A stretch of 54,577 nucleotides of DNA, from assembly GCA_018985235.1 (NCBI GenBank), contig JADGIG010000011.1, forward strand, positions 1 through 54,577. The letters run 5' to 3'. Under the pieces are notes generated by a model. It searched no databases and was not told the DNA's origin. It saw nothing but the letters and a program-made list of their open reading frames with translations. The stretch comes from Sanchytrium tribonematis (lineage: Eukaryota). Positions within the stretch are counted from its first letter, which is position 1. Each line of letters starts with the position of its first letter. A program made the position numbers and the translations under genes. This document shows, one piece after another, positions 1 through 54,577 of the stretch.

Positions 1-888
1 TAGCAGAGCCACAGGTTCATCAACTTTAGGATCATATATTTGCACAACGCCATCTCCACTTCCTGCTACGATATACTTTCCACAGGGTGTCCAATCGGCT
101 TGATAACCACCTAATGTACCTTTGACAGGTGTAAAACCGCTCACCTCTGCAACCAAAGTACCTTCAAAAGCGTCGAAAACAAGATGCCTGTAATCGTTTG
201 TAACTGCTAATATTTGTTTTCCACTCAAATTAAACTTTAATCGTTGAATTCTATAGTCTCCTGGGACATGTCCTAATGATTTGCTTTTAATTGATGTTTC
301 TAAAAAAGGTCCATTTTGATAATTGCGAATGTCAAAAAAATGTAAATCGCACACAGTGTCTCTACAAGATTCATGCAAATTTTGCATTGCCACTGCAATG
401 ACTTGCCCTGTTGGATCAAACGCAACAGAGGGTATTTCATCTGCATCAAGCAGTAATCCACCAATTTGGAATGGATTCCTCATATCCCACACTTTAAGCA
501 TATCACCGCTACTACCTGTAAGAAACACGTCTCCCAAAGGAGACACTTCTAATGTATGTATAGGTTTCGTATGACCTTTAAATGTTCTAATGTACGAATT
601 ATCCCACAATGACCATAATTTTACCAAACCCATTTTAGTTGTATGCAAAACAGCTGTACTTTTATGGGTAAAACGTGCCTGCGATATTCCCAGACTAGAT
701 TTGTATTTTCTTCTAGGTGAAGTAATTGATTTGCAATTTGACACAAATAAACAATCGTCATATATGGAACTCGTTAAACAATATTCCCCATTATCACTAT
801 AATCTAAACAGGATATAGATCTATTATGATCAGTTACTGAATGTGAAGTTTGGTAAGACTTATAATCCTCAAATGCCAGTTTGACCAT
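1..888 (-). CDS. SWD2: WD40 protein, WDR82/Swd2 (COMPASS/CPF subunit); 3' end runs off the window
   Basis: Not in the ORF track because no stop lies in the window. Manual translation from ATG at 888: MVKLAFEDY...ISCLDYSDNGEYCLTSS...QARFTHKSTAVLHTT...LWSLWDNSYIRTFKGHTKPIHTLEVSPLGDVFLTGSSGDMLKVWDMR...VAFDPTGQVIAVA. This matches the WDR82 signatures (ARFTH, DNxYIRxFxGH). Confidence 0.8.
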   Translation of the reverse strand, partial: MVKLAFEDYKSYQTSHSVTDHNRSISCLDYSDNGEYCLTSSIYDDCLFVSNCKSITSPRRKYKSSLGISQARFTHKSTAVLHTTKMGLVKLWSLWDNSYIRTFKGHTKPIHTLEVSPLGDVFLTGSSGDMLKVWDMRNPFQIGGLLLDADEIPSVAFDPTGQVIAVAMQNLHESCRDTVCDLHFFDIRNYQNGPFLETSIKSKSLGHVPGDYRIQRLKFNLSGKQILAVTNDYRHLVFDAFEGTLVAEVSGFTPVKGTLGGYQADWTPCGKYIVAGSGDGVVQIYDPKVDEPVALL

Positions 889-940
889 GTTTTAAAGGAG
901 TCTATAATCGAAGATTGTTGTGGATAATTTTTAAAACACA

Positions 941-2818
941 ATGAGTTTGCCAATATTCTTGGGCGGTCAATTTCACGGCAAATCTTTTGAAGCAGAGTTC
1001 AAATACAAATATTACGGCCAGAAAAAAACTTCTGTAGTCAAGAAATTTTTTAAAGGCGGGTTTGCTCCAATTTCAACAGAAACTGTGAATAATAATCATT
1101 ATTTGCAATTTCACCACAGTGATCAATTTTATGAATTAAATTTGACCCATTTGAATGGTGCAATTTTCAGTTTTGTGCATAATGAAAAGTATATCGTGTA
1201 TTTAGCAGAGGCAAAGAAAGGAAGCGTGCCTTTTTATACCGCAGAATTGGGTGAAAAATACAAGAATAAGCGATATCCTGTCATAGGAGTCATCGATAAA
1301 GCACAGGTAATTGAAAATTACAAGCAATCTTATTCTGTTCACGGAAAGCCAGACAAGATTTCTGGAATCGATGTTATCGACACTTTTAATTTTGGCTATA
1401 TTCCTTGGTATCTATCAATACATGATAATCATATCTATTTCAGTGGTTTAGATCACTCTCCAATTTTGCTGGGAATAGTTTACTGTCCAAATCGACCTTC
1501 AAATATTTACAAAATGAATTTATCAACTTTAAAAATAGACCAATTGACTGACAACAGAACTGCCGTTCGTTCTCCCTATTTTGTGCCTGCCATGAATAAT
1601 TTTATATATTTAGAAAATGACACAATGGGACCTCATTTAACATCTTCTACCTTAAAAATGGAAAACAAAATTATCCTAGAAGATAACATTTCTGATTCAT
1701 ATAAAGCACCGGTTTTTTCGAACTCAGACATCAATCTTACAGAATTCAATGGCATTTACATGGATGGATTTCATTCTCAATGCATTTACAAAGAATATTG
1801 CATTTTTGATACAACTTCCAAAGGTCGACAGATTATTGTTATAGTGAATTTAAACACAAAGGAACTCAAAATTATTCAAGACAAATATAAATCATTCTCA
1901 TATCATGGTCATTCTACTGGTTTAGAGAAAGAAATTGCTATGATTTCATCTTCCAGTTATACTGATGGTATTCATTTATTTGAAGTTCATCTAGAGGATC
2001 TCGTTGTTGGTAAATTAACTATAAATGAGACCTATTACACTCTCCCTAGTGACTATAAATTAAATTTGCATAGCCTTTCACCTTCCATGAATACTATTAC
2101 AATTTATCCAAAAAAGGATTCCAAAAAAATCATATATATGCCGCATGGAGGACCCCATTCATCCTACACAACTGCATATAGCCACAATATTTCAGCTATG
2201 CTTGATTTAGGATACACAATTTGTTTTCTAAATTATACAGGATCCATCGGATTTGGTAAATGGGCTATTGATGCATTACTAGGTGAAATTGGTACGAGAG
2301 ATATTTCAGAATGCGTTCAAGTCATTCAAAATTGTCAGGCAAATGAATTTAAAGGGTATACACCATATTTGATGGGTGGTTCTCATGGCGGATTCATTGC
2401 TGCTTGGATTGTTGGACAATACCCTGATTTGATCAAGGCTTGTGTCATGAGGAACCCAGTTATTAATTTGGGTTTGAATTGCAGTAGTGATATTATGGAT
2501 TGGGCATACAATGAGATGAATCTGAACTTGAAGCAAGATAAAATTCGTTTTCCAGATGCTAAAGAGTACGAACTGATGTCAAAACATTCCAGTGATAGAT
2601 TTTGCAAGGATGTCAAAACGCCTACAATGGTGATGATTGGAAAGGATGATTTAAGGGTCCCACCTTTTCAAGGATTAAGATGGGTTCAGATGGTTAACTC
2701 GCATAACAAATGTGCCAAGGCCATAGTCTATGAAGATAACGGGCACGCTTTGGATGGATTTGAGGCCGATGTTTTCGGGCATGAAGTCATTCTAGAGTTT
2801 TTAAACGGGCATCAATAA
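941..2818 (+). CDS. APEH: Acylamino-acid-releasing enzyme (S9 family serine peptidase)
   Basis: HGGPHS oxyanion motif, GGSHGG nucleophile elbow, RNPVIN, DLRVPP (Asp), GHAL (His), LGIVYCPNRPS. Confidence 0.85.
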   Translation: MSLPIFLGGQFHGKSFEAEFKYKYYGQKKTSVVKKFFKGGFAPISTETVNNNHYLQFHHSDQFYELNLTHLNGAIFSFVHNEKYIVYLAEAKKGSVPFYTAELGEKYKNKRYPVIGVIDKAQVIENYKQSYSVHGKPDKISGIDVIDTFNFGYIPWYLSIHDNHIYFSGLDHSPILLGIVYCPNRPSNIYKMNLSTLKIDQLTDNRTAVRSPYFVPAMNNFIYLENDTMGPHLTSSTLKMENKIILEDNISDSYKAPVFSNSDINLTEFNGIYMDGFHSQCIYKEYCIFDTTSKGRQIIVIVNLNTKELKIIQDKYKSFSYHGHSTGLEKEIAMISSSSYTDGIHLFEVHLEDLVVGKLTINETYYTLPSDYKLNLHSLSPSMNTITIYPKKDSKKIIYMPHGGPHSSYTTAYSHNISAMLDLGYTICFLNYTGSIGFGKWAIDALLGEIGTRDISECVQVIQNCQANEFKGYTPYLMGGSHGGFIAAWIVGQYPDLIKACVMRNPVINLGLNCSSDIMDWAYNEMNLNLKQDKIRFPDAKEYELMSKHSSDRFCKDVKTPTMVMIGKDDLRVPPFQGLRWVQMVNSHNKCAKAIVYEDNGHALDGFEADVFGHEVILEFLNGHQ

Positions 2819-3976
2819 ATTGTTACCAAAATTAAGCACATAGGAGGAATTCATGGAAAGAATTTTCTCAATCAACAGAATTGCTATGTTTTTATACCGT
2901 TGAATTTGATACATATTTCTTACTAACAAAACCAAAGGTGCTATTATAGTAACATCCTCATGGCCAAATTCTTCATTTACAATAATAAATTCATTGTTAA
3001 TTTCATAATAATCAAATTGCAGATCACAATGGATTGGAGGTTCTGACTCAATTGAAAATACTTCCAATTCGTCATTTAATCTTAAACACAAAGAATATTT
3101 ACCGCATTTAGCTCTTAAAAAGTCTAGACAAGTCGAAAACGTTTCAAACGATAGATAGGACGTAAATCTGAAGTGGGCAAGAGATAACTTTTGTCTTGGC
3201 AATACAAAATCCAAGCTGGTCCCTTTGAAAAGAATCTCGCTTAGTTCGTCTGGTGTACCCGAACACCTTTGGCAACCCAGTGCCGTCAGATTTTTAAATT
3301 CTTTAAAATCTGGGGTCATGTCTCTGCAATACAAAGATATGCGCTTGGTATTTGGGAAGAATCTAGCCAGAGTATCAAGAGACTCCTGGTTCAAATGAGC
3401 TGTCTCTCTTAAATTCAATTCTTGTACATTTAAGAGAGGCTCAGATAGTATTTCTGGATTAATTTGATTAGCAAAGAGATGAATGCACTCCAATTCTGGC
3501 CAATTTGCCAAGAAAGTCAAATACTGGTTTTCAAATGTTTCCGCTGAGATTAATATTTTTTTGATCGATTGATTCTCTCTTTTTAAATTTCTTAAGATTG
3601 GTAATGTATCCCCAATCACCATAAGAATACTTAATTTTCTCAAAACGATCATTCTTCTGAATGGCAACAGTTTTAGTTGTTCCGCTACATAAAAATTAAG
3701 TGTAAGTTTGACTATCCATTCACAGTAAGGATAAAATGTAGGGTTATACAATGGAAGACTTGCCAGCTTTGTAGAATCTTCTGAAATATTTATGTCAAAA
3801 TATTTTGTCCTTTTCAGATGTGACTTTGTTAATTCCTTATTAATAATATAATTGAATGGTTTCAACTCTTCCTCGAACGAATAATTAGCCATTTCCATAA
3901 TTTTGTCTACAATTTCAATCGGAAGTCTCATTATCAACCTCGTTTCAAACTTTTCGTCTCTTTGAATTGCTCGCAT
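2801..3976 (-). CDS. F-box-like / LRR-like protein (start may be ATG at 3931)
   Basis: N-terminal LPIEIVDKIME resembles the F-box LPxEIxxxI motif, followed by degenerate LxxLxL repeats (LRKLSI, LECIHL, VQELNL). Confidence 0.5.
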   Translation of the reverse strand: MRAIQRDEKFETRLIMRLPIEIVDKIMEMANYSFEEELKPFNYIINKELTKSHLKRTKYFDINISEDSTKLASLPLYNPTFYPYCEWIVKLTLNFYVAEQLKLLPFRRMIVLRKLSILMVIGDTLPILRNLKRENQSIKKILISAETFENQYLTFLANWPELECIHLFANQINPEILSEPLLNVQELNLRETAHLNQESLDTLARFFPNTKRISLYCRDMTPDFKEFKNLTALGCQRCSGTPDELSEILFKGTSLDFVLPRQKLSLAHFRFTSYLSFETFSTCLDFLRAKCGKYSLCLRLNDELEVFSIESEPPIHCDLQFDYYEINNEFIIVNEEFGHEDVTIIAPLVLLVRNMYQIQRYKNIAILLIEKILSMNSSYVLNFGNNLLMPV

Positions 3977-4165
3977 TTACTTTAAGAAGTACTTTGCAAA
4001 TTTTATCAAGATAGAACAAAAATGATATTATATAATGAATATAACACCATAGAACGACTTGATAGTCACGTTTTTAATATCTCGTCATCCTTGCCAAGAA
4101 TCATCATCACATTTTGATTACGTATCTCAAATTTTTCTATAAAATGCAGCAAAAGATAATTCGTG

Positions 4166-5083
4166 ATGCTCCTCAGTAGATATTTATGGGTTTGGACCAC
4201 AGATGAGATTGTTGGGAATGTTGCCAAGACAAAGCAATTGGTCAATACATGTGCCCAAAATAATATCAAAGATGTGTTTTTGTATATCAATCCTAATAGT
4301 TATGGATACATGACAGATGGGCTAAAGTTATTAATTTCTAATTTAAATCGAGCCAATGTCAAAAGCTGGGGAATGGATGGCCGTCGAAGTTATTTTTCTG
4401 ATTCTGATGGACCCGGAAAGTTATTAAAAGGCGTTGACAATTTGATTTTGTATAATTCAAAAGTAGCAGCCAACGAGCGATTTGTAGGATTTCAAACTGA
4501 TATTGAATTACAAGATGAAAATGGGTTTAAACCTTCATTTCATAATGCTATCGGCGATTCTCATTTAAACAAAAAAAGCGGTGGAGTTTGGAAAAGCAGC
4601 CAGGCTGCTGATAGAGCGGCCCTTGTTCAGGATTACCTCAAGACGCATGATTTATTGAAAGCAAAATTGAAGCCAAAGGGACTGTTACTTGGTGCGGCTA
4701 TTCCTTCTTGGTGGGATGCGTATTATGGTGATCCTATAAGTGCAACTTATAAAGGGAAATATCAGGACATTTTTCGCCATTTAAGTGGAATTGTTAACGA
4801 AATTCATTTTATGGCTTATAATACCGACCCATTGAACGTAAAAAGCCGAGTTGACACAAAACTGCAATATTTGAGCAAATATACAAAAGTTAAGGCTTGT
4901 GTCGGTTTGGAGACTAATTCAGATGTAGGTGAAACTGTTAGTTATGGCGATACACCTGGCAAAAATTCCAAGAGAGCGTTAATGAGAGACATTTCCAAAT
5001 TAGAATCATTATTGAAAATCTTTACAGCTTTCAAAGGAATTTGTATACATGATTTTGATGGATTTTTAGCCTTACGCAAATAA
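4166..5083 (+). CDS. GH18-like TIM-barrel glycoside hydrolase, paralog 1
   Basis: FVGFQTDIE (DxE on a beta4-like strand), LGAAIPSWWD, HFMAY, GLET, C-terminal ICIHDF. First ATG at 4166, TATA-like tataaaa at about 4137. Confidence 0.55.
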   Translation: MLLSRYLWVWTTDEIVGNVAKTKQLVNTCAQNNIKDVFLYINPNSYGYMTDGLKLLISNLNRANVKSWGMDGRRSYFSDSDGPGKLLKGVDNLILYNSKVAANERFVGFQTDIELQDENGFKPSFHNAIGDSHLNKKSGGVWKSSQAADRAALVQDYLKTHDLLKAKLKPKGLLLGAAIPSWWDAYYGDPISATYKGKYQDIFRHLSGIVNEIHFMAYNTDPLNVKSRVDTKLQYLSKYTKVKACVGLETNSDVGETVSYGDTPGKNSKRALMRDISKLESLLKIFTAFKGICIHDFDGFLALRK

Positions 5084-5318
5084 TAAAACATTTTTGAGAT
5101 TTTGTTGAAAGCCCAAGGGAATAAGCAATCATTAACCTCATATTGACGTCGCCAATCGTGAGCCGTCGATATCGCAGTTTCGAATGATATCCATCATCAA
5201 GGACATCTGATTGGAAACGTCCTCCTTTTGCCAATTTGCAAGCCCGTTTTCATCACACTCTAGGTCACGGCCATTTCTGAATTCGGTATAAATACCAGAG
5301 ACTTCTTCTAGATTACTT

Positions 5319-6236
5319 ATGTTATTAAGCAGATACTTATGGCTATGGACCACTGAAGATATTGTTGGAAACGTGGCCAAAACACAAGAATTTGTCAAAA
5401 ATTGTAAAGACTACAATGTGAAGAATGTCTTTATGTTTATGGCACCCAGCAGATATGACGCGCTTGCAGATGGTCTCAAATTATTGATCTCAAATTTGAA
5501 TCGTGCGAATATTAAAAGCTGGAGCTTGGATGGAAGAAGAAGTTATCTCTCTGATTCTGATGGTCCTGAGGCATTACTGACGGGAGTGAAGAACATGTTA
5601 AAATATAACGAAAATGCTGCAGATGATGAAAAATTTGTTGGTTTCCAAACAGATTTGGAAATTGTGGATATTGATGGTTACAAACCAACATTTCACAATG
5701 CTCTAGGAGACTCTGAATTGGACAAGAACAGTGGTGGAGTCTGGAAAGATAGTCAAGCTGCAGATAGAGAAGCACTGGTCGAAGATTGGCTAAATACCCA
5801 CGATTTGATTAAAGCAGAGCTCAAATCTACTGGTGTATTATTGGGTGCCGCGATTCCTTCATGGTGGGATGCTTACTATGGGGATCCAATCAGTGCGACC
5901 TATAAAGGCGAATACCAGGATATTTTCAAGCATGTAAGCAATATTGCAGATGAAATACATTTTATGGCATACAATACTGATCCAGAAAATGTCAAAGGCC
6001 GAATTGACTCAAAACTACAATTTTTAAGTGAATCCACTAAAGTTAAAGCGTGCGCAGGTCTAGAAACCAATGAAGGAAATGGAGAAACAGTAAGTTACGG
6101 CGACAATCCCGAGAAAAACTCTAGAACAGCCATGATGAGGGACATCGCCAATTTGGAGAATCTATTAAAAGGATACTCAGCATTTTCTGGGGTTTGCATT
6201 CATGATTTTGATGGATTTATGTCATTAGGAAATTAA
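5319..6236 (+). CDS. GH18-like TIM-barrel glycoside hydrolase, paralog 2
   Basis: Colinear tandem paralog of 4166..5083 with long identical blocks (e.g. LLGAAIPSWWDAYYGDPISATYKG). TATA-like tataaata at about 5287. Confidence 0.55.
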   Translation: MLLSRYLWLWTTEDIVGNVAKTQEFVKNCKDYNVKNVFMFMAPSRYDALADGLKLLISNLNRANIKSWSLDGRRSYLSDSDGPEALLTGVKNMLKYNENAADDEKFVGFQTDLEIVDIDGYKPTFHNALGDSELDKNSGGVWKDSQAADREALVEDWLNTHDLIKAELKSTGVLLGAAIPSWWDAYYGDPISATYKGEYQDIFKHVSNIADEIHFMAYNTDPENVKGRIDSKLQFLSESTKVKACAGLETNEGNGETVSYGDNPEKNSRTAMMRDIANLENLLKGYSAFSGVCIHDFDGFMSLGN

Positions 6237-6260
6237 GCAAAATAAAAAGTTTCAAAATTC

Positions 6261-6953
6261 ATGGATTTTTATTTAGAACAACAATTATTTTACCATGGTG
6301 AGTCTCCACCAGAAAAGGAAGGAGGGATAGAATTGCCTAGTCAAGAATCATTGACACCTAGCCATTCAGTTTCTCAAGTTGCCTTGAAGGCCTATTTAGC
6401 AGGGGAACTTTCTCCATACTCTAGCCCATCTAGTGAAGCAACTGAATTGTTCGACCTGGAATTATTGAGAGAAGCAAAAAAAGAAGAAAGAAAACAAAAA
6501 AGGGCAGTCACTATTGGTGAACAACCGATTGTTAAAATGGCACAAAAATCTCAGAAAAAGTCGAAAAAACCAAGACAGCTACCAATGCTACAATCGAGTA
6601 ACGTAACTAAAAAAAGGCTTACTTTAAAATCTGTGGGTGTATTTTCAAAAGCAAAAATAAGCAATAAAAAACCGCTAGACCTTCACAAGCTCTCAGAAGG
6701 AAAAGGCTTAGATCAAGAAATTGAGATGGAGGTTCTCAATCCAAAGAATACGCCTACTTTGAAAAAATCTTCTACTGTTAGCCAGATCAATTCTTTAGAG
6801 ATTTTACAAAATACTACTGATGTCATAACTCTCCCAACCACAGCAAAATCTTCAGAAAACTGTCTAAGCCCAAACTTGAGCCATAAATCCTTGAATGACG
6901 TTCTCAACAAAAACTTTGATCCCATGATACATGAATTAAGTGCTTTTCTTTAG
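6261..6953 (+). CDS. Hypothetical Ser/Lys-rich, probably disordered protein
   Basis: 230-aa ATG-initiated ORF filling an intergenic gap, with aataaa downstream. No recognisable domain. Confidence 0.55.
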   Translation: MDFYLEQQLFYHGESPPEKEGGIELPSQESLTPSHSVSQVALKAYLAGELSPYSSPSSEATELFDLELLREAKKEERKQKRAVTIGEQPIVKMAQKSQKKSKKPRQLPMLQSSNVTKKRLTLKSVGVFSKAKISNKKPLDLHKLSEGKGLDQEIEMEVLNPKNTPTLKKSSTVSQINSLEILQNTTDVITLPTTAKSSENCLSPNLSHKSLNDVLNKNFDPMIHELSAFL

Positions 6954-7232
6954 ACAAAAATTCCACTTCAATAAAATAAAGCTCGCTAACATATCTAGTC
7001 AGATAATTTTATGAGCATCGAGCTAGAATCGAATTATTAATACCTCATTTTATAAATTTTACGGGTAAAAAATCAAGAAACAATGGAGGTGTTGTATTAT
7101 TTGTTTAGGAATCAATACAACAAAATAAAAAATTTTGCCAACAGTTTACTTCTTTCCTTCCTAATGCCTGAGAAAATTCAAAAATGAACTGATTATAGAT
7201 TTTACGATTTCAGACACGTCAAACAATCGGAG

Positions 7233-8984
7233 ATGATTTTCATGATTTTATTGGGTTTCTGCGTTGAAATCAACTCTACTGTTTCTCAGCTATTTAAGTA
7301 TAGTAAATGGCTTCAAAGTTCCATACAGTTTCGGATGGAAGAAGAGCAAGGTTTGACAGAATATTTAGAAGATAAATACAAAGAATTAACTGCCTTACAC
7401 TCCACAGTGGATCATGCAATATTTCTGGTAGTTAATGCAACCGGGTTTAAAGGTCTGAACCAGAATATTCCCTTGGAGGATGTTGATTCAATAATAAGGA
7501 GTGCATCGGTGATTCGATCGTTTTTAGATAAAAAGGTAGGTTCACAAAATCCACAATTAGGCGATTTGATGGACGAAATTAAAAAGACTGCTGACAGTAT
7601 CGATGATAAAATACAGACTGATGATTTTAAAAAGAAATTAAACGATGGGCATGAATTATTGACACTTGTTAAAAATGATAATATTTTAATAGACAAGGAT
7701 GACAATGAATACACTGTCCGCAAATTCAGTGATTTTACTTATTTCGAAGATATTGATTTATTGAATGACATCATCGTTTTATTCGTCTTAGCAACTGGAA
7801 TTGGAATTTTATTTAGTGTTCTAAAATTACCCATTTTTCTTGGGCATCTTCTAGCCGGTGCACTGTTGGGGCCATATGGGTACAATATGATCAACTGTAT
7901 GGTACAAGTAGAAACCTTAGGACAATTGGGTGTGTTGTTGATTTTATTCGCACTTGGAATGGAATTTTCATTTGAAAAAATTCAAAAAATTTGGAAAATA
8001 AGTTTAAATACCAGTATGGGTCTTATATTAGCTTGTGCTCTAGGTGTCATATTATTTAAAAGTCTTTTACAATTAACAATTTTAGAGTCATTTTTAATAG
8101 GTTTAAATATTTCACTTTCGTCGACTATTGTCGTTTTAAAATTTATGAGCGAAGGTGAAATGGAAGAATGCGGTAAAATTACTATAGGCATATTAATCAG
8201 TCAAGACATAATACTTTCTATTTTATTATCTATTTTACCTATATTTGCGGAAAGTAGTTTTTTTATGTTATTGTTTAGCTGCATCAAATTATTTGTCTTG
8301 ATTACTGTATTTTACGTCGCTTGTTATATATTGCGTAGGCCCGTGCTTCTATTATTTAACTTTGTACAGCACAGACAAGATGTCAAATTGCTCAGCATAG
8401 TGGGCTATGCGTTTGTTATGGCTAGACTGGGACTTATTTTAAATTTGAGCAGTGAGTTGGGCTGTTTTGTCGCTGGATTTTTACTCAGTTTTGACAAGAA
8501 ATTAAGTCACGATTTATTTAAAGTCATTGATCCCATTCGGGATTTTACCAGCTGTTTGTTTTTCGCAAGTATAGGCTTACAGCTAAACTTTCAATTTTTA
8601 TACAAGGAGTTATTAATTGTGACTTTATTCAGTGTCGGCGCAATAGTCATCAAATTCTTTTACATATTTCTCAATAATATATTCCTCCATGACGTCCATC
8701 AGCGGGATGCTCTGGTAATAGCCATTAGATTGGCCCAAATAAGTGAATTTTCCTATATGCTCATGGCTAAAACAAAAACACTTAATCTTCTTAGTAGGGA
8801 AATATATCATTTAATTGTTGGTGTGACCACAATGACATTAATACTTAATATTGCTATTTCAATGTTTTTTAACAAATATGTTTTGAAGCAAGATATCTAC
8901 CAATATAAATTAACGACTGTTCGGGTGAAGGAACATAACCGGAGAGCTCGTGTTACGATCTACGATCAAAACTTTGATTACTAA
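7233..8984 (+). CDS. CPA2 cation/H+ antiporter, KEA4-6/TMCO3-like, with N-terminal coiled region
   Basis: LGHLLAGALLGPYG, VQVETLGQLGVLLILFALGMEFS, ISLSSTIVVLK, GILISQD, IRDFTSCLFFASIG, LAQISEFS; many hydrophobic segments. Confidence 0.85.
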   Translation: MIFMILLGFCVEINSTVSQLFKYSKWLQSSIQFRMEEEQGLTEYLEDKYKELTALHSTVDHAIFLVVNATGFKGLNQNIPLEDVDSIIRSASVIRSFLDKKVGSQNPQLGDLMDEIKKTADSIDDKIQTDDFKKKLNDGHELLTLVKNDNILIDKDDNEYTVRKFSDFTYFEDIDLLNDIIVLFVLATGIGILFSVLKLPIFLGHLLAGALLGPYGYNMINCMVQVETLGQLGVLLILFALGMEFSFEKIQKIWKISLNTSMGLILACALGVILFKSLLQLTILESFLIGLNISLSSTIVVLKFMSEGEMEECGKITIGILISQDIILSILLSILPIFAESSFFMLLFSCIKLFVLITVFYVACYILRRPVLLLFNFVQHRQDVKLLSIVGYAFVMARLGLILNLSSELGCFVAGFLLSFDKKLSHDLFKVIDPIRDFTSCLFFASIGLQLNFQFLYKELLIVTLFSVGAIVIKFFYIFLNNIFLHDVHQRDALVIAIRLAQISEFSYMLMAKTKTLNLLSREIYHLIVGVTTMTLILNIAISMFFNKYVLKQDIYQYKLTTVRVKEHNRRARVTIYDQNFDY

Positions 8985-9006
8985 TAAATCATTGATTTAG
9001 CAATAA

Positions 9007-10581
9007 TTAGCCGTCATGACTGGATGGTCTGTATTTAAACCCTTGCGATTTGAATTTCCTTTGATTCAACTGGTGCATTATGGGCTTCGACAACCAGTTA
9101 CCTGATTTTAATGCTTCTACACATTGATCCATCATAAGCCAAGAGGGTGGATTAAGATTATTTCGGTCTTGCAAATTCTTTTTGCCAAATAGTAGTTTGT
9201 CATTTAAAGTACCATTGTAAACAGGATCGAATATGTGAAAGTCTAAGTGCATTAATTTTCCAGTGAAAGGGTCTAAAAAATGATTCGAATGGCACTCGGA
9301 CTCATTCCATTGATGAAAAATACTGAACAAACGAATTGATGCTACTGGTTGACCAAAGTTATTGCACGATCTCATCAATATTCCGATGGCCCCAGCATCG
9401 TAGGTATAAAATTCTCCTTCTCTATTATGCATTTGTGCCATATGCAAAAAGTAAGCCAGACTAGCTCCCAAAGATGAAGGTATCACTCTATCGTAATTCA
9501 AGAAGGGCCTCAATATAGCATTTCTTTTCAATAGAATATCTGTCATTTGTGTTGATGTAAAAGAAAACATTTTCTGGACATTTTGCCAAGTTATGCTTTT
9601 CTTATTTCCAAATTCGGTCCAAAATTGAGGATAATTTTCGTTTGAAATAGAAAGGCTTTGGACTAATTTGCAATTTGTTATAAATGAAGGATCTACATTT
9701 AATTTTTCAAAATAATGTAAAAATATAATCTCGGAGTAATGGGAATATCCTTTAAATCCAGTAAGTTTAAGAGCATTGTTTAGCATAAATCTAGTGGCTT
9801 GCATTTCGAAAGACTTGAGCTTAGAGCAATATTTGATAAAATTTTCAAGTCCTTCAAGTGGCAATCGAATGGCAGAATAAGAATCTAATACGTTCGAAAA
9901 TGCTGTAGTGTCAACATTCTGATGTTTTTTATATTGCTCAATTAATTTTGGGTATTTTTTTTCAGCGTACAATTCATAGATTTGTAACGACCACTTTTTT
10001 GATTTTATATAAACAGGGACATTTTTATCCAACAACTCACCGGCTTTTGCTTTAGAAATGGCTCTGAGGCAACAGTAGAAGTGGTTGATGTCATGACTAG
10101 ATTTAAAGTCCTTCAAACCATCTAAATAAACTGATTTGTTAATCTTAAATATTAATTCCAAGCTTTGAGGGTGGGTGTATTGTAATTTCGATACATAGTC
10201 ACCTTCTAATACTTGATCACAAGAATGTTGAAGTATCCGTAGGCTTTCAGGTCTATGTTTAACGAATGCGTGAACCGCAAATATTCTTTGTTTGTTCACC
10301 GTCAAATCATCCTTCAAATTGTTATATAACTCCAAATAACGGACAGATTTGCTTTTTTTGAACTCTTGAATATAATTGTAAATTGCAGTTTCCAGCTTGG
10401 TCTTCTTGATAATAGTTTCCAGTTCTTGCAATCGATATGACCTTGGAAAATCAGTGATGGATTCTAGAATGCTTGTTATATTTTCACTCGTTATTACTGA
10501 ATTCACAACTGGCTTTTTCACTGCATTTTTTGCCATTTGTGCACATAATACAGCAGAGTTTGCAAAGCCTGCAAAACCCAT
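9007..10581 (-). CDS. Hypothetical protein, possibly helical-repeat
   Basis: 524-aa ORF with no recognisable motif. Confidence 0.6.
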   Translation of the reverse strand: MGFAGFANSAVLCAQMAKNAVKKPVVNSVITSENITSILESITDFPRSYRLQELETIIKKTKLETAIYNYIQEFKKSKSVRYLELYNNLKDDLTVNKQRIFAVHAFVKHRPESLRILQHSCDQVLEGDYVSKLQYTHPQSLELIFKINKSVYLDGLKDFKSSHDINHFYCCLRAISKAKAGELLDKNVPVYIKSKKWSLQIYELYAEKKYPKLIEQYKKHQNVDTTAFSNVLDSYSAIRLPLEGLENFIKYCSKLKSFEMQATRFMLNNALKLTGFKGYSHYSEIIFLHYFEKLNVDPSFITNCKLVQSLSISNENYPQFWTEFGNKKSITWQNVQKMFSFTSTQMTDILLKRNAILRPFLNYDRVIPSSLGASLAYFLHMAQMHNREGEFYTYDAGAIGILMRSCNNFGQPVASIRLFSIFHQWNESECHSNHFLDPFTGKLMHLDFHIFDPVYNGTLNDKLLFGKKNLQDRNNLNPPSWLMMDQCVEALKSGNWLSKPIMHQLNQRKFKSQGFKYRPSSHDG

Positions 10582-10715
10582 CTCCTTTCTTTTGAATTTT
10601 TTTGGCTTGTGAGGATGGTAATTTAAATGAAAATAATCAGTTTAAAATAAAAATTCATTTATGCTCGATGAGCAAAATTGAGTATATCTCTTGACCTTGC
10701 GAATTTTTTCTGACA

Positions 10716-10982
10716 ATGGATTACAATTTTGGATCACGATTGGCAAAGCTGCTTGATCCCGAGATAAAATTTGAACGATCAGAAGCAAAGCTAGATATTC
10801 CAGAGTTGAATATGGAGCTTCGGGACTTTAATGTATCAGAGAATGATCTTAATATTGATTTAGAAAGCTTTCAAGAGTTCAACCAAAAATTTGAGGATAT
10901 TTCCGAAAAATTGAAAGTTTGGAAAACCTATCGCCAGAGAGTCGCGTCTGTAAGGGAGTACATCATTGATCATACCCATTGA
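10716..10982 (+). CDS. Small hypothetical coiled-coil protein
   Basis: 88-aa ATG ORF with charged, protein-like composition. Confidence 0.4.
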   Translation: MDYNFGSRLAKLLDPEIKFERSEAKLDIPELNMELRDFNVSENDLNIDLESFQEFNQKFEDISEKLKVWKTYRQRVASVREYIIDHTH

Positions 10983-11377
10983 TTGTTTGGCCAGCGGTTA
11001 CCTCTCAGAAATCCTTTATAAATCTTGGCCAATCAAAGTAGCAGCCAGGTCTTTTGTATCCTGCGTTTCTCTATTTGAATAGACTCACTCTCTTTTGAAA
11101 CTCTCATGGCTATTCAACCGACTCGAGATCCAGATAAACAGCGTGAAGCCTATTATACTTTGAAGAAAGTAAGTTCCATATTGAATAGCAATTTTTAATT
11201 TAATAAATAGAAAAATACCGAAATTTATTTCTAGTAATAACTTGATCAATAGTTTTGCACATGAAATTTTACGTGGCAACTCGAGTTTGGCATTGTTAAA
11301 CCCATAGTTGATTTTTTCGTAAACCATAGAAGTCAAATGTGGCGAAAAATCATACTATATAAGTTTACCCACATTTA

Positions 11378-12466
11378 ATGTTCAATATGTTATTTACTCT
11401 TATCTCAGCAGTTGACTATTTGGTCCAATACCACCCTGAAGCTAATGTGCAAGCAGATATTGTTATCGGAGACTTCAAGGCTAGTTTGAAATCAATTTCT
11501 CCTGACCAAAAATTAAGAATGCTCAAAGATTCTAGAGTTAAAAGAATCGAACAAAACGGCAAAGTCAAAGCAAGTGGTGTACAGAAAGGTGCAACTTGGG
11601 GTATCGATAGAATTGATAGCCGAACTGGAATCGACCAAACCTACAATTATGTAGACTCTGCTGGCAGTGGCGTTACCGCATATGTCGTAGATACCGGAAT
11701 CTACACAGCACACCCTGAATTTGAAGGAAGAGCAACATTCGGATTTGATTCTACTGGTGAAGGTAAATTTGACGGAAATGGACACGGAACCCATGTGTCT
11801 GGAACTATTGGCGGCAAAACCTACGGTGTTGCTAAGAATGTCCAATTAATTGCAGTCAGAGTTTTGGATACTGAGGGAAGTGGTACTTATGAAGGTGTCA
11901 TTCAAGGAATTGAATGGGTTGTAAAAGATGCTGTTGCTAACAATAGAACAAAGACATCTGTCGCAAATATGTCACTCGGTGGCGGTTATTCTAAAATTAT
12001 CAATGATGCTGTTAAAGCAGCTGTAGATGCTGGTGTTATTTTTGTTGTTGCTGCAGGAAATGAGTCTGATGATGCTTGTAATTCAAGTCCAAGTTCAGAG
12101 CCAAGTGCAATCACTGTCGGGGCTACCAATGTAAATGATGAGGTATCATATTTCAGTAATTATGGTAAATGTGTAGATATCAATGCACCTGGTGAGGACA
12201 TCACTTCCTCTTGGAATGATGGTAAAACCGAAACTATCAGTGGAACATCGATGGCCACCCCACATGTTGTTGGTGTCGTTGCTTTGTATTTGGGTGAAAA
12301 AGTCGAAAATGTAGCTTCCGTTCTTCAAAAGGCTGCAACCAAGGGAAAATTGACAAAACTTGGTAGTGGTACTCAGAATTTGCTTCTTTTTAATTCACCA
12401 GAGGTACCAGCTTGTGAAAAGAAATGGTACTGCTTTGTTCCTCAACTTCCTGGTTGTGACTGTTAG
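11378..12466 (+). CDS. Subtilisin-like protease (S8, proteinase K type) with I9 propeptide
   Basis: Triad motifs YVVDTG, HGTHVSGT, SGTSMATPHVVG; also WGIDRID, ANMSLGG, VAAGN. Confidence 0.95.
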   Translation: MFNMLFTLISAVDYLVQYHPEANVQADIVIGDFKASLKSISPDQKLRMLKDSRVKRIEQNGKVKASGVQKGATWGIDRIDSRTGIDQTYNYVDSAGSGVTAYVVDTGIYTAHPEFEGRATFGFDSTGEGKFDGNGHGTHVSGTIGGKTYGVAKNVQLIAVRVLDTEGSGTYEGVIQGIEWVVKDAVANNRTKTSVANMSLGGGYSKIINDAVKAAVDAGVIFVVAAGNESDDACNSSPSSEPSAITVGATNVNDEVSYFSNYGKCVDINAPGEDITSSWNDGKTETISGTSMATPHVVGVVALYLGEKVENVASVLQKAATKGKLTKLGSGTQNLLLFNSPEVPACEKKWYCFVPQLPGCDC

Positions 12467-12612
12467 AGAATAAATAGATTTTATAGACAAGATAGCAGTT
12501 TTCCAAACGTTTCAATAATTGAAATAATACTTTTCGATAAAAATCAAAGATTTCTCAAAGTCCGATTTGATTTATCTTGCGATAATAATTTAAGCCACTT
12601 GAATTACTTGTC

Positions 12613-13479
12613 ATGAAAAAACAAGAATTAATTGGTGACTACCAACTAGTTAAGAAAATCTTCTCGGGAAAGACTAAAGATCCCATTACGTGTCAAAACT
12701 GGTTTCTATTTGTTGAGACTACCTTTACCACTGAAAATAGTCTTTGTTATGTGGAAATTTGTAAATTTACCGAAATCTATCACAGAGAATGTCAAAAAAT
12801 CAAATTGAACTCTCAAATCACAGAGGAAATCCTTGTAGTAGGGCCAGTCCCAGGTATGCAAGATTTCAACTGCGATATTAAAAGCGAGGACGAACTTAAG
12901 CAATGGGCCGAGACCATATGTTCTAAAATTATCAATAAGTTTGTAAAAACCGGAGCTGAAATGGAAATCAATATCAGCTCAAAAGCAAGAGAGGAATGTT
13001 TGGCTCAGATCAAGGCTGGACGATTTCACCCTTTGAATTTTGTTGACATTCAGAAAAGTGTTCTTGATGATATTGTTGGAAATGATTTGACCAAATTTAA
13101 GCAATTTGCTTTGGATCAGAATATACAAATTCAGCATCGTCGCTGGAGATTGGTAGGTGCCTTAGTTTTCCTTATGTTCAGTGGTGTGTTTTATGGGTTT
13201 GTCATGGGATTTCAGGTTGAGCAATACTATCGATTGTTGGGTCTTCCACTTCTCTATGAATTTGTCATATTTTATTTTCAATGGAAAATGAAATTCTGTG
13301 TCGTCTTTGCAGCCAAGAAAAAGATAAATACAAACGGATACCAGGGAGTTCCAGTTGAAGACGAGTATGTATGTGAATATCAGGCCCAAAGAGCCAAGAA
13401 AATCAGAAAAAAGTCAATGTTAATTGCTTTGATTTTGTATATCATTCTCTTTGTAGTACCACCATTTAAATGGCAATAA
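12613..13479 (+). CDS. RGS-domain protein with three C-terminal TM helices (Rax1-like architecture)
   Basis: RGS signatures ENSLCYVEI and FVKTGAEMEINISS, then three hydrophobic segments. Confidence 0.7.
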   Translation: MKKQELIGDYQLVKKIFSGKTKDPITCQNWFLFVETTFTTENSLCYVEICKFTEIYHRECQKIKLNSQITEEILVVGPVPGMQDFNCDIKSEDELKQWAETICSKIINKFVKTGAEMEINISSKAREECLAQIKAGRFHPLNFVDIQKSVLDDIVGNDLTKFKQFALDQNIQIQHRRWRLVGALVFLMFSGVFYGFVMGFQVEQYYRLLGLPLLYEFVIFYFQWKMKFCVVFAAKKKINTNGYQGVPVEDEYVCEYQAQRAKKIRKKSMLIALILYIILFVVPPFKWQ

Positions 13480-13582
13480 ATATTGACATAAACATTCATT
13501 TTCAACATTCTAATCTACGACCTAGCTCGATTTACGGCAAATGTATAGAAAAATATATTTTTTTTGAAACAAATTTCATTGA

Positions 13583-14829
13583 ATGAGTACGAGTCCTTCT
13601 ACATCAGCTCCTGCAATTGGTCTTTCAAACCTACCAAATCAATTGCACAAAACATCAATGAAAAGAGGCTTTGATTTCACTTTAATGATCGTAGGTGAGA
13701 GTGGGCTTGGAAAATCCACTTTGACAAATACTCTGTTTAACAGCATTTTATATCCACTTAAGGAGCCACAACCACTTACTAAGCTAACTCCAAAAACAAT
13801 ACAGCCACAAGTATTAACGGGAGTACTTAGCGAGAAAAATGTCCAACTCAGACTTAACATTATAGATACTCCTGGCTTCGGAGACTATATTAATAATGAA
13901 GAATGTACCCGTCCGTTAATTGAAACAATTGATGGCAGATTTGACCACTATTTGGAACAAGAAATGAAGCCAACCAGGAACAAGGTTGCTGACACCAGAA
14001 TTCATGCGTGCATCTATTTTATTCCCCCAACTGGGCATTCTTTAAGACCCATTGACATAGATTGTATGAAGCAGCTTCACGAAAAAGTCAATTTAGTTCC
14101 TGTTGTTGCAAAGAGTGACATTTTGACAAAAGAAGAATTGCAAGGATTTAAAGCTAGAATTCTCGATGATATTACTAGTAATGGTATTAAGGTTTTTCAA
14201 CCTACAACCTATGATTTTGACGATGAGCAGACAAAAGGTGAAAATTTAAATATTTTGAAAGCTATTCCATTCGCAGTTATTGGAAGCAACCAAGTTATTA
14301 AAAAAGATGGAAAAGAAGTAAGAGGACGTCAATATCCTTGGGGATCAATTGAAGTTGAAAATCCAGAACATTCAGACTTTCATTTGCTTAGAAGTTTGCT
14401 TATAAAAACTCACTTGGAAGAACTTCGAAGTCACACAAATGATGTTTTATATGAAACTTACAGAACACAAAAATTGCTCGCCCTAGGAAAAGAGCAAGAG
14501 TATGTGCCTAAAGATATCAAGTAACTTTTTATTTATCTAGCCCTCTTGTCAGTTTAGAAGAGCAACGTCATCAGCATGAAGCACGACTTGCTAAAATGGA
14601 GAATGACATGAAGCTTGTATTTCAACAAAAAGTCCAAGAAAAAGAAAGTAAACTTAAACAATCAGAAGATGAATTATATGCACGTCACAAAGAAATGAGA
14701 GAAGCGTTGGAAAGACAAAGACAGCAATTGGAAGCCGACAAAAAGAAACTAGAGCAGCAACTAGTTAGCAGTGGTGGAGCCCCAAAAGATGACAAAAGCG
14801 GTAAGAAGAAGGGATTCAGAGGCTTGTAA
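13583..14829 (+). CDS. CDC3: Septin, Cdc3/SEPT7-like; exons 13583-14520 and 14541-14829
   Basis: GESGLGKST, DTPGFGD, HACIYFI, AKSD, GRQYPWG, EVEN. Splicing a 20-nt GT-AG intron joins the GTPase domain in frame to the coiled coil (KDINPLVSLEEQRHQHEARLAKMENDMKLVFQQKVQEKE). Confidence 0.9.
14521..14540 (+). other. Predicted 20-nt spliceosomal intron (gtaactttttatttatctag)
   Basis: GT..AG, contains the in-frame TAA, and removal restores the frame. An alternative donor at 14500 (41 nt) is also in frame. Confidence 0.7.
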
Positions 14830-14991
14830 TAAATCAATCTTGTGACTTGACAAAGCATCAAGGCTGATTTCTGCATGCTAAAAGGCAAAACATGCAGGTC
14901 TGATTATAATCTGAAAAGTAACTATCGAACTGCTAAATAAAATTGAGAGCAAAACAATTAGGAGATCAAAAATTATGAACCCCCGAAACAA

Positions 14992-16435
14992 ATGTCTCAG
15001 TCATTAGAATCCCTAGTCACACGCCTTGAAAAAGTAACAGAAAGATTAGAAAAGACAGCCAACAATTCCGGATCAAGTGCACCTCAAAATGCTCCTCAAA
15101 CATCCGTCGGGGGATCATCCCAAATGGTAGATCAATTTGAAAAGATCTCAAACCAAATGACAGGAGAATCCCTTAAATTTGCCAACGCATTAGCTGATGA
15201 GCATCTCACCCGCACAATTCAGATCTTTCAGAGTGCATCCCAGTATACCATCAACTTGTTGAATGCTACATTGAAGTTCTCTAAGCCTTCAGCACAAGCT
15301 TTTCCACAGTTATTAACCCCAATTACCCAATTTGCATCTGATTTACAATCTATCAAGTCTAACTACCCAAAGAAACAGCCTTTGTTTAATGTTGTTTGTG
15401 CATTTATTGAGGGATATAATGTTTTCGGATGGGTTTCAATTAGTCCAACACCAGTCCCATTCATCAATGAAATGAAAGATGCTATGTCATTTTATAGTAA
15501 CAGAGCATTTAAAGAATTTAAAGATAAGGATGAAACTGTAATTAATTTATTGCAAGGATTTAACACCTTTATTACCGAATTAGCCCAATTTGTAAAACAA
15601 TGGCACACCACTGGATTAGTTTGGAAAGGTTCCAAAGAAATGGGAGCTAAAGATATGGAAGAATTAAAATCCCATGCTCCATCTGCTAGCCAAAGTAGCA
15701 GTCAACCTAAATCTACAAATGTGCAACCAGCAGCTACTGCGCCAACACCAACTGTTGCACCATCTACCACCGGATTATTTAGTGAATTGAACAAAGGTGG
15801 TGCTATCACTAGTGGATTGAAGAAAGTTGAAAAATCACAAATGACACATAAAAATCCTGAACTCCGTGCTAGTGGAGTCGTAAAATCCAAGGAAGAGACT
15901 GGTCAGCCAACAAGTGCACCCCAAGTTTCTGCTAAGGCTGCAGTGAAACCACCAGTTTTTGAATTGCAAGGGTCAAAATGGGTTGTTGAACATCAAATGA
16001 ACAACAAAAACATTATTATTGAGAATAGCAATTTAAAACAAGTCGTTTACATCTTCAATTGCCACAATAGTATTATTCAAGTTAAAAACAAAGTCAATTC
16101 AGTCACTTTGGACAACTGCAACAAAACTTCTGTTGTTGTTGATTCTGTGGTCAGTACATTGGATACTGTCAATTGCAAATCAATTCAGCTTCAAGTAATG
16201 AAGAGTGCACCAACTGTATTCAATATTTATTTAGATTGCCATTAACAAGACCGATGGATGCTTGTTGTATTTGGGTGAAGACATGGATAGTGAAATATTC
16301 AGCAGTAAACATTCTGAAGTGAATATATGTTATACACACAAGGGTGAAGTTGTCGAAAAGGCTATGGTTGAAATGTTTAAAACTGTCGTAAAAGATGGTG
16401 GATTAGTAACTGTCCCAGTTGAGCATTCTGCTTAG
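14992..16435 (+). CDS. SRV2: Adenylyl cyclase-associated protein CAP/Srv2; exons 14992-16215 and 16235-16435
   Basis: N-terminal RLE repeats, HTTGLVW, ITSGLKKVEKSQMTHKNPELR, CARP domain. After splicing the C-terminus reads SAPTIAINKTDGCLLYL...EIFSSKHSEVNI...EMFKTVVKDGGLVTVPVEHSA*. Confidence 0.93.
16216..16234 (+). other. Predicted 19-nt spliceosomal intron (gtattcaatatttatttag)
   Basis: GT..AG. Removal restores the conserved CAP PTIxIxKTDGC motif with no extra or missing residues. Confidence 0.85.
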
Positions 16436-16689
16436 AAAATAAATCGGTGACTTTTTGAAATTATTGATTCTTATTCGATTCCCACTTGAATTACAAATTT
16501 TTTTTAAAAAATAGTCCTCAAATTTTTGACACAAATTGTTTGAATTGAGGTGTTGCAAAAATTACAAAAGAGAAAAGGAAGCCTTTATCGAATTAATTAT
16601 AAGTCAGAAATTATAAATTTAGCTATAAGGCAATCTCGATGATGCACGATAATCCAATTTAGTCATCGCGAAAAGTCAAGCCACGACCA

Positions 16690-17562
16690 ATGAAAGAGTC
16701 GGAAAACCACTATATAAACCAGAGCGACCCGTCTTCCAAAATGCGACCCAAAATAGCACTTTACTCTACTTTAATAATGTTGGTAAAAAGCCAAAGCAAA
16801 ATTGATAAATTGCAAACCCTAGCACCACAAAAAGACTTTGAGAGGCAATGTGAAGAGTTGGAAGCAAAATACATCCTCCTTGCCTACAAGAAGACCATGG
16901 CTGGCCTTAATGACTTTGTGGACGAGTATATGGAAGCAAAATATAGAAACCCTTTTTTAGTGGAGGTCCCAGAAACTTTTGACGAGATTGTGAGTCAATC
17001 CAATGAAGTCGAGGAAGCAAATAAGCCTCTTGAAAGTGCAAGGTCTACCTCCTTTCAATTCAGTTTTCACAAATTGTTCAATACTATGAAAGCCAAAGCA
17101 GTCACACTGATGAAGAAGAAGGACTCAAAAGAGTGCTCACCTGTTTGTAGCCAAGAATTAAAGCATTCTAATAGCTCGTTACTATCCAAAATTAATTTTA
17201 AATTGTTCAATAGAAGAAACTCTGCAAATGCAACCAAAGTTTGTAGCGCGGAAATGCAAACCGAGGACATTGCAGAAGCAGTAAAAGTAGCACCTAAAGT
17301 TCTTGTTTGTTGTGCTGAGATGCAAACTGAGAATCTGAGTGAACCAAGCCAGCCTACTCTTCTTTTGAACACCTTGCGTACACCTGAGGCCCAATTGTTG
17401 CCACCACCACCGCCACCACCACCCCCAATCTTTCAGACTTCGGTGCCAAAGTTTGTGGTTGTGAAAAGAGAAAAACTGGGAATTATCCCAGGAAAGACCG
17501 ACGAACATGACAATCTTGTCGAAGAACTTAAAAATTATTTAAAATCAAGATATGTGGAATGA
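16690..17562 (+). CDS. Orphan protein with an internal duplication, polyproline tract and C-terminal amphipathic helix
   Basis: Repeats FHKLFN/FKLFN and VCSAEMQTE/CCAEMQTE, a P-rich run, and terminal HDNLVEELKNYLKSR. The true start may be a downstream ATG (16741 or 16777). Confidence 0.6.
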   Translation: MKESENHYINQSDPSSKMRPKIALYSTLIMLVKSQSKIDKLQTLAPQKDFERQCEELEAKYILLAYKKTMAGLNDFVDEYMEAKYRNPFLVEVPETFDEIVSQSNEVEEANKPLESARSTSFQFSFHKLFNTMKAKAVTLMKKKDSKECSPVCSQELKHSNSSLLSKINFKLFNRRNSANATKVCSAEMQTEDIAEAVKVAPKVLVCCAEMQTENLSEPSQPTLLLNTLRTPEAQLLPPPPPPPPPIFQTSVPKFVVVKREKLGIIPGKTDEHDNLVEELKNYLKSRYVE

Positions 17563-17840
17563 TCGTAAAATAAATCTTTTTTCTCGATGATTTTTGTTTT
17601 ATAAGAAAATAAAAGCAGATAATTTGTTGGATGCTTTTCAAAAGTCATTGTATAATTCAGCTGGCAGAACTTAGTTCTCCGCGATACAAACGATGGAAAT
17701 TTAAATTCAAGCTCGATCAATTTCAAATCTCACTAAGCGGTAAAATTTTCGAACAGACTTTATTTGGGGCTGACAAGTTACTGGGCCAATCAAAAATTTG
17801 AAATGTGGACAGACATCTACTTCAATAAGCCACTTTTGAA

Positions 17841-18668
17841 ATGTCTTCATATAAGGGTGTCGATGCTGGTTTTTATATAGCTTTTGGAGCGTCAATTTGT
17901 GCCAATCTACAAGGTCTTGTTCTTTCTCCAGCACTTTTACAAAGATCATGGAAAAGAAATCTTCCAGTTGTTTTCTCCAATATATGCTTCATCATCAGTA
18001 ATTGGGTGGCATTTTACGAAAACACTATGGAATGCAGTACTTCTGTCTATGTGTCGGAATTGTTTATGGTACTTGGGTCATTATTTGAAGTATTAGCTCC
18101 ATTAACACGTGCCTATCCATTGTTTAGCGACAAGGTCAAAAAAATGATGTTGGCTTTGATCTTTTCGGTGACTGTGGCTGAATTCACTTCACTGGTTTCA
18201 TTGAATTACGACTGCGAGGGAGAAGAGACACAATTTCCAAATATTTTGGTTAATATGCCAAGCGAAGTTATTTCTCACATTTTGGGAGTTGCAATCTACT
18301 TTCTGGCATTTTCAAAAATCATTGCTTTGGTAAATAGTAGCTCTTTCTCGAAAGAAAATGGAAGAATGCAACTTTTGAAATCTATCAGTTTGTGGAGTAT
18401 GTATGCCGTCATTGGAATTAAAGTTGGCACTCTCATTGGCTTTTTATTCGATGGTGACAGTGATAATGAAGTAGAAATGGCAATGAAGTCTAATCTGGTG
18501 ATGGTGTTGATAGTTTCTCAACTTACACTAGAATTAGCAAATAAGGCTGCTGGAAAACCCGGAAATAGCCAAGACAAATCTGATAAAGGAGTCTCTGCTG
18601 AGCAGTCAGATAAAACCACAAAGAAAGAAGTGGCAAAGTGGGGAATCATGGAAAAGGAAACAGCCTGA
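17841..18668 (+). CDS. Multi-pass (about 7 TM) membrane protein, GPCR-like topology
   Basis: About seven hydrophobic segments, cysteines in putative extracellular loops, and a polar C-terminal tail. Confidence 0.55.
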   Translation: MSSYKGVDAGFYIAFGASICANLQGLVLSPALLQRSWKRNLPVVFSNICFIISNWVAFYENTMECSTSVYVSELFMVLGSLFEVLAPLTRAYPLFSDKVKKMMLALIFSVTVAEFTSLVSLNYDCEGEETQFPNILVNMPSEVISHILGVAIYFLAFSKIIALVNSSSFSKENGRMQLLKSISLWSMYAVIGIKVGTLIGFLFDGDSDNEVEMAMKSNLVMVLIVSQLTLELANKAAGKPGNSQDKSDKGVSAEQSDKTTKKEVAKWGIMEKETA

Positions 18669-19038
18669 TTCAATAAATATATAAACTATAAACATTCTGT
18701 ATATTTAGTCACATGTACGTGAAAGCTGCTTATGGGATTTTTTTCGTCTGAAATAAAGTGGTTGCATTTCTAGATTCTTTTTTGGTATTTCAAATTTTCA
18801 ATGATAATTGCTCTCGTGAAATGAACAAAAATAAGCCAAGATGTACAAGGTCTTGATGCAATTTTGTCCAAAAGACCACAAATATCATTGTCGCCGTTTG
18901 TAATACCCAAAAATCAGCGTGTGAAATATAAACTGAGCTGTTGTACAACATACATGAAAACGATCCAATCATAATTATTGTTGATGACCCCCTCAAATTA
19001 TTTAACCCCGCGAGGTCCACTTCCAGTTGCTATTCGTA

Positions 19039-21417
19039 ATGTACCTGCTACTCATTAATTTAAACGCTCTGCTCTCACTGACGGTGGCCCCTTTAGAATT
19101 TCAAACTCAAAACGGGACAAAACAGCCCATCTATTCTGTGAGATTAACTGGATTCAACCCGAATGACATTGTTCAGTTGTCCGCTAATATTGATACGTCA
19201 GTTTGCCAGTCAAGTTGCTCGGATTTAAATACATCCACACCACAGTCTATTAATCCGATAAATAACATTTTGTCATTCTACACTCCCATTATATCACAAT
19301 ATTTAATATTCCACTTATACTATAATGCCAATGGCACCAATGCGACAAGAGTTTATGAGATCCATCCATTTGGAACCTCATTATCAATGATGCAGCAATC
19401 TGCAGAAATCCCATCCACTTTGAAACCCATTCTATTGAATTTGAATCAATTTCACAAACACACAAATCACATCCATAAGAGAGATCAGCAAACAAAGTAT
19501 GATCCAAACATTAATTCCATTGATCATCATCCAAATAATTTTCAATCCACTCTTTTTAGGGTGAAAAATGCGACCGATATCCCTAATTCTGCTCATCAAA
19601 ATGGACTATCAAGAGCATTCCATGCAATGGTACATTTTATTTCGAAAATTGGACATACATTCATTGGATTTATCAAATCTATTGTACTTTTGTTTAATTG
19701 GCAAATGTACACAAATATTATTCATTTTCAACTATATTATATTCAAGGTGCGTTTGAAACAATGTGGGTCCAAGCACCAGTTGCACAAACCCAATTTAGC
19801 AGCTTTTTGGATAAGTTGAAATACAATAATTCTAATTCAATCAATAATGCGCCAAATTTCACACAAATCAAAGAGACCCACATTACCGAGAATGTTGAAT
19901 TAGATGGGCCCAAAAATGATCCAAGAGCATTGTTTGTAAACGACCACGTCATTAATCACGTGAATGTGTCCTCGAAATTATCCAATTTATTTCACCATCC
20001 TTTAAATATGATCAAGAGTCTGTTTTCGAATGGGAATGTAGATGTCTTGAATTCACCTGTGGAATCCACCTTGAAGTTCAAATCTCTGTCTCTTTTACAA
20101 TCTGTGTCAAATTCTACTTTTCCGCTGATGAAAAGTTTTCATGAATCTATGATGGATATTCTACGAATGCCACTTGGCGACCTTCCAATTTTAAATATCT
20201 TCAGAAATATATTTGGCTCCAAAAGATCGCAGCCAATAATTGCTGATCATTATTCAAATCCCTTGCAAGTGAATCTGTTAAACATTCTACTGTTATTTGG
20301 GGCTATTCAGTCTCAAGTACTCTATGCGGGGATTTACCATGCACCCATGATAACAAAAGAAGATTTAAAAGCAATTTATAAATCACCCACTATTCATCAT
20401 ATGCCCCACACTTGGCTACATGGTCTTGGAGAAGGGACTGTTACCGAAATGATTCACAGAGAATACAGAATCAAATGCATCGTGGACTGGATACCCAAGC
20501 ACTCCGTTTTAACTATGTTAGAACTGTCTGGATTTCAGTTAATAATCACACCTATGTATATAACGTCAAGCATGTTCAGCCAAATTACTAGTCAAATATT
20601 ATATGTTTTGGAAACTTTTTTAATTATTCCATTTGCGTATCCACTTGATTTCTTGCAATGGAAATCTTCACAAAAATTGCCGTTCAACACTATGGCCGCA
20701 ATTTACGGAAATATCTACCCTCCGTATTACACCATGTGGTATTTATGGCATTTGACTTGTATATGGCATATGACTCGTCCTTTATTCTTTATTGCTGAAA
20801 ACGTGTTGAATGCGCGTGCTTTGTCGAATGGGTTGGCAAACCAAATTAGTAGAATTGTACCAAGCAATATTTTAAAATCTTTTACATCGATGTTTGTCAA
20901 ATCTGCTGGTTCATTATTGTCTATGAATACATTTCACAAAGTCAAGGGCGTTTTAATGGCAATACCTCAAATTTGGTGTGTTCATGAAATGACGCATGAT
21001 TTATACGCTGCTATAGACATCAATAACCCAGTGCATCGTGCGCATTACACTTTCAACGCATTTGCGTGGTGGATGGACACATTGAGCATGCTAATGGGGA
21101 TGGTTGGAAATGAATTGCGAATGATTTTACCACTTATTGGAAGCGGCATGAGTCGCTTAAAGACTGTTGGCCAGAGCATTAAAGGATTTAATAACAAGTT
21201 GGAAAGTGTCATCAATTTATTTGCTACGGGTAGATTCTTAGATTTGGCTGAAATTACAGTTGTAGCTCTAATGATTGGCGGTTATTTTGTGCGAACCACT
21301 TTCATGATGCTGAACGGAATACCGGGTGTATTTGTTTATTATGATAGCGAGTACGTGGATGAAATTAAGTCAAACAAAAAAATAGATTTACCGGAACTGA
21401 ATTACATTAAAAAATAA
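19039..21417 (+). CDS. Large hypothetical secreted/membrane-associated protein
   Basis: About 790-aa ORF with a short hydrophobic N-terminus from ATG 19039 and amphipathic/hydrophobic helices in the C-terminal half. Confidence 0.65.
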   Translation: MYLLLINLNALLSLTVAPLEFQTQNGTKQPIYSVRLTGFNPNDIVQLSANIDTSVCQSSCSDLNTSTPQSINPINNILSFYTPIISQYLIFHLYYNANGTNATRVYEIHPFGTSLSMMQQSAEIPSTLKPILLNLNQFHKHTNHIHKRDQQTKYDPNINSIDHHPNNFQSTLFRVKNATDIPNSAHQNGLSRAFHAMVHFISKIGHTFIGFIKSIVLLFNWQMYTNIIHFQLYYIQGAFETMWVQAPVAQTQFSSFLDKLKYNNSNSINNAPNFTQIKETHITENVELDGPKNDPRALFVNDHVINHVNVSSKLSNLFHHPLNMIKSLFSNGNVDVLNSPVESTLKFKSLSLLQSVSNSTFPLMKSFHESMMDILRMPLGDLPILNIFRNIFGSKRSQPIIADHYSNPLQVNLLNILLLFGAIQSQVLYAGIYHAPMITKEDLKAIYKSPTIHHMPHTWLHGLGEGTVTEMIHREYRIKCIVDWIPKHSVLTMLELSGFQLIITPMYITSSMFSQITSQILYVLETFLIIPFAYPLDFLQWKSSQKLPFNTMAAIYGNIYPPYYTMWYLWHLTCIWHMTRPLFFIAENVLNARALSNGLANQISRIVPSNILKSFTSMFVKSAGSLLSMNTFHKVKGVLMAIPQIWCVHEMTHDLYAAIDINNPVHRAHYTFNAFAWWMDTLSMLMGMVGNELRMILPLIGSGMSRLKTVGQSIKGFNNKLESVINLFATGRFLDLAEITVVALMIGGYFVRTTFMMLNGIPGVFVYYDSEYVDEIKSNKKIDLPELNYIKK

Positions 21418-21501
21418 ATTTTGTTTGGTATCAGGGTGATTTTATTCCAATTGCAAATGTATTTTGAGAGTTTTCAAATTATATAATTTCTATTTATTGT
21501 C

Positions 21502-22785
21502 TTAAAAATATACGCGACTATCTTTTTTCGCTACTTGCGGCTCAAAGTTGATTTCAAAGGAGACACTTCCTTTCGTGGATGTTTTACAACAATCATCTAT
21601 TGTCATCTTGGGTAGGCTTGGCGGTACAGAATCTTTGGTCCTGAATGAATGGTTATTGTGTTGATTCATTTCAGTGTAGTTTTCCATAGGCAATTTGGGT
21701 AAACTCGATGGTCCGAAACCAGCATTTCGCTTATATGAAGGTTTTGAGAAGCGGCGATAAATGATATTATCTTCAGATGTTTTCAAGGCTTCCAAGTTTT
21801 CCAATTTTGGATAGACCTTTTTGTTATAAATTTTTTCTGGCTCGACTTTGCGTCTCTCTAATGGTGCAGCCAATGTTGATAATCTTTTATCATTCACTAT
21901 AGTTTTCCTGTGCTCTAATTGCACTTGAAATGGGGACTCTTCAAGCACCCTGACATGTACTTCTTGCTTTTGAAGTCCTTTGGCTAGTCTGGCCATTTCT
22001 AATTTGCGCAAATAAGATTTTTCTACTTCATCTTTGTCTTTGTTGCGTACTTGAGAGGGCTCAATTAGTCGACGCTCTAATGGCACTGACATCAAGTCGA
22101 ATTTTTCAATACACTTAGTCGTCTTCTTCACAAGCTTAGGTACGAATGGCATTTCTTCTAATACTTTAACTCGTGGTAATTTAGCTGATGCTTTCACTTG
22201 CTTGCATCTGGCAATCTTTTCCAAATAGGCTTTCTCCACAACCTCTTTGCTCTTGTTAAGTACCAATGCAGGGTCTACAAGTCGTCTTTCTAGTGGCACA
22301 GACATGTCATCAAACTTCGAAAGACATTTAGTTGTCTTTTTAACTAAAATAGGCTTGAATGGCTCCTTTTCCAATGCCTTTACTCGAATCTTGCGTTTCT
22401 TTGTCACAGTTTTGGGCTCTAATGGTTCCAGGATTATTTTGCTAGAGTCACGCTTTACAGGTAAGTCAAGCACACTTTTGCTGGAACATTTTTGTGAGGC
22501 TGAATCTATTTTTGCTTTCAATTTAGGAATCTTGCTCTCAGAATGTGTCTTACACAAGCTCTCACCTTCCTTCTTTATTTGAACTACATTTGGTAAATAA
22601 TGATGGCTCTTCGTCCATTTCAGTTCTGGATTTCGCCCCAATTCTAATTTTGATTCACTTTTTAATGTTTCCAAATCCATTTTAAGCTCCTTCATCAAGG
22701 ATTTGTAACTCTTTTGTTTGCTTTCATTTGCCTTTTCTAAAAAATATAATTGTTTTTCAATTTCTGCTATTTTATCTGCTATCAT
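21502..22785 (-). CDS. Basic orphan protein with about three ~70-aa internal repeats
   Basis: Repeat core (R/V)(V/R)xLExxPF...KKTT...(S/A)(V/A)PLERRxxxPxxxxNK occurs three times; N-terminal coiled coil. Confidence 0.7.
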   Translation of the reverse strand: MIADKIAEIEKQLYFLEKANESKQKSYKSLMKELKMDLETLKSESKLELGRNPELKWTKSHHYLPNVVQIKKEGESLCKTHSESKIPKLKAKIDSASQKCSSKSVLDLPVKRDSSKIILEPLEPKTVTKKRKIRVKALEKEPFKPILVKKTTKCLSKFDDMSVPLERRLVDPALVLNKSKEVVEKAYLEKIARCKQVKASAKLPRVKVLEEMPFVPKLVKKTTKCIEKFDLMSVPLERRLIEPSQVRNKDKDEVEKSYLRKLEMARLAKGLQKQEVHVRVLEESPFQVQLEHRKTIVNDKRLSTLAAPLERRKVEPEKIYNKKVYPKLENLEALKTSEDNIIYRRFSKPSYKRNAGFGPSSLPKLPMENYTEMNQHNNHSFRTKDSVPPSLPKMTIDDCCKTSTKGSVSFEINFEPQVAKKDSRVYF

Positions 22786-23573
22786 AGGGATTGACCTAAA
22801 TTTTTTAAGGCAATTTCGGATAAATACTTGGCAGCAATTAATTCAACACCCATAGGATAAATGTCACAGTATTTCGGCGCATTTTCAGACCATTATAAAT
22901 GTTGGGCTTTTTAAAGAAACCACATTAAGCTATCTCAAAACTCCTGCGCTTTGAAACTTTTCATTTTTGTCTGCTCAATGTTGCAGATAATAAAACACCG
23001 GATTGATCTAAAGTGAACTCCATCTCTTTGACAGCAGTGGTAGAACAGAGAATAATTCAGATTCCTCAAAATAAAGTGGACTTTTTTAGAACAAATTTCT
23101 TTCAATTACGTTTGATTTATTTGTCAGCGAATATTTCTGTCAAAAGTAATCAGAAAAATCACGTTTATAGCTATTTACACCCGAGAAACAATTTTGATAA
23201 GTCGTTGGTCTAACGCCAGTTGTTCCAATATGTACGATTGTAAATAATTGGGATTTGCATACGGAAACCGAATTTGTTTATCTGGATCATGGAACCAAAA
23301 AATCACCCGGAAGGACTTTTGCTCTGCATCATTCATGACAATTCCAAATTCAACCGCATTTTATTACTTGAACTTCTGCAAAGTAAATTTGTTGTTCTAT
23401 CGATTGAATACTAACTTCCTCTATAACTACAAATTTTTGCAAAGATGATCTGATAAGGATAACATAAATAATGCTTTCGGAGTGAAGAGGGCTCATAAAA
23501 TGCATTTATTCCCAAAATATAATTGACAATATGTCCAAATAAGGTTGTCTTGGTAGCTGTGGCCCGCTATAGG

Positions 23574-23679
23574 CAATGTATATGGTAATGCGATCTTGCT
23601 GCCAAAACTTGTCATTCCCAAGTCCCAATGTATATGGTAATGCGATCTTGCTGCCAAAACTTGTCATTCCCAAGTCCCA
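23574..23679. repeat. Perfect 52-bp tandem duplication
   Basis: caatgtatatggtaatgcgatcttgctgccaaaacttgtcattcccaagtcc at 23574-23625 and again at 23626-23677. Confidence 0.95.
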
Positions 23680-23869
23680 TTCCTTCTTCATCTGAACTAC
23701 ATTTGATATGTTTTGGACTATTGGTGGCTTGTTGCCTCTTTTGAGATCTGCTTATAACTCCATTTTTTGTTTTTAATCGCTTTTTGATGTTTCTTATTCC
23801 TGGAAGATGAAATGCTGTATGCTCTCATGAACTTCTCCCAAAAAAGGATCATTTTCTTCAACTTCGGCT

Positions 23870-24380
23870 GTTTTATGTCCTATAATAGATTGAACTAAAT
23901 TTTTAAGGCAATTTCAATAAATTCTTGATGAAAAGGAAAGACCCATCCTCCTTGGTTTGCATTGGTGGCTTTGGGTCCTTTTAAGCTCTGATTTTGGTCC
24001 TAGATCAACATTTGAATCGCTTTTCAATGTTTCCAAATCCATACTAAGCTAGGATTTGTAGCTTTTTTGTTTGCTTTCATATGCCTCTTCTAAAAAGAAT
24101 AGTTTTTTTTCAATTTCTACTATTTTTTTTCTGGTCTCATAGGGATTGACCTAAATTTCTTGAGGGTAAATTGTGATAATTCTTGGCAGCAATAAAATTA
24201 CAACTGGATGTTAAATACGACCATCATGTGGTGTAGACTCAAAAGATTATAGTCCCTAGCTTTATTAGCAAACTCGTAAGAATCTAGCTCGAAACTTTCT
24301 CACTGAAACAAATCAAATATGTCTGCTCATATTTACAGATGAAGGCAGTACACGATTATGTTGGAGTAAACACGATCTAT
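23870..24380 (-). pseudogene. Degenerate duplicates of the 5' end and promoter of the 21502..22785 gene
   Basis: 24010-24205 aligns to about 22650-22850 (aatgtttccaaatccat...aggatttgta...tttgtttgctttcat...catagggattgacctaaattt...cttggcagcaat) with frameshifts. A third promoter-like copy lies at about 23880-23930. Confidence 0.75.
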
Positions 24381-24665
24381 TTGTTGTGAGACAAAAGAGG
24401 CTTGCACCATTCCTCGAGATATTGTCACTGATATAGTTCCCCAGAAATAGCAATAGAAATTTGGCATTTTTTGGTGTTTTAGTTGCACTCTTCCTCGCAT
24501 CAAATTTTTTGTTAAATTATTGGAAATCGGTGACTAAACCACGGCTTTATACATGCCATACATTATCTCATTATCTAATATGATCATTTGTTTAATGATT
24601 ACACCATTTCCGCCCAAAAATGTCGCCATTAATTGAAATATAAGTTCGTGACAACTCGCCCTGGC

Positions 24666-27600
24666 ATGTTATTGGCAACTTTATTACTAGCTACTATCAA
24701 AGTATTCCAGTCACATTTTGAAATAAATGGAAAAGCGACACTATTAAGAGGAGGATCGTTGCAATGGTATCGACTGCCCAAATCCGAATGGGAAGACAGA
24801 TTATTAAAATTTAAGGCAGTAGGCTATAACATGGTGGAAATTTATGTCAGTTGGCAATACATAGAGCCTATACAAAATCAATTCCATTTAGATGATCTAC
24901 AGGACTTTTTAGAAATGTGTAAGAGATACAATTTGTATGTTTATATTCGGCCAGGCCCATTTATTTGCAATGAAGAAAATGCGGGTGGTTATCCCAATTG
25001 GGTGATTGCTCAATCAGACAAAATTATTAATCCAGATAGTTTGGATGGCAAGTATTCTCTCAGAAGTGATGATTTGGATTTTTTGGTGATTGTCAAATCT
25101 TATTTTAAAGCAATTAATCGTATCATTAAGCCATTTCAGATTTCTCACAATGGCACTATCATCCTTTATCAAGTAGAAAATGAATTTGATTATTACATGC
25201 AATCACTGGATGTAGATAGATATGCGTGGATTAAAGATCACCCAGAGAGACCTTATAATCAAACGATCAATATCAATAATTATTTCAATCACTTAAATGA
25301 GTTTATTCGGGAAGATGGTATTGATGTGCCTTCAACGACTTGTCCTGGAACCTTGGAAATGCTTTCAATGCCTACTGACACCACCATTATCCCACTTCCA
25401 AACTATTATTCCAGCACAACTCAAATTGAAACTAATTTTTTAAACTATAAACTCGTTCAAAATCAGAATAAAAATTTGGTGCCTGCTGGGACTTCAGAGA
25501 CATTCCGGGCCTCACATGCACTATCAAGAATGATACTGTCTGGAATGGATCTTGTTTCCCAATTCAACACTTTTGGGCATTTTGCGCATGGACATCACCA
25601 CTCTACAATTTTACAATTATTAGGAATTATGACTGCAGCTGATTTGCCTAAGATGTTCCATCAGTTATTTCATCCACCATCTACTGGTAAAATCGTTGCG
25701 GTCCCAATTGCTTTATTTCCCTCCCAAATGGATTTAAATGGAATTGTATCACCAAGTGGTCAAATTAGGAATCAATTTTTTCATATTCATCTTTTAAATA
25801 TATTTTACAACACTTTTGAGTACCTTATTGCACCTGTTAATATGCCTTATATCTCATATACCAACAAACGACTAAACAAAGCAAAACGATCCAACAAATT
25901 TCCAGTGAATGATGAGATATTTGTCAAAAGTTCAAAAGTCGGAGCATTGGATACCAATCGACATAGATTTATTAGCTGGATGCCATTGAATGCAAGCAGG
26001 ATCAATCAAACCATCTTAATTGGAATTTTAAATCCTTCTTCTGAAGATATTGAATTACCACCCCATTCCATCCAAACACCAGATTTTGACTTTCCTCTAA
26101 TTTCGAAAGTAACCATACCTTCTCAATACATCAATACACTCCAAATTCAATCCGATACAAAATATGATTCCACAGACACGATGTATGTCAGTCATTTAAT
26201 TATAAACCTGATATTTATTTATCATTTTTATTTCAGTACAATCCCATTTACATATAAAAGATTACTGGAAAGCAATGAAAAGAAAAGCGGATTGATTGCG
26301 TTGCACAACAAACCAGACACGGAATATGAGATTTTAATGAATTTATTTGATATTCCTAAACCTAAAAATATTCCACTATATAAATTTAAAAAATCAGACT
26401 CATTCAAGGCAAAAGGAAACTATATTCTTTTGTATGGGTCTGTTAAAAATACTCCTGTTATTCATCATTTGCCAAATTTGACAATTTTAATTTTAAATAC
26501 ATTTTTAGCAAGTCGGTTGTACAATCACAAAGTTGAAAATAAGTCAATTGATTTTATTGGTGTAGATTTGTTACTTGGTGGTAAAATTGTGATGCTTGAT
26601 ATCATCAGGTCATTTTACACATTTCAGTTATTTGAAAAAGAGACAGATCTCATTAAGCTTAAATATCCTATATTATCCAGTGAAACGACATTGAATGGGA
26701 TGCTGATTCAGTATGATTTACCTCGGTATTTTAGAAAAAGTGAATTTGAGATAAATGGACCTTTTCTAAGCGAGTTTTCTGGATTTACTGATTTCAGGTC
26801 ATACAACTCACCGCTTCCTTACATTGAACAATTACAGCTAAATGTTACCAACGAAAGAACTGAATTAGATAGTCTGAATGGCCCGCTAAATGACTACACT
26901 GAATATTCTACTGACATCTCTGAAAATATTCAGAAATTATTTGCCGACTCCAAAAAACCTAAGAAAGTGGTGCTTGTTTTTGAAAGGCTGGGTGATTTCG
27001 CTTGTTTTTACTTAAATGATAAGCCTCTGGAGTGTCGCACACCTTTGATGATGATGCACAAATTTGAAATTGATTCAAATCATTTTAATCTTAAGGATAC
27101 TTCCAAGTATATTTTGAAGATAGTTGTATCTATTTGGGGTAGAGGCAATTTTATGTTTCCCAGTGGCGATTTGGGTCATATTCCTTACAAAAATAAGAAA
27201 ATCAATACAGGAATACATTTTAATATGGTCATTCTAGCCTGTGACGGATTGAAAGGTGTATTTGGAAATACCACTTTAAATGGTTCACCTCTTAGGAAAT
27301 TTAACGTGAGCTCAAAATTTGCCAGAGATAGCAGCAAATTGACAAGGCTTAACCAATACAGTAAATCTGATGCTCCGAGGAGCGTACAAGTAAAAAAGGG
27401 AGAATTAAAGTGGGTTTCGTACTTTATAAAATCGAAGCATCTGATGACTACATCAAAAATCGCAAACTCCATTAAATTAAAGGGTCAAAGTTTGAAAGCA
27501 AATCTGTATATTAACAATATTGTCATTGGTAAATTTATCAGCGATGAAGGCTTTATCCAAGACGGAAATGGGTATGACGTGGACTCTCATGGTCGATCTT

Positions 27601-27782
27601 TAGCGGACACGCATTCATTTCCAGTCGTCAACTTTGAAGAAGGGTTTCAGCTAGATATGTTACTGGACGGAAGAAGAGATGGTGCTGTTTTAGAAGAAAT
27701 TAAAGTGGAAATGAGCAGAGAAATTTACTTAAAAGATGGCAGTAAAATTGGACAAATTGAATACAAATTTGATATTGAGTGA
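24666..27782 (+). CDS. Glycoside hydrolase family 35 (beta-galactosidase-like), secreted
   Basis: GGSLQWYRLP, GYNMVEIYVSW, IRPGPFICNE, GGYPNW, ILYQVENEF. First ATG at 24666, about 22 nt after a tataag box. Confidence 0.85.
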   Translation: MLLATLLLATIKVFQSHFEINGKATLLRGGSLQWYRLPKSEWEDRLLKFKAVGYNMVEIYVSWQYIEPIQNQFHLDDLQDFLEMCKRYNLYVYIRPGPFICNEENAGGYPNWVIAQSDKIINPDSLDGKYSLRSDDLDFLVIVKSYFKAINRIIKPFQISHNGTIILYQVENEFDYYMQSLDVDRYAWIKDHPERPYNQTININNYFNHLNEFIREDGIDVPSTTCPGTLEMLSMPTDTTIIPLPNYYSSTTQIETNFLNYKLVQNQNKNLVPAGTSETFRASHALSRMILSGMDLVSQFNTFGHFAHGHHHSTILQLLGIMTAADLPKMFHQLFHPPSTGKIVAVPIALFPSQMDLNGIVSPSGQIRNQFFHIHLLNIFYNTFEYLIAPVNMPYISYTNKRLNKAKRSNKFPVNDEIFVKSSKVGALDTNRHRFISWMPLNASRINQTILIGILNPSSEDIELPPHSIQTPDFDFPLISKVTIPSQYINTLQIQSDTKYDSTDTMYVSHLIINLIFIYHFYFSTIPFTYKRLLESNEKKSGLIALHNKPDTEYEILMNLFDIPKPKNIPLYKFKKSDSFKAKGNYILLYGSVKNTPVIHHLPNLTILILNTFLASRLYNHKVENKSIDFIGVDLLLGGKIVMLDIIRSFYTFQLFEKETDLIKLKYPILSSETTLNGMLIQYDLPRYFRKSEFEINGPFLSEFSGFTDFRSYNSPLPYIEQLQLNVTNERTELDSLNGPLNDYTEYSTDISENIQKLFADSKKPKKVVLVFERLGDFACFYLNDKPLECRTPLMMMHKFEIDSNHFNLKDTSKYILKIVVSIWGRGNFMFPSGDLGHIPYKNKKINTGIHFNMVILACDGLKGVFGNTTLNGSPLRKFNVSSKFARDSSKLTRLNQYSKSDAPRSVQVKKGELKWVSYFIKSKHLMTTSKIANSIKLKGQSLKANLYINNIVIGKFISDEGFIQDGNGYDVDSHGRSLADTHSFPVVNFEEGFQLDMLLDGRRDGAVLEEIKVEMSREIYLKDGSKIGQIEYKFDIE

Positions 27783-27817
27783 TCTACTCATAAAGGCAGT
27801 GTTAAATAAACGTTTAT

Positions 27818-29032
27818 TCATAAAATTATCCTTTTTTGGAGTGTAAACTTCTCAATATGATAATACAGCCAAGCTAGCTCTACCTCATTCAACCGGAAAA
27901 AGAGGCATCCCAGCGTTATAAGACTTAGCAAAATTCCTGTAAAAATGTATTTCAATATGCCAGAACGTCCATTATTCAAAATTTCGTGAGTTTTGACAAT
28001 TTGCAATTTGCTTGAATCTAATTTGTTTTTAAAATTTTCTTTTTCTATTAATTTGTTCCTATTAACTTTATTCTCAATCTCTGATTGCTTATATTTGTTA
28101 ATAGTGACAGTCAAATGTGATATTTTATCATTCAAAAATTTCAATTCCTTGTTCTTAGATTGGATAGTTTGATTTAAATCATTCATTTCCTCTTGTGTAA
28201 AATTAACAGAAACAGTCTTATTCAACATTTGAGCTGGTTCCGAATGTGCTGATATAAATGGATGCTCGCTAATTTGTGACTGTTGTGGCTGATTCTGCAA
28301 CATTTCGATTTCAGCGTCCAAAATTTGTATTTGTTGCATTAAATCTTTGTTTTTTAATTTTATGGAATTGAAATTGTTGAGATCCGATTCTAGTCTATTT
28401 ATAATTGTATTAGATTCGTGCAGTTCTAATTTGAGCTGGTTTATTTCAGTTTTGTCGTTTAAAATTTGTTGGCTTAGCGAATTGCATTTTTCTTGATGGC
28501 TTTGTAAATCAGTAAGATATTTACTTTCCAACTGTTTGTAGTCTTGTAGTTCACTTGTTAATCCATAATGTGATTGTGAGATACTTTGTAATCTGTTTAA
28601 CAATTGATTCATTTCATTTATATTTTCATTTTCTCTATTTTTATACAATTCTAGTTCTTCTTTAAGCTGGAAGATATCATTGCCATCATTTATATTTACA
28701 TGCGATGGGCTGGTATGGATAGAAGTATTGCTATTGGATAAAACATCGAATGAAGATTGCGTTAAGGATATATTTCCGGTGTCATGAATCAGATGTTGAT
28801 TAAATGGAATAGGATGAATATCTACGTGAGAAACCCTATGTTGAGCCATGACTTTCTTTAATATAATTAGAAAATCTTCCAAATTAAAATCGAGTTCTTC
28901 ACTTGGAACTGATTGCATGATTGAGGCTGGAATTGGCTGATATTCTTGTTCATATTCAAATAAGTATTTTCTTATTTGGGTAGTTGTAGTAGTTTGTGGT
29001 AGATTTTTTCTCAAAAATTGATCCAATTTCAT
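27818..29032 (-). CDS. Coiled-coil protein with a single C-terminal TM helix and short tail
   Basis: First ATG at 29032, long N/Q/K/E heptad region, TM YIFTGILLSLITLGCLFF, tail of about 25 aa. Confidence 0.7.
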   Translation of the reverse strand: MKLDQFLRKNLPQTTTTTQIRKYLFEYEQEYQPIPASIMQSVPSEELDFNLEDFLIILKKVMAQHRVSHVDIHPIPFNQHLIHDTGNISLTQSSFDVLSNSNTSIHTSPSHVNINDGNDIFQLKEELELYKNRENENINEMNQLLNRLQSISQSHYGLTSELQDYKQLESKYLTDLQSHQEKCNSLSQQILNDKTEINQLKLELHESNTIINRLESDLNNFNSIKLKNKDLMQQIQILDAEIEMLQNQPQQSQISEHPFISAHSEPAQMLNKTVSVNFTQEEMNDLNQTIQSKNKELKFLNDKISHLTVTINKYKQSEIENKVNRNKLIEKENFKNKLDSSKLQIVKTHEILNNGRSGILKYIFTGILLSLITLGCLFFRLNEVELAWLYYHIEKFTLQKRIIL

Positions 29033-29077
29033 TTTTGAGAACGGGCTCCGTGTTTTAGGCTTAAGAAACAACATTTT

Positions 29078-30034
29078 ATGAGTTTTGTATCAAAAGTTTT
29101 GCAAAGTTCCTTTCTTAAATCGATATCGAAACCAAAAGATGGGATGGTGACGTATGTGCCCAAAACTCCAGGACTTAGACATCGAAAAGACATAGACTTC
29201 AAAGGATTGGGAGTTTCCACAGCAAAACCAAAAATAGAAGGCCTGTATTTTTTTAAAAAACAGAGTGCCGGACGAAATTCTCTAGGACGCATAACAGTAC
29301 GAGGGAAAGGTGGTGGGATGAAAAAAATTGTTCGAGAAGTTGACTTTTGTCGCAATGAAGGGGAGAAAATGAGGATTTTGCAGCTTGAAAAAGATCCATG
29401 GAGGAGCGGCTTTTTAGCTCTCATAGAGCCTGTTGAATCCAAATCAGAAAAATTAACCAAGAAATATATTATTGCGACAGATGGTATGAAAGCTGGTGGA
29501 TTTGTACAGAGCTTTCAGAAAGGAATTCCGGAAAATGTAGGAGATGTACATGAAGATATATTTGTCAACGGAAATTGTTTCAAATTACGAGATATACCGA
29601 TTGGAAGGGAAATAAGCGCTATTTCTATGAAACCAGAGAAGAAAGCTCAATTGTGTCGTTCTGCTGGTTCATTCGCCATTTTACAAAGTAAATCACAAAA
29701 CCATGCTCAATTGAAATTGAAAAGTGGGGAAGTTAGGCTCTTAGAGTTGGATTGTCATGCAACTATCGGTAGAATTAGTAATTTAAATCATCACAATGTT
29801 ATTTTAGGAAAAGCGGGACGCAATAGAGCACTTGGAAGGAAATCCAAAGTTAGAGGCGTTGCCATGAATCCTGTAGACCATCCTCATGGTGGGGGAGAAA
29901 GAAGAGGAAAAGGAATCATCCCTCAGAGTAGAACTGGTGTCTTAGCTAAGGGAGGACGTACAAGAAACACTAGAAAAAGCAAGAAAATGATCGTCAAAGA
30001 AAGGCCTAGAGGCTTTCAGCTTAGAAATAAATAA
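29078..30034 (+). CDS. RML2: Mitochondrial ribosomal protein uL2m
   Basis: GRNSLGRITVRGKGGG, RSAG, GKAGRNR, VRGVAMNPVDHPHGGGE; basic N-terminal presequence-like region. Confidence 0.93.
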   Translation: MSFVSKVLQSSFLKSISKPKDGMVTYVPKTPGLRHRKDIDFKGLGVSTAKPKIEGLYFFKKQSAGRNSLGRITVRGKGGGMKKIVREVDFCRNEGEKMRILQLEKDPWRSGFLALIEPVESKSEKLTKKYIIATDGMKAGGFVQSFQKGIPENVGDVHEDIFVNGNCFKLRDIPIGREISAISMKPEKKAQLCRSAGSFAILQSKSQNHAQLKLKSGEVRLLELDCHATIGRISNLNHHNVILGKAGRNRALGRKSKVRGVAMNPVDHPHGGGERRGKGIIPQSRTGVLAKGGRTRNTRKSKKMIVKERPRGFQLRNK

Positions 30035-30060
30035 TTTATAGAGCCATCAAATTCATAGGA

Positions 30061-30510
30061 TTAATTCCGTTGTGCAATTTTTTTCACCTTGTTTTTGTTT
30101 TTCTTGCGATTTTTTCTCTTCCGGTTCGTAGATGCTTCCAATTTCACCGACTCAAGCTTTTCTAAAATCTGGGCAATATCTGAAGAAGGAACTTTGGATT
30201 CTTTCTCTATTAGCAATTCCTTTTTCTCAACGCATTTCTTATAAAACTCGTCCGAATCAATTGTATTTTGAAACTCATTAAATTGAGGTTTCCGGGTAAT
30301 TTCACCCTGATATAAATTGCAATCCAATTTTCCAAACCCAATTGTAGATAATTTATCCACTAACAACTTCAGATCGGAAGGACTTGGTGTAATAAAATAC
30401 AAGTTATTATCCAGTGTATATTTCAGATGTAAGTTGGAGTATGCATCCTTTTTTTCATTGGGAATTCCATACAGAGTACATCTCTTTCGAACTTGAAATT
30501 GAAAATTCAT
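30061..30510 (-). CDS. Hypothetical protein with a basic C-terminal tail (NLS-like)
   Basis: 149-aa ATG ORF ending NRKRKNRKKNKNKVKK. Confidence 0.55.
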   Translation of the reverse strand: MNFQFQVRKRCTLYGIPNEKKDAYSNLHLKYTLDNNLYFITPSPSDLKLLVDKLSTIGFGKLDCNLYQGEITRKPQFNEFQNTIDSDEFYKKCVEKKELLIEKESKVPSSDIAQILEKLESVKLEASTNRKRKNRKKNKNKVKKIAQRN

Positions 30511-30995
30511 CCTTGTTTTGGGTTGTAATTTTCTTTCACATTTTATCTATTTTTCACAAATCTATTTCATATAACCTATCATAAATACGATCATTGTTTG
30601 TGTATACTTCTGCGTTATTGTGAGAGAATTTATAATCATATAAATGTAATGCATCTATTGTTGCATTTTCCGCAGCAACGAAATCGAAACAAATTTTTAT
30701 TTTTACACTATCTACTGATTAAACAGAGTCACTTCCCACTTTACCAAACAATCAATTGTGACTGGAATTTTGTTTATAAAAAAACCAGATATGGGAATTT
30801 TGTAAAGTGCACTTTTATTTACTGTAAATATTTTGATACTAAAGTAGGCCAAACATCAGCGTGATTGTAATCATAGAACAAAGCCCGTCAAAATGTAATA
30901 ATCGACCAGAAGTTATCGATGGCCATTCCCCTTTCTGCAATGGGATTGTCTTAAGTTAGACGACTGGGTGCTTATGATATTTGTCCTTTCAATAT

Positions 30996-31637
30996 TTAAC
31001 AACACATTAAAAATCTTTTTACGATTCTTTTCCATTTTTTAATTCTGCCCTCTTTTTTTTCATCGTAAATATCAGAATATTGGCAGTTAAAAATATTTTG
31101 TGTGGCATTTAACCAATTTTCAACCTTTAGTTCATATTCCTTGCTTTCAATGATTGGGAGAAGATTCTCACCATTTTCCATCTTTAAAGGCAGTAACTTT
31201 TCAAATTCTTTTATGTTTTTATTTTCAATTGCCACCTCAACAATATTCCAATTTGTTCTTGGCAAAAGTGGGGCCATTTCCTCAGAAACAGCAGTTTCTT
31301 TGGTATCTACTTCGCAAATTGTGTAGCTGGCCATCATTTTCAATGTTTTTGGCATTATCGGAGGCCTAGAGCTTAAGCTAGCCTGTTGTAATTCAGCTGC
31401 TGGCTCAGAGTACTCTACAATGCTTTGCTTTAAAGGAGGTAGCTCCTCATGGCTTGCTACTCTTCGAATTTTCTTTTCAAGAATTTTTACTACGTCTGCA
31501 ACTGAGAGTTGAGTTGTTTCTATTTGTGCAGTTCTTGGTTTTAAAGGTGGTAAATCTTCCAACTGAGTAAGTTTGACTCTTGAAGATTCAAGGATTTTTA
31601 CAATTTGCGCGACTGGTAGTTGAATAGTGACTATCAT
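30996..31637 (-). CDS. Orphan protein with duplicated N-terminal motif and polybasic-CC C-terminus
   Basis: QLPVAQIVKILE..LPPLK and QLSVADVVKILE..LPPLK; ends KKWKRIVKRFLMCC. Confidence 0.6.
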   Translation of the reverse strand: MIVTIQLPVAQIVKILESSRVKLTQLEDLPPLKPRTAQIETTQLSVADVVKILEKKIRRVASHEELPPLKQSIVEYSEPAAELQQASLSSRPPIMPKTLKMMASYTICEVDTKETAVSEEMAPLLPRTNWNIVEVAIENKNIKEFEKLLPLKMENGENLLPIIESKEYELKVENWLNATQNIFNCQYSDIYDEKKEGRIKKWKRIVKRFLMCC

Positions 31638-31639
31638 GG

Positions 31640-31682
31640 CTTGGCCTATTTTTTAATTTTTTTACACGAAAAATAGGCCAAG
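31640..31682. promoter_or_regulatory. 14-bp perfect inverted repeat immediately upstream of the 31637 ATG
   Basis: cttggcctattttt (31640-31653) and aaaaataggccaag (31669-31682), 15-nt spacer. Function is inferred. Confidence 0.5.
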
Positions 31683-31868
31683 AATTCCAATCATTGCCTA
31701 ACAAGCCGCTATAGATCGACTGAGCTTCTTACCCTGTAAAATCGTCATTCTTTCAACGTTTAGCATATTTTCCAGTTTGAATTCAAAAACCCAAAACAAG
31801 GATGAGTTTTTAAATCGAAAATGATCTACGCTGAAAGGATAAAAACAAGTATTCCCAGCCAAATCTGT

Positions 31869-34805
31869 TTATTGCAATACAATTCCTCGTTGTTCAATAT
31901 TCTGCTTGATCTGCTTCAAATGACTCGCCACACATTCTATATTCACCCATGAATAGACCTTGTCAATTGTATTCAAAATTGCCATTTCATTCAATAAAAA
32001 TGACCCTATTTCACTTCCAATATTATTATTGCTGTTACTGTTTCTCGTATGCTTTTCAATCACGGCAATATTTAAATAATCCATTCCGCCCATCAAAACC
32101 ATGTTGTGAATACAGCAACTAATACTAATCATTTCATTCTCATTTCCTCTCATGTAATCCATCATCAATATCCATATCCATTCACCAATGATATCCATTT
32201 GAATATCAAGCTTATTTGAAGAATACAAATGATGCGTCGTATGGCAATTTAATTTAGTCCATTCCCGAATACACTCAATTCCACCATTTTTAACATCTTC
32301 CATGTCCATATCCAACATAATTGTAATAATTCTGCATGACAATTGTGAAAAATCATTTGAAAATCCATTTGGCATATTGGGTGAATTATTAGCCATGGAA
32401 GCATTTCCATTCAACTGCTTTGTCGTTTGCTGTAGTGTATTCGTGCTTAATACCCGTCTAAACCATTTGGAATAGTGGGTTAAAAATTTGGGCCATCTCA
32501 TGTCCATTTCATTTAAATGCATTAATCCATTTAAAATCAAAGTGAGTGATTTCATTAAAACGTCATCTTGATAATAAATCATGGCGCTATAAAATAACCC
32601 ATCGTTTAAAAATTGGCATTTGAATTTGAGTAAATAAGTGAGTGATTTGACGGGTGACAAAGATTCATTGGAATTATTGCCCATGGTTTGTGAATTTTGA
32701 GTCATGGTGGCTTCAACACATTTGCACATTAATCCACCTAGTTCCCTGAATAATGGAAATACCATGTACTCGTGCTGAATGCTTTTTAATAATTCATTAT
32801 TGTGTAATGCGCATGACATTTTCATCACGCTCTTTAAAAATTGAATATCATGCTGGTATTTACCAAATAAAGAGTGGATGAGTGGTATCAAGTCATTTAA
32901 GAGCAATTGGATTAAACTTTTTAAACCGAATTCAGAATGGCAGCCTTGTAGAATTCCTTGAATTGACCTGATCAGTCCAATCGCATTTCCATTACCAGAT
33001 ACACTATTCAAAGAATCATTTAAATTGTTTAAATTCAGTGTATCATTGTTGGAATTGTTATTGAGTGCCTGATTGCATTGACTTTGCAAGTAATCCATTA
33101 ATTTGTAAATCATTTCACCATCTTTGTTGAATGCAACATGAGAGATAAATTCATAGTAAACGACACGGTATTTAGGATAATAATATTCGAATAGCAAAGG
33201 TCTATTGTAATCCAAATTGACTAACAGCGGACTGGTTAACGCAAATCGCATGCAAGTAATTGAATTTGAATAAAACTGAAATATTTCCATGCACATTTGA
33301 ATGATGTGAGACTGAGTTGGATGAGCCTGCAAAATATCATATACTTTGCTGAGTAGCAAATGAAATAAGGATTGCCGAGATTCACATTGAATAATAGTGA
33401 AAAATGCTTGGTTAAAGCAAAATGAATCCCAGACATAATTCTCTGTAATATTTTTTATAAACGAGGTGTAATAAGTGAATAATAATACGAGGTATTCATT
33501 GATGTCAAAATGGTCTCTCAGACTTGCAAATTCACTATTATTTGAGGCACCTAGCTGTGCTGTGTCTACAGTATTCATGTGTATCATTTTTATGAACAAT
33601 TGCGCATCATACTGGTCATTTAATTCATTTTCATAAATGTTGATTTTACATTTAAAAATAGATTGACCGATTGAAAGTAAATGAACGTTATTGAGTGCCA
33701 AAACGTGTGGTATGTAGACTGAGTACGATTCTCTAATGCATTTTGAAATTAAATCTAGGCAGTCAGAAGCAATATCGAATGGATACAAGTAAATTGGGGT
33801 AGAAATCAATTGGGTCAAAATGTTGTTTGGTGCCGACATACTGGAGGTATTGTTGTCTAAAATATGCAAATCTACTGTAAAATGCTTGTAAATTGGTACA
33901 TAGAGTGGAAGAATAGATGGATTTAATGGAATTTGATAGAATATACTTGAAAATTGCTTGATTTCTAATAAATCCTCAAATTCCATTCCCATGTGCAAAT
34001 CCAAAACAGTGTTAATTATCAAAAGCGCCGTGGATTCTATGTTGTCAAGCGGGGTGTAATCGATATAAGCTTGTGGATCTAAAAGAGGGGAATTTGGACT
34101 ATTTAATGGCGTGTTTGGGGGACTCTGAATCAAATTAACATTTTCTGCTAATTTGATGTTGCTAAACACGCATTTTATCAAATCCCGTCTATCCTGATAC
34201 GAAATGCAGGATCTTCGCATTTTCACAATCTGATGGATACATTTGTAATTTCCAAAAGTGTGATTAGAAAATAGAAGTGGGACTAAATCTAAGAGAGGCC
34301 TACGGTATTGCATATCAGGAATAACAGAGTTATCGTCTTCAATACTAGTCAAAGACTTGGTGATTAAATGAATATTGTTCGATTGCAACGCTTTGCTGAG
34401 TATCTGAGACGCCAATTTGCGTTTGGAATATTGCTTGATACTAGAGAGTTCATCTAAAATATACTCAGATGTAATATCATCTAAACTTGTGTCGTTTAAT
34501 GAATGATTAAATGATATACAGTGATTCGCAAACGCATAACACATCATCTTATAAATTGACTGGTTCCCTATAAATTGAAATGGATTTGGATCAGCAGCAT
34601 TTAGTGCAATTTGGTATCTATTGATAATATTCGTGAAATATGGAATATACTGAATATTTGGATGTTTTCTCAAGTGCGAAAATACAAGAAATTTTGTAGT
34701 GGGCTGGTATTGGTCTAATAAATTTGGATTGATAAGTTGAATGAACTGGGTCTGAAGGTCTATTTGCCCTTGTGTTAATTGTATTGCAACCTGATCAATT
34801 TGCAT
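31869..34805 (-). CDS. Divergent exportin-7/RanBP16-17-like karyopherin
   Basis: About 980-aa helical protein. YRVVYYEFI, IGLIRSIQGI, LFRELGGLM, YYQDDVL and RWPKFLTHY recall the exportin-7 motifs RTTFY, IGLxRDLRGI, LFRE, LYGDxAL and YPKL. First ATG at 34805. Confidence 0.5.
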   Translation of the reverse strand: MQIDQVAIQLTQGQIDLQTQFIQLINPNLLDQYQPTTKFLVFSHLRKHPNIQYIPYFTNIINRYQIALNAADPNPFQFIGNQSIYKMMCYAFANHCISFNHSLNDTSLDDITSEYILDELSSIKQYSKRKLASQILSKALQSNNIHLITKSLTSIEDDNSVIPDMQYRRPLLDLVPLLFSNHTFGNYKCIHQIVKMRRSCISYQDRRDLIKCVFSNIKLAENVNLIQSPPNTPLNSPNSPLLDPQAYIDYTPLDNIESTALLIINTVLDLHMGMEFEDLLEIKQFSSIFYQIPLNPSILPLYVPIYKHFTVDLHILDNNTSSMSAPNNILTQLISTPIYLYPFDIASDCLDLISKCIRESYSVYIPHVLALNNVHLLSIGQSIFKCKINIYENELNDQYDAQLFIKMIHMNTVDTAQLGASNNSEFASLRDHFDINEYLVLLFTYYTSFIKNITENYVWDSFCFNQAFFTIIQCESRQSLFHLLLSKVYDILQAHPTQSHIIQMCMEIFQFYSNSITCMRFALTSPLLVNLDYNRPLLFEYYYPKYRVVYYEFISHVAFNKDGEMIYKLMDYLQSQCNQALNNNSNNDTLNLNNLNDSLNSVSGNGNAIGLIRSIQGILQGCHSEFGLKSLIQLLLNDLIPLIHSLFGKYQHDIQFLKSVMKMSCALHNNELLKSIQHEYMVFPLFRELGGLMCKCVEATMTQNSQTMGNNSNESLSPVKSLTYLLKFKCQFLNDGLFYSAMIYYQDDVLMKSLTLILNGLMHLNEMDMRWPKFLTHYSKWFRRVLSTNTLQQTTKQLNGNASMANNSPNMPNGFSNDFSQLSCRIITIMLDMDMEDVKNGGIECIREWTKLNCHTTHHLYSSNKLDIQMDIIGEWIWILMMDYMRGNENEMISISCCIHNMVLMGGMDYLNIAVIEKHTRNSNSNNNIGSEIGSFLLNEMAILNTIDKVYSWVNIECVASHLKQIKQNIEQRGIVLQ

Positions 34806-34991
34806 TGATTGTTTCGAGGGTCGAAAAAATTTTAGTGGACAATCCACATGAAGAAAGTGGTATATGAAACATCTACGAAATTTCTGCTGGAGTGATGTTG
34901 TGTTTTATTAATATGGAAAATATAATCCATTTGTAGGTTTCTATGAGGTTTATTTGGTCTGATCCCCTTGTACAAGTATTTTACAGAAAGA

Positions 34992-36089
34992 ATGGAAGCA
35001 ACAGATGACAAAATGCCCTCACTTGTTCATATTCTGCCTAATATATCGGAATTGAATTGCTTTAAAGAAAAATGTTCTACTCTTCAGCCATATTTTGATC
35101 AATTGGATGAATTTATGACATGTAATGTGCTGAAAGAGTTGGAATCTCATTTTGCTATCACATTCATAACAGTTGGGAACGTAGACGCTAATATTGGTAT
35201 TGTTGTATCTGTCAAAGAAGACAACATTGTAATTAGAGACAAAGTGCCTCGACTGAAAAATGTAAGTTGCGCTTTACCAATTGGAATAGTACAAAATGAT
35301 GTAAAATTATTCAATCACCGCTGTGATATGAAATTTGACGCTGGTCAAGATAAAACATTAAGACCTGGATGTAAATACTTTACTCTTGAGTCAACTAGCA
35401 AGGAATATTGTGGTGCTAGTATTGGATTGTATCTAAAGATTGATGGCAAGGCAGTGGGACTTAGTACGGGACATTCTTTCAGAAATGGAACAGATAAAAT
35501 TGAACATTTGAGATTAGATATAGGATCTTTGCAATTAAAGAAATTTGAACAAAGGCTAAAAAATGAAGATTTGATTGCTATTGGAGTGAACCCTGGATTA
35601 GCGTATTCTGTAGCAGATTGTTCATTGATACAAATTAAAGATGCAGATTGTGTGAATGAATTTACATGCAATATAGCAACTAGTGGCGTCGAATTCCCAG
35701 TGAAATTTACTGAGATATCAGAGAATTTCGATTTGAAGAAAGAGGTTAATTATTTCATCATTACCGGGGATAGAAAAGAACTATGCGAGCTAGTAACTTA
35801 TGGCAAAGTATATATCTGGAATGGGACAATTGATGGCGACGCTAAGTATACTAGAGAATTTGTATTAAGATATAAGAAACATCACGATCATTACAATGTT
35901 GCTGAAGGAGAATCTATTACCAAAAATGTACCAGGGGACTGTGGTAATGTCGTATTTCATTTCGATGATAATGGCAATGCTGTGGTGGATGGTATGTTTA
36001 TTGGAACAGATTTATTTTCAAATTTTGCCATCTTTTCAACCACATTGTGGATCAAAAAGAATCTGAAAACCCCCATGGTATTATTATAG
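34992..36089 (+). CDS. Trypsin-fold (clan PA, Nal1/Ssy5-like) protease with Cys at the nucleophile position
   Basis: GASIG...LSTGH (His), ADCSLI (Asp), PGDCGNVV (GDSG position) and GMFIG, in the correct order. First ATG at 34992. Confidence 0.65.
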   Translation: MEATDDKMPSLVHILPNISELNCFKEKCSTLQPYFDQLDEFMTCNVLKELESHFAITFITVGNVDANIGIVVSVKEDNIVIRDKVPRLKNVSCALPIGIVQNDVKLFNHRCDMKFDAGQDKTLRPGCKYFTLESTSKEYCGASIGLYLKIDGKAVGLSTGHSFRNGTDKIEHLRLDIGSLQLKKFEQRLKNEDLIAIGVNPGLAYSVADCSLIQIKDADCVNEFTCNIATSGVEFPVKFTEISENFDLKKEVNYFIITGDRKELCELVTYGKVYIWNGTIDGDAKYTREFVLRYKKHHDHYNVAEGESITKNVPGDCGNVVFHFDDNGNAVVDGMFIGTDLFSNFAIFSTTLWIKKNLKTPMVLL

Positions 36090-36287
36090 AGCTAGAAGTA
36101 AAAATATTAAGTCATTACGGACTCATTTCGATATGCATAATTTTCACCAAGGCGCCACAAATCTTTATTGTCTTTGAAAGCATCATCAAATCAATATATT
36201 AGGTCAATTATATATATATCTGATTGCAATTAATTAGTACATTTTGTTAAATATTTATATTATGACCTAAATAAAATAAGTGCTCAT

Positions 36288-38516
36288 TTATTGAGTTTTG
36301 CTTTGTAATTGCCCTAATTCGACTGCTTCAAATTCGCTCTCAAGGGTAAATCTTATGGAAGGGTCACAAATTATAACCAAACCAAAACCACAGTTAAATG
36401 TTCTCAACATTTCGTCTCTAGTAACATTGCCCAAATGCTGAACCCATTTGAATATAGGAGAAAATTCAAACTGTTTATATTCTGGTTCCAAATGGCTCGG
36501 AAGCACTCGAGGCACATTTTCTGGAAAGCCGCCACCAGTAATATGTGCAAATCCTCTTATTTGATGTTTGTACTTCTTAATGAGATTTAATACAACATCA
36601 ACGTAGATCTCTGTAGGCGTTAGTAATATTTCAGCAACAGATTTATCAAATGGGGATTTATCAGAAAGCTTAATGTTGTTCAATTTCAATATCTTTCTTA
36701 TCAAAGAATAGCCATTTGAGTGGATCCCGCTTGATCTTATTCCCATTAGTAAATCACCTTGCTTCATTTCTTGTAATTTTGGATAAGTTTCGCCTTTTCT
36801 AACAGCTCCCACTGCAAACCCAGCAAGGTCAAAATCTTTGGAATGATACATACCTGGCATTTCTGCAGTTTCTCCGCCAACCAAAGCACATTTAGAAATT
36901 TCACAACCCTTTGCTATTCCCTTGACAACAGTTGCTGCAGATTTTACGTCTAATTTACCACACGCATAATAATCTAAAAACAAAAGAGGTTCAGCACCTT
37001 GAACGACCAAATCATTGACACTCATTGCAACTAAATCTATTCCAACTGTATCGAGAATATTAGATTCGATTGCTAGTTTTAATTTCGTGCCAACTCCATC
37101 TGTACAGCATACCAAATAAGCGTCCGATGGATATCCTGCTTGGGTTAGGTCAAAAACAGCACCAAATCCACCAAGATCACAATTGGAGCCTGATCGACTG
37201 GTTTTTTTAACGTATTGCTTAATCTCATTAACAAACGAGTTCCCAGCATCTATATCAACACCAGCTGAAGCATAAGTGAGTGATTTTTCGCCAAAATTCT
37301 TGTTCATTACCTGATGGCCAATATCTGTTCTAAAAAACATGTCTTGAAAGTGAATACTCTTCACTACCGAATATGCAAGATCTTTACAAGTTTCGAAAGA
37401 ATCTCCAAGTGCGGTAACACATAACACTCTTCCACCACTAGTGACCAACTCACTAGTTTGCTTCGTACCAGCGTGAAATATTTTTACATTGGAATTTTCG
37501 ATTACTGGTAAAGAGATGGGATATCCTTTTTGGTAAGATTCTGGGTAGCCACCACTAGCTAGAACAACTCCGAGAGATTTTTGAGATTTAAATTTTAATT
37601 CAACAGAGTCCAAATAACCTTTACAGCAAGCCATCATCACCTCTCCGAGATCCGTATCGAGAAGTGGCAGCACAACTTGTGTTTCCGGATCACCTAATCT
37701 GCAATTGAATTCCAGATTCATCGGACCATTTTTGGTAAGCATTACACCAGCATATAGTACGCCCACAAAAGGATGTTTTTCCTTTCTCATTCCATCAACG
37801 GCTTTTTGTATTATATTCTGGTGGATCCAATCTAATTCATCGGTAGACACGACTGGAGTTGGTGCATACGCACCCATTCCACCAGTATTTGGCCCCTTAT
37901 CTCCATCTAATAACCGCTTATGATCTTGAGCAGGAGGAAGTATTTTGGTAGTAAATCCATCACTAAAAGCCAAAACCGATACCTCAGGACCGTTTAATAG
38001 CTCTTCAATCACAACTTCTTGTCCCGCACTACCAAATTTTGATTCCAGCATCATATCTTTTAAGAAAAACTGAGCCTCTTCTTTGTTTTTTGGCAATAAT
38101 ACACCCTTACCAGCAGCTAAACCACTTGTTTTTAAAACTATGTTATAGTCAACTTCCTCAATAAAATCTTTCGCAAGATTGTAATCTGTAAATGATTGAT
38201 ACCTTGCAGTTGGAATTCCATATTTGACCATAAATTCCTTAGAATATGCTTTTGAACCTTCAATTTTAGCTGCCTCTTTTGACGGACCAAAACAATGTAG
38301 ACCCGCGGTTCGACATTTTTCCTGAATACCGTCAACAAGAGGCTGCTCAGGCCCAACTACAATCAAATCGGCTTTGTTTTGCAAAGCAAATTCAATTGGA
38401 TCGCCATCGAAATTTCTGGTATTACCATTCCCGGGAGAGCAATAGACATCATGATTGCTTAATGATTGACATATTGCATCTTCTCTACCGCCACTTCCTA
38501 CGACAACAACCTTCAT
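36288..38516 (-). CDS. ADE5,7: Bifunctional GAR synthetase-AIR synthetase (PurD-PurM fusion)
   Basis: GSGGRE, GLAAGKGV, QDHKR, GPNTGGMGAY, EFNCRLGDPE; then YASAGVDIDAG, TDGVGTKL, GGETAEMPG, HSNGYSL, HITGGG. No GART domain. Confidence 0.96.
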   Translation of the reverse strand: MKVVVVGSGGREDAICQSLSNHDVYCSPGNGNTRNFDGDPIEFALQNKADLIVVGPEQPLVDGIQEKCRTAGLHCFGPSKEAAKIEGSKAYSKEFMVKYGIPTARYQSFTDYNLAKDFIEEVDYNIVLKTSGLAAGKGVLLPKNKEEAQFFLKDMMLESKFGSAGQEVVIEELLNGPEVSVLAFSDGFTTKILPPAQDHKRLLDGDKGPNTGGMGAYAPTPVVSTDELDWIHQNIIQKAVDGMRKEKHPFVGVLYAGVMLTKNGPMNLEFNCRLGDPETQVVLPLLDTDLGEVMMACCKGYLDSVELKFKSQKSLGVVLASGGYPESYQKGYPISLPVIENSNVKIFHAGTKQTSELVTSGGRVLCVTALGDSFETCKDLAYSVVKSIHFQDMFFRTDIGHQVMNKNFGEKSLTYASAGVDIDAGNSFVNEIKQYVKKTSRSGSNCDLGGFGAVFDLTQAGYPSDAYLVCCTDGVGTKLKLAIESNILDTVGIDLVAMSVNDLVVQGAEPLLFLDYYACGKLDVKSAATVVKGIAKGCEISKCALVGGETAEMPGMYHSKDFDLAGFAVGAVRKGETYPKLQEMKQGDLLMGIRSSGIHSNGYSLIRKILKLNNIKLSDKSPFDKSVAEILLTPTEIYVDVVLNLIKKYKHQIRGFAHITGGGFPENVPRVLPSHLEPEYKQFEFSPIFKWVQHLGNVTRDEMLRTFNCGFGLVIICDPSIRFTLESEFEAVELGQLQSKTQ

Positions 38517-38660
38517 CTAAAACGAGGAGTAATGAATCCTATTATACGATTATGGAACGGATTTGAATGTGAGTGAACAAATTTCCATAATTTCAAGAAG
38601 GAATACAGTTTCTTACTAAATTTGTTAAATGTTGAGAACTTGCTAACTCCTTCAAACAAA

Positions 38661-39830
38661 ATGGTAGATCCATTTTCATTTTATTTTAAGTCGTCCATAG
38701 ATTTACGCGAGGTCACTCATTACACAACTAACAAGTCCTTTTTCGATTCATACCAAAAATTCTATGTTCCAGCTGTGTCGCTTGCATTACCAAATTTGCA
38801 AAAAGTAGAGATATACCAATTGGATGAATACGCTGTCGACGAAATTATCGACACTATTCGCTTAATACTCAAACATTGTGTCTGTATGACTGAGGATATG
38901 AAATTAAAAGCATTTATTGACGACTTTCCTATTGTCCAACAATTGGAAGTTGCAAAGTCAGATAAAAATCTAGATCTATTCAACGCAGCCATCGATACTT
39001 TCAATATCAAAATAATTCAAGCTGCAGAGGTAAATTACGTCGTTGGATATTTAGAAGATAAGGCACCTAATATGTTTATAAAATTAAGCAAGTTGAGCAT
39101 GTATGCTAAATTAAAATCGGAAATCGAACAACCACACCCAGAGTTAATTGAACACATATACTATCAATGCTACAGTAGAATTATAGAACCAAAACTCAAT
39201 GAGTTGAGTAAATACCAAGCTTTTTCTGACAGTGTTTATGGTGAAATCATGTTTAGTCTGACAAGTCAAATCATCGAGCTAACTAAAATCAATAGCACAT
39301 CAATTTTTCTCGATCTTGGTAGTGGAATTGGAAATGTCGTTTGTCAAACAGCAGGAATTACGCAGTGTGAAGCTTACGGAATTGAAATTATGGCAAACTC
39401 TGTGGAATTATCTTTTGACATGGCCAACGAATTTCAAACAAGATGCCATCATTTTAATCAACCATGTGGCAAAATTCATTTATTTAAAGGTGATATTTTT
39501 AATCATCCAAATATTGATTCCTTGCTGAAACGAGCTACTGTAATTTTTGTCAACAATCATGTATTTACCTCCCAAACTAACAGCCAATTGATGCAGAGAT
39601 TCTTGGATTTACAAGATGGGTGTTTGGTCGTAAGTATAATCAATTTTGCACCCACAACCCCACTTAGTAGTAGAATTACGCACAGAAATGTCAATCACAT
39701 TGAAAGCATACTACACGTGACTGAGCATGATTATCTCGCAGAAGATGTGAGCTGGTCAGATGAACCGGGTCATTTTTACATTCACAGGGTTGACAGAGAG
39801 CCATTAAAAAAGTTTTTAAGCAGAAGATAA
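38661..39830 (+). CDS. DOT1: Histone H3K79 methyltransferase DOT1
   Basis: YQAFSDSVYGE, FLDLGSGIGNVVCQ, GIEI, VIFVNN, VSWS. First ATG at 38661. Confidence 0.92.
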   Translation: MVDPFSFYFKSSIDLREVTHYTTNKSFFDSYQKFYVPAVSLALPNLQKVEIYQLDEYAVDEIIDTIRLILKHCVCMTEDMKLKAFIDDFPIVQQLEVAKSDKNLDLFNAAIDTFNIKIIQAAEVNYVVGYLEDKAPNMFIKLSKLSMYAKLKSEIEQPHPELIEHIYYQCYSRIIEPKLNELSKYQAFSDSVYGEIMFSLTSQIIELTKINSTSIFLDLGSGIGNVVCQTAGITQCEAYGIEIMANSVELSFDMANEFQTRCHHFNQPCGKIHLFKGDIFNHPNIDSLLKRATVIFVNNHVFTSQTNSQLMQRFLDLQDGCLVVSIINFAPTTPLSSRITHRNVNHIESILHVTEHDYLAEDVSWSDEPGHFYIHRVDREPLKKFLSRR

Positions 39831-39961
39831 AATAAACTCATATCTAGAAGATAATCTTTTGTGAGAGAAAAGTGTTTTTACCATTTAATTTGTTTTTTCC
39901 CAATCAAAAGCATTCGATCATTGTTGCACAAGTTTAAATTTAAAACATTGTGTAATCCCTT

Positions 39962-41041
39962 ATGAAACGCAATGACGAAGCATTTGAAAATGAGGACATT
40001 GAGGTGCTTTTTCAAAGGCACTTTAATTCGCAAGAGGAAAGGAAGGACACAGTCAAAGATGATGATTCTTACAGAGAAGATTTGCTACAAGCTAAAGATT
40101 GGTTTTCTGTACTTTATATAATTGCTACAGCAAGCAGTTTATTTGCCACATACAAACTAACAGGTGTCAATTTAGCACTCCAACTAGAATGTTTTACAAC
40201 AGTTTGGTTGATTTGCTTTGAGCAAATGACTTTATCTTCGTGGAAACATACAAATCCGGCTTTAATCCAGTATACCATTTTTCATTTAATTAATTTTGTT
40301 GTAATATGCGCACTTGCAACCTGTGTTCCTTATATATTGAATGACCCAGTTGCCGCTCAAGTCTATGCCGCTGTGATGATTTGCCACAAATTTTCATTTT
40401 TAATTCAGCTAATACAAAGATTCTGGAATTGTTACACTCCATCAATAATATCATATGGCATAGTTTGTATTATTGATATGATCTTGTTTGGTATCTCAAT
40501 TCAATATCCTTCCTACTATTTTTGGTATGCTGCAAGCATTTTACAATTCTTAAATTTTATTTATTTTATAAAAGAACATTTTCACAATCGCATACAATAT
40601 TATTTCTTTGCAGATCGTGTGGGTGATATTACTGGAGCCTATTTTATTGCCTTTTTTGCAATTTTGACAACTTTACCATTAGCAGCGACCTGGGTACATT
40701 TCCCATTTCTACTCATATTCTGGTATCATTTTCAAAATATTGGCGTATTTGATAACATTAATTACATTCTATGGATATCGTCACTGTATTTTTTCCACAT
40801 TTCCATGTATATCTTTTACTTTTATATAGAAAATCAAAACTGGTCTATCGTTTTGATTTGTATTGGCATGATAGCTAGCACTAGTGTCTCCATTTATGAT
40901 AAGATTCAGCTGGTATTTCGTGCATTTTTTGCCTTATGTGCCTTGGTTTATTTGGTATATCCCGATATTTTATTAATTTACGCATTGATGTTTGGATTAA
41001 TTGGAACGGAATTAATTTACAAATTAAGAATTCCAAAATAA
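39962..41041 (+). CDS. Polytopic membrane protein, possibly LtrA-like
   Basis: Ten or more hydrophobic segments. DWFSVLYII and FADRVGDIT loosely recall the LtrA motifs ELFFDLVF and LAERFGLFT. Confidence 0.45.
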   Translation: MKRNDEAFENEDIEVLFQRHFNSQEERKDTVKDDDSYREDLLQAKDWFSVLYIIATASSLFATYKLTGVNLALQLECFTTVWLICFEQMTLSSWKHTNPALIQYTIFHLINFVVICALATCVPYILNDPVAAQVYAAVMICHKFSFLIQLIQRFWNCYTPSIISYGIVCIIDMILFGISIQYPSYYFWYAASILQFLNFIYFIKEHFHNRIQYYFFADRVGDITGAYFIAFFAILTTLPLAATWVHFPFLLIFWYHFQNIGVFDNINYILWISSLYFFHISMYIFYFYIENQNWSIVLICIGMIASTSVSIYDKIQLVFRAFFALCALVYLVYPDILLIYALMFGLIGTELIYKLRIPK

Positions 41042-41169
41042 ACTTGTGGACCCTTTTTTGCAATTTTTGTCGAATCAATGTCTAATGGCTAAATGATGTC
41101 ATAAAAGACAAACAGTAGATCAAGACTGGTATTCGTGAGAGCCGCACCTAGATTAGCCTTATTCTCGAC

Positions 41170-42100
41170 TTGTTGTGCGACGCACAAGAGAATGAGCAGC
41201 CAGCCATGGAGCAAGCCAATTGCAGGCGCATGTATAGTTCTCCCCAATAGTGCCAGAGCAAAGGGTGAAATGGAGCGAATTTCGAGTGGATGAAGACGGA
41301 CTAAGTAGTACATCTGCGGAACCATATCAATCGGAATCGGTGCCTGGCATATTAAGAGATTGGGAGAAAGAGTATAGAGATTACCGCATTAAAAAATATG
41401 AGGAATATTGGATGAATGCGTATGGGAGCACCAAGGGATTAAATGCCGCGCTTAAAAGGATGGAGGCAAACGAGGTAAAGCAGGTTGTGAATCCAGCTCA
41501 AGGCAATAGAAATGATTGGCCAAAACACGTGGACATGAACAAAGAGCAACAAGTCACCGCATCAACTGAGGCTGATTGGCCAGAGCACGTGGAAATAGTA
41601 GATGATAGCAAAAGAAATGAAAAATAGAGACTACAACAAACTCAATAAACAATGACTATTAAAACTACAATAGGCAATGCAAACATGCAAGAACAAACGC
41701 CTGAACAGTATCAGAATGGACAAGAGAGTCTACCCACACGGACCGCTCGCAGAGCAAAACCACAGAGAATCAAATACAGGTCGATGACCAATCCTCTTTC
41801 AAGCAGTCATTGAGTGAGAAAAGCTACTCCGAGAAGCTCAGTAAGTTAAGTAGCATGAAGAAAAAGAAAGAAAAAGAAGAAAAAGAAAGAAGCATCAGAG
41901 ATTTGAATCGTAGTAGATTCACACCAGAGAAAGCACTAAGCAAGTTGAGGGAGTTTAACTCTAAAAACAGCATTCCAAGGAATAGAATGAAAGATGTAGA
42001 TCAATCACAAGCCAGCTTTAATGCTAGCGAGTTAATTGGGCAACATCTGTTGAACACGCATGAGTTTCCAGGGCGAAACGAGTCGTGTGCTACGACTAAA
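41170..42100 (+). repeat. Unclassified dispersed repeat, copy A
   Basis: Aligns to 46385-46880 (caagagaat.agcagc, caagccaattgcagg, tatcagaatggacaag, cgatgaccaatcctcttt, gagaagctcag, caacatctgttga). Carries extra sequence at about 41330-41690. Confidence 0.8.
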
Positions 42101-42356
42101 CTGTTTTTTTGATGGGGGCGCAATCTTTTTGTCTTTTGTTTTTCTTTTTTTACCTAATTTAGCTGTCCAATATATTATATAAATAGTAAAGTTATTTGAT
42201 AATTGTTTCGAGTCGTGTCAACTAAGTAATTGTGAATCTGTGAATTTTCCCCAAATCCCGAAAATATCAATGCGACCACGATTAAAAGCTTTGAAAGCAA
42301 AATATTTAGGTAAACTTTGGCTCGACATTTTATTAAACAGGATTTCGTAACGCATA

Positions 42357-44021
42357 ACGTATTTACTTGAATAGAAGGACTAGTCCTGGGTTCGCTTGGA
42401 TGGTCCGTTGCTTATTGTAAAAGATACGATATTTCATTAAGAACTAGTTTCCAATCTTTGTAATTACAGTGATGAGACTGCAGTAGAGCCCGGTTTTAAA
42501 TTTTTAAAATACTTGAATGAAAAGACCAAAGATCTATCAAGAAACAAGATGAAACTGCTTGCTATATGGAGGACCCCAAACAAACCACGTTGGAACCACG
42601 TGGCAGAAGACATGTGGCAATGAAATCAACTGGGTTTGCATCTCTAAGAGTCACAGCTTTGATTGGTAGTAAACCCAATGGTAATAAAGTTAGGCCATTG
42701 GTTATATTCAAAAATGTTTCCCATAAAAAAGGTACTGAGACTATAGGAACAATCAATGACTGCTGGCATACGGAAAATCAAAAAGCATACATTAATGAGA
42801 AGCTATTCATTTAATGGATTGATAAAGTACACCCTAAATCACCATTTGTCAGAGATGAAGATGACCCCAAGGCGCTAGTGGTAGATTCAGCTCCATCTAA
42901 TCGATCTAAATTGGTGAAAATACATTGTCTAAAGCGCAATATTCGTTTAATTATCATCCCAGGAGGTTTAACTAGTTACTGTCAAGCAGCTGATGTGTGT
43001 TTGTTTCGTTCATTTAAATCTCATTTGTCTGCGTATATCCAGGAATGGAAGAATAGTGATCGTGTTTTATACACTAAATATGGTACTCCAAAAGCACCAT
43101 GTAAATATGAAGTCACACAATGGATTGACAGTGCTCAAAGTAAGATTACAACCAATTTTTTAAAAAAAGCAGCGGATATGCGGTTTTGGATCAGATGCTG
43201 AAGACTGGTTCATTTCAAAGCATGATAGAATTTGGATTGTTTTTAGTTACATGGGCAGTAGACGAGTCTAATATTGTACCACCAAGACACTTTGATATTC
43301 AGTATGATATTCATGACAATGAAGAAGAGGGCTATGAAACTTGTGTAGTTGATGTTGTAGAATCAGTGGTAGTGGAAATGGGTAGTATAGAAATTTATGA
43401 ACATTTTGAAATGTTTAAAAGCATGTATGACCATGCTACAGTTGATGTAAAGGAGGTTGATGTATTTTGCATTGAATGTAACGCGCCAATGTTAACAACA
43501 CAATGGCACAAGTGTGGTAGATGTGGTGTCAGAGGTCATGGATTGTGTTTGGATTATTGTGAAGATCATGATAAGTACTGCCAAAAGTGTAGACAATGAG
43601 TGACAAAAGAAATAAATAAATTAATTTAAAAGGAACACTAAATTGAGTATCTACATACGTAGAGGATCTGCATGACATGCGACTATTACGGTCTATAATT
43701 TTTACTTGAGATTTGAGATATCTAACACAAACCTAATTTGATGCGACGATTGTCATTATCTTGAAATCTTTGCTATTTGTTGTCTTAGTCTTGCACAGTA
43801 TTTAGTTTTATTACAAAGTCTTGCAGTACCAATCAAAGTATTTTAATAAATAATATTGACTTTGTATTTATTTACAAAGTCTTGCCTTTTTATTACCAAG
43901 TTTTAAAAAGTTTATCAATGTATTTGAATAGAAGGACTACCTATTCTATTGTTTCGATATTTGGACCTATTTTTGTTCTATTGTAAGCTATAGTGTAGTC
44001 CTTCTACTCAAGTAAATACGT
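42357..44021 (+). mobile_element. pogo/Fot1-like DNA transposon (DD35D), internally deleted and disrupted, with TIRs and TA target duplication
   Basis: TA|acgtatttacttgaatagaaggacta ... tagtccttctactcaagtaaatacgt|TA (26-bp TIR, one mismatch). DETACYM, VDSAPSN and CQAADV catalytic motifs; HTH remnant KRYDISLR; PHD-like finger at about 43470-43599. Confidence 0.9.
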
Positions 44022-44289
44022 TAGATTACTATATGTCGTAATGAGGAAGATGATAACATAAATTGTTTAGAGTTTTGGAGTTGTCAATCACCAGAATGAT
44101 CTGGTGGTGTTTTGAGTGGGATTTTGTAAGGAATTTTGGTGCAACCCTGGTGCGGAACCAAAAATCTGCTCATGTGTTGCTTTTAATTGGCTAAATGGAT
44201 CCACGTATTAGCAGTTTGTAGCATTGGAAACATTTGAACCAAAATGTCGTAATCAAAAAGAAGATAATTTTTTGAGATGCGCGCCCCTT

Positions 44290-45850
44290 TATAGTGTCTC
44301 TCAGACTTGTTAATAAAGTGTTTACCCATCCAATTCCCCCGGGGGAACTGGATGGAATTTTGACTATGAAAATACAATTTCCCCCATATTAATAAATGTT
44401 CTATCAAATCAATATATTTATTCTTCTTCACTTAACAATGAATAAATCATCACTTCTGGCTCTCCAGTTTGATTTTCAAAGTCAAAACTGGAATTCCTTC
44501 ATCAGTAATCTCAATAACATCGCAAAAATCAAATGAGCCAGAATATGCTGGACCTCCAGCTAAAGAAGCCATGACTTAGTCAAACAAAAAATCTCTTTCT
44601 AAATTAATATTAAATATTCAGGTCATTCACTTTTGCCATGTGCAAATCTTCAATATTTTCACTGTAGTAGCATGTTTGCAAATCATTTTCAATAATGGAA
44701 AGCGGAACTTGATTTCAATGTCCTACAATTTATTTTCTCAAATTACCAATAGGTGGTTTTATTAGTACTTTTGAAAATTCAGAATTTTCCCATAAATTGT
44801 TAACTTGTTCAGTATAAAAGTTTTTAATAGACTTTCTGATATTACACTTTAAAGATCTAATAATAGCCACATCTGCTACTTGGAAATATCCAGTTGCACC
44901 TTTTGGAATATATAAGCATTTGATTTTCTTATTTGCTAAATATTCACTCATAATATTTTCTGTTCTAGAAGCTTCATGTGCTGAACAATGATCCCAAATA
45001 AGCAATGCATTTCCAAATGGTAAAATGTAATTCAGATATTTGATTAATAATGATTGAGTAACCCATCCTTTTTTAGTATATCCCATAATACAATCTTCTT
45101 TGATCTTAATAGTGTCTAATGTAACTGCACTTGTTGTTGCATCTACAATAAAAGGTTTAGTTTTTGATCCAGTTTTCCTATTTGCAATCATAAATGTAAT
45201 ATTTGTTTTTTCATGAAAACCACTAAAAATAGGGACTACATTTGCACCTTTTTACGGCAACAGTTTTGGTTTCCCAACATCCATACAAATAGCAATTTCA
45301 TCCATAAATAAAATATTATCTTCCGTATAATTTGCAGATTCTTTTCTAAGATCATAAATATGTTATGCAGCTGAATTTGCTAATTCCATATTTTCTTTTT
45401 TGTGTAGTTGATCTGTTAACTAATCCATTTCTTTTTAACATTGCTTTGTACCAATTTAATGATATTTTGAAAGATCCATCTAATACACATTCTAATTCTT
45501 GGTTTCAATCCATTTTTTAATCAATTCATAATTAATAATCATTTTGCATTCCATCATAAACTTAATTCTTTCAATAGTAATTTTTTCGATACTTGCAAAT
45601 TTCATATTATGTCCAAGTGGTACCATTTTACGCAATTCTCTCCCTTTAAAATTTAAAATCATTTTTCTCCAATCGCGAATCGTCTTTGGAGTTGTGTTAT
45701 ATTTTCTTGAAATTTCTTTTAAAAGATAGACTTTGAATTGCTAGATCACGTAAAGCTTTTCTTTTAGTCTTTACCGGTGATTGCTTTTAGTTTGCCATTT
45801 GTTTGTTACAAAAAATATTTACTAAAATTTATTCAAATCCCCCGGGGGTA
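44290..45850 (-). mobile_element. Second pogo-like transposon remnant, bracketed by CCCCCGGGGG palindromes
   Basis: Frameshifted transposase from ATG 45798: DNILFMDE, KGWVT, LLIWDHCSAH, IPKGATGYFQVADVAI (39 aa between D2 and D3). Element ends are approximate. Confidence 0.8.
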
Positions 45851-46384
45851 GAATTAGAAGAAGAACTTCCGTTGTGTAATATTACTGACTTCACATATAT
45901 GAAGATTGATACAGGTGATGATTGAAGTCATAATCCAGTGTTCAAAGTCTATTTAGTTGGAGAAGATAGTGTTCCGTATGGGAAACCAATCACAAAAATG
46001 TGGAAAACACTTTTGCATTTCACGAATTTGTAATGAAAGCTAAAGATGATTCCAATTATGTTTACATAGACACATTTTTAATTCATAAATTATTGGATAA
46101 AAGCTTATTTTTAAGCTTTTATTGTTTCAAATAATGGAAATAAAGGAAAAAATGGACATTGCAACACGAATGTAGTATCTAAAGTAAAAAAGGCAGCAAT
46201 TAAAATGTTTTATGACATATAAATATCTCTTGCCCAATAAATACTTATTTATATTTACATTTCTGGGGAATTTCTTCTTGTTCTGTTATTTGTGATATTG
46301 TGTAAATTACAATAATTAAAATTTTAAAAGGGATAATATTCCCTTTGATATTGGTTTACAAAATTATTACAAGGCTACATCAAA

Positions 46385-46880
46385 GCTATTGTGCCTCGTG
46401 CAAGAGAATAAGCAGCTATGAAACAAGCCAATTGCAGGAGAATTGTCAGCTCAAGGAAAAAAGTCAAATGCAGTGACTATCAAGTAACCTTAGATGGGTT
46501 AAGCAGGCAAGGCAAATATACAACAAACGCTTGACCAATATCAGAATGGACAAGGGAGTCTTCCCATACAGGACTGCTTGCAGAGCAACATTACAGGGAA
46601 TCAAATGCAGGACGATGACCAATCCTCTTTTAAACAGTCATCAAGTGAGAAGTGCTACTTTGAGAAGCTCAGCAAGTTGAGTAGTAAGACGAGAAAGAGA
46701 AAAGCGCAGCAAATTCAACCAAGAGAAGGCAATTAGTAGGCTGAGAGAGTTTAACTCGAGATGCAGCACTCCGAAACAAAATGAAAGGCGCAGACCAGCT
46801 TAAATGCTAGTGAGCTAATTGGTCAACATCTGTTGATCACGGACGAGTTCCTAGAGCGAGATGAGTCGCGTGTTAAAAGC
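46385..46880 (+). repeat. Unclassified dispersed repeat, copy B
   Basis: Direct, diverged copy of 41170-42100. Confidence 0.8.
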
Positions 46881-49800
46881 TGACATCTGTTATCCAAATG
46901 ACTAAACTTAACTTAAGAAAAGTCAAAAATAACTAAATTTTCCAAAATTTATCGAAAACATTCTTGAAATTCAGTAATACTGCAATTTGAAAAGGCGTCA
47001 AGAAAAAATTAGTAAGATCATTGAAGAAATATACAAGAAATATTTTGTTGAATTAAGAGAGGAAAAAAATGATTGAACGAGTCAGTCAAATGATTGAAAA
47101 ACCTTTTAAGAAGCAAGGACCAAATTTCAAGCTAAGTCAACCACTAGAAGTCGTCTTCAATTAGCATTTATACTGCAAATGTGATCTGTGCATAGTGGCT
47201 TATTGTTACAAGATGCCAATAGCAGATTCTTTTCTCTTTACAAACTAACAAGCAGCAAGATTTTTGCTGCATCGATTGTAAATAGCCAACTAAATGACTC
47301 TTCCTGATATGAAAGTTCTCTTCGCAATGCAACATTCCCATTTAGATCATACGGTGCCTGTCCAAATAAAAACTGTAGCTTTTTGTAATTTGGCAATAAT
47401 TTCTCATGGCCATAAACAATTAAGGCACTCATTCTACTGCCATTCTTTTTAAATGTATCATTCCGGTACTCGTAGCACAACTTATGGGCGTAAATATTTT
47501 AAAAGGCAGATACGAATCATTCCAATTTGGATTACCCATTCTACTTTCAGGAAACTAGTTTTATTCCCCTCTATCGTCGCTTTTATAAGATCATAGTACT
47601 CCGCTGACCCTTGACATACACATTTAAAAAATTTATCCATAATTGTATTGTTGAATCAAAAAACAACAAAGTCAAGTAGCAATCTCAAATTTACCAGATC
47701 CCATTTGACCTTGTTTGTCAATAATAGTTTATTTCTCATCTCTCGCAAATCGTTGCTGCTATTTGAGCAGGCCTACGTCTCTCAAATCATGTAAATAACT
47801 TTTAGTTTCTAAAAATAGTCTTTGCGTTGTTGATTATAATTTGGAGCAAAATCATCATTTCAAATGGTAAATTTAGACAGCATATTCATGATACAATCTC
47901 TTTCTGCCACTTACTTGCTTTAAATCTGTAACCTCTTCTATTTTTTGAAGATATTGTTCCCTGTCACCTTTAGACAAAAAACATTTTTCACCAATTCCAT
48001 TCACTCTCCTTCATCATTTTTATTTTCGCTCATACAACAACTGATACTTTGATCGCCCGGATGAAGACTGATATTCTTATTTTTTACGATAGAGTCAAAT
48101 AATCCAGTTCTCTTTTTTTTAACGTTTTAGCTCTTATTGACAAGTTTTACCCCAGCAAATTTTTTCGCAACACACTTTTGACGAATGTCCATTATTTTGC
48201 TGTATTTAATTTAAATTCCCAACAATCTTCCATGACTTTAACGTTTGCTATTCACTTCGCTATACTAAAATCTCAGTATCTGGAAATGATTGTTTAAACT
48301 CATAGAATGGAGAAAAGTCTTTTGAGTTATCCGCTTCAGTTGTTACTAATGGATAAAGCTCATAATTAGAAAGGCTAGATAGAATCGTTTTTATTTGGGT
48401 TAAAATTTAACACTTTTTTAAATTTCTTCAATTATTTTATCTTGCCCAGATTTTCAAACCAAATTATGCATATCAAGAATAATCTATCGTACTTGCTGTA
48501 GTGTACTCCCAAGGGAGCAGTTTTGACCCTGTAGACCCAAGGAATTACGAGGGTTCAATGAAGCAGTTTGAGAGATTATTGATTGGTCCGAATATATTAC
48601 AAGACTTGTGATATTTAAGAAGAGGGACAAAAGTACATATAATGGGGACATTCCCCAAATATATAACTTATGTCAACGACCTCAGATTATTCACAACAAC
48701 ATGGTAGCGAAGAAACCCATCTTCAAAAAGCAGAAGGCCACTGTTTAGAAATTGGTGAACTAGAAATTCAAAAAAACCCTAAGGTTGAGATGACCCCAAA
48801 AGCAAAAAAAAATTGAAAAAGTTGAGAACATTGTTAAAGATTTGAAGGAAAAACGAGGAAAAAGGTGTCTTAAATAAAAAGTATTCGGCAGGCAAAAAAT
48901 CAAATAAACACGAAAAACATTCGAAAATAACACAAATAAAATTGAGAAAAGTCCAGCTTCGATGATTAACAGACTTTATCTTACGTAAAACCAGCAGACC
49001 ATTTCACAGAGATGACTTTTGAAATCGTTCAAATTTGCGTGCTTAAGTCTACGGAACGCAATCCAGACAAGTTGGAAAAGCCAATTGTTATGTTAAAGTG
49101 TTGTATCTGCTTCCAAACTGGGTAAAGTTTCCCAATCATCTGAAGTGATATGATAGAAGTCAAGTAAGTGAATTTGGTAATTGCAATAGTGTAATTACTA
49201 TTGATAAGACATCTGACACCGAGTCAGGGTGACTGTGATGATGTGAGTGTGTATTTAGAAACCATTATCTTCGACGTTTTCGTCAATAGATAACGGTAAA
49301 CTCTCGACGTGATCGTCAATGAGATTTTTACGCGTTCGAAGGAGAGGATGTTTTTTTCATTTTATGGAGAATTGTAGAAGATGATTGGATAATATAAATT
49401 TGTGTCCAATTTAAGTTATTTTTGATTGGTTATCTTTTATTCTTAAATTACCCGCTATTTTTTGGCAATGACACGTTCAAAAGAAACCTATAAAAGTATT
49501 AATGCATCCAAAAACTTCTCCTCCAAGCTCCTCGTAAACATTATTCCGGTAAATCTTTCAAAGAAGCACCATCAAACAAAAATTTAAGATTGCAACCAAT
49601 CGATAAATTAACTCCAACTCAATTGCGAAGAATGCAAATTGCATTAAAGAAAAAGCAAGAGCAATCTATTCAATTCATGGAAAAAGCATTTGAGAAAATG
49701 AATGAAGACGTTAGTATTGACTTGGATTCGGACGAAAAACAAGTTCTTACAGATGCAATTGAAGTAAAAGAGAAACGAATTAGAACATGTAGTCACAACA

Positions 49801-50098
49801 CGTCTCGAAAGTTGAGTTTACTTTAAAAAAGTCTCATGGAATGAATTGACATCAAATGGTGGACCATCAGATCTAGACTATTATTGTTTGGTTTCATAAG
49901 ATGGAAAAGATGAGAATGAAGATGATTATGAAGATTCATGGGAATTATACATCAATTTGTGTAATACAGTAACTGTTGGTGAGTTTACGGAACGCAAACA
50001 AATTTGGAAATGCAAATTGGTATGATGGAGTTTATGATGATGATAACTATAAAGGACCAGAATCATTTTAATAAATAAATTAGGAAATTTATTGGTTT

Positions 50099-50529
50099 TT
50101 AACTTTTTAGCTCTTCTTTTTTTTGTAATTTTTTTTCATCGGTTGTTAAATCATGCTTTAGTGGATTGACCGGTTGATCATCCAAATATTCTGTCTCCGT
50201 CGATGTTTCTAAAGGATGATCGCAAACTGGAAATACAATTGAATGCATGTTTATGCCATTTGTTTGTTTTTCTTGCCCTTCTTTGGAGACATATTGATGC
50301 TGATAATATTGTCCGGTGATGATCACTACAGATCCTTTTCTTAATAGCTTTTTCATGCCATCTGCTCTTCCGGGCCACAAAGTGATGTTAAAAAAAGAAA
50401 TATGCATCTTTTTACCAATGTAATTGTTACTAGCTATACTAATTTGTGTAACTTCCACCTCACCTTTAAATGTTTTGACTTTTTAGATTTGGGCTCTTGA
50501 CTTCCATTAACAGTGATAAAGCTTACCAT
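50099..50529 (-). pseudogene. Single-stranded DNA-binding protein (bacterial/mitochondrial SSB-type OB fold), frameshifted near the N-terminus
   Basis: VTQISIASN...FFNITLW...KLLRKGSVVIITGQY...YVSKEGQEK fits the SSB consensus (FSIA..F..V..WG..A....L.KG..V.V.G.L...Y..K.G). The N-terminal part (MVSFITVNG...EP from ATG 50529) is in another frame. Confidence 0.7.
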
Positions 50530-50759
50530 AAGTAAAGTGAGTTCGTTTCGTTTAAGTACCACAAGAACAGTTGTGGCGTTTTCGTCATCAAATATGTCAT
50601 CAAATATGTCTCCAAATCCATATTTTGATTCTTTGAGGATATCTTTAACAGAATATACTTTGTCAGAATTTCTAGTGGTTCGAATGTTATTTTCCAAAAT
50701 TCGGCTTTTTTAGATAAAATCAAAATGAAAAAATAATCAATCATTACAATTACGTAATC

Positions 50760-51330
50760 GACTGTCCAGATTAAAAATCATATTTCGCAGTATCGTAGTT
50801 TTACCAGTGAAGTTGAGCATCTATGTCATGAAAGGTATAGGATACTACTTCCTTTACTCCATTTCTTACTACTTCACTAACTGGCAAAATTCTGATGTCA
50901 GAGTCTTCCATTCCGGCATTTTCAAAAGTTTTTTCATCATCTATTGTAAACACCTCACCGCTAGATTTACCAAACAAATTTGATTTCTCAGGAAAACTTA
51001 AAAAAAGTCTAGTGTTTCTTTTGGATACTTATAGTTAGAATAGATTGGGTTATTTTTCATAAGCCAATTCAATGCATTTTTGCTATTGTCAGTGACATGA
51101 ACTTCAGTGTTGTAACTATTATCAATTCCAATAAGACCTGCACATGTTTCCCATACTCTCCAGTTCATAGATAAGCTTGATGTTCCTATATTTCTTGCAG
51201 ACATATAACTATTTGAATAATTATGTTTGAATATATTTTGATTGACCGCAATGAATGACACTCTTTTAAAGTGAGATTAGAGATGCATTCTGGTATAGCA
51301 TCCTATTCAGTGATTTGCTTTTGCAATTTT
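50760..51330 (-). mobile_element. Helitron-type RepHel N-terminal (DUF6570-like) remnant
   Basis: Frameshifted pieces AIPECISNLTLKE and NALNWLMKNNPIY, resembling the ALxWLxxNNPxY motif found upstream of the Rep domain. Rep and helicase cores were not seen. Confidence 0.6.
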
Positions 51331-51779
51331 CATTCTTGTCTATATTGCGTTTTTTTTTGCATTAAACCACATACTGGCCATACATAGTCTCGAATGCTAG
51401 GATGTAGAAATAAATCTTGATAATTACATGATTGTATATATTTGAGAAACAATTCAAGGCTGAGTGAGTCAGGGGGCTTCCAAAAGCCTACCATTTGTTA
51501 ATTTATTTAATATCTTTTTCGTATTTACTTTATAAATTTTGGGGCTTTTTTATTTTATAAATTGCAATTTTGAAGACAATTTTATGGGAACGAAGTTTCA
51601 TTCCAGTCAGTTGCATTTAAGATTAAAATTTCCAAGAAACTATTATTGTAAACAAAGTTAAAGTCGTAGTTAAAAAACTCGTTGAATGGCAAAACTCATC
51701 TATTTTGATTTCATCAATACAGGAATTTAGTCAGCATCACATTTAAATCATTTAATGCTTTTGCAAGTTCAATAAAACC

Positions 51780-52857
51780 ATAGTATTTGCCAACAACTAC
51801 TGTCATTTGGCGTGTTTAATGGAAGACAAGTCAATGGATTATATGATTAAATCACAATATCAGAAGTAGAACCATTTGGTGAATTTGTATTTTTGACCAA
51901 ATTGTATACAATAAAAGTAAAACAATAGCCTGACATTCCACAACAGATTAAATAAAGTTTGATTCCTTTTTAAATTGGTTTGGAACGCATCAGAACAGAA
52001 ACTGAACATTTTGACTGACAATCCGGCATATTCTCGTCCATTGATAATACTTCACCGGGGATCAAATATTTTTGAAAGTTGTAACAAAGTTTAAAAGGAT
52101 ACCAAGCAATTTTAAAAGAACTGTTTGTAAGTGGTAGGTCAGTTACTAAAAAATATTTCAAGGAGGCAAGTTTGTCCGAATCAGATTGTAATTTGGGAAT
52201 TGTAAACAGTTTTTTCAATTTTTTAAACTTAAGGATATTCAAGATATTATAGGAGGAGAGAATGCTCTGCCATAAAAATATTCACTCTCACTGGGAAGAG
52301 CAACAAGCCCCATTGCAATTTGTATACCAAAGAAATTGTAAACGTCATTGCCATTAAATTACCAGTCTCATTTTCCTCACTATTGCGGGCTTGAGGACCA
52401 AAATTGGATCATATGACCAGTCCTGTAATCAGACAGATTAACAGAGTCTAAAAAATTGTAATATTTGCGATTCATTGCATTGCGTTTTTCTAACACCATA
52501 TCATAAGTAAAAAAAATGACTCCGAAATTGAGTAGCACGTGAATTATCAGGAAAATGACGCGGTAAATTTTAAATTTTTGGTTTTTTCATTCCAGATTTA
52601 AATGATTCAAATTTTGACGATGGGTCAGCATCTTCAAATGGAGTACGACTATTACGTGGTTCTCTTGGTAAGTTAATTGACTCTTCTGCTTCTCTATAAT
52701 CTTCAGACGGATTATAATCTTGATCATCAATAATTTCTGGCTCCAAAGAGTTTTCCTTGTCCTCCGTTTCGCTTTCAATAAGCTCCGCAAGTTGTTCCTC
52801 GGTTGCTGCAGTAGTAATTTCTATATTTCGACGATTTCGTGATGGACATGAGCTCAC
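51780..52857 (-). mobile_element. piggyBac-like transposase remnant
   Basis: Acidic N-terminus (52570-52857), MGLVALPSESEYF, and YLIPGEVLSMDENM...MRSKPI*KGIKLYLICCGMSGYCFTFIVY, matching piggyBac PGxxLSIDExM / KPxKxGIK. TTAA ends were not identified. Confidence 0.8.
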
Positions 52858-54279
52858 AAATAGCCTATCATATTCATTTATTTATTTTTTGGCCCGGTTC
52901 AAGAGACCGGGGTCAAGTGGCTGGGGTCATTATCAACATCATATTTTTAGCCAACTCTTGGCCGGCTGTTTTACAAAAAATCCGGGAAATTGATGGGATA
53001 AATTACCAGCCGACAAATCATTGTTTACAAATTGGTAATTGGAGCAGCCAATTGATGTACATCAGGCATCAATTCTCTCGAGAGATGATATATGCCTAAA
53101 TAAATTGCTTTTTAACGTCAAATGTGCGCCCCCCTTGAGATTTGCAAAAATGAATGTGGAAGAAAGTGAGCCAAAAAGAGAACCTCAATGACGAACATAC
53201 TCCAGCTATATCAAATCATTTCTGAAATACATTAATGATAAGAATATTATTTTTTAAGTGAATAATTTTGATTATCGGTTGATCAAGTTAAGCAGTTTCT
53301 TGTTTGGAACAGTCAGTTTATCAAGTCTAATTCCATTGATACTTGCAAATCAGCCATTGTCTATTACTTTAAAACCAATTATAATCTCTGGTTCGAGCAC
53401 AATAATCCAGCCATGTCACCCAAATTGAGAGAATTGTTTTCAAGGATTAAAAATCACAAAATTAGAGATTTAAATGAAGAATCAGAACTGCAGGTATACC
53501 CTATTGGGGTAGATGAACCAAACACAATTCTTAGACAGCTCCAAAGCAAGCACCCCTTTATTGCAGAGTACTTTGCGTGTTTGTTTGTAATAATGTTTTG
53601 ACATGCAATTTGGGAAACGCAAAACCAGGAAAGACTGAGTGTGCGACTCATTTGGCACAAAATAATGGGTAAAACAGCAAATGAGTACACAGATATTCAG
53701 TGGCTACGTCAGCCAAAACACTTTTATGATGAGTCATTTCCCATTACACCTGTTGCATCTTACAAAGAATACCTTGAATTTCTCGATTTATACAAAATGA
53801 ATTACACAAAGGAATTCTTTTATTTTGCTCATTTAAATATCTAGAAGATGTTCAATTGTAATTAAATCCACATGAGCCATTAACACAGGATATATTTAGA
53901 AAATTGTTGACACTATTAAGTGAAGAGAATGTGGGATTGCCAAAAGAAATCAATGGACATTCATTTAGGTTTTTATGAGTACATGTTGATTGAGTCTAGT
54001 ATTTGTTTCAATCTAAATTAAGTGATGGCATAGTGCCGTTGGCAGTCCCCTGATCAAATGGCCAGATATTTACTTTCTTATGAAATAAATAAATTAAATA
54101 ATCCAGTAAATATACGATATCCTAAGGAAACAGGTGGTATGATAGCGTCTAATCACAATTCTAGTTTTGATGAGCTGGATTATGATTTATTAGTATCTAA
54201 ATTAGTGGAAAGACTGCAAAACAGCTTGTAAGTGGTAAATCAAATACATTGTGGAGTAAATTTTCTTTTTTTAATATAT

Positions 54280-54500
54280 ATTAAAGTCTTTGGCAGCTCA
54301 ACTCCCCCCGGGGGGAGTTGAGTTTATAGAATAAATTTTTCACTCAACTCCCCGGGGGGGGAGTTGGGTCAAACATCAAATTTTAAAAATGACAAATGGA
54401 AATCATCCACGTAAATTACAATCTTTAATGATCAAACATAAACGTAAAGCTTTATTACAATTAGTACAAGGTTCAATTAGTATTAAAAATTAGGTGGTCG
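54280..54500 (+). mobile_element. 5' end of a further member of the palindrome-marked pogo-like family
   Basis: Two 26-nt palindromic units (54297-54322, 54343-54368), then ATG ~54389 MTNGNHPRKLQSLMIKHKRKALLQL, resembling the 45798 N-terminus (KLKAIT..TKRKALRDL). Confidence 0.55.
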
Positions 54501-54577
54501 AGTTAGTCCTTAAAAGGCCTTGACGGGACTAAACTATGAGACTTGATTTTCCCTCTAAAAATGTATTTTTTCAAAAC

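What the first reader, a model, noticed from the sequence alone, without database searches (positions are those of the whole stretch)
14500..14540. 20-nt intron in the septin, sharing a 3' motif with the CAP intron, plus a competing 41-nt donor
Seen: gtaactttttatttatctag (14521-14540) removes the stop and fuses the two septin ORFs. Both tiny introns fit GTAxT...TATTTAT(C/T)TAG, so an A about 5 or 9 nt from the 3' end could be a fixed-position branch point. GTATGT at 14500 gives an in-frame 41-nt alternative. The 20-nt version retains YVPKDINP, which aligns with the VFKEVNP-type segment of fungal Cdc3 as I recall it, so the short form is favoured. The only two introns I can detect in about 25 genes are both about 20 nt and lie in 3' portions of cytoskeletal genes.
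Basis: partly seen in the sequence, partly recalled or inferred. Interest (0 to 1): 0.78.

Follow-up and report, generated by a model that had tools for sequence, protein, structure and literature searches.

The report
Ultra-short introns in sanchytrid fungi
A septin gene of an alga-parasitising sanchytrid fungus is interrupted by a 20-base stretch at an intron position shared with mushrooms, and its neighbour by a similar 19-base stretch; both are most likely true spliced introns, shorter than any fungal intron I found described.

Summary
The 20-nt GT-AG segment 14521-14540 is there, and removing it gives a complete 408-aa Cdc3 septin. All 10 homologues tested pick exactly these ends. A 92%-identical relative is continuous across this junction and keeps YVPKDIN. 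Agaricomycete-like Cdc3 genes carry 51-57-nt introns at the same base, so this is likely an old intron that shrank. The 41-nt donor has no support.

The host is a sanchytrid, in a 100/100 clade with Amoeboradix gromovi. Four related septin ORFs and three related CAP ORFs break at the same sites, with inferred introns of 19-22 nt, possibly 15-16 nt. One relative's intron, solved from two reading frames, shares its last 11 bases with the window's. The branch A is likely at -6, as in Stentor; -10 is not excluded. No RNA reads were available.

Ultra-short introns are known elsewhere. I found no report for sanchytrids, nor of fungal introns this short. The scan had noted only longer tiny introns (Rozella, 26-30 nt), and nothing for this genome or its relatives.

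The parts
13583..14520 (+). Cdc3-type septin, exon 1 (GTPase domain; ends in phase 2 inside the Asn codon of D-I-N-P)
   Evidence: Pfam Septin E 7.5e-108; closest named hits are Cdc3/septin-7 proteins
14500..14505 (+). GTATGT, donor-like hexamer formed by the E-Y-V codons; probably unused (41-nt alternative)
   Evidence: In frame; chosen by 0 of 10 spliced alignments; no intron at this site in 80 loci
14521..14540 (+). 20-nt GT-AG intron, phase 2, with in-frame stop TAA at 14522-14524
   Evidence: same site carries 51-57-nt introns in L075-L078 and L080
14530..14540 (+). Conserved 3' motif TATTTATCTAG; predicted branch A at 14535 (-6), alternative A at 14531 (-10)
   Evidence: Shared with the CAP intron and with a relative's intron; best predicted U2 pairing at -6
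14541..14829 (+). Septin exon 2 (C-terminal coiled coil and basic tail)
   Evidence: Matches the C-termini of P0122, P0003 and other Cdc3 proteins
14992..16215 (+). CAP/Srv2 (adenylyl cyclase-associated protein), exon 1
   Evidence: Pfam CAP_N, and CAP_C profile positions 1-91
16216..16234 (+). 19-nt GT-AG intron, phase 0; predicted branch A at 16229 (-6)
   Evidence: 7 of 7 spliced alignments; CAP_C splits at profile position 91; P0126, P0127, P0128 break at the same codon
16235..16435 (+). CAP exon 2
   Evidence: Pfam CAP_C profile positions 91-157, E 4.8e-14; junction as in continuous P0129

Best explanation
The 20-base GT-AG segment sits at an intron position that this Cdc3 septin gene shares with mushroom-forming fungi, and it is most likely an ancient spliceosomal intron shrunk to 20 bases and removed by the major spliceosome, probably branching at the A six bases from its end. 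Shown: the ends, the restored reading frame, the shared position, and the same break in related sanchytrid ORFs. Inferred: U1/U6 read a minimal GTA donor; U2 pairs, partly by G-U wobble, with TATTTAT (a U-rich version of TACTAAC) that abuts a four-base YTAG acceptor with no separate pyrimidine tract; the lariat loop is about 15 nt. The better-looking donor GTATGT 21 nt upstream is likely passed over because the donor is chosen by its distance from this fixed 3' block. An unspliced transcript would stop at once (TAA) and lose the coiled coil. The 19-nt CAP intron and the 19-22-nt introns inferred in relatives suggest that few, ultra-short introns are the rule in Sanchytriomycota.
For: (1) Of 27 GT/GC..AG pairs that restore a long frame, spliced alignment of 10 of 10 Cdc3 homologues picks 14521-14540. 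Paraphysoderma P0003 aligns across the junction without a gap. (2) P0122, 92% identical to exon 1 and on a 1234-nt JGI contig barely longer than its CDS, reads YVPKDINPLVSLEEQ without a break; it is 96% identical to intron-bearing P0123, so it is probably a spliced transcript. (3) 5 of 80 loci (4 distinct introns) have a 51-57-nt intron at the same codon and phase, and their best named matches are Boletus, Ganoderma and Abortiporus Cdc3. Of 67 exon-2-like database ORFs that reach upstream of the junction, 52 show unrelated sequence followed by S-P, the read-through mark of an acceptor at this site; 14 are continuous and 1 is unclear. (4) P0001, P0123, P0124 and A. gromovi P0002 all break after YVPKDIK; CAP relatives P0126, P0127, P0128 break after APT. 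(5) P0124 and P0371 solve jointly to one 19-nt intron whose last 11 nt equal the window's, while the other 7 pairings tried give no solution. P0127 gives a 19-nt CAP intron with exon 2 readable as VAIN, and the same method recovers the window's own 19-nt CAP intron. (6) An A stands at -6 in both window introns and in all 5 back-translated relatives with a candidate acceptor; -10 is not A in 3 of them. (7) The eggNOG table of A. gromovi lists Prp8, Brr2, U2AF small subunit, Snu13, SNRNP40, cactin and Dbr1 (PMC8371127 supplement file 4, passages).
Against: No RNA read from this organism was seen, so splicing, its efficiency and the branch point are unobserved. Whether P0122 and P0129 come from RNA or from intron-less genes is not on record. 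Relatives' introns are read from proteins, not DNA: the 22-, 16- and 15-nt lengths, and 3 of the 5 A(-6) calls, assume that the ORF's stop codon is the TAG acceptor. In relative P0252 (19 nt) the donor reads GYCC, the -6 base is undetermined and the -10 base is A. Sanchytrid U2 snRNA was not seen; the pairing assumes the canonical branch-binding sequence. Only two genes were examined, both found because their introns break the frame. My aligner cannot model plain frameshifts, and in 3 of 7 CAP alignments it also called 30-39-nt in-frame gaps in the variable linker as introns.
Confidence: 0.85

Rival explanations
1. Same 20-nt intron, but the branch point is the A at -10 (14531; 16225 in CAP), which puts it 10-11 nt from the donor as in Stentor.
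For: Both window introns and P0127 and P0252 have an A at -10. Stentor branch As lie at +10 or +11 (PMC9505925, passages).
Against: -10 is not A in P0001, in the solved P0124/P0371 intron, or in P0128. In the CAP intron the -10 A pairs far worse with canonical U2 than the -6 A.
Confidence: 0.25
2. The intron is real but poorly spliced, as in microsporidia, and retention tunes septin and CAP levels or yields a tail-less septin.
For: Short Encephalitozoon introns are spliced at under 20% (PMC6349667, passages). The first intron codon is a stop in the window and in A. gromovi.
Against: Exon 2 is 90% identical among relatives, and P0122 shows the full-length form exists in a close relative. Cdc3 needs its coiled coil (general knowledge, recalled).
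Confidence: 0.15
3. The 41-nt intron from donor 14500 is the main form, or a real second isoform lacking seven residues.
For: GTATGT is the yeast-type donor consensus, it is in frame, and the TATGT part is also present in two relatives.
Against: It would delete YVPKDIN, which is invariant in the six sanchytrid-clade rows and matched in Blastocladiomycota. 0 of 10 alignments choose it. 0 of 80 loci have an intron there, while 5 have one at the 14521 site. The hexamer follows from conserved E-Y-V codons.
Confidence: 0.06
4. An assembly error or a broken gene that only looks like an intron.
For: Sanchytrid genomes were assembled from amplified DNA (PMC8371127, section 6), and the end of the window holds decayed sequence.
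Against: Seven independent relative ORFs break at the same two codons with different tails. Both exons stay conserved, and the site is an intron in other fungi.
Confidence: 0.01

Closest known systems
15-16-nt introns of the ciliate Stentor coeruleus (PMC9505925; passages seen)
   Same: GTA donor, U-rich body, YAG end, predicted branch A six bases from the 3' end; the commonest Stentor intron ends in a very similar U-rich-A-U-x-UAG block
   Different: Stentor has about 8,800 introns of two lengths. Here the introns are few (2 in 26 genes), 19-22 nt, in a fungus, and the 3' block is conserved letter for letter between genes and between relatives.
Microsporidian short introns, Encephalitozoon cuniculi (PMC6349667 and PMC2483917; passages seen)
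   Same: Fungal relative, reduced parasite genome, few and short GT-AG introns with a constrained 3' end (branch consensus CTAAYTT)
   Different: About 25 nt or longer, many right after the start codon of ribosomal protein genes, poorly spliced. Sanchytrids are sister to Blastocladiomycota, so the shortening is independent, and these two introns lie at 76% and 86% of the CDS.
Mikrocytid (16-17 nt) and chlorarachniophyte nucleomorph (18-21 nt) introns (PMC10245619; passages seen)
   Same: Narrow ultra-short size class in reduced genomes; mikrocytid introns are also conserved in sequence
   Different: Rhizarian and green-algal lineages, with hundreds of introns
Fixed branch-to-AG introns of intron-poor lineages: Yarrowia, Trichomonas, Giardia (PMC2483917; abstract and passages seen)
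   Same: Branch motif anchored a fixed few bases from the AG, no separate pyrimidine tract
   Different: Those keep an ACTAAC-type motif and Yarrowia introns are long; here the motif is U-rich (TATTTAT) and the whole intron is 19-20 nt
Myxobolid and dicyemid introns, median 22-27 nt (PMC13644364; parts 1-2 of 3 read)
   Same: Parasite lineage with convergent shortening at conserved intron positions; donor reduced to GTa
   Different: Animals; intron-rich; weak 3' signals

Membership tests
U2-type (major) spliceosomal intron | GT...AG ends whose removal restores a conserved reading frame | tested here: met
   408-aa septin, 10 of 10 homologues
U2-type (major) spliceosomal intron | Position and phase shared with ordinary spliceosomal introns of orthologues | tested here: met
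   5 of 80 loci, 51-57 nt, same codon and phase
U2-type (major) spliceosomal intron | Removed from the RNA (junction reads) | tested here: inconclusive
   No reads for this organism; continuous P0122 from a close relative is probably a transcript
U2-type (major) spliceosomal intron | Lariat formed at a branch adenosine paired with U2 snRNA | not testable with these tools
   Only predicted pairing and conservation of A at -6; no snRNA in the window
U2-type (major) spliceosomal intron | Host encodes a major spliceosome | tested here: inconclusive
   Prp8, Brr2, U2AF, Dbr1 and others are annotated in the relative A. gromovi; the window's own genome is not held
Ultra-short intron lineages (Stentor, mikrocytids, nucleomorphs) | Genome-wide narrow length class under about 25 nt | tested here: inconclusive
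   2 introns seen (19, 20 nt), 3 well inferred (19, 19, 19), 3 conditional (22, 16, 15); two genes only
U12-type (minor) intron | Extended donor RTATCCTT and branch site CCTTAAC (consensus recalled) | tested here: not met
   Neither is in either intron
Ire1-cleaved 19-20-nt HAC1-type intron (recalled) | bZIP host gene; cut in hairpin loops, without GT-AG ends | tested here: not met
   Hosts are septin and CAP; ends are GT-AG at a spliceosomal intron site
Cdc3 / septin-7 group septin | Septin GTPase domain, Cdc3-type C-terminal coiled coil, nearest hits Cdc3 | tested here: met
Sanchytriomycota (host lineage) | Groups with a named sanchytrid, next to Blastocladiomycota | tested here: met
   Septin 89% identical to A. 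gromovi; clade 100/100 on a long branch; one-gene tree, midpoint root, species not determined

The most novel reading that the evidence does not exclude
Sanchytrids have a length-measuring spliceosome: all their remaining introns are 15-22 nt, reaching the Stentor record (16 nt in P0123's septin, 15 nt in the Amoeboradix CAP gene). They carry a fixed U-rich branch block, perhaps matched by a changed U2 snRNA, and ignore perfect donors at the wrong distance. They may also have kept 3' introns while losing 5' ones, against the usual fungal trend.
Probability: 0.3. Interest if true: 0.8.

Novelty: new variant of a known kind. Interest (0 to 1): 0.64.

Why it matters
It adds a further independent origin of ultra-short spliceosomal introns, the first I could find in fungi outside the microsporidia-Rozella side, and at 19-20 nt shorter than the roughly 25-nt microsporidian introns. 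Because the septin intron has 51-57-nt orthologues at the same base, one intron can be compared before and after shrinking. The natural pair of a perfect upstream donor and a weaker used donor makes the minimum-length and distance-measuring questions directly testable. In practice, public sanchytrid proteins were called as plain ORFs on genomic contigs (PMC8371127 methods), so intron-bearing genes are truncated (P0002, P0121, P0125, P0128), which can distort gene-loss and domain inferences for the phylum.

Tried and rejected
No RNA holder listed for the stretch; the one DNA run, X1, is identical over 13000-17000 and may be the window's source, so it is not independent. No whole genome is held. 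No sanchytrid DNA was recovered: the metagenome scan gave 80 loci of at most 59% identity, and the genome and viral collections gave none. No CAP gene lay in the fetched loci, so the age of the CAP intron site is untested. Rfam found nothing in the window. The 50%-representative search gave no sanchytrid exon-2 ORF beyond P0252. Other intron candidates were rejected: 40807-40829 and 32762-32746 lie in intact ORFs and would shift the frame; the 30-39-nt linker gaps in CAP are G-rich, in frame and inconsistent between queries; the break in the SSB-like ORF near 50480 is a frameshift whose one GT-AG option creates a stop (read by eye). A cytoskeletal bias cannot be judged from two adjacent genes. 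Lee et al. 2010 on microsporidian intron structure was not held. Of the sanchytrid paper's supplements, file 2 (scanned pdf) could not be read and file 4 was cut when stored.

Full report
OBSERVATION. The window is compact eukaryotic DNA of about 35% GC, with 26 genes in its first 41 kb, 85% coding and a median gap of 162 nt. ORF 13583-14524 is a septin GTPase domain that stops at YVPKDIK. The segment 14521-14540 is 20 nt, GT..AG, and contains that stop; removing it gives 408 aa ending in a Cdc3-type coiled coil. The donor-like GTATGT at 14500 gives an in-frame 41-nt alternative. The next gene, CAP/Srv2, is split by a 19-nt GT..AG segment at 16216-16234, and Pfam CAP_C divides at profile position 91 across it. 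Both end in TATTTATYTAG, found exactly twice in the window.

WHICH DONOR. 27 donor-acceptor pairs could restore a long frame. A spliced protein-to-DNA alignment chose 14521-14540 for 10 of 10 Cdc3 homologues, and 16216-16234 for 7 of 7 CAP homologues. In 3 of the 7 CAP runs it also called in-frame gaps in the variable linker, which I treat as alignment gaps. Paraphysoderma Cdc3 matches the 20-nt product without a gap. P0122, in the window's own 90% cluster, is a 407-aa protein on a 1234-nt JGI contig that runs through YVPKDINPLVSLEEQ. It is 96% identical to the intron-bearing P0123, so it is probably a spliced transcript of a close relative, though its molecule type is not on record. The 41-nt form would remove seven residues that are invariant in this clade.

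AN OLD INTRON, SHRUNK. Among 80 metagenome septin loci, 62 had at least one intron call. Five of them (L075-L078, L080; four distinct introns) carry a 51-57-nt intron at the same codon and phase as the window's, and none has one at the 41-nt site. Their best named matches are agaricomycete Cdc3 proteins. Four of these loci have six introns, and the window gene has only the last of the six sites. Of 121 exon-2-like database ORFs, 54 start after the junction; of the other 67, 52 show unrelated sequence followed by S-P, as expected when an ORF caller reads through an acceptor at this site (one, P0357, may be genuine protein), 14 are continuous and 1 is unclear. The site is therefore widespread in basidiomycete-like genes. 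Shared ancestry is the simplest reading; parallel gain is not excluded.

HOST LINEAGE. The septin is 89% identical to that of Amoeboradix gromovi (P0002), then drops to 59% for Paraphysoderma. In a 30-protein tree the window, A. gromovi and four unnamed proteins form a 100/100 clade on a long branch next to Blastocladiomycota. This fits Sanchytriomycota, algal parasites with genomes of about 11 Mb and 35% GC (PMC8371127, section 6 and passages). I did not determine the species.

RELATIVES. No relative's DNA could be fetched, but intron-blind ORF calls preserve intron sequence as protein. Septins P0001, P0123, P0124 and P0002 all break after YVPKDIK with different tails. CAPs P0126, P0127 (and near-identical P0245) and A. 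gromovi P0128 break after APT, while P0129 is continuous. P0124 and P0371 have matching contig records and read the same DNA in two frames. They solve to a 19-nt GT..AG intron whose last 11 nt equal window 14530-14540, whereas the preceding 20 exon bases differ at 3 places; the other 7 pairings tried had no solution. P0252 gives another 19-nt septin intron. P0127 gives a 19-nt CAP intron with exon 2 readable as VAIN, and the same method recovers the window's true CAP intron. If the ORF stop is the TAG acceptor, P0001 is 22 nt, P0123 16 nt and P0128 15 nt; these three are conditional. P0002 and P0126 stop too early to tell.

MECHANISM. Shown: ends, frame, position, conservation of the 3' block. 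Inferred: removal by the major spliceosome, whose core parts (Prp8, Brr2, U2AF, Snu13, Dbr1) are annotated in A. gromovi (PMC8371127 supplement file 4). An A stands at -6 in both window introns and in all five back-translated relatives with a candidate acceptor, while -10 is not A in three of them. The heptamer around the -6 A pairs best with canonical U2 in both introns. Stentor's predicted branch A is also at -6 (position 10 of 15, 11 of 16; PMC9505925). I put the -6 branch at about 0.6. Against it, P0252 has a sure A only at -10 and an unusual GYCC donor. Passing over GTATGT for GTAACT suggests donor choice by distance; this is inference, with no RNA count behind it.

HOW MANY INTRONS. A frame-joining scan and two motif scans found no third convincing intron, and loose matches equalled chance. 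About 92% BUSCO completeness from intron-blind ORF calls in the two published sanchytrid genomes also points to few introns. Both introns lie late in their genes (76%, 86%), whereas fungi tend to lose 3' introns first (PMC8476143, passages). With two genes this is a lead only, as is the cytoskeletal link.

WHAT IS KNOWN. Ultra-short introns are described in heterotrich ciliates (15-16 nt), mikrocytids (16-17), nucleomorphs (18-21), myxobolids and dicyemids (median 22-27) and microsporidia (about 25). Fixed branch-to-AG spacing is known from intron-poor lineages. Searches for sanchytrid + intron, Sanchytrium + introns, Amoeboradix + spliceosom, Sanchytriomycota + intron, ultrashort introns + fungi, tiny introns + branch point + fungi, and shortest introns + fungi + Blastocladiomycota listed no paper on sanchytrid introns. 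In the three listed papers I opened, 'intron' occurs only in a reference or for Blastocladiella; the others were seen as listings only. The library omits most subscription papers, and one supplement file was unreadable. The scan's own notes hold nothing for this genome or its relatives, and unchecked notes on 26-30-nt Rozella introns.

VERDICT. The intron is real with high probability and the 20-nt form is the right one. The single intron is ordinary in mechanism; its interest is as a well-anchored sign of an apparently undescribed, independent origin of 19-22-nt introns in a fungal phylum. New variant of a known kind; interest 0.64.

Noticed in passing
window 41100-54577: Gene-poor, AT-rich end of the window with DDE_1 (pogo-like) transposase remnants (Pfam hit at 44733-45191, minus strand; similar broken frames near 42441-43201 and 45492-45740).
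   Followed up: partly
window 50099-50530, minus strand: SSB-like ORF that matches only the second half of the Pfam profile; the likely first half is in another frame, with a shift near 50480 and no usable GT-AG intron.
   Followed up: partly
window 4166-5083 and 5319-6236: Two tandem paralogues of 305 aa each; the first was scanned and has no Pfam match.
   Followed up: no
window 23574-23677: Perfect 52-nt tandem duplication inside the 1.9-kb gap between genes.
   Followed up: partly
P0129 (ENA, 2938-nt contig): Sanchytrid-like CAP that is continuous across the intron site: either a transcript or a recent intron loss.
   Followed up: no
P0002, P0121, P0125, P0128: Public sanchytrid septin and CAP proteins are truncated at the tiny introns because ORFs were called without splicing.
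   Followed up: yes
window 24666-27782, 19039-21417, 31869-34805: A 1038-aa GH35 beta-galactosidase-like protein, and two long proteins (792, 978 aa) with no Pfam match.
   Followed up: no

Follow-up and report, generated by a model that had tools for sequence, protein, structure and literature searches.

Likely miniature spliceosomal introns of 19 and 20 nt in two neighbouring genes of a sanchytrid-clade fungus

Two adjacent genes in the stretch of DNA analysed here (54,577 nt, referred to as the window), encoding CAP/Srv2 and a Cdc3-type septin, are each broken by a short GT-AG insert, of 19 and 20 nt respectively, whose removal restores the protein. We regard it as highly probable that both inserts are spliceosomal introns, and as very likely that they are miniature introns of the U2 type in a fungus of the sanchytrid clade. 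They are likely representative of the small number of introns it has kept, and in the scheme proposed here each would be recognised as a compact unit with the branch adenosine at position -6 from the 3' end.

The first exon of CAP/Srv2 (14992..16215, forward strand) encodes CAP_N-CM, CAP_N, a WH2-like region and the first part of CARP/CAP_C, and ends in ...SAPT. Without splicing, the open reading frame runs from the ATG at 14992 to a stop at 16245, within the CARP domain. Removal of the 19 nt at 16216..16234 (GTATTCAATATTTATTTAG; phase 0, 3n+1) joins exon 1 to exon 2 (16235..16435, forward strand; IAINK...EHSA-stop) to read ...SAPT/IAINKTDGC...EHSA-stop, restoring the CAP C-terminus. The Pfam CAP_C match is broken exactly at the insert, with profile positions 1-91 in exon 1 and positions 91-157, in another frame, in exon 2. 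An HMM built on the C-terminal 175 residues of 105 full-length homologues was used to score 46 frame-restoring models (33 GT/GC-AG pairs and 13 single-base deletions); the 19-nt cut came top (215.9 bits), followed by the best single-base deletion (204.9 bits, n=13) and the best other GT/GC-AG pair (200.8 bits, n=32). The four-residue spacer that this cut restores is present in 71 of the 72 homologues matched by the pattern used (33 of the 105 were unmatched), and the intron boundaries cannot slide to either side. The original prediction had proposed a 19-nt GT-AG insert at 16216-16234 whose removal restores CAP, and both the model ranking and the splitting of CAP_C at this point bear it out; its expectation that standard gene prediction would miss the intron is matched by the public ORF for this gene (P0001), which is the truncated 417-aa form.

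The immediate upstream neighbour of CAP/Srv2, the septin gene, carries a second insert, which the original prediction did not include. Exon 1 (13583..14520, forward strand) encodes the GTPase domain and ends in ...PKDI plus two bases, the intron (14521..14540, forward strand; 20 nt, GTAACTTTTTATTTATCTAG; phase 2, 3n+2) contains an in-frame stop as its very first codon, and exon 2 (14541..14829, forward strand) encodes the C-terminal coiled coil and is gapless at the junction against the full-length relative P0244. With an HMM of 117 homologues, the 20-nt cut ranked top of 57 models (188.5 vs 181.9 bits). As neither intron is a multiple of three nucleotides in length, retention of either truncates the protein.

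Both strands of the window were scanned for frame-restoring GT-AG segments and 29 ORFs were checked gene by gene, a screen which may miss stop-free 3n introns in non-conserved genes and introns in UTRs. Two frame-breaking introns were accepted in the 29 ORFs, those of 19 and 20 nt, and on this count the genome looks intron-poor. Other candidates were rejected: the segment at 41232-41250 has C at -6 and no conserved protein, that at 7089-7108 has G at -6 and does not restore an ORF, and in-frame candidates within the septin align as coding sequence. The window is gene-dense over its first 41 kb, has about 35% GC and uses the standard code. ORFs for a fused Ade5,7 (36288-38516, reverse strand), Dot1 (38577-39830, forward), a GH35 beta-galactosidase (24633-27782, forward) and an organellar-type ribosomal L2 (29039-30034, forward) are continuous, which is consistent with an intron-poor genome. 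Elsewhere, a broken paralog of the ORF at 21502-22842 (reverse) lies at 23500-24200 (reverse), matched by tblastn piecewise in two frames at 64-67% identity and carrying an internal duplication (about 55 nt) around 23570-23680; tandem paralogous ORFs at 4160-5083 and 5292-6236 (forward; about 305 aa, Pfam-negative) resemble, by eye, a glycoside hydrolase or a laterally acquired enzyme. The short basic protein at 30061-30546 (reverse) contains a stretch that we take, by eye, to recall UPF3, a likeness without Pfam support. The gene-poor end of the window (42400-54577) holds DDE_1 transposase remnants (42815-43201 and 44730-45251) and an SSB-family fragment (50099-50482).

Both introns begin with GTA and lack G at +5 (GTATTC in CAP and GTAACT in the septin), have a GC content of 16-20% vs 37-38% in the exons, and have ten of their last eleven bases in common, each ending in TATTTAT-N-TAG. 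The window has 2923 GT-AG segments with a length of 15-25 nt, of which six match the end of the CAP intron at ten or more of these eleven bases; these six comprise four distinct 3' ends, two of which are the introns themselves. TATTTAT-N-TAG, a motif defined post hoc, has two exact occurrences in the window (the two introns) vs 0.23 expected, and two occurrences were reached in 4 of 100 shuffles. From its sequence, TATTTAT is likely a branch motif of the wobble type in both introns (16224-16230 in CAP and 14530-14536 in the septin), with the putative branch A at -6 (16229 and 14535). Set against the conserved U2 branch-recognition sequence, which may differ from that of this organism, it can pair at five of six positions, two of these pairs being G-U, and would leave the A at -6 as a bulge; no Rfam family, U2 snRNA included, was found in the window. 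The original prediction was therefore right that the fungal CTRAC motif is absent but not that there is no branch point, since a likely degenerate one is present. Minor (U12-type) introns are characterised by an RTATCCTT 5' end and a CCTTAAC branch motif, and assignment to this class was rejected as the 5' ends found here are unlike RTATCCTT.

In the recognition scheme that we propose, the intron would be read as one compact unit, with the 5' site at positions 1-6 and a branch helix at about positions 9-16. The 3' end would act as a fixed module in which TATTTAT-N-TAG pairs with U2 as described and bulges the A at -6, the AG would be picked because it lies at a set spacing from the branch A, no pyrimidine tract being present, and the lariat would have a loop of 14-15 nt. 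The machinery acting on it would probably be a fairly complete major spliceosome.

For both genes the closest named relative is the sanchytrid Amoeboradix gromovi (53% identity for CAP and 89% for the septin). Trees of 34 septins (support 100/100) and 27 CAPs (SH-aLRT 100) unite the window with A. gromovi and several metagenomic proteins in one clade, in agreement with the earlier description of the genome as fungus-like; these are midpoint-rooted single-gene trees with a long branch, the CAP tree being a quick version, and the clade is unplaced within the fungi by them. Sanchytrids, which parasitise algae, have been placed beside Blastocladiomycota (PMC8371127).

The position of both breaks is conserved within this clade. 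The CAP ORFs of three of the four other clade clusters (P0002; P0003, from A. gromovi; and P0004/P0121) end just past APT with Val (GTN) and a short tail, and the septin ORFs P0124, P0125 (A. gromovi), P0246 and P0247 stop after PKDIK. The fourth CAP cluster (P0005) is full length, and its junction, SAPT/IAINKTDGC, is exactly the spliced form. Similarly, the septin P0244 is full length (407 aa, from a 1234-nt contig; junction PKDIN/PLVSLEEQR), is identical to the spliced window septin in 374 of 409 columns, and pairs with the truncated P0246 as its sister (branches of 0.015), the full-length relatives being nested in the clade. The simplest reading is that full-length and truncated relatives represent mRNA and genomic copies, neither record being labelled as RNA; alternatively, P0244 and P0005 could be genomic copies that followed precise intron loss, which would confirm the boundaries equally.

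The read-through tails of the truncated relatives were back-translated, with the window as a control from which the same script recovered the 19 nt. For P0004/P0121 this yields a GT-AG intron of 19 nt, which has A at -6 and precedes V-A-I-N; the only alternative solution, obtained without the exon-2 test, is 33 nt. From the tails of the septin relatives, the introns are at least 22, 19 and 16 nt long, values that are the true lengths only where the terminal TAG is the stop. The CAP tails of P0002 and P0003 (at least 15 and at least 9 nt) and the septin tail of P0125 are uninformative. The decoded P0004 intron must have A at -6, and so must all three septin tails on the terminal-TAG reading (background 32.5% each); in each of these three, a codon starting with A stands just before the stop, as predicted by a terminal TAG with A at -6. 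The septin tail of one relative misfits the A at -10 of the motif. A CAP profile scan of metagenomes returned at least 44 loci, with none from the clade among the matches listed; the PT/I junction is crossed gapless in 37 of the 44 listed loci outside the clade, the other seven having no alignment there. The intron position was thus not seen outside the clade in this set of at least 44 metagenome loci, which holds few early-diverging fungi and maybe some transcripts. An alignment-based protein search at E 1e-100 found no further clade members, and a degenerate septin pattern had 0 matches in prokaryote genomes.

The major spliceosome is present in the lineage, as judged from the annotation of the relative A. 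gromovi. The eggNOG rows for A. gromovi (PMC8371127 data) include Prp8, SF3B1, U2AF35, U2AF65, SF1/BBP, U1-70K, U1A/U2B'', Prp40, Brr2 and Prp22/Prp16; U1C, Prp28, Slu7 and Prp18 have no row among the A. gromovi matches listed, in an annotation that covers 3757 of 7220 ORFs and in which split genes may go unrecognised. SF1/BBP itself appears in the table as a pair of neighbouring ORFs on a single contig (KH domain and branchpoint-bridging protein; PMC8371127 Supplementary Data 1, rows 1135-1136), an arrangement which would fit an unrecognised tiny intron inside the branch-point factor. As far as these rows go, the spliceosome looks closer to the fairly complete one of Stentor than to those of microsporidia or Mikrocytos (PMC10245619, PMC3629993, PMC10158995), and membership of the class of reduced spliceosomes, which also includes Cyanidioschyzon and is marked by loss of the U1 snRNP and many factors, was rejected given the A. 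gromovi rows for U1-70K, U1A/U2B'' and Prp40. The original prediction had envisaged a lineage that may have independently evolved a spliceosome able to handle introns of about 20 nt. The second, 20-nt intron and the conserved breaks do point to a lineage-wide feature, but a specially rebuilt spliceosome finds no such support, as A. gromovi keeps core U1, U2, U5 and branch-point factors, with U1-70K, U2AF, SF1, SF3B1 and Prp8 among them.

Tiny spliceosomal introns are a known kind, of which the sanchytrid case is likely a record for fungi. In the heterotrich ciliate Stentor coeruleus, introns number in the thousands and measure 15-16 nt, with the branch A at position 10 of 15 or 11 of 16 (that is, at -6), a 10-nt lariat and a largely complete spliceosome (PMC9505925). 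The introns described here resemble those of Stentor in the GTA start without G at +5, the U-rich, degenerate putative branch region, the proposed branch A at -6, the absent pyrimidine tract and a probably largely complete spliceosome, but differ in being few, in their length of 19-20 nt (at least 22 nt in one relative), in a predicted loop of 14-15 nt and in belonging to an unrelated fungal lineage. Chlorarachniophyte nucleomorphs (18-21 nt) and Mikrocytos (16-17 nt) share the size class, the GT-AG ends, a conserved intron sequence and a compact or parasitic genome (PMC10245619); nucleomorphs, however, are intron-dense and are not a cell's main nucleus, and the Mikrocytos spliceosome has 17-19 proteins with only U2, U4 and U6 found (PMC10245619), whereas A. 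gromovi keeps annotated U1 proteins, U2AF and SF1.

Among holomycotan parasites, microsporidia and Rozella likewise have few, very short GT-AG introns (22-76 nt in Encephalitozoon cuniculi, PMC3629993; about 30 nt in Rozella, PMC6349667). The sanchytrid introns are 2-3 nt below the E. cuniculi minimum and their motif is degenerate rather than strict; A. gromovi, as a relative, retains U1 proteins, and the sanchytrid lineage is a separate one (PMC8371127). A fixed distance from branch point to AG is known in Yarrowia, Trichomonas and Giardia (PMC2483917), which share with the proposed scheme a fused 3' module without a pyrimidine tract, the TACTAAC-NN-AG of Yarrowia also placing the A at -6; their motif is, however, of a strict ACTAAC type and Yarrowia introns are long, in contrast to the wobble motif and introns of about 20 nt here. 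Median intron lengths in myxozoans are 22-27 nt (PMC13644364), and the 'ultra-short' introns of Cryptococcus are those below 60 nt (PMC11913375).

Explanations other than splicing account poorly for these observations. An assembly or sequencing indel, or a pseudogene, is very improbable: a search of sequencing runs listed no RNA run with the region and a single DNA run (X1), which spans the CAP site in one contig without an indel, and although this run may be the source of the assembly itself rather than an independent one, both exons are conserved, six surplus residues remain after single-base repairs, which also cost 11 bits of score, and A. gromovi shares the codon of the CAP break, as do several separately listed metagenomic proteins that are only 52-58% identical to the window in CAP. 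Splicing by Ire1 requires CTGCAG-type borders in stem-loops, and its HAC1 and XBP1 targets are bZIP genes. Removal of the inserts by Ire1 and RNA ligase would have a precedent for size in the HAC1/hacA introns of fungi (19 nt in C. albicans and 20 nt in Aspergillus; PMC2606855), but a CTGCAG-type border occurs at none of the four junctions, stable structure is absent (z -0.15 and +0.63 vs shuffles), the inserts have GT-AG termini and a branch-like 3' module in common, and the two genes do not encode bZIP factors, so that we regard this route as similarly improbable. Slightly less credible still is programmed ribosomal frameshifting over the inserts without splicing; the CAP insert would allow it, having no in-frame stop until 11 nt beyond its end, yet the septin insert starts with a stop, the two inserts would need different shifts, and the extra residues are missing from the full-length relatives.

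The live rival accepts that the introns are spliceosomal but places them at the short extreme of a wider spread of lengths (25-40 nt, say, as in Rozella) instead of making them the norm. We consider this unlikely, if far less so than the explanations above. The window provides two introns only, the septin tails of relatives are lower bounds and lengths vary (19, 20 and at least 22 nt), all of which would suit it; on the other hand, both introns among the 29 ORFs are of 20 nt or less, the decoded tail of a relative adds a third of 19 nt, and the three septin tails fit a terminal TAG with A at -6, against the background given above. We infer a genome-wide regime of tiny introns, rather than report one, because the two introns seen directly are too few for a length distribution. 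With these points weighed, miniature introns of about 16-22 nt are probably both the norm of the lineage and unreported.

In the literature searched, which lies largely outside subscription journals, we found no fungal spliceosomal intron shorter than 22 nt and no description of introns in the sanchytrids Amoeboradix or Sanchytrium. The accessible text of PMC8371127 and PMC10459994 does not contain 'splic' and has 'intron' only in a reference, and no figure for the shortest intron was found in the accessible part of a survey of 644 fungal genomes (PMC8476143). The sanchytrid proteomes were predicted with TransDecoder on genomic contigs (PMC8371127), which explains the truncated proteins in the databases.

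The wider reading, which we hold as probable though with a little more reserve than the size range itself, is that the small set of introns in sanchytrids was reduced independently to about 16-22 nt, shorter than any others in fungi, with a near-complete major spliceosome acting through a fused branch point of the wobble type whose A lies at -6, in convergence with Stentor, and that ORF-called proteomes hid these introns, leaving an unknown share of the proteins used to infer gene loss truncated or split. If this is true, near-minimal spliceosomal introns would have had an independent origin in fungi beyond microsporidia, and the recurrence of the -6 geometry of Stentor in an unrelated lineage would suggest a physical lower limit imposed by the spliceosomal active site. 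A fungal case would also allow direct comparison with the splicing genetics of yeast, both on whether about 20 nt gives room for U1 and U2 at the same time and on changes in the branching factors Cwc25, Yju2 and Isy1. For comparative work, intron-containing genes are truncated in the proteomes used for fungal phylogenomics, as seen here for CAP and Cdc3, and re-annotation of these proteomes may be needed.
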